DNA of 64,000 nt from a virus. The DNA lies in the IMG/VR virus record IMGVR_UViG_3300031603_000001, positions 1 through 64,000 of that record. One strand, given 5' to 3'. The notes beneath the pieces were generated by a model. The model ran no database searches. It had not been told where the DNA came from and was given only the letters and a program-made list of their open reading frames with translations. The position numbers were made by a program, and so were the translations under genes. Shown here one piece after another: positions 1-64,000 of the stretch; positions within the stretch are counted from its first letter, which is position 1; each line of letters begins with the position of its first letter.

Positions 1-1
1 A

Positions 2-1768
2 GAGCAAGCGGACTACCTTAGATCTGATGGAACATGGTCAACGCCTCCTAACACAGTATATACGCACCCAACAACGGCAGGGAATAAACACATACCAGCA
101 GCAGGAGCTGCAGGTCAGTTCCTAAAATACTCAGCATCAGGTACAGCTGTTTGGGCAGCAGACAACAATACAGTTTACACACATCCGACAACGGCAGGGA
201 ATAAACACATACCAGCAGCAGGAGCTGCAGGTCAGTTCCTAAAATACTCAGCATCAGGTACAGCTGTTTGGGCAGCAGACAACAATACAGTTTACACACA
301 TCCGACAACGGCAGGGAATAAACACATACCAACTGCTGGAGCTGCAGGTCAGTTCCTAAAATACTCAGCATCAGGTACAGCTGTTTGGGCAGCAGACAAC
401 AATGATAACACAGTATATACGCACCCAACCACTGATGGTAATAAACACATCCCATCAGGCGGAGCCGGTGGCCAATATCTAATTTATACAGGTGCAGGTA
501 CCGCCCAGTGGGCAAACATGCACAGTCACCCTTACCTCGCAACTACGGCTAAAGCAGCCGACTCGGAGAAGGTCGATGGTATCAATGGGGCTTCACTTCT
601 CCGTTCAGATGCAGACGATACTTTCTCTGGCAAGCTTATTTCCAGTTCCCATGGCAAGGGTGTATTCGGGACTTATGACAGTTATAAAACAGACCACGTT
701 TGGTCAATGGGCTCAGCGTATGTGAATCACGCAAGCGGAACAGATTTTGGGAATCTATACGGGATCGCATACAAGCATACCAATAATACTACTGGCGGGT
801 CAATGGCAGGTGGTCATCAGATCCTTATCGTCAATAATGGCACTGCCGGCGTTGCTCTTGGAATGGCAGGGGGAATCTGGACTTCCGGAGTAGTCACTTG
901 GTCGGGGGGAAACTCTGGACAGGCGAATACAGCCTATTCTCACAGTCAAGCAGCTCACGCTCCAAGTGGCGCACAGGCCCACATAGCTCCCACTAAAGTT
1001 GAAATTGAAGCTGTATTAACTGGTGCAATCACAAGCCACAGTCATACAGATGCAAATACATGGCGTAGTATTGATGATGTCCCGGTTAATGGAATCACAG
1101 ACCAATCCATTAGTTCTAATTGGGCCTATGACCATAAAAACAGTCTTGGATTAAAAACACACCTTCCTGACGCAGGGTCAGCCGGGCAGTTCTTACAATA
1201 TGACGGCACGTGGGCAACCCCTGCTTACATATCCAACACACACCGTGGTATTGACAATACACCCGTTAACGGTCAGACTGCTGAATCGATCACATCCAAT
1301 TGGGCCTATGACCATGCGGCCACTCACGCACCCTCTACCGCGCAGGCACATATTGCACCAAGTAAAGCTGAAGTAGAAGCTGTACTTACTGGTAGCATAA
1401 GTAGTCACTCCCACGCTGTAGACTCTGCCCCAGAGTGGAGACAGACGGCACACTGGGATTTCCCAGGTTCTCATAAGAATTCATTCTTTACAATGCCTAA
1501 GTTCATCAAAGGGAATGGCGCTTCGTTACTGGTAGCTAAGGTAGCAGGCATCGTAGGATCAGGTACCGCCACAGTGGAAGTATGGAAAGCCACTACCATC
1601 GGAGGGACGTACACTAAGGTAGGAGTGGACTCCATATCTATTACCACAGCAGGTGTAGCTGAAACCTGGAATGATTCAACATCAGTGTCTAGCGGGTACT
1701 TCAAGCTTAAATTTACCGCAGCCAACTTTGTTGAAGGCACTATGTCAGTAGAATTCGGACACACCTAA
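2..1768 (+). CDS. Tail fibre protein, 5' truncated (frame is open from the window start)
   Basis: Frame +2 has no stop from nt 2 to TAA 1768, so the track's start at 518 is internal. Contains tandem NTVYTHPTTAGNKHIP modules, a DGINGASLLRSDADDTFSG fibre motif, repeated HxH knots (SHSH) and duplicated SSNWAYDH and AHAPSxAQAHIAP modules, all typical of mosaic trimeric phage fibres. Confidence 0.85.
   Translation, partial: EQADYLRSDGTWSTPPNTVYTHPTTAGNKHIPAAGAAGQFLKYSASGTAVWAADNNTVYTHPTTAGNKHIPAAGAAGQFLKYSASGTAVWAADNNTVYTHPTTAGNKHIPTAGAAGQFLKYSASGTAVWAADNNDNTVYTHPTTDGNKHIPSGGAGGQYLIYTGAGTAQWANMHSHPYLATTAKAADSEKVDGINGASLLRSDADDTFSGKLISSSHGKGVFGTYDSYKTDHVWSMGSAYVNHASGTDFGNLYGIAYKHTNNTTGGSMAGGHQILIVNNGTAGVALGMAGGIWTSGVVTWSGGNSGQANTAYSHSQAAHAPSGAQAHIAPTKVEIEAVLTGAITSHSHTDANTWRSIDDVPVNGITDQSISSNWAYDHKNSLGLKTHLPDAGSAGQFLQYDGTWATPAYISNTHRGIDNTPVNGQTAESITSNWAYDHAATHAPSTAQAHIAPSKAEVEAVLTGSISSHSHAVDSAPEWRQTAHWDFPGSHKNSFFTMPKFIKGNGASLLVAKVAGIVGSGTATVEVWKATTIGGTYTKVGVDSISITTAGVAETWNDSTSVSSGYFKLKFTAANFVEGTMSVEFGHT
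50..517 (+). repeat. In-frame 117-nt (39-aa) tandem repeat: three near-identical copies plus one diverged copy
   Basis: Units at 50-166, 167-283 and 284-400, a 6-nt spacer, then a diverged unit at 407-517. Unit: N(N/T)TVYTHPTTAGNKHIPAAGAAGQFLKYSASGTAVWAADN. Confidence 0.95.
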
Positions 1769-1769
1769 A

Positions 1770-2135
1770 ATGCCTAAGTTAAAAATAGATACATCCCTCG
1801 CGGATAAGACTACAATCAAAGACATAGTGTACACATACGTTTATGAGTTCATGGGTCCTCTTCCGGAAAAGGATAAAGATATTGTATTTGAGAAGATTCT
1901 CGGCATCATTAACGTAGCACAAACTAAGCCTACGTACGACGTAAGGGCCGACCCGGATGTACAATTAAAAGTTGTGGAAATAGATAAGGAATCTCTATTC
2001 AGTATATTGATCAAACTGGTCAATGAATACTTCGCAGGCGAGAATGAAGTCATACTAGAGATGTGGGCTTACGGATTGCTGAAAGCAATCAATACATTCT
2101 TAATTACCTTAGATAAAGATGGAGGTACAAAGTGA
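1770..2135 (+). CDS. Hypothetical protein, possibly a fibre assembly or accessory protein
   Basis: 121-aa, mostly helical ORF directly after the fibre stop; its TGA overlaps the GTG start of the next gene. Function is inferred from position only. Confidence 0.55.
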   Translation: MPKLKIDTSLADKTTIKDIVYTYVYEFMGPLPEKDKDIVFEKILGIINVAQTKPTYDVRADPDVQLKVVEIDKESLFSILIKLVNEYFAGENEVILEMWAYGLLKAINTFLITLDKDGGTK

Positions 2136-3970
2136 GCCTAGTCTGGTCTAACTTCGGTGTTTCCACTTTTAACACCGCAACATCCGCATCTCACGGATCT
2201 GATATCAACTCATTCATATTTGAAAGTGACGGGGTAACTGTAAATGCATATCATGGCTACGCTGCAGTAGCTTTGATGACAAGGAATAGTAGCTCTACAT
2301 ATTGGGACGCACGGCTTACCTGGTGGTCAGAATCGTTTAGTGGCACAGGGTCCAAGTTGATCAATTATACTACATCTAAATACTCATATCAGCCTAAGGC
2401 TATATGGGTATCTCCTCATGAAATTCTCATTACATACCACATCAGGGATGATGGAACATTCTGCAGGATCTATAACATAGACACGGACACACTTTCATCA
2501 CAGTACACTATAGAGACGTACGGAACGAACTCCTGGTCATACCCTCAAGGACACGGTGGTATATATTTAGACGAGTATGGTATTCTTCACATATCCATTG
2601 GTACAAGAAACTCATCAGGGTATGGCATTACAATAGTAGCCATGCATTATCCAGAAGACCCATGGGGAACATGGACAACCAATATCATAGCCACAGGTAC
2701 ATTACAATATTACAATGCTACCACCCTGCTACGTAGAAAGGGGTATCTATGGTTATTCTCTGCAACAACGTACGGAAGTAACATCTTAAAACTTGGTATC
2801 TATAAGAAAGCAGTATCTTCAGACCCAGGCACAGCCTGGACATTGGAACACGAAACAGTGGAACTACCGTACAGTGAGGTTTCCAATAAATACAAAGTAA
2901 CTTCAATGTCCAGTACTCTCGTTCCTCCTGCGTACGATGTTTCTGGGATTGCTAATTCTGATGTAATTCTAGTAGAGTTAAATAAATGGTACTCATCCTC
3001 TTCTGCTATTAACTACCGCCCCATGATATGCCGTGTAGAGATTGATGTCACAGATGACGAATCAGTAGACGCGGTAGTGTCCGAATACGCTATTGATAAT
3101 AATGGAGGCGCGGATCCTCACGGTATTTACAGAACAAGAATTATTGCAGACCAAACAGGTGGCGCATACATAATTGGATATACCCCTAACAGTTGGGGAC
3201 CAGCAGACGGTAAGTCCAGAGTTAGACAAGGTCATAATCCTAATGTACGCAGCACTACGTGGGCATCCCTTGCCAATACAGGGTGGGAAGATATAGGCCC
3301 AATTGAAGATGCAACGTATGAACCAAACCATATTGTAGGTCTTAATCCTGAAATTAGCCACGACGGTAATGTACAAAGCCGGAGGGTATTCCCCGAGATA
3401 GACCCATACGGTTCATCCGCTGCCAATGCATACGGGCTAAACCACAATAGCCGTCAAAAGGTAGTCGTACTGAATACGGTTAATAACACACCAAGTACTC
3501 GCACATTTATGAAACTAGCTGACAGCTCTGGTCCTACATCATCGGAAACTGCCACCCCTGCGCTGTTAGGTGCTAAACAACAGTGCGTCTCCTGGTCTTC
3601 TTTAGCGACCCCTGTATTTACCATCCTTGAAGAATCCAAAAACGAGCTCAATGTTATTTTCAGTAGCATAAATGGGAATACAAATATCTACAGGGAACTG
3701 GAGGGAGCTTGGATCCGTATGGTCCTGTGGTTTGCACAGGATGAACCGCCACAGACGGGTAAGCCTTATATGGACCTCTCTGATTCCATCATCGATACTG
3801 GGTGGATGAATGCTGCCGAATCTAAGATCGTGCTGAAAGGTCAAGAGATCCAAGTAGACGAACCGTTAATCACTCGTATATTTGTGTCAGATTCTGCCCA
3901 ACTACCAAAGTTAAACCCATCTAATGGCGGCATGGCTTACGTAGAAATCTATGCCGAGACTAAGTATTAA
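2132..3970 (+). CDS. Putative receptor-binding or tail appendage protein with an Asp-box beta-propeller
   Basis: 612 aa, rich in beta-strand residues and Tyr/Trp/Ser/Thr. Asp-box-like motifs SSDPGTAW (aa 229-236) and PEDPWGTW. Separate C-terminal beta domain. Lies next to the fibre gene. Confidence 0.55.
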   Translation: MSLVWSNFGVSTFNTATSASHGSDINSFIFESDGVTVNAYHGYAAVALMTRNSSSTYWDARLTWWSESFSGTGSKLINYTTSKYSYQPKAIWVSPHEILITYHIRDDGTFCRIYNIDTDTLSSQYTIETYGTNSWSYPQGHGGIYLDEYGILHISIGTRNSSGYGITIVAMHYPEDPWGTWTTNIIATGTLQYYNATTLLRRKGYLWLFSATTYGSNILKLGIYKKAVSSDPGTAWTLEHETVELPYSEVSNKYKVTSMSSTLVPPAYDVSGIANSDVILVELNKWYSSSSAINYRPMICRVEIDVTDDESVDAVVSEYAIDNNGGADPHGIYRTRIIADQTGGAYIIGYTPNSWGPADGKSRVRQGHNPNVRSTTWASLANTGWEDIGPIEDATYEPNHIVGLNPEISHDGNVQSRRVFPEIDPYGSSAANAYGLNHNSRQKVVVLNTVNNTPSTRTFMKLADSSGPTSSETATPALLGAKQQCVSWSSLATPVFTILEESKNELNVIFSSINGNTNIYRELEGAWIRMVLWFAQDEPPQTGKPYMDLSDSIIDTGWMNAAESKIVLKGQEIQVDEPLITRIFVSDSAQLPKLNPSNGGMAYVEIYAETKY

Positions 3971-3972
3971 TG

Positions 3973-4061
3973 ATACCTACACATACCACTACATGCAGAG
4001 CACGCTATACCCATACGTACAATATATTCTTTAAGAGAATTATACCCACACATACTACTCC
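3973..4061. repeat. Imperfect 20-nt direct repeat pair flanking an AT-rich core in the longest intergenic gap
   Basis: ATACCTACACATACCACTAC (3973-3992) vs ATACCCACACATACTACTCC (4042-4061), 17/20 identical, with AATATATTCTTTAAGAGAATTATA between them. Confidence 0.7.
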
Positions 4062-4072
4062 ACTGACATAAC
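4061..4072 (+). promoter_or_regulatory. Motif A (CACTGACATAAC), candidate phage late promoter element
   Basis: Same 12-mer consensus recurs at 5207, 15611 and 19026, each upstream of a gene block. Confidence 0.5.
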
Positions 4073-4101
4073 CATGAGTAGATTTAAGTAAGGAAAACGA
4101 C

Positions 4102-4302
4102 GTGCCAGAAAGCGACACAAAACTAGATACATCACTCCCCACTGAGGCAGTAACACTGGACGAACTCACAGCGTTAATTAACGTCCTGGATGAAACATCA
4201 TTTAAGCTGAAAGATGCGCCCTACTATTTAGGGATACGCTCTAAGCTACTTCGCCTGCACACAGCCGGCTCCTCTCCTCCCATCCAAAGTGACGACTCCT
4301 AA
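4102..4302 (+). CDS. Small hypothetical protein
   Basis: 66 aa, GTG start preceded by AAGGA; first gene after motif A. Confidence 0.6.
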   Translation: MPESDTKLDTSLPTEAVTLDELTALINVLDETSFKLKDAPYYLGIRSKLLRLHTAGSSPPIQSDDS

Positions 4303-4322
4303 GACAGACAAGGAATCGCCAC

Positions 4323-4706
4323 ATGCCTGCCAAACCCATTGAAGAGCGTGTAGCCATCAATGAGGTCAAGATTGAGCATCTTACAGATGAATTTCAGGAC
4401 TTCGAACCATTGAAAAAAGAGATATACACCTCACAAGCCAGTACCCAAGTACACTTGGACAAGGCAGCCCAGACACTAGATAGGGTTGCAGCGATACAAG
4501 AGAAACATACAATTGCTTTATCAACTATGTCGGAACAGATGGATGGAGTTATCAAATGGAAAGAACGGGTCACCACATACATACTAAGTTTTATAGTAGT
4601 AATTATGTTAGGCTCACTATCTTATTGGATGAATAACCATGACTACATTATCCCCAGTAAAACCAAAATAGAAGTACCTATTGAGTTTGGGACAAAGATT
4701 AAATGA
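4323..4706 (+). CDS. Holin-like membrane protein (coiled coil plus one C-terminal TM helix, XhlA-like architecture)
   Basis: N-terminal heptad coiled coil; hydrophobic YILSFIVVIMLGSLSYWM segment; ATGA overlap with the endolysin start. Confidence 0.6.
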   Translation: MPAKPIEERVAINEVKIEHLTDEFQDFEPLKKEIYTSQASTQVHLDKAAQTLDRVAAIQEKHTIALSTMSEQMDGVIKWKERVTTYILSFIVVIMLGSLSYWMNNHDYIIPSKTKIEVPIEFGTKIK

Positions 4707-5212
4707 ACAGAGACATCACAGTAATCAAGAAGATCGTACTCCACCGTTCACAATCAAGTTTCGGAAATAAACAGATAATCACACACTGGCATACAGCACC
4801 GAAGCCGGCAGGCAACGGATGGGATGGCCCAGGTTATCACCACCTTATTAGGAATGCATACCCCACAGCAGAGTCATATTCTAATGGAATCCCAGTACTT
4901 ATCTGCGATGGCCAGATAGAAGATCTTATGCCTTACACAGAAGTAGGCCGACATTGTTACGGACATAATACTAAAAGCATCGGTATCTGTATGGTAGGGG
5001 ATACCACCTTTACTGCCAAACAACTATACGCACTGAAGCATTTAGTCTTTCGCATTCGTCAACAGTTTGGTGATCTACCGATTTATGGCCACGATGAATT
5101 GGCCACATCCTCAATCAAAGTATGTCCACACATTGATATGGATTTCATAAGAGAATTTGTTAATACACGCGCTACGCCTACGAGAATTACCAGACCAGGC
5201 TCCGCACGCTGA
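4703..5212 (+). CDS. Endolysin, N-acetylmuramoyl-L-alanine amidase (Amidase_2 / T7 lysozyme-like)
   Basis: Zn-amidase motifs KIVLHRS, GWDGPGYH, VGRHCYGHNTKSIGICMVG, IYGHDEL and KVCP (His/His/Cys ligands). No cell-wall-binding domain. Confidence 0.92.
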   Translation: MNRDITVIKKIVLHRSQSSFGNKQIITHWHTAPKPAGNGWDGPGYHHLIRNAYPTAESYSNGIPVLICDGQIEDLMPYTEVGRHCYGHNTKSIGICMVGDTTFTAKQLYALKHLVFRIRQQFGDLPIYGHDELATSSIKVCPHIDMDFIREFVNTRATPTRITRPGSAR

Positions 5213-5218
5213 CATAAC
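5207..5218 (+). promoter_or_regulatory. Motif A (CGCTGACATAAC), upstream of the head operon
   Basis: Overlaps the endolysin TGA; followed by a GAAA-tetraloop hairpin (5228-5243) and motif B. Confidence 0.5.
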
Positions 5219-5244
5219 TACTCTTGAAGTTGCGAAAGCAGCTA

Positions 5245-5258
5245 CCCGCCTTTGAGCG
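5245..5258 (+). promoter_or_regulatory. Motif B (CCCGCCTTTGAGCG) in the protease leader
   Basis: Matches CCCGCCTnnGAGCG at 6926 and 15647. Confidence 0.55.
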
Positions 5259-5282
5259 TTGTTTACCAAACAGGACCACATC

Positions 5283-6272
5283 ATGCCTCAACCATATGAA
5301 TCAGCACCAGGTTTTATTGAAACATACCGTGCTGTATTGAACCCCACAGACGCAGCAGCGGCTAAGGGTGTTAAGGGTCTTAAGGTTACTATTGATGCAA
5401 CCCATGGTGGGTATGTAAACCGTAACTTCTATTTCTACACAGCAGGTAAGGCCATGAAAGACTCAGCCGAGTCTTGGACCAAACCTTTCGCTAAGCCCAT
5501 TATTAAGAATCACAATCTCACCGGAGGATTCTTCGGCGGAGATGCATCAGAGCCTTTAGGCCGTGTGATTAAAGCAGAGTACATCGATCAGAAAGATGAC
5601 CGAGGTTTTATCCGTTTAACCGCACTCATCACAGATCCTGATGCTATTCAAAAGATTCAAGACGGACGGTACCTTACTGTTTCAGTAGGTTCCAGGCCAG
5701 CCGGCCCCGTTCTCTGTTCCATCTGCGCCAAAGACTTGTTAAAGACAGGCCTATGTGAGCACGACCGGGGACAGAAGTATCCCATCGTCAATGAAGAAGA
5801 CGAAATAGTAGGGTATCAAACTGCACACCTGATCTTTACTGATCTTGAATATAAAGAATGCAGTATAGTCGGAGAGCCAGCAGACAATGATGGCGTCACC
5901 GCAGCAACAATTACTAAGTGGAGCCTAACGGACGCTGTTGGTGCAGAGTTAGCACCGCCGAATGAAGACGACACCACTACGTACACCGCAGTAGTCGATC
6001 TCGCAACTGAGGACGATTTTAAAGAACTCACACCTGCAGCAACAGCTGACGGTGCTGACACTGAACCTACCACAACCCCTGCCAAACCAGCCGCAGACGC
6101 AGACGCAGAGCCAGCCTCAACAGACGAGCCTGCATCTACTGACGAACCCGCAACTAGTACAGACGAGCCTCCTGTTAAAAAGGATGACGATGAGCCTAGT
6201 GCAGATGCGATTAAGCAAGAAGCTGATATCAAGAAGGTTGTTGATATGCTCAGTACGAAACTTTGGAGGTAA
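5283..6272 (+). CDS. Prohead (capsid maturation) protease
   Basis: ATG 5283 follows an AGGA RBS (track start is TTG 5259). Motifs KPIIKNH, EPLGRV, RYLTVSVGS and ECSIVGEPAD; CxxC...CxH insertion; acidic low-complexity C-terminus. Sits directly upstream of the scaffold, decoration and capsid genes. Confidence 0.8.
   Translation: MPQPYESAPGFIETYRAVLNPTDAAAAKGVKGLKVTIDATHGGYVNRNFYFYTAGKAMKDSAESWTKPFAKPIIKNHNLTGGFFGGDASEPLGRVIKAEYIDQKDDRGFIRLTALITDPDAIQKIQDGRYLTVSVGSRPAGPVLCSICAKDLLKTGLCEHDRGQKYPIVNEEDEIVGYQTAHLIFTDLEYKECSIVGEPADNDGVTAATITKWSLTDAVGAELAPPNEDDTTTYTAVVDLATEDDFKELTPAATADGADTEPTTTPAKPAADADAEPASTDEPASTDEPATSTDEPPVKKDDDEPSADAIKQEADIKKVVDMLSTKLWR
6104..6175 (+). repeat. Low-complexity acidic (S/T)DEPA repeat in the protease tail
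   Basis: AEPASTDEPASTDEPATSTDEPP, roughly 18-nt periodicity. Confidence 0.75.
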
Positions 6273-6274
6273 AC

Positions 6275-6934
6275 ATGATAAGTAAAGATATTAAGAAAGT
6301 ACTTGCCGCACTGTTCTCAGATGCGACCGATGCTGAACTCGAACGTGCTCGCCTTCTGATTAAACACAGTGATGTGAGCGATGAAGTACGAGACGCTGTC
6401 ACCGCACTCGTCACTCATACACCGGAGACAATGGACATGGAACTAGCAGATATGGTAGTACTCCCTGAAGTAGTAACCTTCATGGATTCTAAGATTGCCG
6501 ATGCTGTTAAGATTGAGACTGACAAAGTCACAGCCGAAACAGTAAAGGTCACAGCAGCAGAAGATAAAGTAACTGCAGCAGCTGTAGCACAGAAAGAATT
6601 ACTAGTAGATGCTATCGTAACGATGGCTACCTCACTACGTAAAGAGATCAACCCACTAGATCTCGCACCAAGCCAAAAGACTTACCGCGACACACTTCTA
6701 GCAATGGAAGACGCAGAGAAACTGCAAGCGGTATACGACGGTTTCAAAGCTGAAATCGATACACTCGGTATTGCACCGGCAGCAACCGTGACTGATCCCA
6801 CCAGTTCAACTGATGGTACTCACGGAAAAGGCAACGATGATGAGCCTACCAGCGCACCGAAGCCAACCGTTCGTAGCATCCAAGATGTAGCGAATGTTAT
6901 TCTGTCTCAAACGACCGAAGAAAAACCCGCCTAA
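6275..6934 (+). CDS. Capsid scaffolding protein (probable)
   Basis: ATG 6275 follows a GGAGGT RBS. Acidic, Ala-rich coiled coil with KVTAETV/KVTAAED/KVTAAAV heptads. Position between protease and capsid genes. Confidence 0.65.
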   Translation: MISKDIKKVLAALFSDATDAELERARLLIKHSDVSDEVRDAVTALVTHTPETMDMELADMVVLPEVVTFMDSKIADAVKIETDKVTAETVKVTAAEDKVTAAAVAQKELLVDAIVTMATSLRKEINPLDLAPSQKTYRDTLLAMEDAEKLQAVYDGFKAEIDTLGIAPAATVTDPTSSTDGTHGKGNDDEPTSAPKPTVRSIQDVANVILSQTTEEKPA

Positions 6935-6939
6935 GAGCG
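6926..6939 (+). promoter_or_regulatory. Motif B (CCCGCCTAAGAGCG), overlapping the scaffold stop, upstream of the decoration gene
   Basis: Third copy of CCCGCCTnnGAGCG. Confidence 0.5.
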
Positions 6940-6968
6940 ACCCTTTAATTCTCTAAGGAGATATTAAC

Positions 6969-8381
6969 GTGACACAAACACTAACTTTCAACAATGGTTT
7001 AGCCCACAAGCGCTTAACCAAACGAGTTCCAGAAAAGTATCTGGACTCTGTACTCCGTCCTAACATTGAACAAGGCGAAGGTATTCGTCCTTCCCAGGTA
7101 TTCATTCCCCACCGGTCACTACCGGTTAAGTTTGAAGATCGTTCAACTGGACAGTATGTAGTATTGCCTAAGGGCCGTATTATCTCAATCCTTACCATGA
7201 AGAATGATGCCGCATCTGTTGATTCAGGCGCCTCAGACTTTGATGGTGATGCTATTCGCATCACACAAGACTCTTCTTATTACGGTGTAAGTCGTAATAC
7301 TCTGGGTCTTTTAGTACCAGCAAACGGTGGAACTGATTATATCGCAACCTACGCAGCTGCTGATTTACTAGCAGAAGTACCGGATGCTTCACAATCCTCA
7401 GGCTCAGAAGCCAACGTTACTGTAGATGGGACGATGACCATCGACGCCAATGCTCCTGTAGGTGTAATGTACAAAGATGTTTTCCAAGACATCCGTGGAC
7501 AGTACCTGAACTATGAGACATTCAAGAACTACGGTATCCTTACACAAGGACACTTAGCTATTCCTTTCATTGATGTTCGCGTTGCGGCAGATATGGCAGA
7601 CGTAGCTCAGACCAAGTTCATGCCTAAGGGCTTTGATGCTGACCTGACTGGTGTTGTTGCACATGATGCAGCAGCTGATGATCTAACAGGCGCCAATCCT
7701 GCACTAGCAGGTGACAACAGCGCGACACATATCACCATTACTGATACAGCTCACGGTCTTATCGCTAATGATGTTATTACAATTTCTGGTGCTATAGATG
7801 GCGGCGACGACACTGCTATCACGCTTAATGGTGCACAGACTGTAGTGTCTGTTATTGATGCCGACAACTTCGTACTCGAAATTGCGAATGATGATGTAAC
7901 TGCACTTACTGGTACCATCGTATGGGCCAAGGCTGACGCCGCTGCAACTGGAGCCGGTTACGCAGCTGTAGAAGCATACTTCAGTTACCTTACACTGAAC
8001 AGTACAAATGCTGCTCACAGTGCACCTGGTGCATTCTTGACAGCTGATATCTATGGGAACTATGTACCTCAGTACAAGACCCTTAGCTCCAACTATAAGA
8101 CGGTTCAGACTGTAGGACGTATCCTCGGTCTTGATAACCGTTTTCCAAAGGACCTCTTAGAAACTGTGGAATCACAGCGATGGAATAGCAATGTGCTAGG
8201 CCGTGCCGCTGGAACAGAATCTGAAGGTCTATCTGAACACCTGTTCTGGTTTGCGTACCGTGCACTGCAAGGTGCTGGTTATACCTGGCCGACTGACGGG
8301 ACAGATCCTGCGAAGAAGATTATCGCTATGGTTAAAGCTGGTGCCTTCGGAATGGCACACATCCAGCTCTGCATCAAATAA
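6969..8381 (+). CDS. Head decoration / minor capsid protein with an inserted beta-barrel
   Basis: GTG start with TAAGGAG RBS; immediately upstream of the capsid gene; VVLPKGRII and APVGVMYKDVF decoration-type segments; inserted AHGLIANDVITISG...NG...VIDADNF module. Confidence 0.65.
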   Translation: MTQTLTFNNGLAHKRLTKRVPEKYLDSVLRPNIEQGEGIRPSQVFIPHRSLPVKFEDRSTGQYVVLPKGRIISILTMKNDAASVDSGASDFDGDAIRITQDSSYYGVSRNTLGLLVPANGGTDYIATYAAADLLAEVPDASQSSGSEANVTVDGTMTIDANAPVGVMYKDVFQDIRGQYLNYETFKNYGILTQGHLAIPFIDVRVAADMADVAQTKFMPKGFDADLTGVVAHDAAADDLTGANPALAGDNSATHITITDTAHGLIANDVITISGAIDGGDDTAITLNGAQTVVSVIDADNFVLEIANDDVTALTGTIVWAKADAAATGAGYAAVEAYFSYLTLNSTNAAHSAPGAFLTADIYGNYVPQYKTLSSNYKTVQTVGRILGLDNRFPKDLLETVESQRWNSNVLGRAAGTESEGLSEHLFWFAYRALQGAGYTWPTDGTDPAKKIIAMVKAGAFGMAHIQLCIK

Positions 8382-8396
8382 GAAATCTTCAGTGTC

Positions 8397-8462
8397 TAAG
8401 GAGGGTCTCACGATCCTCCTTAATCTCCCCGAGAGACCTCCTGAAAAACATATAACAAGGAG
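8397..8462 (+). promoter_or_regulatory. Structured capsid-gene leader with alternative SD / anti-SD pairings
   Basis: TAAGGAGGGTC (8397-8407) pairs with GATCCTCCTTA (8412-8422), or alternatively AGGAGGGTCTC pairs with GAGACCTCCT (8433-8442). The real RBS AAGGAG is at 8457-8462. Confidence 0.5.
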
Positions 8463-8470
8463 TATACAGA

Positions 8471-9814
8471 ATGGAAATTCTGCATGAATTAGGCCCACAG
8501 GCACAGTACGCTGGTCAACTCGTTTACGATGCCTTAACAAACAACGGAGTCGTTGGTTTAGATAGTAAAGATAAAGACGTTGTACAGTTCGGTTTTAAAG
8601 ATCTGTTCACGTTGGGCAATGCTATCGAGAGTTCAGATGTTGAACTTGATACCAAGGATTTAATGACCTCTACTGACCTTACACGGATGATCGGTACACA
8701 GATCACCAAAATCGTAGAAGAAGCAATCGAACCAGATTTACTAGTTATCCCTAACTTGTTCCAAGAAGTTCAGTACAGCGGCCCCGGCCGTTCTATCGAA
8801 ATCGGCGGAATGGGTGCGTTTCACGCTGGTGAAGTAGCCGAAGGTACAGAGTACCCAGAGCAAGACTTCAACTATGCTGAAGGCGACATGGTAGCTGTTG
8901 GAATCTCCAAGCACGGTCTGAAAGTGACTGTGACTGAAGAGGTTCTGGAAGATAACTTGTTCGACGTCTTTGGACTATGGATGCGTATGGCCGGTCGTGC
9001 CTTAGCGCGTCACAAAGAAATCTCCGCTCTTAAGCTTATCAACGAATTCGGTTATACCGTATTTGATAATGCCGCACCCACAGACTCTCAAAAGGGAGTT
9101 CTGACTGGACGTGGTATTGATGGCGCACAGAACGGAACAATGAGTGTCGATGACATCTTCGACATGTACACATGGATGTACATGCGCGGATTTGTTCCTG
9201 ATACTATGGTTATCAATCCGCTTGCCTGGCGTGTCTTCATGAGTGATCCCGAAGTACGTGAGATCATCCTCAAGGGTGCAACTCTTGCCACCAAGCGTCT
9301 TCCAAACGGTAGTGGTGCCAATCGCGGTACATCCCACAACGGCCTTGGCCTGCGTCAGGGAAACACCGGCTACGGACTGAATGAAAGCAAGTACCTAACC
9401 GGTGCCAATCCTTTCACCACAGCTCTGAACCCAATGGGCACTACCTGGAACATCCAACCTGAGTATCTACCTTCACCTCTGAAGGTTATTGTCTCCCCAT
9501 ACGTCTCATACCGTATGCTAGACAGTGACGATACTCCTGCATCTAAACCTGTGACCAACATCATCATGGCAGATTCAACTCGCTCCGGTATTCTTCTAAC
9601 GAAGGATGGCGTTTCCATTGACAAATGGGACGATCCAGAACGTGATATCCTTGCAATGAAGATGAAGGAAAAATGGGGTATGGCCCTCATGGAACAAGGT
9701 AAGGGTGTTGCGGTTGCACGTAATGTTGTAGTTGACAAGAACTATGTCTTTGACAATGTCAACTCCAAGGCTCTAGCTGTACTGAACAATACCGCTAAGG
9801 TAACTGAAGTATAA
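8471..9814 (+). CDS. Major capsid protein (HK97 fold)
   Basis: 447 aa. AGEVAEGTEYPE E-loop segment, SKHGLKVTVTEEVLEDNLFDVFGLWMRMAGRALARHKE backbone helix, PDTMVINPLAW, KMKEKWGMAL. Strong RBS and a downstream terminator. Confidence 0.93.
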   Translation: MEILHELGPQAQYAGQLVYDALTNNGVVGLDSKDKDVVQFGFKDLFTLGNAIESSDVELDTKDLMTSTDLTRMIGTQITKIVEEAIEPDLLVIPNLFQEVQYSGPGRSIEIGGMGAFHAGEVAEGTEYPEQDFNYAEGDMVAVGISKHGLKVTVTEEVLEDNLFDVFGLWMRMAGRALARHKEISALKLINEFGYTVFDNAAPTDSQKGVLTGRGIDGAQNGTMSVDDIFDMYTWMYMRGFVPDTMVINPLAWRVFMSDPEVREIILKGATLATKRLPNGSGANRGTSHNGLGLRQGNTGYGLNESKYLTGANPFTTALNPMGTTWNIQPEYLPSPLKVIVSPYVSYRMLDSDDTPASKPVTNIIMADSTRSGILLTKDGVSIDKWDDPERDILAMKMKEKWGMALMEQGKGVAVARNVVVDKNYVFDNVNSKALAVLNNTAKVTEV

Positions 9815-9834
9815 GAGCCCTTGCTAGTAGTATC

Positions 9835-9868
9835 AAAGGGGAGGCTCTAAATATCCTCCCCTTTTTTT
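9835..9868 (+). terminator. Rho-independent terminator after the capsid gene
   Basis: AAAGGGGAGG / CCTCCCCTTT 10-bp stem with a 10-nt loop, running into a T7 tract. Confidence 0.85.
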
Positions 9869-9901
9869 AAACACATCAATCACCGAATTGGAGAAGAGAG
9901 T

Positions 9902-10519
9902 ATGGCAAGCACAAAAGAACAAGTCCTATTAGTAGGCGGATCCATATGGAAATCAGGGGATATCTTTCTGTCAGCAATGACTAAGGGTGTACCTAATCAC
10001 GTTCCTTTAGATAGTATATCAGAAGCCGACCGACCTGCAGTTGACAAAGCAGTGGAGGAAGGCGTTCTTACTATTTGTAAGAGCGTACCAATGACAATCG
10101 CACATGCAAAAACACGACTAGCGAAAGAGGGGCAGGACCCTTTAGTTACGACTGAGTTTACTGGGCGTTTAGAATGGAAAGACCAGAAGGATGTAATCGA
10201 CAAAGATCTGAAACGCGCACCTAAGAATCCTAGCCTTGCAACACGGTCAGCTGTTTACAGCGATCGCAAGAGCAAAGCCTTTAAGATTCTCCAGGCAAGC
10301 GCCAAGACTTTGATGAAAACCTTAGTAGGCGAAGTTGGACAGTACAGTGAAGCTGATGATAAAGCCACATTCCTTCGGGAACTTGAGTATATAGAAAGCC
10401 AAGGGTACAACCCGACTGGAGAAGCTCGTACGTCAGTAGCCCATTTAATTGGAACACTACTAGAGCCCTTCAATGCAGGAGGCTTGTCGGTCTCACCTGT
10501 TGTAAGCTTCGCGGAGTAA
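9902..10519 (+). CDS. Hypothetical virion (head/neck region) protein
   Basis: 205 aa with a GGAG RBS; position directly after the capsid gene; no recognisable motif. Confidence 0.55.
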   Translation: MASTKEQVLLVGGSIWKSGDIFLSAMTKGVPNHVPLDSISEADRPAVDKAVEEGVLTICKSVPMTIAHAKTRLAKEGQDPLVTTEFTGRLEWKDQKDVIDKDLKRAPKNPSLATRSAVYSDRKSKAFKILQASAKTLMKTLVGEVGQYSEADDKATFLRELEYIESQGYNPTGEARTSVAHLIGTLLEPFNAGGLSVSPVVSFAE

Positions 10520-10523
10520 GTAA

Positions 10524-11747
10524 ATGGCCCTAGTCATTTCCAGTACTACACCTCAGGATGGTAATAATGACCTGAGCGTAAACACGCCGTTGCATGTAAT
10601 CTTTAATCAAGAGATCATAGCAACACAGCTTACGCAAAAACACTTCAACCTGATCAAAGTAGACACGATGATGCCTATAACGGCTGTCGTTTCCTACCAT
10701 GTCGAAGACGGTGAGTACGACTATACCCAAATTGTTATCACACCAGGGACCACAGTCTCAGCCGAGCCGCTGTATAAGAACACAGCTTATCGGTTGTATG
10801 TTAACAAAGGTATAGAGTCCAGTGACGGGGACACACTACAACGCGGTTTCGCCTTAGATTTTGCCACAGGCGGAGCAGTAGTAGCAGCACCAGAAACACC
10901 AGCAGCACCTGAAGATGTATTTGTCGGGAATGAATTACGTATTATGCGTAGCACACCTTCTGATAATGACCTCAATTCAGTGGGTAATCAAGTTACTATT
11001 ATATTTAATCAGGGTGTACCTGACGCTACAATAGTATTAGTTACTGCCAAAGACCCCCTTGGATGGCCCTTAACAGCGCCAGATCCTTGGGCCGCAGCAG
11101 CGGAGACAACCATAAGTGGCAGACTACTTACCTTTAAACCAGCTGACGCTGCAATACTTCTATCACAGAACCGTGTCTACAGTCTAGAGATTATCTACCC
11201 AGATAATGATTTAGTACCAACAATAGAATTTATGACGGTGCTTGCACCTATGTATTCTACTGTTGATGAAGCAAGACTAGAGTACGGACAGGCAAGCCAA
11301 GACCTGTCAGACTTCGAGTTGGTGCTTCACCTTCATCGTATCAGTGTTGAATCGGCACTATCCTGGAATCATGGAGCAGGCAGCGTGCCCGCCGTGACTC
11401 CCTACTATTTGAAAGAGTACGTCAAGTTTCGAACAGTACAGCAACTTATGGTTGATGAGACACGGAACAGCAGATCTACTGGACACAAATCCGTGACACT
11501 TGGAGACATGCGTGTTCAACTAAGAGATTTGGATAAAGACGCTCTAGCGGATGTTAACGGAATGGTAGCAGCTCTTTACGAGAAGATATGGAATGGCAGT
11601 ACAGCGACCATACCTCTCAACGATGGAACACCGGGTTACGCACTCATTGGATTAAAATCTAAATCCGCAGACATTGGGGTTACTAGACCAGGAGTGCACG
11701 AGATAGGCATGGGTAGAACGCTGCCGTCAGACCCAAGGTTAGCCTAA
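10524..11747 (+). CDS. Head-tail adaptor-like protein with two N-terminal Ig-like (Big_5-type) domains
   Basis: VISSTTPQDGNNDLSVNTPLHVIFNQEI and IMRSTPSDNDLNSVGNQVTIIFNQGV are Big_5-like starts. The C-terminal MYSTVDEARL...KSVTLGDMRV region is adaptor-like. Confidence 0.65.
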   Translation: MALVISSTTPQDGNNDLSVNTPLHVIFNQEIIATQLTQKHFNLIKVDTMMPITAVVSYHVEDGEYDYTQIVITPGTTVSAEPLYKNTAYRLYVNKGIESSDGDTLQRGFALDFATGGAVVAAPETPAAPEDVFVGNELRIMRSTPSDNDLNSVGNQVTIIFNQGVPDATIVLVTAKDPLGWPLTAPDPWAAAAETTISGRLLTFKPADAAILLSQNRVYSLEIIYPDNDLVPTIEFMTVLAPMYSTVDEARLEYGQASQDLSDFELVLHLHRISVESALSWNHGAGSVPAVTPYYLKEYVKFRTVQQLMVDETRNSRSTGHKSVTLGDMRVQLRDLDKDALADVNGMVAALYEKIWNGSTATIPLNDGTPGYALIGLKSKSADIGVTRPGVHEIGMGRTLPSDPRLA

Positions 11748-12205
11748 TGCTAGGCCTACGCGTACAACGCGGAAAGTCTACAAACATGGTAAACGACATC
11801 ATGACCCAGTTTGGTGGGCATGTTATTTACCGTCGTTACGATCTTTCTCAACCAGCAAGTCAAGACACTATGACAGGCGAAGGTACAGGACAGCGTGATC
11901 GCTGGCAGTTCACTGACGAAGTAGCAATATCTCGTCAAGACGCTACCGGTATCACTGGTACTAAAGGCCTTGTTATAGATCAGAGTCTCTTCTATTTTCC
12001 AGCATCAGTAAATCCCAAACGTGGAGACGTTGTAATTGCGGTTATACTACCTAACATACCCAGCAACGCTATCACGAAGAACGATGTACTGCACGCCCCT
12101 GAAAGGGAGCGCTATAGAATCATCGAAGTTGATACCAAACGGTTCCACGGAGGAACCCTCGATCACTTCGTATGTATTGTAGAACCAGAATTAGGTAATT
12201 ACTAA
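11747..12205 (+). CDS. Head closure / stopper-type neck protein
   Basis: 152 aa; FYFPASVNPKRGDVVI and YRIIEVD pattern; canonical position; TAATG coupling. Confidence 0.6.
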   Translation: MLGLRVQRGKSTNMVNDIMTQFGGHVIYRRYDLSQPASQDTMTGEGTGQRDRWQFTDEVAISRQDATGITGTKGLVIDQSLFYFPASVNPKRGDVVIAVILPNIPSNAITKNDVLHAPERERYRIIEVDTKRFHGGTLDHFVCIVEPELGNY

Positions 12206-12206
12206 A

Positions 12207-12866
12207 GTGCAACTAACAATTTACACAGAGAACCCGTACTCGCTAGAGCTTGGTCCTATTACCAGCCCAGCGGATGCGCCTAAAATGTGCACAGGACTCC
12301 CAGAGTTCATTGCATTTCTGCGTAGAGCCTTGATCGTCATATCGGATCCTGAAGTACCATTACTTCTAGAACCGAATTTCCCAGAATACTTGGTAAACGA
12401 CGTTCCAGCAAAGCACAATCCAGTAATCACCTGGACAGTAGAGAAGATGTTACCCGTCGCTTTTGGCGGTAAACCAAATGAGAATGCTAACTCTGGCCAT
12501 CGAGAGACGGCCCCTAGACTTCGTGAAGAAGTAGAGGATGACGAAGGAGTGTTGTATAACATCATGTCGCAGGGCATGCATGCTTACATACGCTTTGACA
12601 TCTGGACGGCGCAAGCAGCAGACGCTGAGCGTCTATGCGAATGGTTTCGTAGGTTTTTCATGGCATACATCGGCCCGTCAGCGGGAGCTAGTATGCTACG
12701 CATGTACGAACGGAAAACAGACAAAGAAGTCTCAAAGATAAACAATAAGCTTCACGTGCGGTCACTCGTTTATATCGCACAGTTCGAAGAAGTAACTGCC
12801 GTTCGCACTGATAGGATACAATCCATCACCGCAAGCATTGAGCAGTCTCCATCCACGAGTAATTAG
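12207..12866 (+). CDS. Tail terminator / tail completion protein
   Basis: YIRFDIWTAQAADAERLCEWFRRFF and LHVRSLVYIAQFEE pattern; immediately before the sheath gene. Confidence 0.6.
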   Translation: MQLTIYTENPYSLELGPITSPADAPKMCTGLPEFIAFLRRALIVISDPEVPLLLEPNFPEYLVNDVPAKHNPVITWTVEKMLPVAFGGKPNENANSGHRETAPRLREEVEDDEGVLYNIMSQGMHAYIRFDIWTAQAADAERLCEWFRRFFMAYIGPSAGASMLRMYERKTDKEVSKINNKLHVRSLVYIAQFEEVTAVRTDRIQSITASIEQSPSTSN

Positions 12867-12877
12867 GAGTGTTTGAA

Positions 12878-15610
12878 ATGACTACACCCCGAATGAATTT
12901 CCCTCTCAACGACGGTAGTTTACCTCGTACGAGTGCCGCACCAGAATCAAATCGCCGGGTTATTCTGTTCGGAACTTCTGAATTAGGACCAATGCACACA
13001 GCCGTATCTGTATTCGACGGTAAAGCTGCACGTTCTATCTTTGGGAGCTCCGCAAAAGGCACACTCGTTCGTGCAATTGATGAAGCAATCGGATCACAGA
13101 GTGCATCACCTAAGCAAGCAAACATCGTTGCTGTACGTCTCGGGAAAGAGCTGGCTGCTAAAGCTAGCAAACAATACACCGAGTCTGGTGGCAGTTCTAT
13201 TGCAATGACCTTGTATGGAACTACTGAAAGTACCAAATTCAATGAAGTTCTAACTAGCATTGATCCCAATGAGTTTAAGATTTACAACCCAATTCAATCG
13301 AAGTGGGCTGTCTTTGCCATTGATTTTTCTGCTACACCAAACCAAGCCTTATACAATGACGTACTAGAACTTACGGATGCGATTAACCTCGACTCTGTAT
13401 CTAGCGAAGTTGTACTAGCCGTGCCAACTTACAAGAACGCACGCTTTGAACTAGATCTTGCAGCAGCAGAATTCAGCGCAGCTGGTAAGATTGATCTTGG
13501 AGACTCCGGTCTTACAGAGATCACAGGTAGCCTCGTTGATGACAATGCAACAGTCGTCACAGCTTCAGGTCTTGTCGGCGCAAGTTACCTACAGCCAGCA
13601 GACGATAGCCTGAAACGTGTACAAGCTATCAATAAAGCCTATGCTATCACAGCATCAGACTTCGTTGAAATTCCAGCGAATACACTACAGTATAACATCC
13701 CAACAGGGATCGTACACAAGACCGCTAACACCGGTTACGATACTCTATTGAATGTCTCAGAAGTTAAGTCAGTTGATGTAGACTTAGCGGAGTGGGCTAA
13801 GATTCCTAACGCAGGCGGTACTCCGACTGTAAAGGGCTCTGCCTTCGAGATGATTGATGCGGAGGCGTTTACCATCACTGCTGCTACTAATGCTACTGAT
13901 AGTATTACAGCTACAATCACTTCTCCCTTTGGGTTAGGTGTGATTGGAGACGGATTCCTAAAAGCTGCCACTACTGACACGTACGCGTATGCTTTAGAGA
14001 TTGCAATGGGATACACAGCAGACGAGATGGTTGCGGCGGAATTACTTCCTGCAGCTGCTAACCTGGATGCCTTCGGAATCACAGAGAACCTCGTAATCAC
14101 AGTGTCTTACGCAGGCACAGACTATTTCTTCCACTCAGCTGATGCAGGAGCAATCCTCTTCACAGTATGGGATAATACCACTAAGCTAGCTACCGTCGAA
14201 CTTGATGGTTCAAAAGCTAAGAATGGTCTTGGAATAGTAAATGCACTAGTTATTGCTGATGCTCCCGCAGAAGTAGCAATAGTAGCAGGAGCCACTGCCG
14301 TAGGTACCGGCATCACAGCTACTGGTCTGATGGACGAAGTCGCTTCAGGCAACACTCTTGGGTCTGCTTCAACAAACTATCGCTTCTTCGGAAACACGGT
14401 CAAGTTTGGCGCAGCATCCTCACGTCGCCGCTTTGTACGTCACCTGGCAAAAATCGATTACTCCCTTGAAGATGCAGTCTTCTCTCAAGATGAACGTTAC
14501 ATCCAGCTTAATGGACCAGCTCCAGGGATGAACGATGGCGCAATGAGCGGAAACATCATCGTCGGGTTTGATGTCGACTACATCCCAGCTAACCCAGCAA
14601 CTGCCTTAGCGCAGTCTCTGTTAACTGGCGGTGCAAGTGGATATGGAGTCGTAGATAACCCAACTATCTTCAAACGTGAAGTTCTCCAAGGGCTATACGC
14701 AGTAGAGAACCTGGAATACTCAGCAATCAGTATCCCTAAGTTCTATATTGACGCTCCTGAAACTACATACGATCCTAGCACTGGTGCGCAAGTTATCCAG
14801 AATGCCGGCTATGCCGACATCCTGTCTGATTACTTCAACGACCAGTACGGCGGACACGCACTTGCTTTCTTAGAACCAATGCCTCTAGTAGGTACAGGCC
14901 CTAACAAAGCTGTAACACGTGCCGATGTCTCAGCTCGTTTCGAGAAGATGGCCGTTGTTAACGCACTGGATCCCCTACGTGCAGCTAACAAACTAGCCGC
15001 GATCTCTGACCTTCACTTATTCCTAGTGGATATGGAAGCTCAGTTCACAAGTGACAGCGTTGCTTACAATTCCGGGACAGGTGCAGCAATGGCAGGCCTA
15101 GCGTCTACTATGAACTCCGATTCCGCATTGTACACAATGAAGTTACCTAACGTTAGCAAACTCGTCTGGCGCTACACAGAGCGTAACGCGGCTGGTGAAA
15201 GCCAAGTTGACTTGCTCAGCACAGCACGTGTTAACGTTGGTATCGTAGAAGCTCGAGGCATCCGTTTATCAGATGCTATCACTCTCGCGGGTGAAGAGTC
15301 AGACTACACTCTCCTATCTACATTCTGGATGGTAGAAAAGATGCTTGGCATTGCAGAGGTTGTTGGAAAAGACTACATGGGTAAATCCCCAAGTCTACTT
15401 CGCATCCAGTCACTATACCAGGCTCTCCGTAGTGCATATGATGAAATGAAACCAGATGAGCTTACTGCTTACGATCTACAGATTAACGTTGACTCCAATG
15501 CGAAAGCAATGAAGGAAATCGATCTGCAGCTCCAACCAGTACCTGCTGGTGAAGTCCGTGGCTTCACAATGACCACAACGCTTCGTAACTCAGAAGCTGA
15601 CATAGTCTAA
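12878..15610 (+). CDS. Contractile tail sheath protein with large inserted outer domains
   Basis: ATG 12878 follows a GGAG RBS (track start is 12869). N-terminal RRVILFGTSELGP...ARSIFG...GTLVRAIDEA and C-terminal LSDAITLAGEESDYTLLST...DYMGK sheath segments; followed by tube genes. Confidence 0.9.
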   Translation: MTTPRMNFPLNDGSLPRTSAAPESNRRVILFGTSELGPMHTAVSVFDGKAARSIFGSSAKGTLVRAIDEAIGSQSASPKQANIVAVRLGKELAAKASKQYTESGGSSIAMTLYGTTESTKFNEVLTSIDPNEFKIYNPIQSKWAVFAIDFSATPNQALYNDVLELTDAINLDSVSSEVVLAVPTYKNARFELDLAAAEFSAAGKIDLGDSGLTEITGSLVDDNATVVTASGLVGASYLQPADDSLKRVQAINKAYAITASDFVEIPANTLQYNIPTGIVHKTANTGYDTLLNVSEVKSVDVDLAEWAKIPNAGGTPTVKGSAFEMIDAEAFTITAATNATDSITATITSPFGLGVIGDGFLKAATTDTYAYALEIAMGYTADEMVAAELLPAAANLDAFGITENLVITVSYAGTDYFFHSADAGAILFTVWDNTTKLATVELDGSKAKNGLGIVNALVIADAPAEVAIVAGATAVGTGITATGLMDEVASGNTLGSASTNYRFFGNTVKFGAASSRRRFVRHLAKIDYSLEDAVFSQDERYIQLNGPAPGMNDGAMSGNIIVGFDVDYIPANPATALAQSLLTGGASGYGVVDNPTIFKREVLQGLYAVENLEYSAISIPKFYIDAPETTYDPSTGAQVIQNAGYADILSDYFNDQYGGHALAFLEPMPLVGTGPNKAVTRADVSARFEKMAVVNALDPLRAANKLAAISDLHLFLVDMEAQFTSDSVAYNSGTGAAMAGLASTMNSDSALYTMKLPNVSKLVWRYTERNAAGESQVDLLSTARVNVGIVEARGIRLSDAITLAGEESDYTLLSTFWMVEKMLGIAEVVGKDYMGKSPSLLRIQSLYQALRSAYDEMKPDELTAYDLQINVDSNAKAMKEIDLQLQPVPAGEVRGFTMTTTLRNSEADIV

Positions 15611-15630
15611 GACAGACATAACATCTTATG
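15611..15630 (+). promoter_or_regulatory. Motif A (GACAGACATAAC) with a CATAA-N4-TTATG inverted repeat, upstream of the tube gene
   Basis: Immediately after the sheath stop; the same CATAA-N4-TTATG occurs at 19032-19045. Confidence 0.5.
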
Positions 15631-15646
15631 ACTGTTATTAGACACC

Positions 15647-15660
15647 CCCGCCTCTGAGCG
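15647..15660 (+). promoter_or_regulatory. Motif B (CCCGCCTCTGAGCG) in the tube leader
   Basis: 15/16 identity (CCCGCCT[C/T]TGAGCGTT) with 5245-5260. Confidence 0.55.
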
Positions 15661-15674
15661 TTCCATTTGGTGAC

Positions 15675-15696
15675 GGGGCTCTTACACAAGGGCCCC
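15675..15696 (+). promoter_or_regulatory. GC-rich leader hairpin without a U-tract
   Basis: GGGGCTCTT-ACAC-AAGGGCCCC, a 9-bp stem with one G-U pair. No poly-T follows, so it is more likely an mRNA stabiliser than a terminator. Confidence 0.45.
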
Positions 15697-15722
15697 CTTA
15701 CCCAAGATAGGAAGTACCAAAA

Positions 15723-16289
15723 ATGCCTAGTTTTGACATTACTCAATCCACTACTGAGGCTATTCAGACCTTCTCAACTTTCTCTGGCTCTGACATCAAA
15801 GCATCTTTCAATAGCATCGAGATCGGAAACCTACAGGGACTATCTGTTTCTGTTAACCGTGAAACACGGCCGGTCTTCGTAATGGGAAATGAAAATGCTG
15901 TCAGCTTCTCACGAGGAAAACGCGGTATCGCAGGATCAATTATCCTCTCTACCTTCGATAAGCATGCCTTAGCTGATGTGCTTAAAGAATCCAGCGTGTA
16001 CAAGAAGGACCAAAATGGTCTGGTTAATGACGCTGATCGCGTTCGTATCTTAGATGACGGAGCCGAGCTAAACGCTTACACAGCTAACGGTCCCGCAATC
16101 TATGCGGATGAACTTCCTCCATTCGATATCTACCTAGTTGCTCGTAACTCATATGGCAAAGCTGCCACTATGGTTATTCGCGGCGTAATCCTCATTAGCG
16201 AGGGCACAGGTGTGTCAGTGGATGATGCAACACAAGAATCACAGCTTACATTTGTTGCCCAACACGTAGAGTGGTGGAAAGCTCTTTAA
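15723..16289 (+). CDS. Major tail tube protein
   Basis: TFSGSDI...LQGLSVSVNRE.RPVFVMG...SRGKRGIAGSII...DELPPFDI...IRGVILISEGTGVSVDD myophage tube signature; directly after the sheath gene. Confidence 0.85.
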   Translation: MPSFDITQSTTEAIQTFSTFSGSDIKASFNSIEIGNLQGLSVSVNRETRPVFVMGNENAVSFSRGKRGIAGSIILSTFDKHALADVLKESSVYKKDQNGLVNDADRVRILDDGAELNAYTANGPAIYADELPPFDIYLVARNSYGKAATMVIRGVILISEGTGVSVDDATQESQLTFVAQHVEWWKAL

Positions 16290-16303
16290 ACTAGAGGTTA
16301 ATT

Positions 16304-16876
16304 ATGGCTGCTTTTAGCTACGATGCAAACGATCGTGAAATGATGGCATACTCAGGTGTGCAGGTTCATACCATGTTCGTTTTCCCATCGCAGATAGGCG
16401 CAAACCAATACTCTGGTTCAACTAGCGCAGACGATGAAGCTGCCGACTATAGATTACCGAATCTCTCTACTCTCTCAATAAGCACGCATAGGGAAAAACT
16501 CCCCGTGCGTGCACTCGGTAAATCTGGTCCGCGTGGATACACTTATGGTCCACGTACAACTGCAGGGAGTATGGTGTTTATTAATCCTTCTACTGAAGGT
16601 ATTCTTGAAGCACTCCAAAGAAACCTCGCCAACAACAGTGTGTACAACAAGGCTACAAAGCTGGATGAACTTCCACCTTTCAATGTAGTCGGTATGGTAA
16701 TCCAGGAAACCGGAGCCCGGCCACTAGTATTCGAACTCTACGGAGTTACGTTTGTCGACAATGGCACCACACTGGGTGTTGATGAAGGTTATACAGAAAC
16801 GGTAGTACAATACCTAGCACTAGATCTATCTGAGATTAGATCCGTGGATGCACGCCAACCTGTATCTAATCACTGA
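16304..16876 (+). CDS. Tail tube paralogue 2
   Basis: AYSGVQV, LSTLSISTHREKLPVRALG, GPRTTAGSMVF, LDELPPFNV and LYGVTFVDNGTTLGVDE align with the preceding tube gene. Confidence 0.8.
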   Translation: MAAFSYDANDREMMAYSGVQVHTMFVFPSQIGANQYSGSTSADDEAADYRLPNLSTLSISTHREKLPVRALGKSGPRGYTYGPRTTAGSMVFINPSTEGILEALQRNLANNSVYNKATKLDELPPFNVVGMVIQETGARPLVFELYGVTFVDNGTTLGVDEGYTETVVQYLALDLSEIRSVDARQPVSNH

Positions 16877-16884
16877 GGCGCATA

Positions 16885-17745
16885 ATGCCGGCCTCCTTTA
16901 TCCCATTATACTACTGCGGAGACAATCTTACAGTAGCACTTAACACCCCGTACCAATCCCTTCCAAACATCATAGAAACTATCTATTTTAACGTAAGCGA
17001 ACTCGGAGCTGATCAGCCTATCTACGGCCACACCGATCGTTTACCATCTCAGTTCTCCCCAGGTACTCGCCTGATACAGGGAACGCTTGCTGTACCAATG
17101 GGTCTGCTACCTGATTGGGTAATGAATTATCCAAACCAAGGTAACGGCACTCTCACTGTACAGCCAGAAAACAATACTCTTCCTTTACTAATAATTAAAG
17201 CAGTCAACATCCAAGGTATCCATCAGTCTATCTCCCCAGATGGGCAGGTTAGCCTACAGACTGTGTCCTTTATAGGAATCCGTGACGCAGACAGGGTGGA
17301 AGTACACAACCAGCAACTAGATCCAAAAGATATAATACATAAACATGTATTCTTATGGGAACTGTGGGCAGGAGAACCTACATGGAACACCTGGATCAAC
17401 GCCAAGTTCCCTGTAGCTAGCCCTTTCATAGCACCAGGTATAGAAGCATGGTCCGCACTTCCAGGTAAAGAACAGCTGAAACTGAACACCATAACATTAA
17501 TGGGAGATGATACCTTCGAACTTGAAGACCAACTCAGGTACATGGATGGTATGCAGATACTAAATAGATGGGCACATAATTCGCTATATTTATGGCAGCA
17601 CGCTGATCTAGACACGAACACATCTGACTGGTATTTCATAGAAGCGTTTGCTGGACCAAACACAGCTACGCCATGGTACACCTTCGCTAATCATAAACTC
17701 TCAGAGACGCAGGCCAACTTGTTAACAGCATGGGTAACAGGATAA
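16885..17745 (+). CDS. Tube-fold paralogue 3 with a C-terminal extension (tube initiator-like)
   Basis: YYCGDNL, QPIYGH, PGTRLIQGTL and IKAVNIQGIHQSISPDGQ correspond to tube motifs; extra Trp-rich C-terminal region of about 140 aa. Confidence 0.6.
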   Translation: MPASFIPLYYCGDNLTVALNTPYQSLPNIIETIYFNVSELGADQPIYGHTDRLPSQFSPGTRLIQGTLAVPMGLLPDWVMNYPNQGNGTLTVQPENNTLPLLIIKAVNIQGIHQSISPDGQVSLQTVSFIGIRDADRVEVHNQQLDPKDIIHKHVFLWELWAGEPTWNTWINAKFPVASPFIAPGIEAWSALPGKEQLKLNTITLMGDDTFELEDQLRYMDGMQILNRWAHNSLYLWQHADLDTNTSDWYFIEAFAGPNTATPWYTFANHKLSETQANLLTAWVTG

Positions 17746-19031
17746 TGAATCAGGTATACTACTCAGGTAATACAACTACTGTACTCTTAACGGAGATTGA
17801 AGGGGAGAACGTAGGAACTAAAGTTGTATTGGATATTGCCAGTGTAAGCTGGACGCACACTACGCCGGCATCCCCACTGTTTGATTATAAAACACGCGAC
17901 CCTATAGCATACGTACCGGGTAACTCTATAACTGACGGCTCTATACTATTAAATTACCGCACCGACCTGTCTACACCAGAGGGCCGTGGCATCGTTTTCA
18001 CCACCGAGACAGGTGAGCACACGATAGACCCATTAGACGGACTAGAACGCACACTCACGGTACTTGTAGCCACCTCTGACCCCACACTCGACTACGCAGA
18101 CACTACAACATTTGAAATACAGAATGTACATTTTCAAGCTGTACAGATGGTAACCTCCCCTGACGGCCAACCTCTGCAGTACCAGGTGCAGTTTATAGCC
18201 AGTAACCTTATATATACACCGCCCGATTTACCACCTAACCTGCCTGACTTTAGTACAGCCTGGGATGATCTGATGGGTCTATTCAAGGGAGCTAAGGAGG
18301 CGGTAGTTTACCTAGGACAAATAACAGAGGATGCCATAAGTGCCATCTCCGATGCAAACTTAGCTATACAATTAAAAATAGCCACTAGTGGTGTAGCTAT
18401 TCCAAACGCATCTGTAGGACAAGCGATACAGGCCTCCACGTCCGCAGCCCCTTTAACTGCTTCTGAACAAGAAACTCTATTACGTAACTTAGCTATCGCA
18501 GATATGTCCTTCATGGACACACCAGTAATTGAATCAGATGATCAAACATTCAGCGACAGTGTAGTGAGTGCTCATGCCCCTAACCCGGCCAAGCGTATGA
18601 TGAACTACTTAGGGGCGTTAACATCAGAAGCTAGGTACAACACCCGGGAATTCTTTGAAGACACATTTAGTCTAAAATCTCTATGGCAAGAGCTGAGGGG
18701 GTTAGGCGTGCCTCTCCCTGATAGATTAGGAAGGCTAAACTCCCACAGCTGGAAGATAGCATTACGAGAAAGAATAATGAGAGAGTATTCATTCACAGGA
18801 AATCCAACTAGCTGGTTCGTAGGCGTAAAAGATAGTCGTACAAAAGCTATAACGTACTACAGAGCAGCAGTCACCGACGGTACCTTTACATTAAATATGA
18901 TACATTCAGAGGAATGGAACTCAGATGAAATGGAAGCTTTCCTTGCTATATTTAGAGTCAAAGAAGAGACAGTATACACCGGACTAGACCTTTTTAGGAC
19001 TCCAAAGGATGGGACCAATATTCCCCACTGA
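17745..19031 (+). CDS. Tube-fold paralogue 4 with a long C-terminal extension
   Basis: ATG 17745 (TAATG overlap; track start is 17730). YYSGNTT, ASVSWT, PLFDYK, PGNSITDGSILLNY and IQNVHFQAVQMVTSPDGQPL.Y.VQFIA correspond to tube motifs. Confidence 0.6.
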   Translation: MNQVYYSGNTTTVLLTEIEGENVGTKVVLDIASVSWTHTTPASPLFDYKTRDPIAYVPGNSITDGSILLNYRTDLSTPEGRGIVFTTETGEHTIDPLDGLERTLTVLVATSDPTLDYADTTTFEIQNVHFQAVQMVTSPDGQPLQYQVQFIASNLIYTPPDLPPNLPDFSTAWDDLMGLFKGAKEAVVYLGQITEDAISAISDANLAIQLKIATSGVAIPNASVGQAIQASTSAAPLTASEQETLLRNLAIADMSFMDTPVIESDDQTFSDSVVSAHAPNPAKRMMNYLGALTSEARYNTREFFEDTFSLKSLWQELRGLGVPLPDRLGRLNSHSWKIALRERIMREYSFTGNPTSWFVGVKDSRTKAITYYRAAVTDGTFTLNMIHSEEWNSDEMEAFLAIFRVKEETVYTGLDLFRTPKDGTNIPH

Positions 19032-19045
19032 CATAACACTTTATG
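19026..19045 (+). promoter_or_regulatory. Motif A (CACTGACATAAC) with CATAA-N4-TTATG, upstream of the tail chaperone
   Basis: 12-mer identical to 4061-4072; overlaps the TGA of the preceding gene. Confidence 0.5.
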
Positions 19046-19069
19046 AACATGAAATTAAGGAGCAGTTAA

Positions 19070-19498
19070 ATGCCTGACAAGAAAGAAGAAAAAGCAGAAA
19101 CCACCCCTGAGGCAACAAAGCCTGTAGCAGCAGTGGATGGAGAGAAGACAGAAGTTACAGAAGAGACAGTAGAAGTAGCTCCTGAAATCAAAGCAAAGGT
19201 ACCAAGTACCGAACAAATTGATAAATGGAAAGAGGAATACGGCAAGGTAGACCTCTGCGGAGTAGCAGACGACGCCTTTGTATATCGTCGTATCACACGT
19301 ACGGACCATCAGGAACTGTTGAAAGAAAACGTATTCAACCAACCTGACGCCCAAGAACAGATTGTACGTCGCTTCCTGCTTTTCCCGGATATTGATACTA
19401 TCGATACCGAAGGGTCCGGTGGAATTATCCAGACTATGTCAGAGAACATCCTGCTAGCTTCTGGCTTTGGAAACCGTATGGAGCCTATCACGCTCTAA
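19070..19498 (+). CDS. Tail assembly chaperone 1
   Basis: TAAGGAG RBS; acidic N-terminus, then EQIDKWKEEYGKV...FVYRRITR...GIIQTMSENILLASGF, the pattern of large-myophage tail chaperones; between the tube genes and the tape-measure position. Confidence 0.75.
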   Translation: MPDKKEEKAETTPEATKPVAAVDGEKTEVTEETVEVAPEIKAKVPSTEQIDKWKEEYGKVDLCGVADDAFVYRRITRTDHQELLKENVFNQPDAQEQIVRRFLLFPDIDTIDTEGSGGIIQTMSENILLASGFGNRMEPITL

Positions 19499-19527
19499 CC
19501 CCCACCGAGTTTGATATCTAAACTGTT

Positions 19528-19564
19528 AGAGGCGAGACCGATATCCGGCTTCTCGCCTCTTTTT
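19528..19564 (+). terminator. Rho-independent terminator between the two tail chaperones
   Basis: AGAGGCGAGA / TCTCGCCTCT 10-bp stem with an inner CCG/CGG pairing, followed by TTTT. Confidence 0.85.
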
Positions 19565-19576
19565 ATATAGGCTACC

Positions 19577-20203
19577 ATGGCAACACCAAATCAGATCCTA
19601 CTATGGAAACAACTTTACGGTAATATATCAGTCCTCCAAGTGGAGGATTCTGTATGTTATTACAGAGGGCTATCTGTAAACGAATTCCAAGCATTAGCTG
19701 AGCTAGAAGAGAAGCTACCTGCAGCGTCTAAGGAAGAGATGATCATCAAGACAGCGCTGCTAGATCCCCCTCCAGAGGATACACTCGCAGGCTTCCGCCT
19801 GACAGGTAGTCCTATGACTATTGCCAACGCTATTCTAGATGCATCTGTATACACAGAAGATGTCCTTAAGACTAAAGCCGAAGAAGCCAAAGCCTGGGCG
19901 CAATCATCTATTCAACAATCAACACTCTTTGTATTAGCATTGAACATCTCCCAAGTTTTCCCAGCGTTACCCCTACACGCACTTATGGATATGACACCTG
20001 ACCTACTGCTTCGTTATGCCGCGGCAATAGAAGAAGTAACTAAGCAACCCATCCTAACAAGTCTATTTGTACAGCAAGCCAAACAACAGCCAGTGAACCA
20101 TAAGATGGCTGAAGGGTTTGGTGTAGACGCAGAAACAATTAACGATACTACCAACGCCCTGCGTGATCAAATTAAAGATGCGAAGAAGCAGGCCGGTATC
20201 TAA
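19577..20203 (+). CDS. Tail assembly chaperone 2 (paralogue of chaperone 1 with a C-terminal extension)
   Basis: QILLWKQLYGNI...CYYRGLSVNEF...TIANAILDAS parallels chaperone 1; TAATG coupling to the giant ORF. Confidence 0.65.
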   Translation: MATPNQILLWKQLYGNISVLQVEDSVCYYRGLSVNEFQALAELEEKLPAASKEEMIIKTALLDPPPEDTLAGFRLTGSPMTIANAILDASVYTEDVLKTKAEEAKAWAQSSIQQSTLFVLALNISQVFPALPLHALMDMTPDLLLRYAAAIEEVTKQPILTSLFVQQAKQQPVNHKMAEGFGVDAETINDTTNALRDQIKDAKKQAGI

Positions 20204-23200
20204 TGGACCCACAGGGTTACACCTCCAGGGATGAAGCGCTCCGCCTTTTAGGCGACACTCCTCAAAATTCAGCCGCCATGGCCGGAGGACTGGCCTCGGC
20301 TGCAAAAGCCATGGCTGGCTTTGCCCTTGCATTTACAGCAGTAACCAAAGGTATACCAGCAGTAGGAAGACTGGCTGTACGAACAATTGGAGCAACGTCA
20401 AGAGGCTCCGGGTCAGCCTGGCGTAGTGTACTCGGGACAGGACTAGCTTCCGCCAGAGAAGCCGCTAAGCGTACAAGCGGTGGCACGACTACAGAATTTC
20501 TAGCACACCTTACTGAAGCAAAGGGTGGCTCATTCCATAGAATGTTTTCCACTGTACATAAAGCTACATCAGGACAAGCTTATCAACAATATGTAACCGG
20601 TAGCCGGAAGGCTATGACACAGGCAGATAGGTGGAGTTTACTAAAGCCATCTCTAGCAGGAGGACGCGTACGATTCTCAGGACGAGCAGACTCCGCGGAT
20701 ATAGCTAAAGGTATAGGGGCAGCTTACTTCAAAGAAACAGCCATGGCACTCCCTGCCATGTACGCAATGGACAGAAAGTTTGGTGAGCAGAAGGATCATA
20801 TCTCATGGTACAACGTACCAGGCAGAGCGATGGACTTCGCAAAGTATATTCCAGAATATGTAGGGTTTGACGTAGCAGGACGTGGCGCAATGATGGGAGT
20901 AGGTATGGCTAAGGCCGGCCTACTAGCCAAGGCTAGGACATCCAGCGGAGAAGGATGGTTCCCTGACGCACTTAACAAAGTTTCTAAAGTAACAGAATGG
21001 TATAATAAGAGTGGTAACAAATTCAGAGGTGGCCTAGAGGCTGCGTCTGATCATATGCGTGCAGCTAAAGGCTCCTGGCAGAATAGAGTAGACGCCCGCG
21101 CACGGATAGACAATACCAATATATCGAGACTCAAGATAACAGGTCCTGGTACTCGAGAGGGTTGGCAGAGCGTATACCGTGAACAGTTAACCTCTGTAAC
21201 AGATGCACGTAAGAATGCACTTGACAGTAAAAGCCGCATGGAGCAGAGTGGCCTGTTCGAACAGCAGATAGACTCCCTTACTACTTCTAGAGAACAGATA
21301 GCAGACAATATGGGCTCTGCCTTACGTAAGAAGGACGAGTCAGAAGGCTTCATAAAAGATTTCACTAGAACACATTTTGCACAACCAGGACGCAGTGACT
21401 ACTCTTCAGGCACAGAACGTTTTATTATGCGCGCACTCGGTGTACGCAGGGCTAAGTTTGGCGACTTCGATGAAATCACACAAGGCAAGGTACGTAAACA
21501 ACTGAGACAATTCTCAGGTAAAGTATCCGAACTAGATGAATCTATAAAAGAACAAGATTTAGTAGATCTTATTGGAGCTGGTAAGCACGAGACCGATACT
21601 ACTAAGCTGAACTCCCTCCTTGCAAATCAGCATGTATACTATTCAAAATCAGCAGACAAAGTATTTGACTTACGTAAGTGGACACCAGGTGGTGTAATAG
21701 ATAATGCGTTCCAAAAGCTAGGCAGGAGTGGGTCACTGGGCTCAGCCATCTCTACACTGTATCCTGTACGATCAGCTATTGGCGCAGAGCTTCCTACTAT
21801 GATCAACGTAGACGACACCGTGCCTATCATGTTTGGGGGGTCGGCCAATATAACATCGGCAGGACGTTCTAGCTCCCAATGGATGGGAGAGGTTACGGGA
21901 GAAACCGGCTCGCTGCACAACGCATTCAATTTTACTCCTAAAGATGGAGCAAAAGGAAGTAGTGGATTAATACTACGTGATCCGGGTAAGCGAACTTACA
22001 CATTATACGGACGAGATGAAGGCAAGGGAGGCATGCATGCTTTAGCCCGTGACTTACGCCCAATGAGTTCCTTACTCTCCGAAAAGTCAGGCCGCCTGGT
22101 ATACGAGGACGCATCCTATATACCTAAGCAAAAGTTCAATGAGTTTAGAGGGCCGCTAGCTGGAGTTCGTAACTACATCTTCGACAAGACAGGACTTGGC
22201 CACCACACAGGTAATCAGCCTAGTCTCTTTGAGATGGCAGCTAACTTCATAAATAGAAGAGACCCTACCAAGCCTAACTATATATTGAACCCACAACGCT
22301 CCCGTATAGGGAAGTTGACTGGTGATAAAGCGTTATGGAAAACAAAGAGTCCTACAGAGAGGGCAGAATTATTAGCAGAGGCAAACGCCTCTCTAAGTAA
22401 TCTTCGTAGCGTTGAGAACGAAGCATACCGTAAAGTACTCCTACAAGACAAGGCAGTATATAAAGAACTATTAGTAGACAACGCAGGGAATCTGCACAAT
22501 TACAATGATGCAGCTGGTATAGGAGGTACTCCTCTTAGCGAGCCTGGGTTAACCACAGACCAGTTTGTCTATAAACTTATGCATGACCCTGTTGAGGCTA
22601 AGCGTGTAGCTACTCGGCTACTTAATCAATCAGATAATACTTATAAAAAGATAGCTAATGAACACGACCTACGGTCGTACATTGAGAATCAGATCATAGG
22701 AAAGCCTGATTCATTTCTAATTAAGTCTCACGGGCAAGACACCCCACACCTAAAGTTATTGAGATTCATTGGAGATGTTAATTCTAAAGCGGTAAGCCTT
22801 AAGTCCCACATGAATGACGACCCTGTCGCCAGAGCTGTACAAGCTGCTGTAAATAAGACAGGAAGATTCAGTGACAGAGATCTGGCAGGAGCAAAGCTAG
22901 CAGTAGAGTCACGTTTATTTAGAAACAAACATGCAGATGCAATTAAAAGCTTTAAGAATAACGTCAATGGCGAGTTAGTATTTAACGATGATACTACTAA
23001 CGGAATAGCAGCGCTACAACAACTACAGCACAGCACCGCTAACGATCAGTACCTGAAACAGACTCCTTTCTTTAAGAGGTTTGGTAAACCATCAGATGCA
23101 CGTTCCGAGCAGATGCAAACCATCAATACGCTCACAGATAAAACACCCTATGTGTTAGTAGGAGGCAAAAGCCCTGTAGGCATGGGCGCCACTAAATTCA

Positions 23201-26200
23201 TGGGACGTTGGGCATATGATACCTTTGGATCCACCATGGACCTTATGGGGCTAGGGTGGGATAGAGGTAAGTACCAAAGCTTCTGGCCTAAGCTAGGTAA
23301 TAAAGAGCATCAATCCGTTGGGGCACTGTTCGCAAAGCGAGCATTATTATTCGCAGGTATCGAAACCATGTACGACGCAGTGGACACATTCACAGACGTC
23401 ACCCCCATCTTCGCAGGCACAATGTTCGATGAGGGCATATCAACTGCAGGCGCAGACCACGCTGTACGTTTACGCATGGGAGCTGGTAAAGTGTATGACG
23501 CCATTGGTGTAACAGCCGCGGCTAAATACATGGAAGGCCTAATGCCTAAATCTTCCAAGATACTACCAGGTGCCGCAATGGGCTTCATGGCATACGGTGT
23601 GCCTGGGGCAGCAGTAGGCGCTGTGTTAAACTCTTATGTACAACCACAGTTATCTGAAGGGCCGCTATCATTTTTAGCAGCCATACCCATGGCCGCCCCT
23701 TTTGTAGCAGATCTCACTAAATCACACGAAGAGCTTCAGGACTTATACACCGGCCGTGACTTAACAGCTTGGCGTAAGGGAGCAGGCTGGACCTTGGGTA
23801 CAACACCAATCGAAGGCGGTCGTGTAGACTCGCTGGTACCTAACTGGTACGCACGTATGAAATCAAGTGCCGATACCACTGCGGTTCAATACGGGTCTAG
23901 ACTAGAGAAGTTCATATTCAAAGACAGAGCATTCATTGACTTCTCCCTCGGTGATCTCATAGATCCCCAGTACCTAACACGTAAACATTATTACGATCGC
24001 CCGTACGTAGAACCGGATGTTCCATTCAGCGAAATGCCTTTGATTGGACCAACCATTGGTACTGCCATAGGAAAGATGTACAACGCCCTTCACCCTCTTG
24101 GCAGTAACAAACTTATGCATCTAGATGAAGCTCGTAGAAACATGGCAAGCGGTGTATCAGGTGCAGGAACTGGTGCCCACGAGAGTGGCATGCTAGCGGG
24201 GTTTGGAGAATACACTGGTGTATTTGGTGAGTTTGATATGGGAACACAGGTACTACCTGGCCTAGGGCTTATTAGTGACGAGTACGTAAACAGATCTTCG
24301 TCTCTACGTGCGGCGGCAGGCGAACAAGTGTACCGTGGATTTATCGAGCCTGCAGGATTATCAGGGTTCCTGACATCAACAGCTATGTGGGGAGGTAATG
24401 AGCCTTTCTCAGATGAAGCATACCTGGAAAGCTCAAGCTCTATCGATTCAACCACACGCTCTCTGTGGGACCGTAACCTTGGTGATTTACTACTAACTAA
24501 TGAGGGGTTACGTAGACTGTACCCGCGTCCACGTACCTCATTTGATAAAGTCAACCCTATTAATAACTTGATGCCTGGCTGGATGCCAGAAGAGTACCGT
24601 ACTGGTGACCCCTACTGTCTGACATCTAAATCAGAGGTTGAGATCATTAGTGGTATCAAACGCGCAGATGAAGTACAAGTAGGCGATCTTATACGCACGT
24701 CATCAGGTAGGTACACACCAGTAGCAGAAGTAATACCACGTAAGATCAGTGAAAAAGTGTACACCATCAAGCTGAAGGAATCGGATGCTACAATTCAAGT
24801 TACGGGTGACCACCCATTCCTAATTAACTCAGGCAACAGATACCAACAGGCTAAGCTCCTGAAGAAGGAAGACAGCATTGTATACCCATTACGCGACCTG
24901 ACCACAGTGCAGCCTTACATCGTACCAGCAGAGGGCAAGAGTGGCGCAATCATGCTAACAGGTGGAGTAGCCTTAGCCCTTGGTATACTAGTGAAGTATG
25001 GTATATTATTTGATGACACTATCTTACTAAGAGACTGTCCTGTCGCACTAGATGAACTTAAGTTCATATTCAAAGAGCACCTTAACTGTTACATTACGAA
25101 GTCCTTCACCATTGACAGACTGAGTGTAGTATCAGTATTCAAGCAGCTGCTTAAGTACGGGATCCCGGATAGCTTCTACAAAGTAGGAACATACGTCTTC
25201 CTACAGTTCGCAAAACATTTTATGATACCATCCGAGGATGGAGAACTACAGTTTACATTCCCAACACGTTCCATGGCGTACCAGGCCTGGAGTATCTTTG
25301 CCCAAGACAAGCTATTGACTGAGCTCACGCTTAATTCATTACACGTGAGAGGAAGCTCGGCATCAGTGATACACTACATGCTCACAAATATCCCAATCAA
25401 TTATTCACTAGAGGACGAGGACAGAGTACGACCAAGGACAGCTCTCAACAATAAAACCTTATGGATGTCCATTGAATGGGTCCGTAGGGACGATTATACC
25501 GGCACAGTGTATGGATTCTCAGTAGACACTGATGATAGCTTCTGTGTACTACACGCTTGTACTCACAACACGAAGAAGCCATTCGGAGAATACATCCTTC
25601 CCGGTGCAGGCTATGAAGCAGGTCACGACATCACAGTTGATTACCCAACTGGAGGTTCGCGCCTAGGTTACAATCCATACGACCAGGCCCTAAGTATGGT
25701 AGGCTTAACATCTATTGATGACGACGAGACCCTCGAGATCCTTGAAGGCGGAACAGCTATTCACCGTATGGTCCAGCACGCACTCAAAGCACAGAACTCA
25801 CGTGTTAAAACTGAAGCACTAGTTACTGATCCAGAACACCGCATATCATCTTATGTTGATGTTGTGCTGCCTAAGGACTTTAGTGGCCAAGAAGTGCCTC
25901 TTGAAGTAAAGACAATTAATCCTTTGGGGTTCCAACGCCTTACTAAGCCTAAGTATAAGAACTCGGTACAGCTTAATGCCTACATGCATATGATGGGCGT
26001 TAACAAAGGCCGCATGATGTACGTTAACCGGGAAGATCCTACCCAGGTTAAAACGTATGACACATATTACAGCGAGAAGATGTGGCAAGAGACTGTGTCC
26101 AACCTGGACCAAGCGCGTACCATGGCGGACAGCATGTCCAAAGAAGGTTATGGGACTAACTCCGCTGGTTACAGTTACACAGATCGATTCGAAGTGTTAC

Positions 26201-33600: not shown

Positions 33601-35659
33601 ATTTGCACCCCAAGGAGGAACAGGGAGGGATCTAGTACTACAGACAAAAGGGTTTGGTCTAGGAGAAAGTCCAATATCCTATCAGTCAGCCGTCGACTTA
33701 CTTCAGGAGCTAAAACAAACAGGGCAATTAGGTGTATCAGACGAGGCAGCTGCAGGATGGCTGCGTGGAGAAACTGGCCGAAGAATGGGCCGCAATAGAT
33801 CTCCTGATGCAGTACAAGGTCAAGTACTAATCGGCCAACTATACGTACAGCCGGATGAATTATGGAAAGCTGCGGACTCCTTAGGTGCTCCTTACGTATC
33901 TAACTCAGCGGTATACGTAGATCGCGTTGCCATGAAGTTCATGCGTGGTGATCAGGACGGTGACCTTGCAGCACTGCTAAACATGGGCGGGTTTATTGAT
34001 TCAGAAACGGGACAGATAGGGCCTAAAGGCAGCGCTTCCCGTAATCTTACAGGTGGAATCTCAGTATCAGAAGCAACTGAAAAGATGGCCTTGGCACATT
34101 CATCGTACTTAGCTAAGTGGGAAGAACTAGAACGGCGAAGAAAAGGAATTGGACGAGCAGCCCCGGGTGATGTGTACTTTGCAGGCACAGTGAACCAGGA
34201 TGGTAGAGAGTTATTCCTACATAAAGATCCTACTAAACATCTCACCATGACTGCTAGCCTACGGGAAACACTCCCGGAAGGCCTACTTTCTGATGTTATC
34301 CAGATAGACGATCCTGTACAAACAAGTGTACAGCACCTTACCCAGAAATCCTTTACACCTATAATTGGTGGGTACGTTAAAGGTGCTATCGCCATGGCGT
34401 ATGGAGGAAGGTTAGGACTACTAAACAGATTAGAAGATGAAATAGCAGGATCTCCAGGCGCATTCGACACACTACTCGAGAAGAATAACCTCGGAGGAAT
34501 CTACGGACGTACCTTGACTAGTGGCGCATATCTGAAATCTATGGGCACACTCAATACAGTGCATCCAAACCTATTAAATCAAACTGGACACGAGCTTGTA
34601 GGAAATGCCATGTCAGCTATGATGCAAGAGGGTGGTATAACAAAGATCAACACTAACCCAGTAGCAGGCCTCGTCACGTTGATGTCTCATATGCGTAACA
34701 TCAAAACAGCTATGGGTACTCCTCAATTTGATGAAGCTACTAAATTCCTTGCATATATGGATGATCACCCCGACTTTGAGGGTATGAGTATACTCCATCA
34801 GTTACGAGACCGCCCAGCCTCACAGTACAGCCAAGTAGAGAATGTACAACTTCGGCAGACAGCTTACGAATTAGCCAATGCGTATGGTATAGCAACCAAT
34901 ACACTAGAAGCTACTGCTAAAATAAACCAAGCCCAATTCCTAGAAACAATAGGAGAAAAGAAGAACAAAGGCAAGATTGCTGAAATGCTTGATACTATAC
35001 ACACTAGTAGGTTTATTGGAGACATGGATAGGCAAGCTGCTAGCGGGCCTACTTCAGAAATACAATCACTAGTTGCAGGTAATGACGGCTTTACCACAGC
35101 CTTTAGATCAACCCTCACTCACTCTATGCGTTCCTTAGGTATGCACAATAATACTACAGAAAACTTAGTAGCAGGCATGATGGGAGGCATAGGTAGCACA
35201 ACAACTATGCGTATGCGCTCGGCTGGTAGAATAATGACAGAGACCCTTAAAGAGAACGTCGGGCGTTTGTTTAATTTCATAGACTCATCAACTGTACGTA
35301 AACTATCCGGACGTATAGGTACTGTTGCTGCAGCACTTACGTTCTTTGATCCAAACACAGGTTCCATGATGATAGGAGAGGGTGAAGGACGTGGCGGAGA
35401 ATACAGTGACATACCATCTGGTAAGGAAGTGATGAGAGCTTTCAAGAACCGCAAGACTGTTAGAACTAAAGAAGCCAACCCCTTCTTGCAAGATAAGCTA
35501 GCACGTCTCTCATTTGCTAACCCTAGAAATGAACGTAGAACTGTCAGAGGGCAACTGGTACCAGAGGCGCCAAAGTATGAATACAACAACCATACACGCA
35601 AATTCAATAAATTTAATATTAGTGACCATCTCCGCAGAGCTGGTGCGATAATGCAATGA
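27653..35659 (+). CDS. Giant virion-associated protein (2668 aa): DEDDh exonuclease plus a putative two-barrel RNA polymerase catalytic region
   Basis: Overlaps the end of the previous giant ORF. Exo I/II/III motifs at aa 576-854; RSP (2049-2051) and GDQDGD (2099-2104) in a beta-prime-like context. Confidence 0.65.
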   Translation: MADKTKDAQDTALSALLSLPTLLGIVKAAPTVVDALSQFSTYLNKNTTESVNSVLNSFLEQSADAPYVRTADTSMVKAAQKAIESTKQQLVHEQRQRLGVSNAEIADGTKSKWRAISQAISNNPSRKGYGTTIISGEGVSSSIEINNLYDMMANGFSSANHPIAPFRRPDQAAPGTAFLNKMDKHFPGSQAQYGTVGSIRPAAALAFVQAHQRGYGYGPTNQIRLGNYSEAAVEEHLGELAGELDNVHKAALLGDQRAQRVMRDTYKNLQKSVSPTEQRVTSFSADIQVRLEKTKSISLQSSANIETWLRVGTEGSSAARVRDLASKTLYGRIGHPELYTQLNDPVYRSAKIGDQLNRYRAILQEVKASSAGATGPEMEAIDAIEKTIRAQNSKMRNMQLEIAGITYDNGGLTQQALEFTISSNGKNKSMHLQPISWMVPVTTQGYISRGPGAIPDVTILNHAGLYGSNARNLKDAGDMALMDNAKMFGKLLNDIRDNRMSEEEIRRVVSRASSKSTAYTVPRTYTAKDVMNRTMVQFDEHDFYLNRQSKDNFRRVIEGSKGIDLLRTGGDAILYDTEYGSGLSRRTATPQEVTRSLATETYEHGLLYMDTAADRLLAAPEPGSLNAVPTGSQARHNMEMWLRTHGTSASEVVEWKRKARLNGSTGKVARRAIALMGKWEEEYLHRDGRSRQSFFFTQEGPAFDVPILRNTLQQLSANGIGERELRKEFGPLYDRLFAGINNRHAVADVLSDSYRHANAMSIFRVLNPKQPVSEGAQSMFTFYYGMSTLELEKTVGMATSETAWKDKTIINRVFGKKGPTPKQLESVKYILKTIRDDNLVGKTGPIHGHAAQFDVTMLRYILTGMQKQVGNLSAKELAGINTVATRAETLYQRSSASWTSGPNFIQSNRDRFDPYAPQTASGALSVSLTSTSKTQASRLKGTLLHLEKVLPLGALNNFGREKYQFAAGRVLNPMAGSNTYKGKKLTTAVGYGQLQTTAAAIELEFETLANTLGNDAPPELLRAMEEMTADKEAGNLNLPKLFAKMNAIKSRVGHTSVITMIDYLPEGFAYTEESGSIIQDQLLPYFASYAKESKHTTYFNTKYTAAQIGTDEGMAKFLSKLKFHKGIQYEINKKLSDKTLAISQPVAGKFSLELMGMHGAFDEAQRFVENSGTPPPSAVLAGEALVTSDTSGLGSLYAFGPEYDHQVPGFPSKITIDTNTGEISIGLHHVELDSLGGKTQTDGKVTKQSNTGLSGRVMGTLGNPKYTRGYTLDPFVGAAQGGKYGGSRNETAAALLKQVDRISTKWVMYDNLSIVEQERRANKIWTDLLGDKAADIDFSHTTITTPNGDRPILVTILPDRAEMAVKQNYKLGKLEEILRREGLTYDYVQRRFKENIDRLKLSDPGGRWTAAITQLNQSLERDINTSKAGSTEYANLVRVQANIGNPNEAAPLDLVSLVHGMGKSAQHWGLRALGTRSTSSSVADFWIKFSRAETLSGFPNITPRLLGTTANILLQSFDLATRTKKGGAGPADFNVMAGFLSGQAGVNHVNMWNENAIGDTLLDTQLLNEFYLNKRGVIPDTLDIKGLPNPKKIGITSASVLDVTEELEILGSLQKHVDFDDPNFHSMGRNERSHYLQGKFGKKPSDDFLHNLQLAKDQRETVWYADREWLHRAKLLKPRGPGGNRFIRYDAPTLTQLSKGFDIHGGGSWQTQIARALDSNGADSIKAVGYNGKTVILDSLKKRLIDAKLIDGNGRLQFEFDVKDLLESQIEKLGSNTGGDAAKHKELLQALLRQVDEASVTKDHFVLPSIGGVQAPYASGDRVLFSGLMKDTQGTLQAFGKLDSMRIDLTMDTATSKYRKYRKGKGGIHEAAIIDMGIDSVVADIKRNAMEVSGRVMNTWTKIGTAGFQQANFRAAAGTTTMAWGKLQNSMTLVPALEQVYSKIGTSDFVNTSYALPDFLNVSDKSPFKLDTWLSNLSKGNKVFAPQGGTGRDLVLQTKGFGLGESPISYQSAVDLLQELKQTGQLGVSDEAAAGWLRGETGRRMGRNRSPDAVQGQVLIGQLYVQPDELWKAADSLGAPYVSNSAVYVDRVAMKFMRGDQDGDLAALLNMGGFIDSETGQIGPKGSASRNLTGGISVSEATEKMALAHSSYLAKWEELERRRKGIGRAAPGDVYFAGTVNQDGRELFLHKDPTKHLTMTASLRETLPEGLLSDVIQIDDPVQTSVQHLTQKSFTPIIGGYVKGAIAMAYGGRLGLLNRLEDEIAGSPGAFDTLLEKNNLGGIYGRTLTSGAYLKSMGTLNTVHPNLLNQTGHELVGNAMSAMMQEGGITKINTNPVAGLVTLMSHMRNIKTAMGTPQFDEATKFLAYMDDHPDFEGMSILHQLRDRPASQYSQVENVQLRQTAYELANAYGIATNTLEATAKINQAQFLETIGEKKNKGKIAEMLDTIHTSRFIGDMDRQAASGPTSEIQSLVAGNDGFTTAFRSTLTHSMRSLGMHNNTTENLVAGMMGGIGSTTTMRMRSAGRIMTETLKENVGRLFNFIDSSTVRKLSGRIGTVAAALTFFDPNTGSMMIGEGEGRGGEYSDIPSGKEVMRAFKNRKTVRTKEANPFLQDKLARLSFANPRNERRTVRGQLVPEAPKYEYNNHTRKFNKFNISDHLRRAGAIMQ
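29366..30250 (+). other. DEDDh (DnaQ-like) 3'-5' exonuclease domain
   Basis: Exo I ILYDTEYG (D576, E578) then ETYEHGLL; Exo II TQEGPAFDVPIL (D704); Exo III HGHAAQFDV (H849-x4-D854). All catalytic positions are intact. Confidence 0.85.
33620..34110 (+). other. Putative double-psi beta-barrel RNA polymerase active-site region
   Basis: RDLVLQTKGFGLGESPISYQSAVDLL...GRNRSP...NSAVYVDRVAMKFMRGDQDGDLAALL parallels E. coli beta-prime [26 protein letters not shown]...LLNRAP...[24 protein letters not shown]. Confidence 0.6.
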
Positions 35660-35829
35660 TAGTAATTAACCTAGCACTGAAGAATATCCCTTACGAACTC
35701 GATATCCAACAGATACTCGATCACATCAGACTTATACTAATAGAACAATATGGCGTAGACCCAGAGTTCGTCGTCAACGATCATGATCTAGTTAACATAC
35801 TAAGACTTTCCGGATTACAAAATGGCTAA
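35656..35829 (+). CDS. 57-aa ORF missing from the supplied track
   Basis: MIVINLALKNIPYELDIQQILDHIRLILIEQYGVDPEFVVNDHDLVNILRLSGLQNG. The ATG overlaps the TGA of the giant ORF (ATGA) and the TAA overlaps the next start, filling the gap exactly. Confidence 0.75.
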   Translation: MIVINLALKNIPYELDIQQILDHIRLILIEQYGVDPEFVVNDHDLVNILRLSGLQNG

Positions 35830-38800
35830 TCTAAAATACACAGATATACTAGACGGTATCGCTACATTCGAATCTTCTACTACAGCCAGCGGGGCTACTA
35901 AAGTAAGTACACTCACAGGCAAGTACTATGGAATCTATCAAATAGACCGTGCTAACCAGACAAGAGTACTAGGTCTGGACGCTGAGGGCAAATACCTACC
36001 AAGGTACAAAGGATTCGGACTGAACTCTACAGTAGCGGCTGATTTAGCTAATCGAATACAAGTCGGCACAACCAATGCCACAGCATTAACTACAAATGAA
36101 CAAAGACTTGTATGGCTAATATGGCATACAATAGAAGCAGTATATCAACTGTATAAATTTGATGCACGTAAGTGGTCAACAGATGTCGACATAGATGGAC
36201 GCAGAATAGCTTTATCTAACATAAGTCCAGCAACAGCAGCACGTGCTAACGACGCTTTGTGGGATATACTCTGCAGTATTACAGCACGTTGTCCCGCGGG
36301 TGGGCACAAAACAGGCCCTACACATCTGCAGACTATCAAACAGCTACTAGGAGACCCATTAGATCCAAACAAAGCAGGTCCTGGCGCAGTTGGTAAATAT
36401 GGGCCGTCTGTGTTTAGATACATGGTCACAGCAAGGTACCCAATAGCACCTAATAATAACGGCTATGGCCAGTTATTAGGGTACACGAAGAGGCACAGTA
36501 AAGGTGCATTAAAAGTGTCTGATCCGGCTACAGAATCTAAAGCTGACTGGAGTGTATCAAGTCTGGACATTTACCAAACATTAGCAAAAGAACTAACAGA
36601 GTTAAACGACACTGTAGGTCTATTCTCAGCTTTTGAATTCGGGTACAAATTCATTAACAAACTATTCAGAGTTGATCTAGCGACTCTTAACAACGTGCAC
36701 GGTGAGCAAGCCAGTGAAGTGGCATATGACACACGCACGCTAGAAGGTATATACTCGTACATACCTACTATAGAAATGACTAAGAGTACACCAGGGCTTC
36801 CACTGTATATAGGCGACTTGGGTTTCATAACTCCTCCAACAGCTATACGGTACAACGCGGCCGGGCAGTCCTACGCTTTTGAAGCACTACGCACCAGTAG
36901 CAACCCTATTGTACCTGTTAGCACGCAAAGACCAAGTATATCAATCACCCTGTACCTACATGGACAGGATGAAGTAAACAATAAACTACGCCCATTACTC
37001 GCTATGGCTAAACGTACCCCTTTTACACAAGTACGAAGTGGGATACTGTACAACATGTTAGTAGACCGCATACTTGCACAAGAACTCGAAGATATAGAGG
37101 ATAAAGCACAAGTACCTATCCCTGTTATAATCGATAACGTTTCTTTCCATACAGTCCCAGGGTACCCTGACGCTGTGCAGGTGTTCTTAACACTACGCTT
37201 CTTCAATGTATTCCCATACGGAATGATGTATTCTTATAATCCACAGACTCCCGATGAGATATCGGAAACCGTTAATTACAAAATCAATGAAGTCCTACGC
37301 CACTCTAGGGCCTTCAACCCCATCAGCTCTGCTGGGGAAACATTCGTTTCAGCCGACGGCTCACGAGTTAAGCTGCCCAAAGAGCAGCTCCCTCAATCCT
37401 TGACTGCTAATCTACACGATTCCCCTGAGTTTATACATTTCTACAGAGAACAACTAGCTGATTACACAACTCCTATGAGTTACGTACAATTGCCCGCTAA
37501 ATGGCCTGCCTATATACCAGACGGCGCGGCACAGACTACCCTCACATACAACACTATTACTAAACTAAATAGTCCATTCGTTGACGCACTCGAGTGGGTG
37601 CAAGGGCAGAAGGATGAAATATCTAGAGTCACTAGGATATTTGACTGGCTATACACTGACCCCAGAGGGCTGAAAACCTATAAGAATAGTAGTGACCCTG
37701 CTGCAATTAAAATACTGTTCTGGGAAAAGCTAGCAAGTCTTATTGATGCTACCCATAACCTAAAGGAGGGCGTCAGATTAATAAGATCAGAAGCCAATAG
37801 ACTAGTACTAGACGTACTAGACTCTACGGATTCACAAGACTTTACCTCAGCCGATTACCAACTATTTGCAGAAGAACTTGTCAACAACCCCTTCGTAGGC
37901 ATACCGACTGATGAAGTACAACACACTAGCACTTTACACGATGTGTTCGAAGCAGCCGTAGGCGACAAGGTAGAGAATATAACTACTGCCACCTACAAAC
38001 GCTGGCTAGAGAACCTTATAAACAGGGACAGTCCTATTCTCGCTACAGTAGAGGATCTACTTACTGTCAAAGTCAAAGCCTTATTTGGCAGCACTGAGAC
38101 AGCACCACGTACTGTGGCATTAACTTCCCAAAAGACGCCTGGCCCTACAAACACAGAGCTCGCGTCTGTACTGACGTCTATTAGCATATCGTACGGAAAC
38201 AAACTAGTCCCGATAGACATATTACAATACAAAACACCAACGTTTCAACATACTGGTATGGGACAGTTCGGTATGAGTATGATTATACAAACAAATGACC
38301 CAGGTATGATATCCACCATTAATGATATTAGACTAACACAAGCCGCCTTATCTAATCCTAATGAGATGGGAGGAGGCCGAGATCGTATAACTATATCGGA
38401 CCCACTACTTAACTCGTTTGGTTTACAGTATTTCAGTATTCGTAATACTCAAATCAAAACTATGACAGGCGCTGTGGGTTGGTACGAAATAGCAATTGAT
38501 ACATTACATAATCCAAAGACATTACACATGGCTGAGGACATTAAATCACTTACCACTAGCGCTAAAGCAGTGGTGCGTAGGTTGACCCCTTTGTTCTTTC
38601 CAGCAGAAATTGATATTGATCATCTTAGAGGACCAGACGGAGGAGTAACTCAGCAACTAGATGCCGGAAGGCTCTCTGTAGTTGGGACAGAAGGCTGGGT
38701 GTATGCTGACCATGAGTATCTAACTACTGATTACCAATTCACGATAGCCGACAGCCTGGTAGCAGTTTCCCCAGGTCAAAGTGATAATGACATTCAAATT

Positions 38801-39139
38801 ACTAAATCATTAAATGCGATACTGGAGCCTATACGTTCCGTACTTTTAGACTGGTCTACTGTGCTAGTGGCTGGAGGGGCAACTCACTTCAAAGATATGA
38901 TTAAGATAATGGCCAAACGTTACATGACATTCTCCGCCCAATCTGCAGTATTATGGATGGCGCAGCATACCAGCGCTACTCTCCCGGACGCTAAGTACAT
39001 AGACTTAACAGACCCAGAAGTCTCCGGGGTATCCACTGCCACGGCAGTTGCACTACATGTGCATCGCAAAACATTTATGCACACACTCTTTACGAACGCG
39101 CAGTTCAATAAGCAAATGAAGATTGCTAAACAACCTTAA
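35822..39139 (+). CDS. Baseplate/tail-tip structural protein with an N-terminal lysozyme-fold (SLT-like) motif
   Basis: N-terminus IATFESS...KYYGIYQID resembles the lysozyme E...YGxxQI motif. The middle PLYIGDLGF...ALRTSSNP...VPGYPDAVQVFLTL and late SISISYGNKLVPI...PTFQHTG blocks look like tube/hub-junction modules. Lies before the hub. Confidence 0.6.
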   Translation: MANLKYTDILDGIATFESSTTASGATKVSTLTGKYYGIYQIDRANQTRVLGLDAEGKYLPRYKGFGLNSTVAADLANRIQVGTTNATALTTNEQRLVWLIWHTIEAVYQLYKFDARKWSTDVDIDGRRIALSNISPATAARANDALWDILCSITARCPAGGHKTGPTHLQTIKQLLGDPLDPNKAGPGAVGKYGPSVFRYMVTARYPIAPNNNGYGQLLGYTKRHSKGALKVSDPATESKADWSVSSLDIYQTLAKELTELNDTVGLFSAFEFGYKFINKLFRVDLATLNNVHGEQASEVAYDTRTLEGIYSYIPTIEMTKSTPGLPLYIGDLGFITPPTAIRYNAAGQSYAFEALRTSSNPIVPVSTQRPSISITLYLHGQDEVNNKLRPLLAMAKRTPFTQVRSGILYNMLVDRILAQELEDIEDKAQVPIPVIIDNVSFHTVPGYPDAVQVFLTLRFFNVFPYGMMYSYNPQTPDEISETVNYKINEVLRHSRAFNPISSAGETFVSADGSRVKLPKEQLPQSLTANLHDSPEFIHFYREQLADYTTPMSYVQLPAKWPAYIPDGAAQTTLTYNTITKLNSPFVDALEWVQGQKDEISRVTRIFDWLYTDPRGLKTYKNSSDPAAIKILFWEKLASLIDATHNLKEGVRLIRSEANRLVLDVLDSTDSQDFTSADYQLFAEELVNNPFVGIPTDEVQHTSTLHDVFEAAVGDKVENITTATYKRWLENLINRDSPILATVEDLLTVKVKALFGSTETAPRTVALTSQKTPGPTNTELASVLTSISISYGNKLVPIDILQYKTPTFQHTGMGQFGMSMIIQTNDPGMISTINDIRLTQAALSNPNEMGGGRDRITISDPLLNSFGLQYFSIRNTQIKTMTGAVGWYEIAIDTLHNPKTLHMAEDIKSLTTSAKAVVRRLTPLFFPAEIDIDHLRGPDGGVTQQLDAGRLSVVGTEGWVYADHEYLTTDYQFTIADSLVAVSPGQSDNDIQITKSLNAILEPIRSVLLDWSTVLVAGGATHFKDMIKIMAKRYMTFSAQSAVLWMAQHTSATLPDAKYIDLTDPEVSGVSTATAVALHVHRKTFMHTLFTNAQFNKQMKIAKQP

Positions 39140-39149
39140 GTAGGTAAAT

Positions 39150-42100
39150 ATGGTAGACATACAACCACGATATCAAAATCCAGCTACAGAAGGAGACGGC
39201 GCTAACCCTGCCACAGCTCCGCCGCAAAGAACTTGGTTAAACAACTTTAATACAGAAGACTATACGTCATGGCTTAAAGAAGTTGCAGATAGTGTACGTA
39301 ATAACTACCCTGATTTTGATTTCAGAGAAGATGTTGTAGCAACATACAAAAGTGGAGGCACTCCTATTGACTCCCATAAACTACTGCACCCGGCGTGGTA
39401 TCTAGCCTCACGATCTTACACAGGGCCATTGGATCAAGTTAAAACATACCTTAATAAACTACGACTTTACTACCAAGGAACAATTGGCGCGTTATTCAGT
39501 ACATCCGCCGCAGCTGCACTTCACGACCGAAAGGATGTCCTTAGGAAATGGCTAGCGGACGAAGCTGGCAAAGGACTTCAAGATGAATTCCACGCATTAC
39601 TTGCTACAGGACTTAAGGCAGGCAAAAGTATCGTAACAGAGAGCCCGTTCGCTAGAGGCACTACTCCTGTAGATTACTTCAACCCTAATGTATTTGACTC
39701 AATCGATACAATTCTTGATGACGAACACCCGTTCAATAAATCAGGGGATGGCATAGCCGGTGAGATAGATGTCACACTTACTACCAGCCAGTTGTTCAAC
39801 ATAACACTCGCCTATAAGCTAGAAACATACTACGCTGTACAGGCTGTACTAGCAAGTAGCTTAAACGTAGGCAGCGTGTCCATCACTGTCGCAGGGACGA
39901 ATGCAACACTGCATACATCAGACAATCTTTACAAAGCAATACCTGATTACAAAGCACTTTTCACACTTATCAATAATCTATCCAGTAATCCTGCTAATCA
40001 GGCCACTACGATAGCTTCACTAGAAAGCATAACTGCTACTACAGACAGTAAGAATGCGTTAAATACACCATTAGGCTCTGTCTTAAGAGATCTACATCTA
40101 GAGATCACAGATTTATGCACAAACGGCACCATGGAGGCTGCCATACAGCCATTAGGGTTCCTGGACATAGACGCAGCTACCCTGAATGTGGAGCTAGATA
40201 AGCAACTAGCTCTAATGAAGAACAATGACTGGGAAGACAACTTTATTAAAGCATTTCCAACGTACAGATTGTTTATTATAGAAGAGGACACTAATCAATT
40301 ACGACTCTTTGATGATTTCTATTCATACGACGCTGTTCAATCTATTACAGTTGTTGAATCGAAGCATGCGGCTAGTTCAACAGCTATACTTAAGCTCTCT
40401 AACGTTACAGGCAGACTCAGCACAGCAGGTATAGAAGAGTTTCTATACGACCATGATAATCCGGCCCCTCTGTCCTCAATACAACTACGTTCCGGTACAA
40501 AGATTATGATCAGAATGGGATACGGGCCCGACTACCGTAACCTGCCAGTATCCTTCCTTGGGACAATAACAGAAGTAGTACCAGGTCCTGTACTTGAAAT
40601 ACAAGCACAAAGCTTTGGGGCAGAACTTTTACATGAATTCACTACAGAATTAGAAGGTACAGCAGATGCCCATGACTCTATGGGACAGGTCGTCATGACT
40701 GTACTAGACCAAACTCCCGGGTTAAAACACTTCGGTAGATGGCAGTTACAGCAGAACCAACTAGACGAAAAAACTACATCAGGCAAGACACTCAGTGATG
40801 CGTATAAAGTGGCCAACTTTGCCTACCTGACGGGTATGCTGATACAGGACTTCAATTTAGGGGCCCTGGACATGATAGGGATAAACCCATCACAATCCGG
40901 AGGGTTGGTAGCGGCTGCAGATTTTATCAATGCATGGCAGCAGAACACAAACGCCCATGCTATGCTACTCAACTTCGGTAATGATCTATATCAAAACATA
41001 TATGTAAACAATAAGAACCCTAGATTATACGGGTTCCTGCGTTTTGTTTCCCAACTAGAGGTAGATGGAGGCGGTAAATTAAACTGGTATATAGACAACC
41101 AAAGTACATGGTCTGCCTTGTGGGAACTAGCTACACACCACGGTGATTACATTGTAAGACCTCTTATATATAATGAGGGTATGTCTTTATTCTCAGGTAA
41201 CCAGGTACGTAACACTTTATACTTTGGACCACGTGAAGGAACATACAAAGCATTCGATACGCCCTACCACCTAAAAAGTGATGATGAAATAAGCGAAGGC
41301 TTCGCTACATTATATAGAGGATACACAGATGCAGAGCGTGCGGACTTGCCAGCACAGGCTGCTATTAATGCGTACAAGCCGGGCACCACGGCCAACGCCT
41401 TGTTCACAGATAAATCGTACCCACACACATACATTCAAATACCAGGTAAAGGCAAGCACCATGACCCTGAGTGCACCTGTTTGTTACCGGGACCTAGTAA
41501 CCCTCTTCCAAGTGAAGTAGAGGCTATGACTCTTATTGCAAAACTCACAAAAGGTAATCTAGCAGACGCAGAGATACACAGGATACGAGATCTTAATCGT
41601 GTACAGAACGATGTGTTCTCTTTACCAAGAGCAATAGGATCCGGAGTAGCAGAATCTATTGATCTATTGCTTGGAAGACCAAGTGAACTAGAATACGAAG
41701 GTAACATGATCTTCGAAATCATGAAAGGCTATGCCCCTAAACTGGCAGAGTTTGGCAAAGCACACCTAGAGTCTATGATGGACGTAGAGCAAGGGAGGGC
41801 AACCGCTACCACCATTGATACTCCTCTTGACTTATTTGTAGCAGCTACACCTATCGGTAACCTTAATATGTTCATGCATATAATCGCCGGGGGCAACCCC
41901 GGACGCTTTACACAAGGCTCCCACCCAACAGTTGGTTATATTCTAGAGAACCAAGTTGAGGTAGCGTTTGAGACTAAAGAGGCTTATCTAGAACAGTGGT
42001 ACACAGCGTTACGTCAAGACATTCCTCTCATTATAGCCAACAGTACTGCCCTTGGGATCACTCCTAGTTTATCAGAGCACCCAGGTCTGAGTCATCTAAA

Positions 42101-43247
42101 GAACTTGGCTGACGAAACAGGGGATTCTAATTATCAAGCGTACAGACCGGTAGTTGAACATCACATGGCCACCAGTCACACCAACATTATGCAGAATGAA
42201 ATCATTGCAACAGCAGAGCCTATTAGCAATAAAGTTACAGTGTATTACCCAGAATCAAATGCATTGTCTGATATTAAATTAAGCCCAAGTGAGTGGCCTA
42301 AAGACGCAGACCATAGACGCTCGTCAGTACTATCTTATGAGATAGATAACAATTACATTAGAGAGTACGTTAGCTTCCAGCGTAACGCTTCCGAAGATAT
42401 AAACGTATCCTTTACAGCATTAACAGAGAACCAAACCGGAGATGCGAGAAACGCTTTACCTATAGCTCAGCGTTTGGCGGACACCATCTTGTTAAATCAA
42501 GTAAAGCCTATGTATCAAGGCAATCTCGTACTCACAGGAGACCCCACCATTAAACCATGGCACGTGGTACACATTGTTGACATGGTTAATCAAATGGATG
42601 GGGTGATAGAGGTAGAGCAAGTTGTACACAATTATGACGCACACACAGGCTTCACTACCACCATAACTCCTAATTTGTACTGTACGCTTCGTAGCAACAA
42701 AGCTATGATTGATACCCAACTTATGAACTACCATGCACAAGCCTCATCCTTTATTAGATGGACACAATCAATAGTGAAAGGTGCGTGGACAGGCCTAAAC
42801 GTAGCGGGTGCCGGCTTCAGTGCTGCAGGAGTTTACGGAGCAGTGACCTCTGCGGGGTCAACCGCAGCCACAGCCGCAGCTACAGGAACAGCTGCAGCCA
42901 CAGGAGCAGTAGGTATCCAAGCCGGAGCCGCTGCTGCAGGGGGCGCAGTGTTCTGGCCAGTAGTTGTAGCAGCACTTGCTATAGGTTCAGCAACTTTCTG
43001 GGATAAATATCAAACAATGAAAATTACCCAATACGTTAACTCTACATTATTACACCATGGTAATGCTCCAATAGTAATGGCGTACCTCCACTACAGGAAC
43101 CGCCCGTACATAGCAGGGTTAGAAGGGGTAACCTCATTGAATAAAGATTTAGCAACAATCGTCTATGACAAACTAGACAAAGACCCAACCAATGCCGACG
43201 TACGAATGGGAGCACTGGGGCAGGTCGATAACCTAACCGGGAACTAA
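39150..43247 (+). CDS. Baseplate hub protein (T4 gp27 / Mu gp44 / GPD-like)
   Basis: AVQSITVVESK...STAILKLSN, GTKIMIRMGYG...FLGTITEV, LEIQAQSFG and YQGNLVLTGDPTIKPWHVV...VEQVVHNYDAHTGFTTTITP are hub-fold signatures. Confidence 0.8.
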   Translation: MVDIQPRYQNPATEGDGANPATAPPQRTWLNNFNTEDYTSWLKEVADSVRNNYPDFDFREDVVATYKSGGTPIDSHKLLHPAWYLASRSYTGPLDQVKTYLNKLRLYYQGTIGALFSTSAAAALHDRKDVLRKWLADEAGKGLQDEFHALLATGLKAGKSIVTESPFARGTTPVDYFNPNVFDSIDTILDDEHPFNKSGDGIAGEIDVTLTTSQLFNITLAYKLETYYAVQAVLASSLNVGSVSITVAGTNATLHTSDNLYKAIPDYKALFTLINNLSSNPANQATTIASLESITATTDSKNALNTPLGSVLRDLHLEITDLCTNGTMEAAIQPLGFLDIDAATLNVELDKQLALMKNNDWEDNFIKAFPTYRLFIIEEDTNQLRLFDDFYSYDAVQSITVVESKHAASSTAILKLSNVTGRLSTAGIEEFLYDHDNPAPLSSIQLRSGTKIMIRMGYGPDYRNLPVSFLGTITEVVPGPVLEIQAQSFGAELLHEFTTELEGTADAHDSMGQVVMTVLDQTPGLKHFGRWQLQQNQLDEKTTSGKTLSDAYKVANFAYLTGMLIQDFNLGALDMIGINPSQSGGLVAAADFINAWQQNTNAHAMLLNFGNDLYQNIYVNNKNPRLYGFLRFVSQLEVDGGGKLNWYIDNQSTWSALWELATHHGDYIVRPLIYNEGMSLFSGNQVRNTLYFGPREGTYKAFDTPYHLKSDDEISEGFATLYRGYTDAERADLPAQAAINAYKPGTTANALFTDKSYPHTYIQIPGKGKHHDPECTCLLPGPSNPLPSEVEAMTLIAKLTKGNLADAEIHRIRDLNRVQNDVFSLPRAIGSGVAESIDLLLGRPSELEYEGNMIFEIMKGYAPKLAEFGKAHLESMMDVEQGRATATTIDTPLDLFVAATPIGNLNMFMHIIAGGNPGRFTQGSHPTVGYILENQVEVAFETKEAYLEQWYTALRQDIPLIIANSTALGITPSLSEHPGLSHLKNLADETGDSNYQAYRPVVEHHMATSHTNIMQNEIIATAEPISNKVTVYYPESNALSDIKLSPSEWPKDADHRRSSVLSYEIDNNYIREYVSFQRNASEDINVSFTALTENQTGDARNALPIAQRLADTILLNQVKPMYQGNLVLTGDPTIKPWHVVHIVDMVNQMDGVIEVEQVVHNYDAHTGFTTTITPNLYCTLRSNKAMIDTQLMNYHAQASSFIRWTQSIVKGAWTGLNVAGAGFSAAGVYGAVTSAGSTAATAAATGTAAATGAVGIQAGAAAAGGAVFWPVVVAALAIGSATFWDKYQTMKITQYVNSTLLHHGNAPIVMAYLHYRNRPYIAGLEGVTSLNKDLATIVYDKLDKDPTNADVRMGALGQVDNLTGN

Positions 43248-43248
43248 G

Positions 43249-44547
43249 ATGGCAGATACTCAATTCCAAGAAGTGCTAGCACGTGTAAAGGTAGTAAGAC
43301 CTGATGGTATAATGGTCGACACACAACGTACTCATTGCTGGGGCATTGTAAAAATGAGAGGCAAAGACGATATTAACCCACGTGGTTCATATTATATAGT
43401 ACCGTTCTTTCCAAGGAAGATTAATGACCTGACTAAAAGGATTCAGTCAGGGCAGGATATACTACTTGATATTACCGTAGCACTGCCTCACATAGTATTA
43501 CACAGTGGTCTCAAAAAGAACGAAGTCTACGCAACTGAACGTTCAGAACTAGACTCACGTATAGCAAAGCTAGAGACTAACGCAGACGCATCACGTAAAG
43601 CTATTGAAAAGCTTTATGAGGAGAACTCACGGTTCTCAGGACATAGCTGGGACGTAGTAGCAGAGCGTGTAGAGGACTTCCAGAAGTCTATAGAAAAGGA
43701 TGAAGCAGAGCTTGAAGCCTTGACTAAAGAATCAGGATTCTTAGATACACCAGAGCGCGTATTAAGTCACGCTAAGTACATTGTAACACAAGTAGTATGG
43801 GAGTTGAAAGAAGCGGAAGCCCGCTTAGCGGCCGTACCCTTAGGTTCCCCTGACTACGTGTTCAAAGATCACCAAAATAGGATACTTATACTCCAAAGTA
43901 AATTACTGGAAGTACAACAGGATGTATTCCTAGCAGATAACACACTGGTTGATCAGCCAGTGGAGCCTACACTATTGTACACAGATCCCTTCGCAAAATT
44001 AACTACAGCAGAAGTAATAGCTCTGATTACCAAAGCAGTACTAGCAGACACTGTGACCAAGCACACTGTCAACCATAAGCCCCAAGGGTTTGTAGTCACG
44101 TTAGAAGACAGAGTGTTTAACGTTAACCAAACTGGTAATGTATTTAAGCACGATACGTCAACGACAGACATAACAGTACTTGATAGCCTCGGAGACGGTA
44201 AAATCATCACAGGCGATGAAGCCCTATCCATGGCGCCTAAAGGAATTCGCACCGCAGCCGGTGCATGGGACCATAAAGGCGTAGCCTACACCATTCGAGA
44301 TGACGGGTTTATTGTCATGGATGGTATACAAGAGATAAAGACTACTGCCTCACAAACCAAGGGTATTGTAGACGAGAACAGTCTTAGCCCTTTCTTCCCA
44401 GAGACAATAGTTACCTGGCCAGCAGCAATGAAATGGCTTCCGGCATTGGATTTTATCATCATGATTGGATGGAAACTAGCACAGTTTACTATGATAATCA
44501 CAAACCTATTAGATCAATTAGATCAAGCTAACAAAGAACGAGGATAA
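43249..44547 (+). CDS. Probable baseplate central spike (gpV/gp5-like) with a coiled-coil insertion
   Basis: Between hub and gp25-like genes; N-terminal ARVKVVRPDGIMVD OB-fold-like start; heptad region at about aa 85-230; short beta-strand repeats in the C-terminal half. Confidence 0.5.
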   Translation: MADTQFQEVLARVKVVRPDGIMVDTQRTHCWGIVKMRGKDDINPRGSYYIVPFFPRKINDLTKRIQSGQDILLDITVALPHIVLHSGLKKNEVYATERSELDSRIAKLETNADASRKAIEKLYEENSRFSGHSWDVVAERVEDFQKSIEKDEAELEALTKESGFLDTPERVLSHAKYIVTQVVWELKEAEARLAAVPLGSPDYVFKDHQNRILILQSKLLEVQQDVFLADNTLVDQPVEPTLLYTDPFAKLTTAEVIALITKAVLADTVTKHTVNHKPQGFVVTLEDRVFNVNQTGNVFKHDTSTTDITVLDSLGDGKIITGDEALSMAPKGIRTAAGAWDHKGVAYTIRDDGFIVMDGIQEIKTTASQTKGIVDENSLSPFFPETIVTWPAAMKWLPALDFIIMIGWKLAQFTMIITNLLDQLDQANKERG

Positions 44548-44549
44548 AC

Positions 44550-44993
44550 ATGCAGACAATGCTTTGGACAGCAGACGGAGACCTAGCACGTGGCTCAGCT
44601 GATGAGATCATCTCAGGCTCTGGACCAACAGCATTAACAAATCACATCTACTTTCTCTTAAGGCAGGCAGCAGCTGGGTTATCTTCTGGATTTAATATCC
44701 TTAAGTATGTAGGCAAGACTCCTACTCCGGTACGCTTAGGTGAACTACGCACAGAGCTAAGCACCTTCCTAAATGCAAACTTAAATATGCCTGAACCTGT
44801 ATCAATAGTAGTGAATAAGCTTGATAAAGCTATAATAACCATTGCTATATACTCAACTCGTACAGGATCAACCTCTACATCCTCAAGCTTCTCGTATAAA
44901 AACGGAAGCTGGAATATAGACACCCCTATACTATTAAATACGAATCCGGCCGAAGAGCCAGACAACATTCCTAATACACTATTGGATAGATAA
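44550..44993 (+). CDS. Baseplate wedge gp25-like (sheath initiator)
   Basis: MLWTADGDL start, 147 aa, immediately before the J-like gene. Confidence 0.65.
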   Translation: MQTMLWTADGDLARGSADEIISGSGPTALTNHIYFLLRQAAAGLSSGFNILKYVGKTPTPVRLGELRTELSTFLNANLNMPEPVSIVVNKLDKAIITIAIYSTRTGSTSTSSSFSYKNGSWNIDTPILLNTNPAEEPDNIPNTLLDR

Positions 44994-44995
44994 CC

Positions 44996-46138
44996 ATGAT
45001 ACCATCAATACAAACCCTAAAAGACCGCATAATTATACAGTTTCAAAATGGAGGGTTCCCCAAAGCAGGAGAACCTAACACTCCTGAAACTATGCTAGTT
45101 GATATGCTAGCACAGCAACAATATGAAGGGTATGTACAGCTGGACAGGCAGCTTATGAAAGCTGACCCAAGCAACGCGGTAGGCATCCAGTTAGATGAAG
45201 CAGGCGAATTTCGTGGCATACCTCGTCGTACGGCACAAGTGGCCATCGACATAACCCGCAGTAACGTATACTTCTTCCTAACTGATGGAGCTACAGTGCC
45301 TTTGACAGTTGGTAGAAACACCAATATTGCCACAGAGAAGGGCATCACATACTTAACCACTGAGCCTATTACCATTACAGCATCTGGCTACGAAAGCAGA
45401 CAATACGTAAGTGTACGTGCCGCAGGAGAAGGCCCTAACTACAACATCCAGGGCGGAGAACTCACCACACACGGTGTAGCCAATGCTCAGCTAAGAGTTA
45501 ACAACTTCCTACCTATCGAGACCGGCGCATCTACTGAGACAGACGAAGAGTATAGACCACGTGTACTGCAGAGTGACGCAATCGTCCGCGGAGGAAACTA
45601 CCCCGCACTAGAAGCACAGCTTCGTAGTATTCCAAATGTAGCTGATCTACGTATAATACCATTAAAATATGGTATAGGAACAGTGGGTATTTTCGTTGAA
45701 AGTACCAACCCTATAACAGGTCCGGCTCTACTAGCACAAGTGCAAGCAGAAGCGGAAGTAGCAGTGGACGCAGGTACACGCATCTTCGTTGAGTGGCCAG
45801 AACATTTATTCTTTCAAGCAGAGCCTGAGCTCGTACTGCAAGCCGGAACAACACTGGCTGGTGTACAGGCCCAAGTCAAAACTACCATGGTATCTTATAT
45901 CAATGGCTTAAAGCGTGGGGAAACTTTAGTATACAAAGCTCTTGAATCTCAAATCATTCAAGTTTCCGGAGTACTAGATGTGAGCTTCCGCTCAATACAA
46001 CGTGGAGTATACGACTTAGGTAAGCAGGACGTAACATACCTACAAGATATAAGCCCATCAAACCTACCAGCATCTTCTTTACAGAAGTGGGTAACAAGCG
46101 CAGAGCGTCTCACGGTCTGTGTAGCAGGGACTAACTAA
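44996..46138 (+). CDS. Baseplate J-like protein
   Basis: LDEAGEFRGIPRR, YLTTEPITI, VRAAGEGPNYNI, GASTETDEEYRPRV, YGIGTVGIFV, YINGLKRGETL and QVSGVLDV are baseplate J-family motifs. Confidence 0.92.
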   Translation: MIPSIQTLKDRIIIQFQNGGFPKAGEPNTPETMLVDMLAQQQYEGYVQLDRQLMKADPSNAVGIQLDEAGEFRGIPRRTAQVAIDITRSNVYFFLTDGATVPLTVGRNTNIATEKGITYLTTEPITITASGYESRQYVSVRAAGEGPNYNIQGGELTTHGVANAQLRVNNFLPIETGASTETDEEYRPRVLQSDAIVRGGNYPALEAQLRSIPNVADLRIIPLKYGIGTVGIFVESTNPITGPALLAQVQAEAEVAVDAGTRIFVEWPEHLFFQAEPELVLQAGTTLAGVQAQVKTTMVSYINGLKRGETLVYKALESQIIQVSGVLDVSFRSIQRGVYDLGKQDVTYLQDISPSNLPASSLQKWVTSAERLTVCVAGTN

Positions 46139-46140
46139 TC

Positions 46141-49100
46141 ATGCCAGGACGTGGAGTATACGCAGCAGCTAACGCCGCCAAACGAACGAATACATGGGGC
46201 CTTCTTACAGAAGATTCTATTCTTGTACAACCGTCGCGTATACTAGGGCAAGAGGCTGAAGCATTTGGCCACGTAGCAGACGCACAAATAAGTGCAGCCT
46301 ACAGTCACTTAACACGTCCCTATACAGCACGTGCGTGGTACAAATACCCGGCAGATGGGGTAAATGGGGCGTCTTACAATAGTGGAGTACAGTTAACTGG
46401 AGACGGCAAGACTCTACGAGAGACCACCACCTTACTTGACTTTAAAGAAGCGCCTCCAACATCGTACGAACATACAGCTGATTGGGTTGAAGCATTAGAT
46501 CTGTCGGCACTGACAGGGTTATCTATACTTGACTTCCACTACGTACGTAATTTACAAACTGCATTAACGGATGAAGGACAGGACGCAATAGTACTGCTAG
46601 CGGCAGGAACAGGCACCCTTGACCCTGCCTATCATATTTATTATGAAGATGGAACAACACATAATATACGCATACCATCAAGACGTAATAATTTTGAATC
46701 ATTAGGGTCTGACGAGAGGGTAAACGAAGTGGACTTTTCCTATACCCCTATACGTACACTCGACCCACGAATTGATAACGCTAAACTACTTGACCTATTT
46801 AGAAGTGATTCACACGAGTCCTACGACCAAAGTATTGCCCAATTCACGTCAGCAGAACTGCCTGTACCCGGGGCTATAACAGGCGAAGTTGTTAAACTAT
46901 CAGAAGTAGTGCACATAGATGACGGATTTCCTACAGGCACTTCAAACCCACTTGGAGGCATAGCAGATTGGTCATGGTCAGACGAAGGCTCTAATCCACC
47001 TGGCTACTTCTTTGTGGCAGGAGGCAGAGCTGTCTATAGAGAAACTATAAACCAGCCCACAATTGTTTACATGTATCACGACGATCCAATCGCCGCAGTG
47101 ACAGGCGTTCCTATAACAATAGACTTCGATTTACAAGGCGAACAATTAGCAGACCAGAATCCTAGTACATCAAACGAACCACGTATTGAGATGTACTTTG
47201 CCACAGAACTTCCTACGCCCACAGTCCCTACAGCCTTACTGGCAACAGTAGAGGAGACTACTAGCGAAGGTTATGATAGTTGGGTAGCAAACAAGTTTAC
47301 TATCGTTAACAATGCAGACACCCACTACACGGTTACGTTTACACCAACAGAGACGTCTGAATGCTACTTGATATTTAGAATGACAAAGACGATATCCAAT
47401 ATCAGCGCTAACGTTACTATGTTCTTAGATGACATATTAGTTAATGCTATCATACCACCAGTACCGTCCATAGTGACAGTACCTTCTACTGCATTCACTT
47501 TTAATACAATTACAATACCTGGAGCAGGTCGTTTAGAAAACGAACATTGCTGGGTAGATTCCACCGCATTACTTCATGTTAAATTTGATACAACAGAATT
47601 AACAGCTCAGTTGACTTCCACTTCTATATCATATAACGTAACAGCAACGTACGATGGCATTACCTTATCTTTATATGTAAACGGAGTACTACGCAACGCA
47701 ACGGCCTATGTATCATCCGGTGACCTTGATCTAACTAGCATTGCACAATGGGGCTCTACATCAGGAATCGTTGGCCCAACTTCTTATTGGAATAAAGCAT
47801 GGACACCCGCAGAAGTATTATTCACTAATGCATACCCGGGAATACTACCAATACATAGCCTAGGGTCGCAGCTTACTGAATCAGATATATTAGCTAACTT
47901 CACGTTCCAAGAACGAAGTGGCCAAACACTACATGACGTGGCTACAGGGACAAACAACATTGATTTAAGCAACTGGACATTTACATGGACTGAGTCAGAC
48001 TTGCTGCCTAGTTTTGCCAACTACAGTTACATTAAACATGGACTTGGTGTGTACGCCGCACAAGTAATACCGCTACCTGATATATTACAAGACACAATGA
48101 CAGTAGAAGTTAACTTCAGCGGAGTAGCAGCTAACGGTACTATACTTCACCTATACGGTGACGCCGATAATGAGCTCAAATTAATATCTAGTACAGCCGG
48201 GGCCAATATGCACTTGTCACATAAAGCGGACGGTACTACAGTAGTCACACCCGTACTTGGAGTTACCGCAGGTACTGCATACACTGCTCGGATACGTAAA
48301 GCCGCAGGCACGTTATATCTTACCATAGGTGTCGCTACTAGATCTAATGCAGTAGGAAACTTCAGAGCATCAGCCGCAGAAATCCACTATGGTGCCGATA
48401 AGACCGGCGCCGACAGTGTAAGCGGGGAGCACAGCATCAACCTAGTGGCCATAGCACCAGGGATTAACTGGACTAAGCCCATTAAGGACGATGCTAGCAA
48501 GCGGCCGGCTGCTTTCACACAGCAATGGGCTAATGATGTGTACAAGGGAGAGTTACGTAACCTTGTTAACAACTCATACCACCTAACGGTTGCCTCCCAA
48601 GATGCTTTCTCCTACATACCTGCAGTGAATACAGGCTACTGGACATACGCAGTTCCTATCACAAATAGTCCAGCGGCCTTCTACCACACTCCATATTTAA
48701 TAGACGGAGACCTGTTCCCTGTATACCCAGGTAACGTATGGGCAATGCAGTATGATTACCTTCCAGTAAAATCACCTGCAGCATTCTCTCCTAAAAGAAG
48801 TGGCCACGGTTACCGGCAGAAGACCGGCGACGTCTTTGAAAACGTCACTACAATTCTTAACACAGCCGACGGTAACACAGCTAAGTTGTATTACCGACAA
48901 CTGTCCCGCTTACGTATTGAAATAGAAGATCCCCGTATTCAAACAGGAACACAGTGTGTTATAGAAATAGAAGGTACCAAAGTAAGCACAGTAGAATGGA
49001 CAGACTCTTCTGCAGACTTCACTGATAAAATAGTAGATGCTAATCTATCTAAGCTAACAGCAGATATGGTTAAAGTATACAAAGCCTCTGCCCCTGTAGA

Positions 49101-49878
49101 AGCTACTGTTACAGTTGATGATAAATCGATACATATCACTGCTATTGATGATGGAGTACTTTCAGTAGTGATAAGCTACAGATCCACATCAGCGGCCACT
49201 AAGACAGCAGTCCGAGCTGATGGAAGCTTCGCAGTTATACAATTAGCAGCGGCCGACTACAGCGCATACCCATCTTCCCGTGGAGTAACAGTTACCGGCG
49301 TAACCTTAGAAACAGCATTCACGTACTCCATGCCAACATCTAGTCCGCAGGAGCATTACATAGATGAAGCCTTTAGTAATGTATACGGACAGGTTGGCAC
49401 AAATGGTACTGACACACATCTGGTATTCATGCATGCGCCAGATGGCGAAGTAGCCTACACACGTATTCACATTGAAGACACCCCAATTAGTACACGATAT
49501 TTTTACCACCATTGGGCTATACTTAGTAGCAACAACAGCATAGCCTGTTACTCAGCAAGTAACCCTGGTAAAAGGAAATGGAGCTACGCGCTTCCGGTAA
49601 GACCTACTGCCAGTTATGTTCCTCATTCATTTGAGTTTACTCCACAAAATGATATGTATGTACTTTACAGTGATGGTACCGATTTTGAACTTAAAAGCTT
49701 TACCCCTAGATACGACTATGCAATAGTCTTTCAAGAACCAGATACCGACGACACGGATAAGATTAAGCTGACTATATTCACACGTTACGAATACGCTCAG
49801 TTACAAATCGACTTAGATGGTACACCTGAGACAACTAAAGGGTACCTACTATACGCAGAAGGCCCTGAACTAATATGA
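46141..49878 (+). CDS. Large baseplate wedge/arm protein with LamG (concanavalin A-like) domains
   Basis: Follows the J-like gene. VTATYDGITLSLYVNGVL...SYWNKAWTPAEV and MTVEVNF...GTILHLYGD...YTARIRKAAGTLYLTIG are LamG-like. Confidence 0.6.
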   Translation: MPGRGVYAAANAAKRTNTWGLLTEDSILVQPSRILGQEAEAFGHVADAQISAAYSHLTRPYTARAWYKYPADGVNGASYNSGVQLTGDGKTLRETTTLLDFKEAPPTSYEHTADWVEALDLSALTGLSILDFHYVRNLQTALTDEGQDAIVLLAAGTGTLDPAYHIYYEDGTTHNIRIPSRRNNFESLGSDERVNEVDFSYTPIRTLDPRIDNAKLLDLFRSDSHESYDQSIAQFTSAELPVPGAITGEVVKLSEVVHIDDGFPTGTSNPLGGIADWSWSDEGSNPPGYFFVAGGRAVYRETINQPTIVYMYHDDPIAAVTGVPITIDFDLQGEQLADQNPSTSNEPRIEMYFATELPTPTVPTALLATVEETTSEGYDSWVANKFTIVNNADTHYTVTFTPTETSECYLIFRMTKTISNISANVTMFLDDILVNAIIPPVPSIVTVPSTAFTFNTITIPGAGRLENEHCWVDSTALLHVKFDTTELTAQLTSTSISYNVTATYDGITLSLYVNGVLRNATAYVSSGDLDLTSIAQWGSTSGIVGPTSYWNKAWTPAEVLFTNAYPGILPIHSLGSQLTESDILANFTFQERSGQTLHDVATGTNNIDLSNWTFTWTESDLLPSFANYSYIKHGLGVYAAQVIPLPDILQDTMTVEVNFSGVAANGTILHLYGDADNELKLISSTAGANMHLSHKADGTTVVTPVLGVTAGTAYTARIRKAAGTLYLTIGVATRSNAVGNFRASAAEIHYGADKTGADSVSGEHSINLVAIAPGINWTKPIKDDASKRPAAFTQQWANDVYKGELRNLVNNSYHLTVASQDAFSYIPAVNTGYWTYAVPITNSPAAFYHTPYLIDGDLFPVYPGNVWAMQYDYLPVKSPAAFSPKRSGHGYRQKTGDVFENVTTILNTADGNTAKLYYRQLSRLRIEIEDPRIQTGTQCVIEIEGTKVSTVEWTDSSADFTDKIVDANLSKLTADMVKVYKASAPVEATVTVDDKSIHITAIDDGVLSVVISYRSTSAATKTAVRADGSFAVIQLAAADYSAYPSSRGVTVTGVTLETAFTYSMPTSSPQEHYIDEAFSNVYGQVGTNGTDTHLVFMHAPDGEVAYTRIHIEDTPISTRYFYHHWAILSSNNSIACYSASNPGKRKWSYALPVRPTASYVPHSFEFTPQNDMYVLYSDGTDFELKSFTPRYDYAIVFQEPDTDDTDKIKLTIFTRYEYAQLQIDLDGTPETTKGYLLYAEGPELI

Positions 49879-52016
49879 CAATTATAACCATACCAAAAGC
49901 GAATGCGGAAACATATACCAATGCAAAACTAGGACTGAACATTGAACAGTTCACTAAAGGCATACCTGAGCCAGTAACTTCTGTCTACTCCGTAATGGAG
50001 CTGAGTGATATACTCACACGTATGACTTCCGGCAGAACAGATGCTACCATACAGGGACTGGTCAATTCCTTTGCAGCCTTATTTAACACAACGTTATATC
50101 GTGCCAATGAAACCCGTGGAGTTGTCATACAATACCCCGCTGATCGTTTCTTTAGATTAAAGAAGTTTAACCCAGCAGTTCCTGGCACCCACTTGGTTGG
50201 TACCCACCTATACAACTTTGATTCAAACGGTAATTTTGTAGTACCAGCCGTTCCTCTTATCCCCTCTGGAGCATATGGTGATACAACATTTATCTATGGC
50301 CAACCGGATAAGCGAATAACAAATGAGACTGTAAAGTTCTCAATGTACATGGACGGCGATACCACTAAATCTATAGATTACACCCTTAACACAGTACCAG
50401 GTAAAGAAGATCCAACCCTGGACCAAATAGCAATCTACTCACTCAACGACCCGGAGACAGTACGTGACATATTCCTCAGACTACCAGAGTCGGCACAGAT
50501 ATATGATCATATAATGTCCGCAGGAGGGTACGGTTTTACTTGGGGAAGATTCAAGTGGGATACACATCGCTGGGATAATCCTAAGCCAGGTGGGTTATAC
50601 CCGTCTAAGTTTGACAGTGTGTCCGCAGAGATAGAAGCTACCGCAGGTCTTCCTACCAAACACCACAATGGTGTACTTAATGTGTACAAAGATCTTGTAA
50701 TACAAGATACGCTATCTGCAGAAGACTCAATACAAGTAACAGCGGGTTACTTATTATGGGGTGGTATTAAAATATACTTAGCAGGTTACTGTAACTTCTT
50801 ACCGGACACATCAGTGGATCCAGTTAACTTAGCTGACGCAGTTACAGCTGCAGCGGACGACGATTATACAGAGACTCTGGTCATAGATCCTGGCACTCGC
50901 AACCTTATGGCCCCTACAACTGTCATCACAGATACACCTTTATCGCTGTACACAGATGACTCCGCGGCCTTACCTGTAGAAACAGTATTAGCAGCGGCCA
51001 CAGCAGGAACGTCACCGTGGACATTTGTAGCAGTTGAACAACTCTACCCGTCATTAACTTATGGAGTTGAGAAATACTCAGCCCTTGATTCAATAATAGA
51101 TAACGGACTAGGCGCTACTGTGACAATAACTATAGCAACCAATACCGTAAATGTTACAACAGGAATGACTAAGCCAGTGGCCGGAGAGTACATAAAAGTG
51201 TACGCAGAGTCACATGCAGTGAACTCTGGCCTGTCCCTTGATGCAGCTTTGGCTGGAGGATACTACCCTATTTTCCAACACCCTTGGAAACTTCAGGGAC
51301 TAAACTCTGTTATAGATTTTGATCCTAATGCACTTGATTTTATAGCACCAGATGGAACTAGCCTCTCACGAGTAGTTCTTCCTAAACAAATAGAAGAAGT
51401 AGAAGACCCAGGCAGTCTACTAGACTCGTATCTAGATGATCTTAATACAGAGATGGCTTCATGGCCACTAGGTTCATACGATCCAGACACAGGGGCAACC
51501 GCAGGTAAGCTGTGCTACACAGAGACTGAAGATGAAGACGGCATCGTCACCCTTAAGCTACGACACTCGGAGCTAGAGTCATACAGCGCTGACGAAGTTA
51601 CTTGGGTATATGATCAGAAGGAAGACGGGTTATTAAGTACAGGCATTCCAAAAGACAGTCAGAAGTACGACCTTGGCCATACTATACTATCCTTTGAAGA
51701 TGTAGGTACTCTAGCTACAGCGGTAGTAGAAGCATCTTCCCCCGTCTCTGCCGCTACACAAGTTATCACATTAGTAATTAAACCAATTGATTCACGTGGA
51801 AACCGTATGTCTGGAGTAGACTTTAAGGTCTCGGGCATTACTGGTGTAGATACCACAGCAGTACATCATTCCCGCCTCGACGGACTTTTATTTATACCCC
51901 TCACTGTACAAGCCTTTACCAGTGGAAAGCAGACTATAGCACCCGTCTTAACACATTATGTAGGCGATGATATACAGACTGCCATAACATTGAGTATAGC
52001 GCTCTACGAAGCCTAA
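49875..52016 (+). CDS. Baseplate/tail structural protein
   Basis: ATGA coupling; GFTWGRFKWDTHRWD aromatic repeat seen in wedge proteins; C-terminal Ig-like segment (ITLVIKPIDSRGNRMSGVDF). Confidence 0.55.
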   Translation: MTIITIPKANAETYTNAKLGLNIEQFTKGIPEPVTSVYSVMELSDILTRMTSGRTDATIQGLVNSFAALFNTTLYRANETRGVVIQYPADRFFRLKKFNPAVPGTHLVGTHLYNFDSNGNFVVPAVPLIPSGAYGDTTFIYGQPDKRITNETVKFSMYMDGDTTKSIDYTLNTVPGKEDPTLDQIAIYSLNDPETVRDIFLRLPESAQIYDHIMSAGGYGFTWGRFKWDTHRWDNPKPGGLYPSKFDSVSAEIEATAGLPTKHHNGVLNVYKDLVIQDTLSAEDSIQVTAGYLLWGGIKIYLAGYCNFLPDTSVDPVNLADAVTAAADDDYTETLVIDPGTRNLMAPTTVITDTPLSLYTDDSAALPVETVLAAATAGTSPWTFVAVEQLYPSLTYGVEKYSALDSIIDNGLGATVTITIATNTVNVTTGMTKPVAGEYIKVYAESHAVNSGLSLDAALAGGYYPIFQHPWKLQGLNSVIDFDPNALDFIAPDGTSLSRVVLPKQIEEVEDPGSLLDSYLDDLNTEMASWPLGSYDPDTGATAGKLCYTETEDEDGIVTLKLRHSELESYSADEVTWVYDQKEDGLLSTGIPKDSQKYDLGHTILSFEDVGTLATAVVEASSPVSAATQVITLVIKPIDSRGNRMSGVDFKVSGITGVDTTAVHHSRLDGLLFIPLTVQAFTSGKQTIAPVLTHYVGDDIQTAITLSIALYEA

Positions 52017-52033
52017 CACACAAGGATTTAACA

Positions 52034-55000
52034 ATGACTGACATCATACCTAGTTCGCAATATCTTCCAACGGACGTACGAACACCACTAACAGCTGAAT
52101 ACCTGAACGGGATCTACGATCTTATCAATACAGGTAACAACGAATTTGACGTAGTACGTCTCCTGAAATCAAATACAGAAGTTATCTGGTATGACTCAGT
52201 AGCCGAAACATTTTCACCAAGTACCATTACCTTGATTAATGCTACAATCTGGGACAAGTCCGCACTAGGCCCCGGCGAAGTACACCACTGGGCATGTAGC
52301 CAGGCAGGCGCATTCGGAGGATTAGACTCCGACGATATAGTGACCTTCGTACCTAGTGGTACACCTACTATACCTGCATCCGGAATCTTACCGTATAAAT
52401 TCACACTAGATGTTGGCGCAGATGTTGGCGCAGGCCTTGTAGACGGAGAAGCAAGTCTGTACATCCCTGTATTAGACAAGCAAGCACTACTTGAGATCAT
52501 CGATGAGCCTATCACACGATTCTGGATGCCTACAGTAGACCAACGCCTGCCTAATACCAACTCACAGATTTCACGCTTCACTGCACTAAACCTAAGTACT
52601 ATTCCTATTGCTAAACAAGAAGCAGAGACCAGTCGTTGGAAGGTACTTGATGATGTTGGAGCAGAGCTGTTACCCGGAGCAGATTACAGTCTTGTCACTG
52701 GGAGTCATCTTGGAATACCTGACACAACCTTTGAAGACAGAGACTTTACCTTAGGACTATTCGATTTCTGGGACGGTACCCGTACAGAAGTGGCGGGAGG
52801 CTGCTCAATTGCGGCGGGGGACAACGCGACAAACCTAAGGTACTCTCCTACTTCATCTAAAGTACCAGTACAGAGCTACGATGTAGTACCAGGGGAAGTG
52901 ACAACGCTTACCTATAGGTACTTTCTAGTCGGGAACACCACAAATTTAACCATCGAAGTTAACGCGGATGACGTAGTTCTGGACGGAGAAAATGTGCTAG
53001 CAGGTTGGAACACTGTTAACGTACACTCACGGTTCTGGGCCGGAGGTGTGTCTATAAAGTTTACCAATGATGATGCAACAGACCCTATTGTCATTAGTGA
53101 TTCAGAATATATATGGGCCTATGAAGATATAACTACTAAACTTGAATTAGATTTCGCAGCAGAAGGTAACTACTCAGTTAAACTAGAAGCTACCGTACCG
53201 GCCTGGACTACTCCGGACCTTGAAATGACTCAGCCTATCAGCCTTAAACCTGCATACGATGAGATCAAACTAGCAAACGGCGGAATAGTAAGCAGACCGG
53301 CATTCGTTACATTATCTAATGGTACTGAAAGCGAAGCTAACACCGACATGCCTATACCATTTGATACAGGAGAAACCTATTTAGAGGTAGCCTGGGGCAT
53401 TGAAGGCCCTGATGGGGCAGTCACATTAACAGGCCCTGTACAAGAAGTAGCAGCTAACACTAAGACTGTCAAGCGTAATCCAAAAAGCGAAGGTAAATAC
53501 GGTAAAACTGTAGAAACTTCAGAAGTAATCAAGACTAAACAAATAGGGATCAAACCTGGTAAAACTACACAGCTGTACAAATTCACAAGTGCATTGATCA
53601 CAGCAGACTACACCGGACAGTACGTGTACTTCAACAACCTAGACACCCCGTGTAAGATTGTTGGATATGAGAACTCAATCAACATCATTGAAGTTCCTAC
53701 AACATACTTCGGAACAAGCGCATCCTGGCCATTACAATCCTTAACGTTTACACTTAGTCCTGCGTGTGAACGAGTGAACGTAGACGTCGAATGGACATAC
53801 CAAGGCAATATATATACTCGTAGCAAAACAGTAAGACGCGAACGAGCAGCCGTAGCTAGTACCTTCACACGTTTCTATGACATCCCAGCAACAGCAGATG
53901 TTACTGCCCATATAACTACGGCTACTGGCTTAAGTTATGCAGCACGTCTCACATCCACATTGTTTGACCAATCATACGCGGTACCCGCTGCCCCCGCTTT
54001 AGCAAATATTAGCATAAACGGAACAACCTATGGCGTTATGGTTAAATTCCCCAAGATTGCAGAAGCACTTGGTTACCTATGCCGTTCCTACGAAGTATGG
54101 GAAGCAACGGAATCAGCTGAACACACAGTATTTGTTGAGCAACCAGAAGCAGTAAGTAGCTTATGGGTAATGATACCTATCCCCGTAGACAATGGGCGCG
54201 CAGTAAGTGTAGACCTTTACACAGTTGGCGCAGGCAATGTGCTCTCTGTGGCCACTACAATAGCAGGCACTGGCGGGTCTCTGACCATTGATGATACAGG
54301 GTTTACTTTTCCATGTGGCACTATTGACATTAATAATGCGTACCTAGCTTCCTACCTACGTACACAGATATCGGACAGTACTGTTCATAATAAAGAAACA
54401 GTAGCAAAGACTATGAATATCACAGTGCACAACCATGCTAGTAACATCCACATCACACGTGTCAAGGCACATATCATAGATATACCATCAGACGCGGAAG
54501 CTACCACTGCCAGCGCAGTCATAGATACTATCTCTGACTACTCCGCCACAGTAGCAGGTACTGTTAAGATTGAATCAGCAGGACACCCTTTCTCTACAAA
54601 CGACACAATAGCCGTTGGTGGAACACTATTCACTAATGGTACATATCTTATTACTAAGATTGATGCTAATAACTTCTACTTCGTAGCAACCTACACAGTA
54701 GGTGAATACCAAGGCGGAGCTATCGCACAAGCAGAGGTAAAGAAAGGTTACCCACTGGTTCTAGCAATAGATGGTATCGATGTATTCAAATACATCTGGC
54801 CTGAGATTTACCAAACAGGTTACTTTGAATACCCAGTTGACATATACGTACCTGCCTATGAAGACATTCGATTAACAATGTACTTTCAGGACTGGTATAA
54901 ATACCCTACAGGAGTTAGTTATGCATCTCCTAATAGTGCTACACTGAAGGCAACCTTCATGTATGATTACGACCGTAACGTTACGATCGAAGCTAAGGAA

Positions 55001-55114
55001 GAGACACCAATCTTCAAGGTACCTGCATATCAAACTGTTAAGCTTGCCGCTCCTGAGGCACCTAGCACTCCAAGTAGTCCTAAGGCTCCTGAAGCATCAA
55101 ATGACGCCTCCTAA
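52034..55114 (+). CDS. Large beta-rich baseplate/fibre-anchoring structural protein
   Basis: AAGGA RBS; 1026 aa of beta-sandwich-type sequence; contains a GHPFSTNDTIAVGG...NG...IDANNF beta-barrel. Confidence 0.55.
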   Translation: MTDIIPSSQYLPTDVRTPLTAEYLNGIYDLINTGNNEFDVVRLLKSNTEVIWYDSVAETFSPSTITLINATIWDKSALGPGEVHHWACSQAGAFGGLDSDDIVTFVPSGTPTIPASGILPYKFTLDVGADVGAGLVDGEASLYIPVLDKQALLEIIDEPITRFWMPTVDQRLPNTNSQISRFTALNLSTIPIAKQEAETSRWKVLDDVGAELLPGADYSLVTGSHLGIPDTTFEDRDFTLGLFDFWDGTRTEVAGGCSIAAGDNATNLRYSPTSSKVPVQSYDVVPGEVTTLTYRYFLVGNTTNLTIEVNADDVVLDGENVLAGWNTVNVHSRFWAGGVSIKFTNDDATDPIVISDSEYIWAYEDITTKLELDFAAEGNYSVKLEATVPAWTTPDLEMTQPISLKPAYDEIKLANGGIVSRPAFVTLSNGTESEANTDMPIPFDTGETYLEVAWGIEGPDGAVTLTGPVQEVAANTKTVKRNPKSEGKYGKTVETSEVIKTKQIGIKPGKTTQLYKFTSALITADYTGQYVYFNNLDTPCKIVGYENSINIIEVPTTYFGTSASWPLQSLTFTLSPACERVNVDVEWTYQGNIYTRSKTVRRERAAVASTFTRFYDIPATADVTAHITTATGLSYAARLTSTLFDQSYAVPAAPALANISINGTTYGVMVKFPKIAEALGYLCRSYEVWEATESAEHTVFVEQPEAVSSLWVMIPIPVDNGRAVSVDLYTVGAGNVLSVATTIAGTGGSLTIDDTGFTFPCGTIDINNAYLASYLRTQISDSTVHNKETVAKTMNITVHNHASNIHITRVKAHIIDIPSDAEATTASAVIDTISDYSATVAGTVKIESAGHPFSTNDTIAVGGTLFTNGTYLITKIDANNFYFVATYTVGEYQGGAIAQAEVKKGYPLVLAIDGIDVFKYIWPEIYQTGYFEYPVDIYVPAYEDIRLTMYFQDWYKYPTGVSYASPNSATLKATFMYDYDRNVTIEAKEETPIFKVPAYQTVKLAAPEAPSTPSSPKAPEASNDAS

Positions 55115-56594
55115 AATACCCAGCTCACTATCAATTCGGATAGTAGATAATTATAACCAAGGCAACGGTGTTCCCATCGCTGCCCTGGTTGATTACAATA
55201 AGAAGGATCCACAAATACTGGACTTCCCTGAACCTACTATCATGGAACGCACTATACAAGAGGACGCTACAGGAAAGTTTGTTACACTACCTTATACCGC
55301 AGCTCAGGATATTACGTATGCAATTGGTACTGAATCCATCCGAATGAAATACACACTTCCAGAAGGTAGTATACAGTTCGCTAAGGCGTACATCCCAGAG
55401 ACTTATAAAGAAGTATTCTTCCAAACGAAAGGCCGCTACCTATACGTACCTGTAAGTGTTCACACAGGTGCACTGTTAATCCGATACCAAATACTTAACG
55501 GAACTACATCAGTAAGTGGTGAGGCCCTAATAGACCCCGTGCCTGAAGAAACAGTAGAAGTTGACCTAGGAACCACTCGGCTAAGTATAAGTACCGCTAC
55601 AGTACTAAGTACTACCACTGCTTATCCATTACGTATTACAATTTCCCCAGCAAAGCGTGTCCTTATTAAAGTACACACACCATCAGCCTACCAAAAACAT
55701 TCCCTGACTATCAAGAATCAAACACATGTAATTGTAGACGACAAGCCTTACTTCATTTTAGGACTCAAGAGCATAGCAGGCGGCACTCGTCCGAAGTATG
55801 TTATAGATGAAGTTCCTATCATCTTAACTAACGGCCTCATTAAACTAGATAGTTCCGACTGCATACTAGACGCTGGTCTACAGACATCAATGACTAACTT
55901 CATAGCCAACGGTGGAGTACTAGTCAAAGTGAATGGACTGGTTGTGTCGGATATAGAACTAAGCTCGTACAGTAACATTGACGGTATCGTACAAATCAAA
56001 AAGCTACGTATCACAAACGAAGATACTATGACAATTAGTTATAAAGTTAGTACAGCCTGGAGTACTCTTACTGAGAACTTAAACCCTTTGTACATAGAAG
56101 CAACTGGAGTAGACACACCTGAGAAAACTAGAAACCTAGTTGATGGGGACTTAGAATTAGTTATACAAGGTGACATCTTATTCCACAGATACACACAAAA
56201 TAACTACGAACTCCACGAAGCAGGCATCTACGAAACAGTAACATCTCCTACCATACACGACCTTAAGCTAGCGACCATTCATCTTGACCGTACTGAGCCC
56301 GAAGTGATAGACCTAAGGGTTGAATCAACAGGAGTACTAGACAAGACTATAGTTGATTGGAGAAGTCACGTAGGATCAGGCTTCTGGGGTGGCGAAGCTA
56401 TACCGCCTAATGTGATAATGGTACGACTAACATCTACAATATCACGGCTGGTACGTAGCAACCCCGATGGATACGAAACATATTTCAATACCTTCCTAAC
56501 TCCCCTCGTTGGCGTAGGCAGCTACGTCATCATCCTTGACAGCCTAGAGCATGTACTTTACTACCACGAGGATATCTTCCCTAATGAAGCATAA
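55101..56594 (+). CDS. Virion structural protein
   Basis: Likely start is ATG 55101 (MTPPKIP), overlapping the previous stop. The track's first 46 aa lie deep inside the upstream gene. Confidence 0.55.
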   Translation: MTPPKIPSSLSIRIVDNYNQGNGVPIAALVDYNKKDPQILDFPEPTIMERTIQEDATGKFVTLPYTAAQDITYAIGTESIRMKYTLPEGSIQFAKAYIPETYKEVFFQTKGRYLYVPVSVHTGALLIRYQILNGTTSVSGEALIDPVPEETVEVDLGTTRLSISTATVLSTTTAYPLRITISPAKRVLIKVHTPSAYQKHSLTIKNQTHVIVDDKPYFILGLKSIAGGTRPKYVIDEVPIILTNGLIKLDSSDCILDAGLQTSMTNFIANGGVLVKVNGLVVSDIELSSYSNIDGIVQIKKLRITNEDTMTISYKVSTAWSTLTENLNPLYIEATGVDTPEKTRNLVDGDLELVIQGDILFHRYTQNNYELHEAGIYETVTSPTIHDLKLATIHLDRTEPEVIDLRVESTGVLDKTIVDWRSHVGSGFWGGEAIPPNVIMVRLTSTISRLVRSNPDGYETYFNTFLTPLVGVGSYVIILDSLEHVLYYHEDIFPNEA

Positions 56595-58221
56595 TGAAAT
56601 TAGAGCAAGAGAACTACGGGCACTGGCTAAAACTATGGCCAGCCAATTTGGTATCCGAAATCCTTTAGATGTAAAGGCACTAGAGCGGGAGCTCCTGGCT
56701 AAGTACAGTAATGGCGCACGCCTTACTAGCCAGTACGCTGCCTCTAACAAAGCAAGCTCAGCTAAGTTTCGCAGCGATGTACGTAACGTTCTGATTGACC
56801 TTATAGCGACCTATGGACATATAGAAGCTATTGATAAGAACTACGCAAGTTTAGAAGACAGTGTCCGCAGCCTAATCGATAGGTTTGACTTCCAACTAGA
56901 AGCTATCCTATCAGGCTTAGTAAATAGTGACACCGATAACACCCGGCACATACGTGGTAACGATCTCTTCGCTAGCCTAGACGCAGCGTCTAACCTGGAA
57001 CAGGTACACGGCAAACTGCGCCCAGCATATGAGCGTATACCTGTAGGCCTATTCAACACCGTTGATATCTCTACGGTAGTTTACCCAGAGCCTGGCTTAA
57101 ATAACGAAGTACTTAGCGTGACAACCGGTAACATTAAGTCTATAATTAGAAGCGGCCTAGCGTCTAAGACGTGGTCCGTTGATGTTTATACTAAATCACC
57201 GCCAAAATTTGACCTACTTGTTAGCGGACTTGAAAGTATTACAAACACTGCTCTCGACGCAACAAATTTAACAGGTATCATACAAAAGCTTACGTTCGAT
57301 TTTTCTGATACCTCTGCGATCCTACCAACTGAGATGGAGTTACGCTTCCAGCAGAAGGTTAACATCATCGGTGTTCTGGTAGACGGAGTAGTACATACAG
57401 ACTCAACAGGGTATCCGGTCACTACTATAAATGTAAGACGTGACCATCTTATTCCCCTTCCGGGAAGTTCTGTTAATTTAGTCTCGGTATACGTACACGT
57501 ACCCAACTTTACAGATCAGATCCCATACGCTGATATCTTAGCGGATCAGTTCATCTCAGACGAGGTGTACACAGGTGCAATACTAAACCCTGATGGGTTT
57601 GTAGCAGACATCGATCGACCTGACTACTATCATTACGAGCTAGGCATCTACAACATGAAGCTCAGAATAGCTGCTACTGAACCAGGTACAGGTACTACTA
57701 AAGTATTCGAGAGCTACTCCGGTGCTTTATCAGACGCATCCTTTATCCACTTTGGCAAAGGCCTTATGGATAACAATATTAATGTAACACCCTATTGGCA
57801 TGTGCCGGGAGACGTTCCGACTACGACTAAGCCAGTGGATCCTACTCCAGTACGGGAGAGCTACACTAACGTTACTCTCCCCGAAGAGTTTACCTCAGTA
57901 CTCCTAGACATAGTCCCTTACGTAACTACAGGAGACGCTGTAGCAGTGCAGCTTACCACTGGTGACACAGGGACCCCAATAGACATTGAATTCATTACAG
58001 CACCGAACGACGAGATCCCTCAGTTCTCTCTAGACGATTCTTTGCAGTGCTTCCTCATAGGCGGCACATTGATCTTCAAGTCAGGCATAACCCTGGCTGA
58101 AGAAGAAACACTATCGATTACATATGACGTTCTCCTAACAGGCGTCCATTATGAGATTGAGCATGCCCCAGAGGCTTGGACAGGATCATACACGGTTACC
58201 ATTCATGACAATATCCAGTAA
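56584..58221 (+). CDS. Virion structural protein (helical N-terminus plus beta domain)
   Basis: Likely start is ATG 56584 (MKHNEIR); N-terminal helix pattern shared with the ORFs at 58205 and 63122. Confidence 0.55.
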   Translation: MKHNEIRARELRALAKTMASQFGIRNPLDVKALERELLAKYSNGARLTSQYAASNKASSAKFRSDVRNVLIDLIATYGHIEAIDKNYASLEDSVRSLIDRFDFQLEAILSGLVNSDTDNTRHIRGNDLFASLDAASNLEQVHGKLRPAYERIPVGLFNTVDISTVVYPEPGLNNEVLSVTTGNIKSIIRSGLASKTWSVDVYTKSPPKFDLLVSGLESITNTALDATNLTGIIQKLTFDFSDTSAILPTEMELRFQQKVNIIGVLVDGVVHTDSTGYPVTTINVRRDHLIPLPGSSVNLVSVYVHVPNFTDQIPYADILADQFISDEVYTGAILNPDGFVADIDRPDYYHYELGIYNMKLRIAATEPGTGTTKVFESYSGALSDASFIHFGKGLMDNNINVTPYWHVPGDVPTTTKPVDPTPVRESYTNVTLPEEFTSVLLDIVPYVTTGDAVAVQLTTGDTGTPIDIEFITAPNDEIPQFSLDDSLQCFLIGGTLIFKSGITLAEEETLSITYDVLLTGVHYEIEHAPEAWTGSYTVTIHDNIQ

Positions 58222-59281
58222 AGATATCACATCAGCATATCAATCTGCTTTAAAAGAGTTCCAAACAGAGAAGCTCAACTCAGCTGACCAAAAGCTGTAC
58301 GCTATCCTGTCAAAACTTCACCAACTATTTGAATCGGAAGCCTACTATCACATGCCGGTTGACGGAGAGATAGGTGATACTAATACACTTGACGTAATAT
58401 TTCGTGCATTATATACCAGCCTAGGCAAGGCCACTAGTACTCTATCAGTTATCGATCAGAAGATTGCTAAGCTGGAAGGTAACTTAGATCCTTCCGAACT
58501 AGAAGAAGTAATTGCAGGCATCAAAGCGCAGATAGCTAATCGATTACTCCGTACCGGAGGCAAGGGAGTGCACCGCACTACTCGCATCTTCGATATCCCA
58601 GTCACCCTAGACTCGGAGTCAGAAGTGTCCCCTCCTATGGGTCTATTAAAAATTGTCAATGCCGATGGTCTTACCCATCCGGTTAAGGGCTCTATCCAGA
58701 CACACCAGTCCACTCCTATGGATGTAATACCCCCTGACGTCACGTCCAGTGTTGTACCAAACATCACTGACTCTAAAATTCAATTGATCAGTCGTACAGG
58801 TGAGCTTACCTTAGAAGGTCTGAATGAATACATCACCAGCCAGAACCTAACGGTTAACCACTTGACCCTTACACCGGGTGTCGTGTCTCCATTATATGCT
58901 GACGCTAACACAGACGCTATCAAGCTGAGCTCTACATTAGAGGAGCCATCGATTATATCTTTAATAACTACACCGCTCCCTGAGGTGCTCTTCACATCAG
59001 TGCAGCTGTTCTCATTGGATGGAGACGTCTTCACATACACAGACGTGCCACCCTTGTTATTCGTAGATAATCCTACAGATCTTATCACAAAAATCGTGTG
59101 GAACGTGAACATCTCATCGATACCAGAAGAGACACTAGGCGGCCACTACATTGGGCAGCTCCTTACACTTGGTGACAGTAACAACAACATCATTACATAT
59201 GCACAACTTAAGGATGCAGCAGCAGAGGCCTTAGCTTCCGCAGCATCTAGCAGCGACCGCTCTGGTAAGGACGAGAAATAA
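58205..59281 (+). CDS. Virion structural protein (paralogous N-terminus)
   Basis: Likely start is ATG 58205 (MTISSK), overlapping the previous gene end. Confidence 0.55.
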   Translation: MTISSKDITSAYQSALKEFQTEKLNSADQKLYAILSKLHQLFESEAYYHMPVDGEIGDTNTLDVIFRALYTSLGKATSTLSVIDQKIAKLEGNLDPSELEEVIAGIKAQIANRLLRTGGKGVHRTTRIFDIPVTLDSESEVSPPMGLLKIVNADGLTHPVKGSIQTHQSTPMDVIPPDVTSSVVPNITDSKIQLISRTGELTLEGLNEYITSQNLTVNHLTLTPGVVSPLYADANTDAIKLSSTLEEPSIISLITTPLPEVLFTSVQLFSLDGDVFTYTDVPPLLFVDNPTDLITKIVWNVNISSIPEETLGGHYIGQLLTLGDSNNNIITYAQLKDAAAEALASAASSSDRSGKDEK

Positions 59282-61056
59282 TGAATGAATTCAACTTTCA
59301 AGAAACAAACCTACAAGCAGACGGCTTCTCAGTAGAGTGGACCCTTCCAAGTGGTTATGAGTACGAGCACCATCTTAAACAATGGACCGTTACTGTATAC
59401 ACAGGAGAGACAGGTGCAGATACTGTCATAGCAGCTGCTGTACTTAGCGCTACTCACACAACTTTAAGTATAACAGTGGCACCATACACTGAGTATAATA
59501 TAGGACTTACCGCAGATTTCGAAGAAGAGATACGTGATGAGGATCCGTATGACGGCAGTAGCTCTTCCGAAACATACGCCTGGTCTTCTGACGAGGTACT
59601 CATTACATTCTCTACCTTGGATAGTATTGTAGCACCTCTCGTTGCAGTAGACGGGGACTGGCCTAACTACTCAGATTATATGGCTGGTAATCTCAACCTT
59701 AAGGTTACGCTACCAGACGACTATGTATCAAGTTCAATAACTAACTATGTTATACAGTACAGATCTGTATCAAATGGAAACGTATGGACTACTCTATCAT
59801 TCTTCTACCGTGATGACTTACTGGCATCCTTCCCGGATCCAATCCAGCTAGCACTAACAGACATGGACCCGGCTATGTCTCATGAATTTCGTGCAAGGAT
59901 GACTACAGCCCAGGGGGTATCCCAAGGAGCAGTGCTCACTATATACCAACCATCTCGAAAGACCTCAGCTATGAAGTCCTTTCCATATGTGTTAGCAATA
60001 CCAACATCCTTAGCCACACCAAGCTCTGTCTTTATAGGTAACCTACCTGCAGGGACTGTGTACAACCCGTACGAATCCTCGACACTACCTGGTGATCTGC
60101 AAGAATGGATCTACAAAGGTGATGCTCTATACGATTCAGTAGCAGTAAAGCTGTACCATAGATCGGTTGCAGCACAACCTTCACGCTACTACCCAAATGT
60201 AGTAGCCAACCCTACAATAGTGAATAGCCCATTACTGCATGCCGGTGGATCTTTCAGTACAGCAGATTTCGAAGGGCGATGGTGGGACCTAAGTACTGCA
60301 GAAGTAGTACGTTGTTACGCACCGGTAGTTAACTTCGCATTCAACGGAGCCAACCATCCATTCATACCAGTCAACTCTGTGATGCCTACAGAGGGTAGCT
60401 GGGATTGGCCAACGGCCCTACTTGATTATGAGTGGGCAGAGGAGATCGGCGACATCGCTTCTCCAGAAGACCACGCAGTGATAGGTATTTGGCAGTACGG
60501 GTATAAGGATACCCCTATGACAGGTGTACATTACGTAGACAATGTTGCTACCGAACTAGTAGGAAGTGTTCATGAACAGTATGTAAGATACCTAAGCGGT
60601 ATGTCTACCGCGGCTATCGATTACAAAGTGTATGTCTTCATCAAACATGACAACCTTTTAACAGATGTGTTCAAATTAATAGAGGAAGATGCCACCATCC
60701 ACACCCTATCAGAAGAGGCTGCTGACATAACATTAAATGGAGAACAGGGCAAGCTGTTCAGTGCTACACTTAACGCATCACCTAGGGTAAACAATGGAAC
60801 ATTCAGCATCGAAATGGACATCCAATCTCAACAATTCAGCGTGGAAGATGCGAGCTCGCATTCCTTCGGAAACTTCTCCTGGCCGCAGGATATCCTACAC
60901 GTACCGTTCAACAATCATAATGGACCATTCTATATGGACTCCGGGGCAACGATTACAGTTGTCGCTCCGGCTAGTCCCTACTCGGACGCATCGTCTCAAG
61001 CAATGATAATTGAATTTGAACTCACTAACCCTTACCCACAGCCAGTATTAGCATGA
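59281..61056 (+). CDS. Structural protein with two N-terminal fibronectin type III-like domains
   Basis: LQADGFSVEWTLP...APYTEYNIGLTA and LNLKVTLP...YVIQYRS...WTTL...LTDMDPAMSHEFRARMTTAQG are FN3 patterns. Confidence 0.65.
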   Translation: MNEFNFQETNLQADGFSVEWTLPSGYEYEHHLKQWTVTVYTGETGADTVIAAAVLSATHTTLSITVAPYTEYNIGLTADFEEEIRDEDPYDGSSSSETYAWSSDEVLITFSTLDSIVAPLVAVDGDWPNYSDYMAGNLNLKVTLPDDYVSSSITNYVIQYRSVSNGNVWTTLSFFYRDDLLASFPDPIQLALTDMDPAMSHEFRARMTTAQGVSQGAVLTIYQPSRKTSAMKSFPYVLAIPTSLATPSSVFIGNLPAGTVYNPYESSTLPGDLQEWIYKGDALYDSVAVKLYHRSVAAQPSRYYPNVVANPTIVNSPLLHAGGSFSTADFEGRWWDLSTAEVVRCYAPVVNFAFNGANHPFIPVNSVMPTEGSWDWPTALLDYEWAEEIGDIASPEDHAVIGIWQYGYKDTPMTGVHYVDNVATELVGSVHEQYVRYLSGMSTAAIDYKVYVFIKHDNLLTDVFKLIEEDATIHTLSEEAADITLNGEQGKLFSATLNASPRVNNGTFSIEMDIQSQQFSVEDASSHSFGNFSWPQDILHVPFNNHNGPFYMDSGATITVVAPASPYSDASSQAMIIEFELTNPYPQPVLA

Positions 61057-63122
61057 CAATAGTAACTACTACATCACCAGCAACAGGCCTTCGCCTACTC
61101 TCAACTATACAGCGTGAAAGTATTAGCACTGCATCCGCGCAGAGCGATTCTAATACCGTTGCAGCTGAGCACGTAATTGCAACGCTAACCTTATCAGGTA
61201 TAGACACCACTGGAGGTTTTGGAGGATCATATCCCCCTATCGCAGCAGGAACACAACGTACTGTTAGTCTCATGCATAACGGAACTGAAGTATCAGTAGA
61301 AGTATACACAGGTAACATATACCTAGCCGCAGTACCTGCAGCAGAGGTCTTAAATGTACCACCTGCAGACTGGCCCTCTCCTATTGTACGAGCAGGTAAT
61401 AACGCAGCGGCTCCTGTAACATATCCCACTAGATTACCTGTAAGTAATAAAGGAATAGTAGGATGGCTAGAACAGGTACACAATTACCCGACCACTTCCA
61501 TCACAGTCACAACCGGGGTGGCCACCCTTACTAATGTACCAGTATCCTTCGAAGGATCCAACGTAGTAGACGATTACGTTATACTTATCCAGCAAATAGA
61601 TACTGACGGTACAGTAGATGACATTAAATTACTCACTGACCTAGTCACTGATGTACAATATGATTTACATACATACTCAGGAAGTTATCCTTCCGGTATC
61701 ACACCTTTTAGTCTGGCAAGCACGTACGCACCATTGACGGCGCTTGACGCGGACGCCTTAGCTGCACTAGAGACAGCTTACCTAGACTCACGTATCAGAG
61801 CCATTCCACGGAATCTAGATGACCTTGACTATACAACCCTGGCCGACTACGGTCCAGAGTTTAGATTATTTCCAGTAGATGAAGATGACCAGCGCGCGAC
61901 ACTAGAACTACGCGGTTGGTACTTTAATGCTGTGGATCGGAACGGCGCACCAATCGGGACGGTCCCACACAGGTTTAAAGCTACTGCACAGTTACAGAAA
62001 TGGAACGGCGTTGACGCCTTTGCTGATGTAGCAGGACAGACAGTTGTCATTAATGCCACGACCCCGTCCCAGGTACGCCAAGTTTCTTTCGGAGATCTAG
62101 ATCCAGCAGAAGTATACCGAATACACATTATAACTGCAGCCAAAGGTAACACTACAGACGGTGATGGTGATGACGATTACGCATACCATATACCAAGCAA
62201 CACAGGTACAGCTTACACACAAGCTAATGCTGAGCTGGCGATTACTAACCTGTTCTCAGATGTATCAGCAGTTATATCACAAGCAGGCGCTAAATCTTTA
62301 GACTCACCTGCTTTTAGATTACTAGAACGTGTTGGAGCAAACAACACCAGCTACACTATTGCACCTAATGCTACAGACCCTGCTAAGTTTGACCTTAGCT
62401 TTACAGTAAGCGGGCTATCATCAGTCAGTACTTTGACTATTACGTCCGGTACAAACACAGATACATCAGATGTTTCAGCAGTGTCAGAGAAGACTGTTGT
62501 CTTTACAGCACTCACAGAGGCTGAGATTGAAAGCAATTGGAATTTCACTGCAGCATATGGAACATACAATATACAATTCGCCTACACTATAGGCGCAGAT
62601 TCTATAGGGTCCCTTGAGGCTACAGCTGACGGAGTGTTCTCCTTGAGTAACACTGCAGGGGTGACCTCTATATCCATGCTCAATAGTCTGCCGGCAGTAT
62701 ACAGTACCAAGACTATCACTTTAGCAGGTAAGCTCACGGCCAGTAAGGTTCAGTACAGCCAAACATCCACTAGGGATTTGTCATACAATCTACCTACAGG
62801 GCAGATAATCCAAGCCTTATCAATAGAAACAGAAGAGTACAGCCCCTTCGGACCGAACTATATTCAATACAGTATCGTAGCAAACGATATTGAGTATCCT
62901 ATTACTCCGCTAAACCAGGACGGAACCTGGCCTAAGGTATACCATTTTAATAGCACAGTACCTGAAGAGGATAGAGCTGTTATGGTAGGCCAAGGTTTTA
63001 TCGACACAGACGTAGTAGGGTCGTACACAATCAGAATAGGGCTAAGCAGGCCCGCAGGATCCTTATTCACCAGTCCCTTAGTAACAGGGATAGGTACTAT
63101 GGAAATTAGGACGGACAGCTAA
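61053..63122 (+). CDS. Structural protein with an FN3-like domain
   Basis: ATGA coupling; VSFGDLDPAEVYRIHIITA FN3-type end; Thr/Ala-rich beta sequence. Confidence 0.55.
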   Translation: MTIVTTTSPATGLRLLSTIQRESISTASAQSDSNTVAAEHVIATLTLSGIDTTGGFGGSYPPIAAGTQRTVSLMHNGTEVSVEVYTGNIYLAAVPAAEVLNVPPADWPSPIVRAGNNAAAPVTYPTRLPVSNKGIVGWLEQVHNYPTTSITVTTGVATLTNVPVSFEGSNVVDDYVILIQQIDTDGTVDDIKLLTDLVTDVQYDLHTYSGSYPSGITPFSLASTYAPLTALDADALAALETAYLDSRIRAIPRNLDDLDYTTLADYGPEFRLFPVDEDDQRATLELRGWYFNAVDRNGAPIGTVPHRFKATAQLQKWNGVDAFADVAGQTVVINATTPSQVRQVSFGDLDPAEVYRIHIITAAKGNTTDGDGDDDYAYHIPSNTGTAYTQANAELAITNLFSDVSAVISQAGAKSLDSPAFRLLERVGANNTSYTIAPNATDPAKFDLSFTVSGLSSVSTLTITSGTNTDTSDVSAVSEKTVVFTALTEAEIESNWNFTAAYGTYNIQFAYTIGADSIGSLEATADGVFSLSNTAGVTSISMLNSLPAVYSTKTITLAGKLTASKVQYSQTSTRDLSYNLPTGQIIQALSIETEEYSPFGPNYIQYSIVANDIEYPITPLNQDGTWPKVYHFNSTVPEEDRAVMVGQGFIDTDVVGSYTIRIGLSRPAGSLFTSPLVTGIGTMEIRTDS

Positions 63123-64000: not shown

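What the first reader, a model, noticed from the sequence alone, without database searches (positions are those of the whole stretch)
20203..35829. Candidate injected enzyme cassette: two giant tape-measure-locus proteins carrying an RNA polymerase-like core and two different nucleases
Seen in sequence: where one tape-measure gene is expected (after the chaperones, before the hub) there are two overlapping ORFs of 2486 and 2668 aa plus a coupled 57-aa ORF. Together they carry glycine-zipper segments, a PD-(D/E)XK nuclease, a DEDDh exonuclease and a DxDGD polymerase-like region. Established: tape-measure proteins are ejected into the cell, and virion two-barrel RNAPs occur in crAss-like phi14:2 (gp66) and fused to the tail tape in Thermus phage P23-45. 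Inference: this myophage may deliver a membrane channel plus transcription machinery and two nucleases of different families with its genome, for genome pull-in, early transcription, end processing or host DNA/RNA attack. I know of no described virion module with this combination.
Basis: partly seen in the sequence, partly recalled or inferred. Interest (0 to 1): 0.92.

Follow-up and report, generated by a model that had tools for sequence, protein, structure and literature searches.

The report
Giant tail proteins carrying three enzymes
Two giant genes in the tape-measure slot of an uncultured 198-kb phage encode two well-supported nuclease domains, a self-splicing intein and a probable RNA-polymerase active site; dozens of related phage contigs share the layout, which suggests these phages deliver enzymes through the tail along with their DNA.

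Summary
ORF1 (2486 aa), ORF2 (2668 aa) and a 57-aa ORF overlap one another between the tail chaperonins and the baseplate hub of a myophage distantly related to Bacillus phage 0305phi8-36.

- **ORF1** is a homologue of 0305phi8-36 gp145, which was found in virions by mass spectrometry. It has a RecB-type PD-(D/E)XK nuclease and glycine-rich membrane-like segments.
- **ORF2, exonuclease:** a confident model (pLDDT 85.5) matches DEDDh enzymes at Z 12-14.5. All five catalytic residues are kept in 16 of 16 relatives, down to 15% identity.
- **ORF2, polymerase:** this call is weaker. The DxDGD aspartates are kept in 14 of 14 relatives. Seven of 12 more distant "second giants" carry a lone DxDGD-type motif about 80% along the chain (0.12 expected by chance). 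A 74-column profile match to the active-site barrel of the P23-45 tape-measure RNA polymerase gives E = 7e-4. No fold, second barrel or bridge helix could be shown.

Delivery into the cell is inferred, not shown. I rate this a new variant of known kinds (tape-measure-fused virion RNA polymerase; polyvalent virion proteins). The scan has noted it only on this same genome, not on other DNA.

The parts
19070..19498 (+). Tail assembly chaperonin, gp143-like (142 aa)
   Evidence: BLASTP to 0305phi8-36 gp143, E 1e-10
19577..20203 (+). Tail assembly chaperonin, gp144-like (208 aa); its stop overlaps the ORF1 start
   Evidence: BLASTP to gp144, E 1e-3; junction TAATG
20203..27663 (+). ORF1, 2486 aa: member of the gp145 family of giant virion proteins
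   Evidence: Homologous to 0305phi8-36 gp145 over aa 917-2422; 42 clusters of relatives
20278..20370 (+). ORF1 aa 26-56: N-terminal glycine/alanine-rich hydrophobic segment
   Evidence: Hydropathy windows
23560..23721 (+). ORF1 aa 1120-1173: glycine-zipper-like hydrophobic segments in the most conserved core
24616..25569 (+). ORF1 aa 1472-1789: class-1 intein (Cys1, TxxH, His-Asn end, Thr+1) inserted after GDPY
   Evidence: Pfam Intein_splicing scores 41.4 bits against a cut-off of 35.8. gp145 reads straight through the site. 27 of 32 relatives carry the intein at the same site
25732..26130 (+). ORF1 aa 1844-1976: RecB-type PD-(D/E)XK nuclease (D1886, E1901-x-K1903, Q1923-xxx-Y1927)
   Evidence: phrog_1706 E 4e-14, phrog_2506 and phrog_1990. 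Pfam PDDEXK_1 E 0.01. Motif residues kept in 23-27 of 32 relatives
26659..26757 (+). ORF1 aa 2153-2185: third glycine-zipper segment, also present in gp145
27653..35659 (+). ORF2, 2668 aa: the second giant, in the slot of the 0305phi8-36 tape-measure protein gp146
   Evidence: Synteny; family of about 16 proteins
29342..30265 (+). ORF2 aa 564-871: DEDDh (DnaQ-fold) 3'-5' exonuclease domain; D576, E578, D704, H849, D854
   Evidence: AlphaFold2 pLDDT 85.5. VIA-align Z 14.5 to 3'hExo and 13.8 to Pol III epsilon. Residues kept in 16 of 16
31364..31555 (+). ORF2 aa 1238-1301: conserved basic cluster (K1238, K1247, K1283, R1288, E1290), function unassigned
   Evidence: Invariant in 7-9 sequences, partly kept in 16
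33794..33988 (+). ORF2 aa 2048-2112: NRxP ... DQDGD, the candidate catalytic barrel (DPBB-A) of a two-barrel polymerase
   Evidence: Aspartates kept in 14 of 14. hhalign to the gp96 profile gives E 7e-4 over 74 columns, with 0 of 40 shuffles reaching the real score. The motif recurs at about 80% of chain length in distant relatives
35309..35656 (+). ORF2 aa 2553-2668: conserved C-terminal module (hydrophobic stretch, DPNxxS, GE.YD.P), also found as the end of short proteins
35656..35829 (+). Conserved acidic 57-aa ORF that overlaps both ORF2 and the hub gene
   Evidence: Homologues of 55 and 61 aa sit in the same place in L004 and L005
35822..43247 (+). Baseplate hub, gp147-like, here as two ORFs (1105 + 1365 aa)
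   Evidence: phrog_20474 matches both ORFs. BLASTP to gp147, E 6e-9. It is a single gene of about 2430 aa in L004 and L005

Best explanation
This is the tail-lumen (tape-measure-locus) module of a large myophage of the 0305phi8-36 lineage. Its two giant proteins are both structural parts and carriers of enzymes. ORF1 (gp145 family) combines membrane-like glycine-zipper segments with a RecB-type nuclease, and it matures by intein splicing. ORF2 sits in the tape-measure slot. It carries a DEDDh 3'-5' exonuclease at about 22% of its length and, at about 79%, the catalytic acidic loop of a two-barrel polymerase, most likely a virion RNA polymerase. The inferred mechanism is as follows. The chaperonins load both proteins into the tail tube. 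On contraction the proteins leave ahead of the DNA, and their hydrophobic segments help form the membrane conduit. The enzyme domains then reach the cytoplasm. There the polymerase would start pre-early transcription, as shown for P23-45 gp96, while the nucleases trim nucleic-acid ends or attack host nucleic acids. Shown here: gene order, homology, both nuclease domains, the intein, and conservation of the catalytic residues. Inferred: virion packaging of these particular proteins, ejection, polymerase activity, and what the nucleases act on.
For: Synteny with 0305phi8-36 runs chaperonins, gp145, gp146, hub; gp145 and gp146 were found in virions by mass spectrometry. ORF1 is homologous to gp145. 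Nuclease HMM hit at E 4e-14. The exonuclease model has pLDDT 85.5 and matches DEDDh enzymes over their whole domains at Z 12-14.5. The DEDDh residues are kept in 16 of 16 relatives and the DxDGD aspartates in 14 of 14, down to 15% identity. In 12 second giants that the profile cannot detect, the DxD[GQRA]D motif falls in the 74-84% position window 7 times against 0.12 expected. Nine of those 12 also have a DnaQ-type ExoI motif near aa 500-555. hhalign of the family against the gp96 virion RNA polymerase profile gives E 7e-4 over 74 columns from NRxP to DxDGD, and 0 of 40 motif-preserving shuffles reach the real score. The two best named atlas clusters are viral PF05183 RdRP/YonO-type proteins (score 0.82, a lead only). 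The P23-45 precedent is described in PMC10770324.
Against: No fold evidence exists for the polymerase: the model of aa 1200-2399 failed (pLDDT 42). No second barrel, bridge helix or trigger loop was found. ORF2 has no Pfam, PHROG, NCBIfam or PDB sequence hit. With the first 9-sequence profile, the match to gp96 and beta-prime was no better than shuffles that kept only the pentapeptide. ORF2 shows no detectable similarity to gp146 or to ME3 gp036, so its virion location rests on position alone. The 1046-aa second polymerase could not be confirmed by sequence. No cultured phage carries an ORF2-family protein.
Confidence: 0.6

Rival explanations
1. ORF2 is a tape-measure or ejection protein with a real exonuclease domain, but its DxDGD triad is not a polymerase site. 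It would instead bind metal (Ca2+ or Mg2+) for a structural role or for some other catalysis.
For: Only the loop region resembles RNA polymerases. No barrel fold, second barrel or bridge helix was found. The first profile comparison was no better than motif-preserving shuffles. The atlas score of 0.82 is within what shuffled proteins can reach.
Against: The larger profile matches gp96 over 74 columns, including NRxP upstream of the triad (E 7e-4; 0 of 40 shuffles). The G in DxDGD is kept in 13 of 14 relatives, and the flanks (a hydrophobic strand, then G or A before the motif and small hydrophobic residues after it) follow the beta-prime and gp96 pattern. The triad persists at the same relative position even where all other similarity has gone. 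The P23-45 authors describe that same pattern for two-barrel polymerase families (PMC10770324).
Confidence: 0.2
2. The proteins are virion parts, but their enzyme domains act inside the particle or during assembly (for example on genome ends during packaging), or are relics. They would not be delivered to the host cytoplasm.
For: Ejection was not tested. Two globular enzyme domains would have to pass through or lie unfolded in a narrow tail tube. The nuclease residues of ORF1 are missing in 5-9 of 32 relatives.
Against: Catalytic residues are fully conserved across very divergent ORF2 relatives, which argues for selected activity. Ejection of tape-measure proteins into the cell is established knowledge, and the P23-45 tape-measure-fused polymerase transcribes pre-early genes in the infected cell (PMC10770324). 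The hydrophobic glycine-zipper segments fit membrane insertion.
Confidence: 0.1
3. ORF2 is a two-barrel DNA polymerase or primase-like enzyme with its own proofreading exonuclease, comparable in logic to archaeal PolD. It would be delivered to repair, fill in or prime the incoming genome rather than to transcribe it.
For: A DEDDh domain is the classic partner of DNA polymerases. All the best viral fold matches are proofreading domains. The exonuclease and the triad co-occur across the whole group. PolD shares the two-barrel core (PMC10770324).
Against: The exonuclease fold matches RNA-acting DEDDh enzymes (3'hExo, ERI, RNase T) as well as it matches Pol III epsilon. The only significant profile match is to an RNA polymerase. 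The two domains are about 1500 residues apart.
Confidence: 0.07

Closest known systems
Thermus phage P23-45 gp96, the tape-measure protein fused to a virion RNA polymerase, together with the gp64 non-virion polymerase (PMC10770324)
   Same: A giant protein at the tape-measure locus with a DxDGD centre. There is a 74-column profile match around the catalytic barrel (E 7e-4). Each genome also holds a second, separate candidate polymerase gene.
   Different: P23-45 is a siphophage and this is a myophage. The polymerase is N-terminal in gp96 (aa 327-1124 of 5002) and lies near 79% of the chain here. In the text I read on gp96, a search for 'nuclease' gave no occurrence, and the domains reported there are a metallopeptidase and transmembrane segments. 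No partner giant protein is annotated beside gp96. Activity and structure are proven there and not here.
Bacillus phage 0305phi8-36 gp145 and gp146, and Acinetobacter phage ME3 gp035 and gp036
   Same: Same gene order: chaperonins, giant 1, giant 2, hub. ORF1 is a true homologue of gp145 and gp035, including the nuclease motifs and a glycine zipper. Both 0305phi8-36 proteins are in virions by mass spectrometry.
   Different: gp145 has no intein. gp146 has no detectable similarity to ORF2 and no DxDxD motif. ME3 gp036 has DHDQD at 76% of its length, but the match is not significant. The records and the one paper I read on them (PMC2147016) name no enzyme domain in these proteins.
Polyvalent proteins of phages and conjugative elements (Iyer et al. 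2017, PMC5512222), including the N4 gp50 virion RNA polymerase
   Same: Giant multi-domain proteins encoded among virion genes. They combine unrelated enzyme activities, including nucleases and polymerases, and are predicted to enter the host with the DNA.
   Different: That survey does not use the term tape measure and mentions exonuclease only once. Its virion polymerase is the single-subunit T7-like type, not the two-barrel type. The hallmark MuF and zincin domains were not found here.
crAss-like phage phi14:2 gp66 and the YonO/QDE-1 group of single-chain two-barrel RNA polymerases
   Same: A single chain with a DxDxD centre, packaged in the virion in the case of gp66. The best named atlas clusters for ORF2 belong to PF05183.
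   Different: No HMM hit to PF05183 in this genome. gp66 belongs to a podophage and is not in the tape-measure slot. The comparison with gp66 rests on PMC10770324 and was not tested directly.
DEDDh exonucleases: 3'hExo/ERI1, Pol III epsilon, RNase T, TREX1/2
   Same: The fold matches over the whole catalytic domain (Z 12-14.5, rmsd about 3 A). The Exo I (DxE), Exo II (D) and Exo III (H-x4-D) residues are all present.
   Different: No sequence-family membership (no Pfam or NCBIfam hit). There are inserts of about 100 aa between the motifs. The domain is embedded in a 2668-aa virion-module protein.

Membership tests
DEDDh (DnaQ-like) 3'-5' exonuclease superfamily | RNase H-like DnaQ fold | tested here: met
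   AlphaFold2 pLDDT 85.5, pTM 0.88. VIA-align Z 14.5 to 1w0h (189 of 200 aa) and 13.8 to 2ido_C (173 of 175 aa). All of the top 50 Foldseek hits are exonucleases of this fold.
DEDDh (DnaQ-like) 3'-5' exonuclease superfamily | Exo I DxE, Exo II D and Exo III H-x4-D, in that order | tested here: met
   D576/E578, D704 and H849/D854 are kept in 16 of 16 relatives.
DEDDh (DnaQ-like) 3'-5' exonuclease superfamily | Match to a curated sequence model (for example Pfam RNase_T) | tested here: not met
   No Pfam, NCBIfam or PHROG hit for aa 540-900 even at E 1-5. Membership is therefore at the level of fold and motifs only.
PD-(D/E)XK nucleases, RecB/Cas4-like branch | HMM match to family models | tested here: met
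   phrog_1706 E 4e-14, phrog_2506 E 1e-6, phrog_1990 E 2e-4. Pfam PDDEXK_1 only reaches E 0.01, below its cut-off.
PD-(D/E)XK nucleases, RecB/Cas4-like branch | Core D ... (D/E)xK plus the QxxxY motif | tested here: met
   D1886, E1901-x-K1903 and Q1923-xxx-Y1927 are kept in 27, 23, 24, 24 and 24 of 32 relatives respectively. They are also present in gp145.
Cas4 proper | Four-cysteine Fe-S cluster | tested here: not met
   ORF1 aa 1790-2000 contains no cysteine (translation). It is a RecB-type domain, not a Cas4.
Two-barrel (DPBB) RNA polymerases | DxDxD metal-binding triad on the catalytic barrel (DPBB-A) | tested here: met
   DQDGD at 2100-2104. The aspartates are kept in 14 of 14 relatives. 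The context NRxP ... DP.....(G/A)DxDGD aligns to gp96 at E 7e-4.
Two-barrel (DPBB) RNA polymerases | Two double-psi beta-barrel folds forming one active site | tested here: inconclusive
   The model of aa 1200-2399 had pLDDT 42 and could not be used.
Two-barrel (DPBB) RNA polymerases | Second barrel (DPBB-B) with two basic residues; bridge helix and trigger loop | tested here: inconclusive
   No significant hhalign match to the rpoB barrel, the beta-prime bridge helix or the gp96 flanks. The basic cluster at aa 1238-1301 is unassigned.
Two-barrel (DPBB) RNA polymerases | Match to curated models (PF05183 RdRP and others) | tested here: not met
   No PF05183 hit in the genome at E <= 1 and no Pfam hit in any of 9 family members. 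Such families often share only the motif region (PMC10770324).
Two-barrel (DPBB) RNA polymerases | Template-dependent RNA synthesis | not testable with these tools
   Needs biochemistry.
Class-1 intein | Hint splicing domain with Cys1, block-B TxxH, terminal His-Asn and a +1 Ser/Thr/Cys | tested here: met
   Pfam PF14890 scores 41.4 bits against a cut-off of 35.8. C1472, T1534-xx-H1537, H1788-N1789 and T1790 are present.
Class-1 intein | Precise insertion relative to an intein-free homologue | tested here: met
   gp145 reads TGDPY-IKVKKGE straight through the site. Five of 32 relatives lack the element.
Class-1 intein | Homing endonuclease domain | tested here: inconclusive
   No LAGLIDADG or HNH hit in this copy. 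Some relatives carry PF14528.
Tail tape-measure protein | Gene lies between the tail chaperones and the baseplate hub | tested here: met
   Both giant genes share the slot.
Tail tape-measure protein | Homology to an assigned tape-measure protein; length that scales with tail length | tested here: not met
   No similarity between ORF2 and gp146 or gp96 outside the DxDGD loop. The tail length of this uncultured phage is unknown, so scaling cannot be tested.

The most novel reading that the evidence does not exclude
ORF2 is an active two-barrel RNA polymerase delivered through a contractile tail and fused in one chain to an active DEDDh exonuclease. It travels with a partner giant protein that brings a RecB-type nuclease. 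This exonuclease-plus-polymerase design would be the ancestral, conserved plan of the second giant protein across a whole group of large, mostly marine, uncultured myophages. It would be the first two-barrel polymerase with a built-in 3'-5' exonuclease and the first enzyme cassette in the tail lumen of a myophage.
Probability: 0.4. Interest if true: 0.85.

Novelty: new variant of a known kind. Interest (0 to 1): 0.7.

Why it matters
How large phages start gene expression and protect their DNA in the first seconds of infection is mostly unknown. Only a few virion-borne polymerases have been described: N4 gp50, the phiKZ-type virion polymerases, crAss-like gp66 and P23-45 gp96. If the reading here is right, a widespread group of uncultured myophages sends a polymerase, a 3'-5' exonuclease and a RecB-type nuclease down the tail with the genome. 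That would extend the P23-45 principle to contractile tails. It would also give a first case of an exonuclease joined to a two-barrel polymerase, which bears on RNA 3'-end editing, proofreading or genome-end processing. Finally, it would give functions to two of the largest unannotated phage protein families. Even without the polymerase, two catalytically intact nucleases in tape-measure-locus proteins are unreported in the papers I could search.

Tried and rejected
- **No close relatives among phage records.** Megablast of the region found nothing. tblastn of ORF2, of the L005 homologue and of P0010 found nothing either.
- **No sequence-level identity for ORF2.** Pfam, PHROGs, NCBIfam and PDB sequence or profile searches gave no hits.
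- **Word-based homologue search** found only one relative even with a profile query. The metagenome contig scan found none.
- **AlphaFold2 of ORF2 aa 1200-2399** gave pLDDT 42, so I ran no fold search on it.
- **hhalign of the family** against gp146, ME3 gp036 and the phage's own 1046-aa DSDGD protein gave nothing.
- **The idea that 'YLTQK' at aa 2228 is the bridge helix** (compare beta-prime 'YLTRR') got no support.
- **Searches for the second barrel** against rpoB and the gp96 flanks gave nothing.
- **The 9-sequence profile match** to gp96 and beta-prime was no better than shuffles that kept only DFDGD. Only the 16-sequence profile rose above that control.
- **ME3 gp036's DHDQD** aligns over just 13 columns, within the shuffle range.
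- **The atlas search on the exonuclease region** pointed to LPD domains, not to exonucleases.
- **The 1046-aa ORF** could not be confirmed as a polymerase by sequence.
- **Calling the ORF1 nuclease a Cas4** is rejected, because it has no cysteines.


Full report
**Observation**

Each start overlaps the previous stop. The window is the first 64 kb of a 197,958-bp IMG/VR virus record that CheckV rates complete.

The surroundings are a myophage tail module. There is a sheath gene (12869-15610), two tube paralogues and a baseplate wedge gene. The two ORFs just upstream match the split tail chaperonins gp143 and gp144 of Bacillus phage 0305phi8-36. The gene just downstream matches its hub, gp147.

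**The pair is the rule in this lineage**

0305phi8-36 has gp145 (1930 aa) and gp146 (2537 aa, assigned as tape measure from tail length) in the same slot. Both were found in virions by mass spectrometry (PMC2147016). Acinetobacter phage ME3 has gp035 and gp036 there.

Two IMG/VR contigs found with the ORF2 family show the same order: a ~200-aa ORF, giant 1, giant 2, a small ORF, then the hub. Their small ORFs (55 and 61 aa) are homologous to the 57-aa ORF, so that ORF is a real gene.

A scan with the ORF1 family returned 28 viral loci. Wherever enough DNA follows, the ORF1-like gene is directly followed by a second giant gene of 2000-3000 aa.

**ORF1**

ORF1 is homologous to gp145 over aa 917-2422. 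It belongs to a family of at least 42 clusters at 90% identity, many of them from marine samples.

- **Nuclease.** Residues 1844-1976 match PHROG nuclease families (phrog_1706 E 4e-14, plus phrog_2506 and phrog_1990). They carry the RecB-type motifs D1886, E1901-x-K1903 and Q1923-xxx-Y1927. These are kept in 23-27 of 32 relatives and in gp145. The domain has no cysteines, so it is not a Cas4 in the strict sense.
- **Hydrophobic segments.** Glycine-rich hydrophobic segments lie at aa 26-56, 1120-1173 and 2160-2179.
- **Intein.** It has Cys1, TxxH, a terminal His-Asn and Thr+1. Scanned alone it passes Pfam's cut-off (41.4 against 35.8 bits). gp145 reads straight through the insertion point.
- **Intein distribution.** An element of 300-365 aa sits at this same site in 27 of 32 relatives. 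Other members carry further inteins at three or more other sites, some with LAGLIDADG domains. Inteins in tape-measure proteins have been reported in actinobacteriophages (bioRxiv 10.1101/2025.01.02.630785), so this is not a new kind of thing.

**ORF2, the exonuclease**

ORF2 has no hit in Pfam, PHROGs, NCBIfam or PDB sequences. An exhaustive HMMER search found a small family of proteins about 2600 aa long. Viral loci raised this to 16 sequences, down to 15% identity to ORF2.

D576, E578, D704, H849 and D854 are kept in all 16. The local patterns are textbook Exo I, II and III: FDTE(Y/F), Q.....(F/A)D and H...(F/Y)D.

AlphaFold2 on aa 540-900 gave pLDDT 85.5 and pTM 0.88. All of the top 50 Foldseek hits are DnaQ-fold exonucleases. 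VIA-align gave the following:

| Target | Z | Aligned residues |
|---|---|---|
| 3'hExo (1w0h) | 14.5 | 189 of 200 |
| Pol III epsilon (2ido_C) | 13.8 | 173 of 175 |
| RNase T | ~13 | about 195-200 of 202-212 |
| TREX1/2 | ~12 | about 180-185 of 210-225 |

The viral structure library returns only polymerase proofreading domains and stand-alone DEDDh enzymes. I treat this domain as established at the level of fold and motifs.

**ORF2, the polymerase-like centre**

DQDGD lies at aa 2100-2104. The three aspartates are kept in 14 of 14 relatives that cover the site, and the glycine in 13 of 14. The conserved context is NRxP, about 15 residues, (Y/V)xP(D/E)E, about 20 residues, DP(L/I)..., then (G/A)DxDGD followed by small hydrophobic residues. 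This parallels beta-prime (NRAP ... HPLVCAAYNADFDGD) and P23-45 gp96 (FRNP ... VDFDGD).

The statistics need care. With 9 sequences, the hhalign scores against gp96 and beta-prime were no better than shuffles that kept only the pentapeptide. With 16 sequences, the match to a three-sequence gp96 profile reached E 7e-4 over 74 columns, and none of 40 such shuffles reached the real score in either crop. For beta-prime the counts were 0 of 40 and 3 of 40.

Independent support comes from 12 more distant second giants that the family HMM cannot detect. DxD[GQRA]D occurs 8 times against 1.2 expected. Seven of those fall within 74-84% of chain length, against 0.12 expected. Three more proteins have DxDxD at 77-79%. 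In ORF2 itself the motif is at 79%. Nine of the 12 also have a DnaQ-type hDxE(T/S/F) motif near aa 500-555. So an exonuclease at about 22% and an acidic triad at about 80% look like the ancestral plan of this protein.

The protein atlas put two viral PF05183 clusters first (score 0.82, a lead only).

Evidence against: the 1200-residue model failed (pLDDT 42). No second barrel, bridge helix or trigger loop could be found. I put the chance that this is a two-barrel polymerase centre at about 0.7-0.75.

**Mechanism (inferred)**

The best-supported reading follows P23-45. There a polymerase fused to the tape-measure protein transcribes pre-early genes, including the gene for a second, non-virion polymerase (PMC10770324).

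This genome has a separate 1046-aa ORF with DSDGD at 164412-167549 on the minus strand. I confirmed the ORF and the motif, but I could not confirm the family by sequence.

What the two nucleases act on is unknown. Candidates are processing of genome ends, trimming of RNA 3' ends, or attack on host nucleic acids. The general concept of giant virion proteins that combine unrelated enzymes is established as "polyvalent proteins" (PMC5512222). That paper does not cover tape-measure-locus proteins or two-barrel polymerases.

**Verdict**

- Both nucleases are real domains with conserved catalytic residues.
- The polymerase is probable, but its fold is unproven.
- Delivery into the cell is inferred.
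- I found no paper that describes this combination.
- Novelty: a new variant of known kinds. Interest: 0.7.

Noticed in passing
window 24616-25569; relatives P0018, P0020, P0024, P0026, P0038, P0039: The ORF1 family is an intein hot spot. One site (after GDPY) is occupied in 27 of 32 members. At least three other sites (near ORF1 aa 1196, 2245-2254 and 2390) carry further inteins in some members, some of them with LAGLIDADG domains. An intein this close to fixed might have been recruited for maturation.
   Followed up: partly
window 35309-35656; proteins P0012-P0015: The last ~110 aa of ORF2 (a hydrophobic stretch, DPNxxS, GE.YD.P) also form the C-terminus of short proteins of 130-431 aa from other sources. 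This looks like a portable module, perhaps for docking to the hub or the tail tip.
   Followed up: no
window 31364-31555: A strongly conserved basic cluster in ORF2 (K1238, K1247, K1283, R1288, E1290; consensus G.KFGGSRNE) lies about 800 aa upstream of DQDGD. Its role is unknown. It could be a distant second barrel or a separate nucleic-acid-binding site.
   Followed up: partly
window 35822-43247: The hub is split into two ORFs (1105 + 1365 aa, with a 10-nt gap), whereas L004 and L005 have one gene of about 2430 aa. This may be a real split or a sequencing error.
   Followed up: no
window 15723-16876; L001: The two tail-tube paralogues hit phrog_9206, which is labelled 'major head protein'. 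That label appears to come from a product name in the 0305phi8-36 record, whose own note says tail tube.
   Followed up: no
window 6969-8381: A 470-aa ORF just upstream of the major head protein gene contains SDFDGD. The ORF2 family profile does not align there, so this looks like a chance motif.
   Followed up: yes
L002 (Acinetobacter phage ME3) gp036 aa 1214-1226: 'MGGDHDQDQAAVL' sits at 76% of the chain in a cultured phage's second giant protein and resembles the ORF2 triad. The match is not significant, but it is a lead to a model that could be tested in the laboratory.
   Followed up: partly
L034 13315-23177: In one distant relative the second giant is split into 1245-aa and 2051-aa ORFs, and the DxDxD motif (DVDQD) lies in the first.
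   Followed up: no

What the first reader, a model, noticed from the sequence alone, without database searches (positions are those of the whole stretch)
25690..26120. RecB/Cas4-like nuclease embedded in a tape-measure-like protein
Seen: GGSRLG...GGTAIH...YVD...LEVKT...VQLNAYM, the full motif series of PD-(D/E)XK exonucleases, lying between two glycine-zipper segments. The four Fe-S cysteines of true Cas4 are missing. Established: tape measures often carry peptidoglycan hydrolases, whereas such nucleases in phages are usually standalone replication/recombination genes. Inference: a virion-delivered nuclease or DNA-threading ring acting during ejection.
Basis: partly seen in the sequence, partly recalled or inferred. 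Interest (0 to 1): 0.75.

Follow-up and report, generated by a model that had tools for sequence, protein, structure and literature searches.

The report
Cas4-like nuclease inside giant virion protein
A 2,486-residue tail-module protein of an uncultured 198-kb contractile-tailed phage carries, as an optional built-in module, an intact-looking DNA-end-cutting enzyme of the Cas4/lambda-exonuclease type that has lost the usual iron-sulfur cluster, so the phage probably brings a ready-made nuclease into the cell with its DNA.

Summary
Residues 1812-1985 (nt 25636-26157) of the 2486-aa ORF 20203-27663 form a PD-(D/E)XK nuclease. Evidence: PHROG 1706 E=4e-14; a family profile hits Cas4 structure 4ic1 at E=7e-8; the AlphaFold model has pLDDT 89.8; VIA Z is 14-15 to LHK-Exo, Cas4 and lambda exonuclease.

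Seven motif residues are each 90-97% conserved in 152 representatives, and 89% keep all seven. The domain has no cysteine.

The host protein is the homologue of Bacillus phage 0305phi8-36 gp145, a virion protein by mass spectrometry. It is not a recognisable tape measure; it is the first of two giants in the tape-measure slot.

New points:
- The nuclease is an optional insertion at a fixed loop of a conserved framework. Many relatives lack it.
- The intein lies in the framework, 22 residues upstream, not in the nuclease.
- The phage also has a separate canonical 4-Cys Cas4-like gene.

Most likely it is an active DNA-end exonuclease carried in the particle and delivered with the DNA. Activity, delivery and target are inferred.

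The scan has noted the same kind of domain on other DNA, in at least seven other genomes. I found no paper or public annotation describing it.

The parts
20203..27663 (+). 2486-aa giant ORF (P0001), homologue of Bacillus phage 0305phi8-36 gp145 (virion structural protein)
   Evidence: Six collinear BLASTP segments to gp145. 15 near-full-length homologues of 1734-3615 aa.
19070..19498 (+). tail-chaperone-like ORF, homologue of gp143/gp144
   Evidence: BLASTP 3e-9 to gp143 and 5e-7 to gp144. Synteny sheath-tube-tube-chaperone-giant-giant.
23560..23721 (+). hydrophobic / glycine-zipper segment 1 (aa 1120-1173)
   Evidence: Kyte-Doolittle scan and charge-free run.
24394..24615 (+). conserved framework motif of the N-extein (aa 1398-1471), ending in GDPY
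   Evidence: alignments. Present in both nuclease-bearing and nuclease-less relatives.
24616..25569 (+). intein (aa 1472-1789): C1, TGDH block B, terminal HN, +1 Thr1790
   Evidence: Pfam Intein_splicing 34.5 bits, just under the 35.8 cut-off. Exactly absent in the intein-less relatives P0013, P0014, P0015 and gp145.
25570..25635 (+). framework segment after the splice site (aa 1790-1811, G-E-x2-L-P-G-x-G-Y-E)
   Evidence: G1795, E1796, L1799, P1800 and G1801 are 86-96% conserved. The segment is also present in nuclease-less proteins.
25636..26157 (+). PD-(D/E)XK nuclease core (aa 1812-1985), an optional inserted domain
   Evidence: Profile-HMM positions 23-195 are missing in 14 relatives. VIA aligns model residues 22-195 to Cas4, LHK-Exo and lambda Exo at Z 14-15.
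25762..25983 (+). span of the motif residues H1854, E1871, D1886, E1901, K1903, Q1923, Y1927
   Evidence: 90, 91, 97, 91 (E or D), 95, 94 and 92% conserved in 152 representatives. All seven are intact in 135 of 152. They sit on helix 52-75, strands 80-87, 92-100 and 109-116, and helix 129-142 of the model.
26158..26382 (+). framework helices after the insert (aa 1986-2060; conserved Y1990, R1995, L1999, P2004, and the Y-x-x-R-F motif)
   Evidence: pLDDT about 90-95 in the model.
26647..26751 (+). glycine-zipper segment 2 (aa 2149-2183)
   Evidence: The equivalent segment of P0013 gives sub-threshold Gly-zipper Pfam hits.
27653..35659 (+). second giant ORF (2668 aa) in the gp146 'hypothetical tape measure' position; its start overlaps the end of the first giant by 11 nt
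   Evidence: There is no BLASTP match to gp146, so the assignment is by position only.

Best explanation
Residues 1812-1985 are an iron-sulfur-free nuclease of the Cas4 / RecB / lambda-exonuclease branch of the PD-(D/E)XK superfamily. The domain is inserted into a loop of the most conserved core of a gp145-like giant virion protein.

Proposed mechanism:
1. The intein 22 residues upstream splices out. The nuclease then sits as an internal module of a cysteine-free chain.
2. That chain is built into the particle together with the neighbouring tape-measure-position giant, and it leaves the particle with the DNA.
3. The domain works as a metal-dependent nuclease that starts at DNA ends. D1886, E1901 and K1903 (with E1871) form the metal site. 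H1854, Q1923 and Y1927 position the strand.
4. The flanking glycine-zipper segments hold it near the entry site.

The module is optional within the family, and the phage has its own 4-Cys Cas4-like gene. Its most likely job is therefore an accessory early one: degrading linear host, competitor or defence-related DNA at the start of infection. It is probably not a core assembly or replication function.

Shown: fold, motif conservation, the insertion architecture, optionality, and the extra standalone gene.
Inferred: catalysis, delivery into the cell, and the target.
For: Sequence and fold:
- PHROG 1706 E=4e-14.
- The family profile hits Cas4 structures 4ic1 (E=7e-8) and 4r5q.
- Homologue P0014 passes the Pfam PDDEXK_1 cut-off (23.5 vs 22 bits).
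- The AlphaFold model has pLDDT 89.8 and pTM 0.85.
- Foldseek top hits are Cas4, MGME1, lambda Exo, RecE, EXO5, Dna2 and AdnAB. VIA Z is 13.6-15.4 over 153-172 residues.

Conservation:
- The seven motif residues are each 90-97% conserved in 152 representatives at 50% or lower identity.
- 135 of 152 keep all seven. The 14 that break the catalytic triad have mostly lost several other motif residues too.

Architecture:
- The nuclease is absent, between the same framework motifs, from 14 relatives.

Not the phage's only nuclease of this kind:
- The phage's own genome has a separate PF12705 gene (66.9 bits) with the Cas4 cysteine pattern.
- Standalone copies also occur in a nuclease-less and in a nuclease-bearing relative.

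Virion link:
- gp145 of 0305phi8-36 carries the same domain and is recorded as a virion protein by mass spectrometry.
- 156 of 159 nuclease domains and 67 of 99 intein-less giants have no cysteine.
- Precedent for an enzyme delivered as part of a tail-lumen giant: P23-45 gp96 (PMC10770324).
Against: - No activity data exist for any family member.
- The window's own domain is below the Pfam cut-off (15.7 vs 22 bits).
No distances were measured.
- Virion presence is known only for one distant homologue, and only from a database note. The primary paper was not held.
- A folded domain of about 20 kDa, in several copies, may not fit a tail-tube lumen, so its location in the particle is unknown.
- A nuclease that starts at DNA ends would also threaten the phage's own linear DNA.
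- 9% of family members have a degenerate site, which shows the module can persist without catalysis.
Confidence: 0.5

Rival explanations
1. The enzyme processes the phage's own genome. It is positioned at the leading DNA end and resects it 5'-3'. This would expose terminal-repeat single strands for annealing, circularisation or recombination-dependent replication, or it would make a single-stranded template for the co-delivered RNA-polymerase-like giant.
For: The closest folds are recombination exonucleases (lambda Exo, RecE, LHK-Exo). The closest cultured-phage relative by tblastn E-value (6e-8) lies two genes from RecA. 0305phi8-36 has long terminal repeats (abstract of PMC3357382). Other scan notes report the nuclease next to, or fused with, an RNAP-like module; I did not check this.
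Against: The module is optional in the family, so it cannot be essential for genome establishment. The phage already has a standalone Cas4-like exonuclease.
Confidence: 0.2
2. It is a non-catalytic DNA-end clamp or structural module. The fold holds or caps the genome end in the tail and protects it from host RecBCD/AddAB, as described for injected end-binding proteins such as Mu N and T4 gp2 (own knowledge).
For: Cas4 has been recruited once as an inactive virion protein (TTV1 nucleocapsid protein TP1, abstract of PMC4625639). 14 of 152 family members have a degenerate site. Relatives carry a staphylococcal-nuclease-fold module whose catalytic positions vary.
Against: 89% of representatives keep all seven motif residues across deep divergence. 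Binding alone would not require this.
Confidence: 0.15
3. It has an assembly-time role. It trims or clears DNA during head-tail joining or tail assembly, like the virion-associated restriction-endonuclease-fold nuclease gp4 of T4 mentioned in PMC7824862.
For: There is a precedent for a virion-associated nuclease of this fold with a packaging role (PMC7824862).
Against: The module is optional among close framework homologues. The gene lies in the tail-lumen slot, not at the head-completion genes.
Confidence: 0.07
4. It is a selfish or decaying insertion of no use to the phage, sitting beside an intein hot spot.
For: The presence/absence pattern is patchy on a small framework tree with weak support. 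Inteins are inserted at two sites of the same framework.
Against: 545 clusters at 50% identity match the domain at E<=1e-3, and the best 150 are nearly all giants or their fragments with a conserved active site. The fold relatives are exonucleases, not site-specific homing enzymes. An in-frame domain has no known way to home.
Confidence: 0.03

Closest known systems
Cas4 nucleases (Sulfolobus SSO0001, PDB 4ic1; Pyrobaculum Pcal_0546, 4r5q; Cas4 in Cas4-Cas1-Cas2, 7mi4/7mi5/8d3l)
   Same: Same core fold (VIA Z 11.8-15.2). The GxxxH, E, D, (D/E)xK and QxxxY motifs match, and they are the best sequence-profile hits in the PDB.
   Different: It has no Fe-S cysteines, which are described as universal in Cas4 (PMC5704561). 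There is no CRISPR context. It is an internal module of a 2486-aa virion protein.
Lambda exonuclease / LHK-Exo / RecE (Fe-S-free recombination exonucleases)
   Same: The fold match is equally good (Z 13.2-15.4 for LHK-Exo and lambda Exo; 10.6 for RecE). They also have no iron-sulfur cluster.
   Different: Those are free-standing ring-forming enzymes, expressed after infection and paired with an annealing protein. Oligomeric state was not tested here.
Standalone phage Cas4-like / PDDEXK_1 exonucleases (PHROG 1706; Eggerthella phage LE2-3, Mycobacterium phages Myrna and Phabba, Thermus phage phiYS40; this phage's own gene at genome position 174159-175058)
   Same: They are the nearest sequence relatives among cultured phages.
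   Different: LE2-3 and the phage's own copy keep the N-terminal Cys and the C-terminal Cys cluster, and LE2-3's sits in a replication/recombination module. There is no BLASTP similarity between the phage's own standalone copy and the embedded one.
Bacillus phage 0305phi8-36 gp145 (ORF145, virion structural protein)
   Same: It is the homologous protein, in the same gene order. It has the same framework and the same nuclease insert with the D, DIK and QxxxY motifs, and it is Cys-free. It is probably also the top BFVD hit, an unnamed entry (E=4e-14).
   Different: It has no intein. It has a 62-aa extra insert between motifs II and III. The nuclease is not annotated, and the 2007 comparative paper does not mention it.
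Thermus phage P23-45 gp96, a tape-measure-fused virion RNA polymerase (PMC10770324)
   Same: A nucleic-acid enzyme is built into a giant tail-lumen protein and delivered with the DNA. That protein also has membrane segments.
   Different: The enzyme is different (RNA polymerase) and the phage is a siphovirus. The paper mentions no nuclease. Delivery and activity were shown there and are only inferred here.

Membership tests
PD-(D/E)XK superfamily, RecB/Cas4/lambda-Exo branch | alpha-beta-beta-beta-alpha-beta core fold | tested here: met
   AlphaFold pLDDT 89.8. Foldseek E=2e-7. VIA Z=15.4, rmsd 3.2 A over 162 residues.
PD-(D/E)XK superfamily, RecB/Cas4/lambda-Exo branch | catalytic D ... (D/E)xK on strands 2 and 3 | tested here: met
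   D1886 and E1901-V-K1903 lie on strands 92-100 and 109-116 of the model. They are 97, 91 and 95% conserved and align to the same motifs of 4ic1. 3D distances were not measured.
PD-(D/E)XK superfamily, RecB/Cas4/lambda-Exo branch | RecB-family QxxxY helix motif and GxxxH motif | tested here: met
   Q1923 and Y1927 are 94 and 92% conserved; G1850 and H1854 are 91 and 90% conserved.
Pfam PF12705 PDDEXK_1 | score at or above the curated cut-off (22 bits) | tested here: not met
   The window's domain scores 15.7 bits, E=0.015. Homologue P0014 scores 23.5 bits.
PD-(D/E)XK superfamily, RecB/Cas4/lambda-Exo branch | metal-dependent nuclease activity | not testable with these tools
   Needs an enzyme assay.
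Cas4 sensu stricto | four conserved cysteines binding an Fe-S cluster | tested here: not met
   There is no Cys in the extein. 156 of 159 family domains are Cys-free. The criterion comes from PMC5704561.
Cas4 sensu stricto | association with cas1/cas2 or a CRISPR locus | tested here: not met
   The gene lies in a tail-gene block: sheath, tube, chaperone, giants.
Tail tape measure proteins | homology to a tape-measure family | tested here: not met
   No tape-measure hit in Pfam or PHROGs.
Tail tape measure proteins | position after the tail chaperones and before the hub; hydrophobic segments | tested here: inconclusive
   It is the first of two giants in that slot. In 0305phi8-36 the second giant (gp146) was assigned as the tape measure. 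Hydrophobic segments are present.
Tail tape measure proteins | length proportional to tail length | not testable with these tools
   The phage is uncultured and no particle image exists.
gp145-like giant virion proteins (0305phi8-36 ORF145 family) | collinear sequence homology and conserved gene order | tested here: met
   Six collinear BLASTP segments, E from 2e-15 to 1e-4. Sheath, tube and chaperone homologues lie upstream.
gp145-like giant virion proteins (0305phi8-36 ORF145 family) | presence in the virion | not testable with these tools
   Known only from the mass-spectrometry note on gp145.
Inteins (Hint domain) | C1, TxxH, terminal HN, nucleophile at +1, and an exact empty site in relatives | tested here: met
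   C1472, T1534-x-x-H1537, H1788-N1789 and T1790. The empty site GDPY|T/S-K is seen in P0013, P0014, gp145 and others. Pfam scores 34.5 bits against a 35.8 cut-off.

The most novel reading that the evidence does not exclude
The embedded 5'-3' end-resecting nuclease and the neighbouring giant form one injected machine. Other agents of this scan read an RNA-polymerase-type DxDGD site and a DEDDh exonuclease in that neighbour. In this reading the nuclease resects the leading end of the entering genome, and this creates the single-stranded template on which the co-delivered polymerase starts pre-early transcription. That would explain why the two giants are always adjacent and are fused into one chain in some lineages.
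Probability: 0.1. Interest if true: 0.85.

Novelty: new variant of a known kind. Interest (0 to 1): 0.6.

Why it matters
Phage nucleases of this family are known as free-standing replication/recombination or CRISPR-adaptation enzymes made after infection. Here one is built into a virion protein, conserved in hundreds of sequence clusters from uncultured jumbo phages and present in one cultured phage.

The embedded copy has lost the iron-sulfur cluster, while the same genome keeps a canonical 4-Cys copy elsewhere.

If the domain is active and delivered, it adds a nuclease to the short list of enzymes that tailed phages inject with their DNA. It would also give a natural example of how a Cas4 fold is stabilised without its cluster.

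A ready test pair exists in the Bacillus cereus group: 0305phi8-36 (with the module) and vB_BceM_WH1 (same framework, without it).

Tried and rejected
- Pfam on the whole protein finds only the intein. On the domain alone the nuclease hit is sub-threshold.
- The intein does not split the nuclease. It sits in the framework motif GDPY|T/S-K, 22 residues before the insert, and the same motif exists in nuclease-less proteins.
- The embedded domain is not a recent copy of the phage's own Cas4-like gene: BLASTP finds no similarity.
- It is not a replacement for a missing recombination exonuclease. Standalone PF12705 genes occur in this genome, in a complete nuclease-less relative and in a nuclease-bearing one.
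- The search for related loci with a short-fragment alignment failed. It worked with full-length proteins.
- The ESM Atlas gave nothing for the framework.
- The AlphaFold model of a nuclease-less framework (L015) has pLDDT 69. The intein-target motif region is below 60, so its fold and function remain unknown. Only the staphylococcal-nuclease-like module matched the PDB.
- In the window's clade there is no staphylococcal-nuclease module.
- The virion mass-spectrometry paper PMC2171028 is not held.
- The polyvalent-protein paper (PMC5512222), the jumbo-phage survey (PMC7824862) and the Cas4 phylogenomics paper (PMC5704561) do not mention such a fusion. Two literature searches found no description.
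- Public names of ten homologue clusters are only 'hypothetical protein' or 'Hint domain-containing protein'.
Full report
**The gene and its context.** The finding lies in a single 2486-aa ORF, nt 20203-27663 on the + strand.
- Upstream are a major-head-like gene, a 913-aa tail sheath, two tube paralogues and a tail-chaperone homologue.
- Downstream is a second giant ORF of 2668 aa whose start overlaps the first by 11 nt.
- BLASTP against Bacillus phage 0305phi8-36 gives homologues in the same order: sheath (gp139), tubes (gp140/141), chaperone (gp143/144). There are six collinear segments to gp145.
- gp145 is annotated 'virion structural protein; identified as virion protein by mass spectrometry'. 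The next gene, gp146, is the 'hypothetical tape measure'.
- The protein hits no tape-measure family.
- It is therefore the gp145-like first giant of a two-giant tape-measure slot, not a demonstrable tape measure.
- The record is a 197,958-bp virus contig rated 100% complete.

**The observation.** All quoted motifs are present and in frame.
- PHROGs give three exonuclease families over residues 1844-1976, the best being phrog_1706 at E=4.3e-14.
- A profile of 33 family sequences hits the Cas4 structures 4ic1 (E=6.7e-8) and 4r5q. The D, ExK and QxxxY columns are aligned.
- An AlphaFold2 model of residues 1790-2060 has mean pLDDT 89.8 and pTM 0.85.
- In the model, H1854 sits on the first long helix. 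E1871, D1886 and E1901/K1903 sit on three successive strands. Q1923/Y1927 sit on the following helix. This is the canonical core order.
- Foldseek against the PDB returns only nucleases of this branch: Cas4, MGME1, lambda Exo, LHK-Exo, RecE, EXO5, Dna2, AdnAB.
- VIA gives Z 15.4 (LHK-Exo), 15.2 (Cas4 SSO0001), 14.9 (Cas4-Cas1) and 14.0 (lambda Exo) over model residues 22-195.
- I could not read model coordinates, so co-location of the residues is inferred from these placements and was not measured.

**Conservation.** A full HMMER scan of 1.84 billion representatives with residues 1790-2020 found 545 clusters at E<=1e-3.
- The best 150 are almost all proteins of about 2000-3000 aa (or their fragments), with the domain at a similar position.
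- In 152 aligned representatives the conservation is: H1854 90%, E1871 91%, D1886 97%, E/D1901 91%, K1903 95%, Q1923 94%, Y1927 92%.
- 135 of 152 keep all seven residues. The 14 with a broken triad have mostly lost several other motif residues too.
- This near all-or-none pattern fits an active site in most members and a retained but dead module in a minority.

**No iron-sulfur cluster.** All five cysteines of the protein lie inside the intein.
- 156 of 159 family domains have no cysteine. 67 of 99 intein-less giants have none at all. The four cultured homologues are also Cys-free.
- By the criterion that all Cas4 proteins have four conserved cysteines (PMC5704561), this is not a Cas4 in the strict sense.
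- The same genome has a separate 299-aa PDDEXK_1 gene at genome position 174159-175058 (66.9 bits). It has an N-terminal Cys and a C-terminal three-Cys cluster.
- That gene shows no BLASTP similarity to the embedded domain.
- The cultured-phage match with the best tblastn E-value (6e-8), the Eggerthella phage LE2-3 exonuclease two genes from RecA, also has the cysteines.
- Standalone copies exist in a complete nuclease-less relative and in a nuclease-bearing one.
- The embedded nuclease is therefore an additional, virion-linked, cluster-free version. It does not stand in for a missing replication/recombination enzyme.

**Architecture.** A profile search of 34 related loci showed that 14 gp145-like giants match only positions 1-22 and about 195-229 of the domain profile, and the two pieces are adjacent.
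- Inspection and a 21-row alignment confirm it. The framework is a conserved N-P-x-x-N-x-M-P-x-W stretch, then ...GDPY, x-K-x-x-x-G-E-x-x-L-P-G-x-x-Y-E, and then Y-x-x-D-R-x-x-I-L-x-x-V-A-P-Y-S. It is common to all of them.
- The nuclease core (window residues about 1812-1985) is an optional insertion between the last two elements.
- The intein (residues 1472-1789) sits at GDPY|T/S-K, 22 residues upstream, in the framework. 12 of 15 near homologues have an intein at that site. About two thirds of the 159 representatives have an empty site there and at least a fifth carry an intein.
- A second fixed point, after the Y-P-Y-R-F motif, carries a staphylococcal-nuclease-fold module in many relatives. 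Evidence: Pfam SNase in P0013 and P0086, and Foldseek on a model of L015.
- That module is absent from the window's clade. By eye its calcium-ligand and general-base positions vary between rows, so it looks like a binding module.
- Two relatives (L009, L028) carry another intein in the conserved W-E-x-x-T-H motif.
- On a small framework tree the window's intein-plus-nuclease clade is monophyletic. Nuclease-bearing and nuclease-less proteins are interleaved elsewhere, with weak support.
- Among cultured phages, 0305phi8-36 gp145 has the nuclease with a 62-aa extra insert. WH1 gp096 has the framework without it. The ME3 and KLEB27-3 homologues are shorter and show neither the profile match nor the GDPY motif.

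**How it probably works.**

*Shown:* a well-conserved active-site set in the right fold; an optional module; a cysteine-free carrier with hydrophobic Gly-zipper segments (residues 24-59, 1120-1173 and 2149-2183); a virion homologue; a separate canonical enzyme for replication.

*Inferred:*
- The module is an active, metal-dependent nuclease acting from DNA ends. Every close structural relative is of that type.
- It travels in the particle and leaves it with the DNA, as shown for the RNA polymerase fused to the P23-45 tape measure (PMC10770324).
- Loss of the cluster and of all cysteines would suit a protein stored in the particle and passed through a narrow channel and the cell envelope.
- Because the module is dispensable within the family, I favour an accessory early role. 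That role would be attacking linear host, competitor or defence-related DNA.

*Rivals:* resection of the phage's own ends, a non-catalytic end clamp, and an assembly-time role. None is excluded.

**Prior knowledge.**
- The 2007 comparative paper on 0305phi8-36 does not mention a nuclease in gp145. It does note a staphylococcal nuclease domain on the hub of a related prophage.
- Two full-text searches and three relevant surveys gave no description of a Cas4/RecB-type domain in a tape-measure-slot or virion giant.
- Public names for ten homologue clusters are 'hypothetical protein' or 'Hint domain-containing protein'.
- Earlier AI notes of this scan describe the same kind of domain in at least seven other genomes. 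In some it lies in a single giant that also has a polymerase-like part. They agree with this report but are not independent evidence.

Noticed in passing
own genome G000:C1:174159-175058 (L037:1465-2364), outside the window: A standalone 299-aa PDDEXK_1 gene (66.9 bits) with the Cas4 cysteine pattern: one N-terminal Cys and a C-terminal three-Cys cluster. It is unrelated by BLASTP to the embedded domain.
   Followed up: yes
L015:3988-5115, also L019, L021, L030, L033-L035, L012, L014; P0013 aa 1536-1613: Many relatives carry a staphylococcal-nuclease-fold module at a second fixed insertion point, after the Y-P-Y-R-F motif. The catalytic positions look unconserved by eye. The module is absent from the window's protein.
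   Followed up: partly
L009:4201-6582 and L028:2153-4525: A second intein is inserted in the conserved W-E-x-x-T-H framework motif (window aa about 2092-2105). Two different framework motifs are therefore intein targets, which suggests that the framework itself has an important unknown function.
   Followed up: no
window 24394-24615 and its equivalent, residues 1-85 of the L015 model: The most conserved framework stretch is R-R-x-x-P, then the N-P-x-x-N-x-M-P-x-W stretch, then ...GDPY. It is predicted with pLDDT below 60, so its fold is unknown. It may fold only in an oligomer or inside the tail.
   Followed up: partly
window 20203-27663: The mature (spliced) giant has no cysteine at all. 67 of 99 intein-less homologues and all four cultured homologues are also Cys-free.
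   Followed up: yes
P0011, P0012, L012:4282-5094 and 12 further representatives: About 9% of family members have a degenerate active site. Examples are E-I-H instead of E-x-K, and loss of Q or Y. Several motif residues are usually lost together.
   Followed up: partly
P0021 (3298 aa; WP_427929308.1): A homologue with 45% identity in the domain is recorded from an Acinetobacter sp. assembly on a 195-kb contig. This gives a possible host clue for this phage group.
   Followed up: no
window 27653-27663: The start of the second giant ORF overlaps the end of the first by 11 nt, which suggests translational coupling of the two giants.
   Followed up: no
P0007 (3536 aa), P0016 (4392 aa), L007/L008: Some homologues are much longer and carry extra Hint and LAGLIDADG domains. 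One example is an 818-aa insertion near the same splice site.
   Followed up: no
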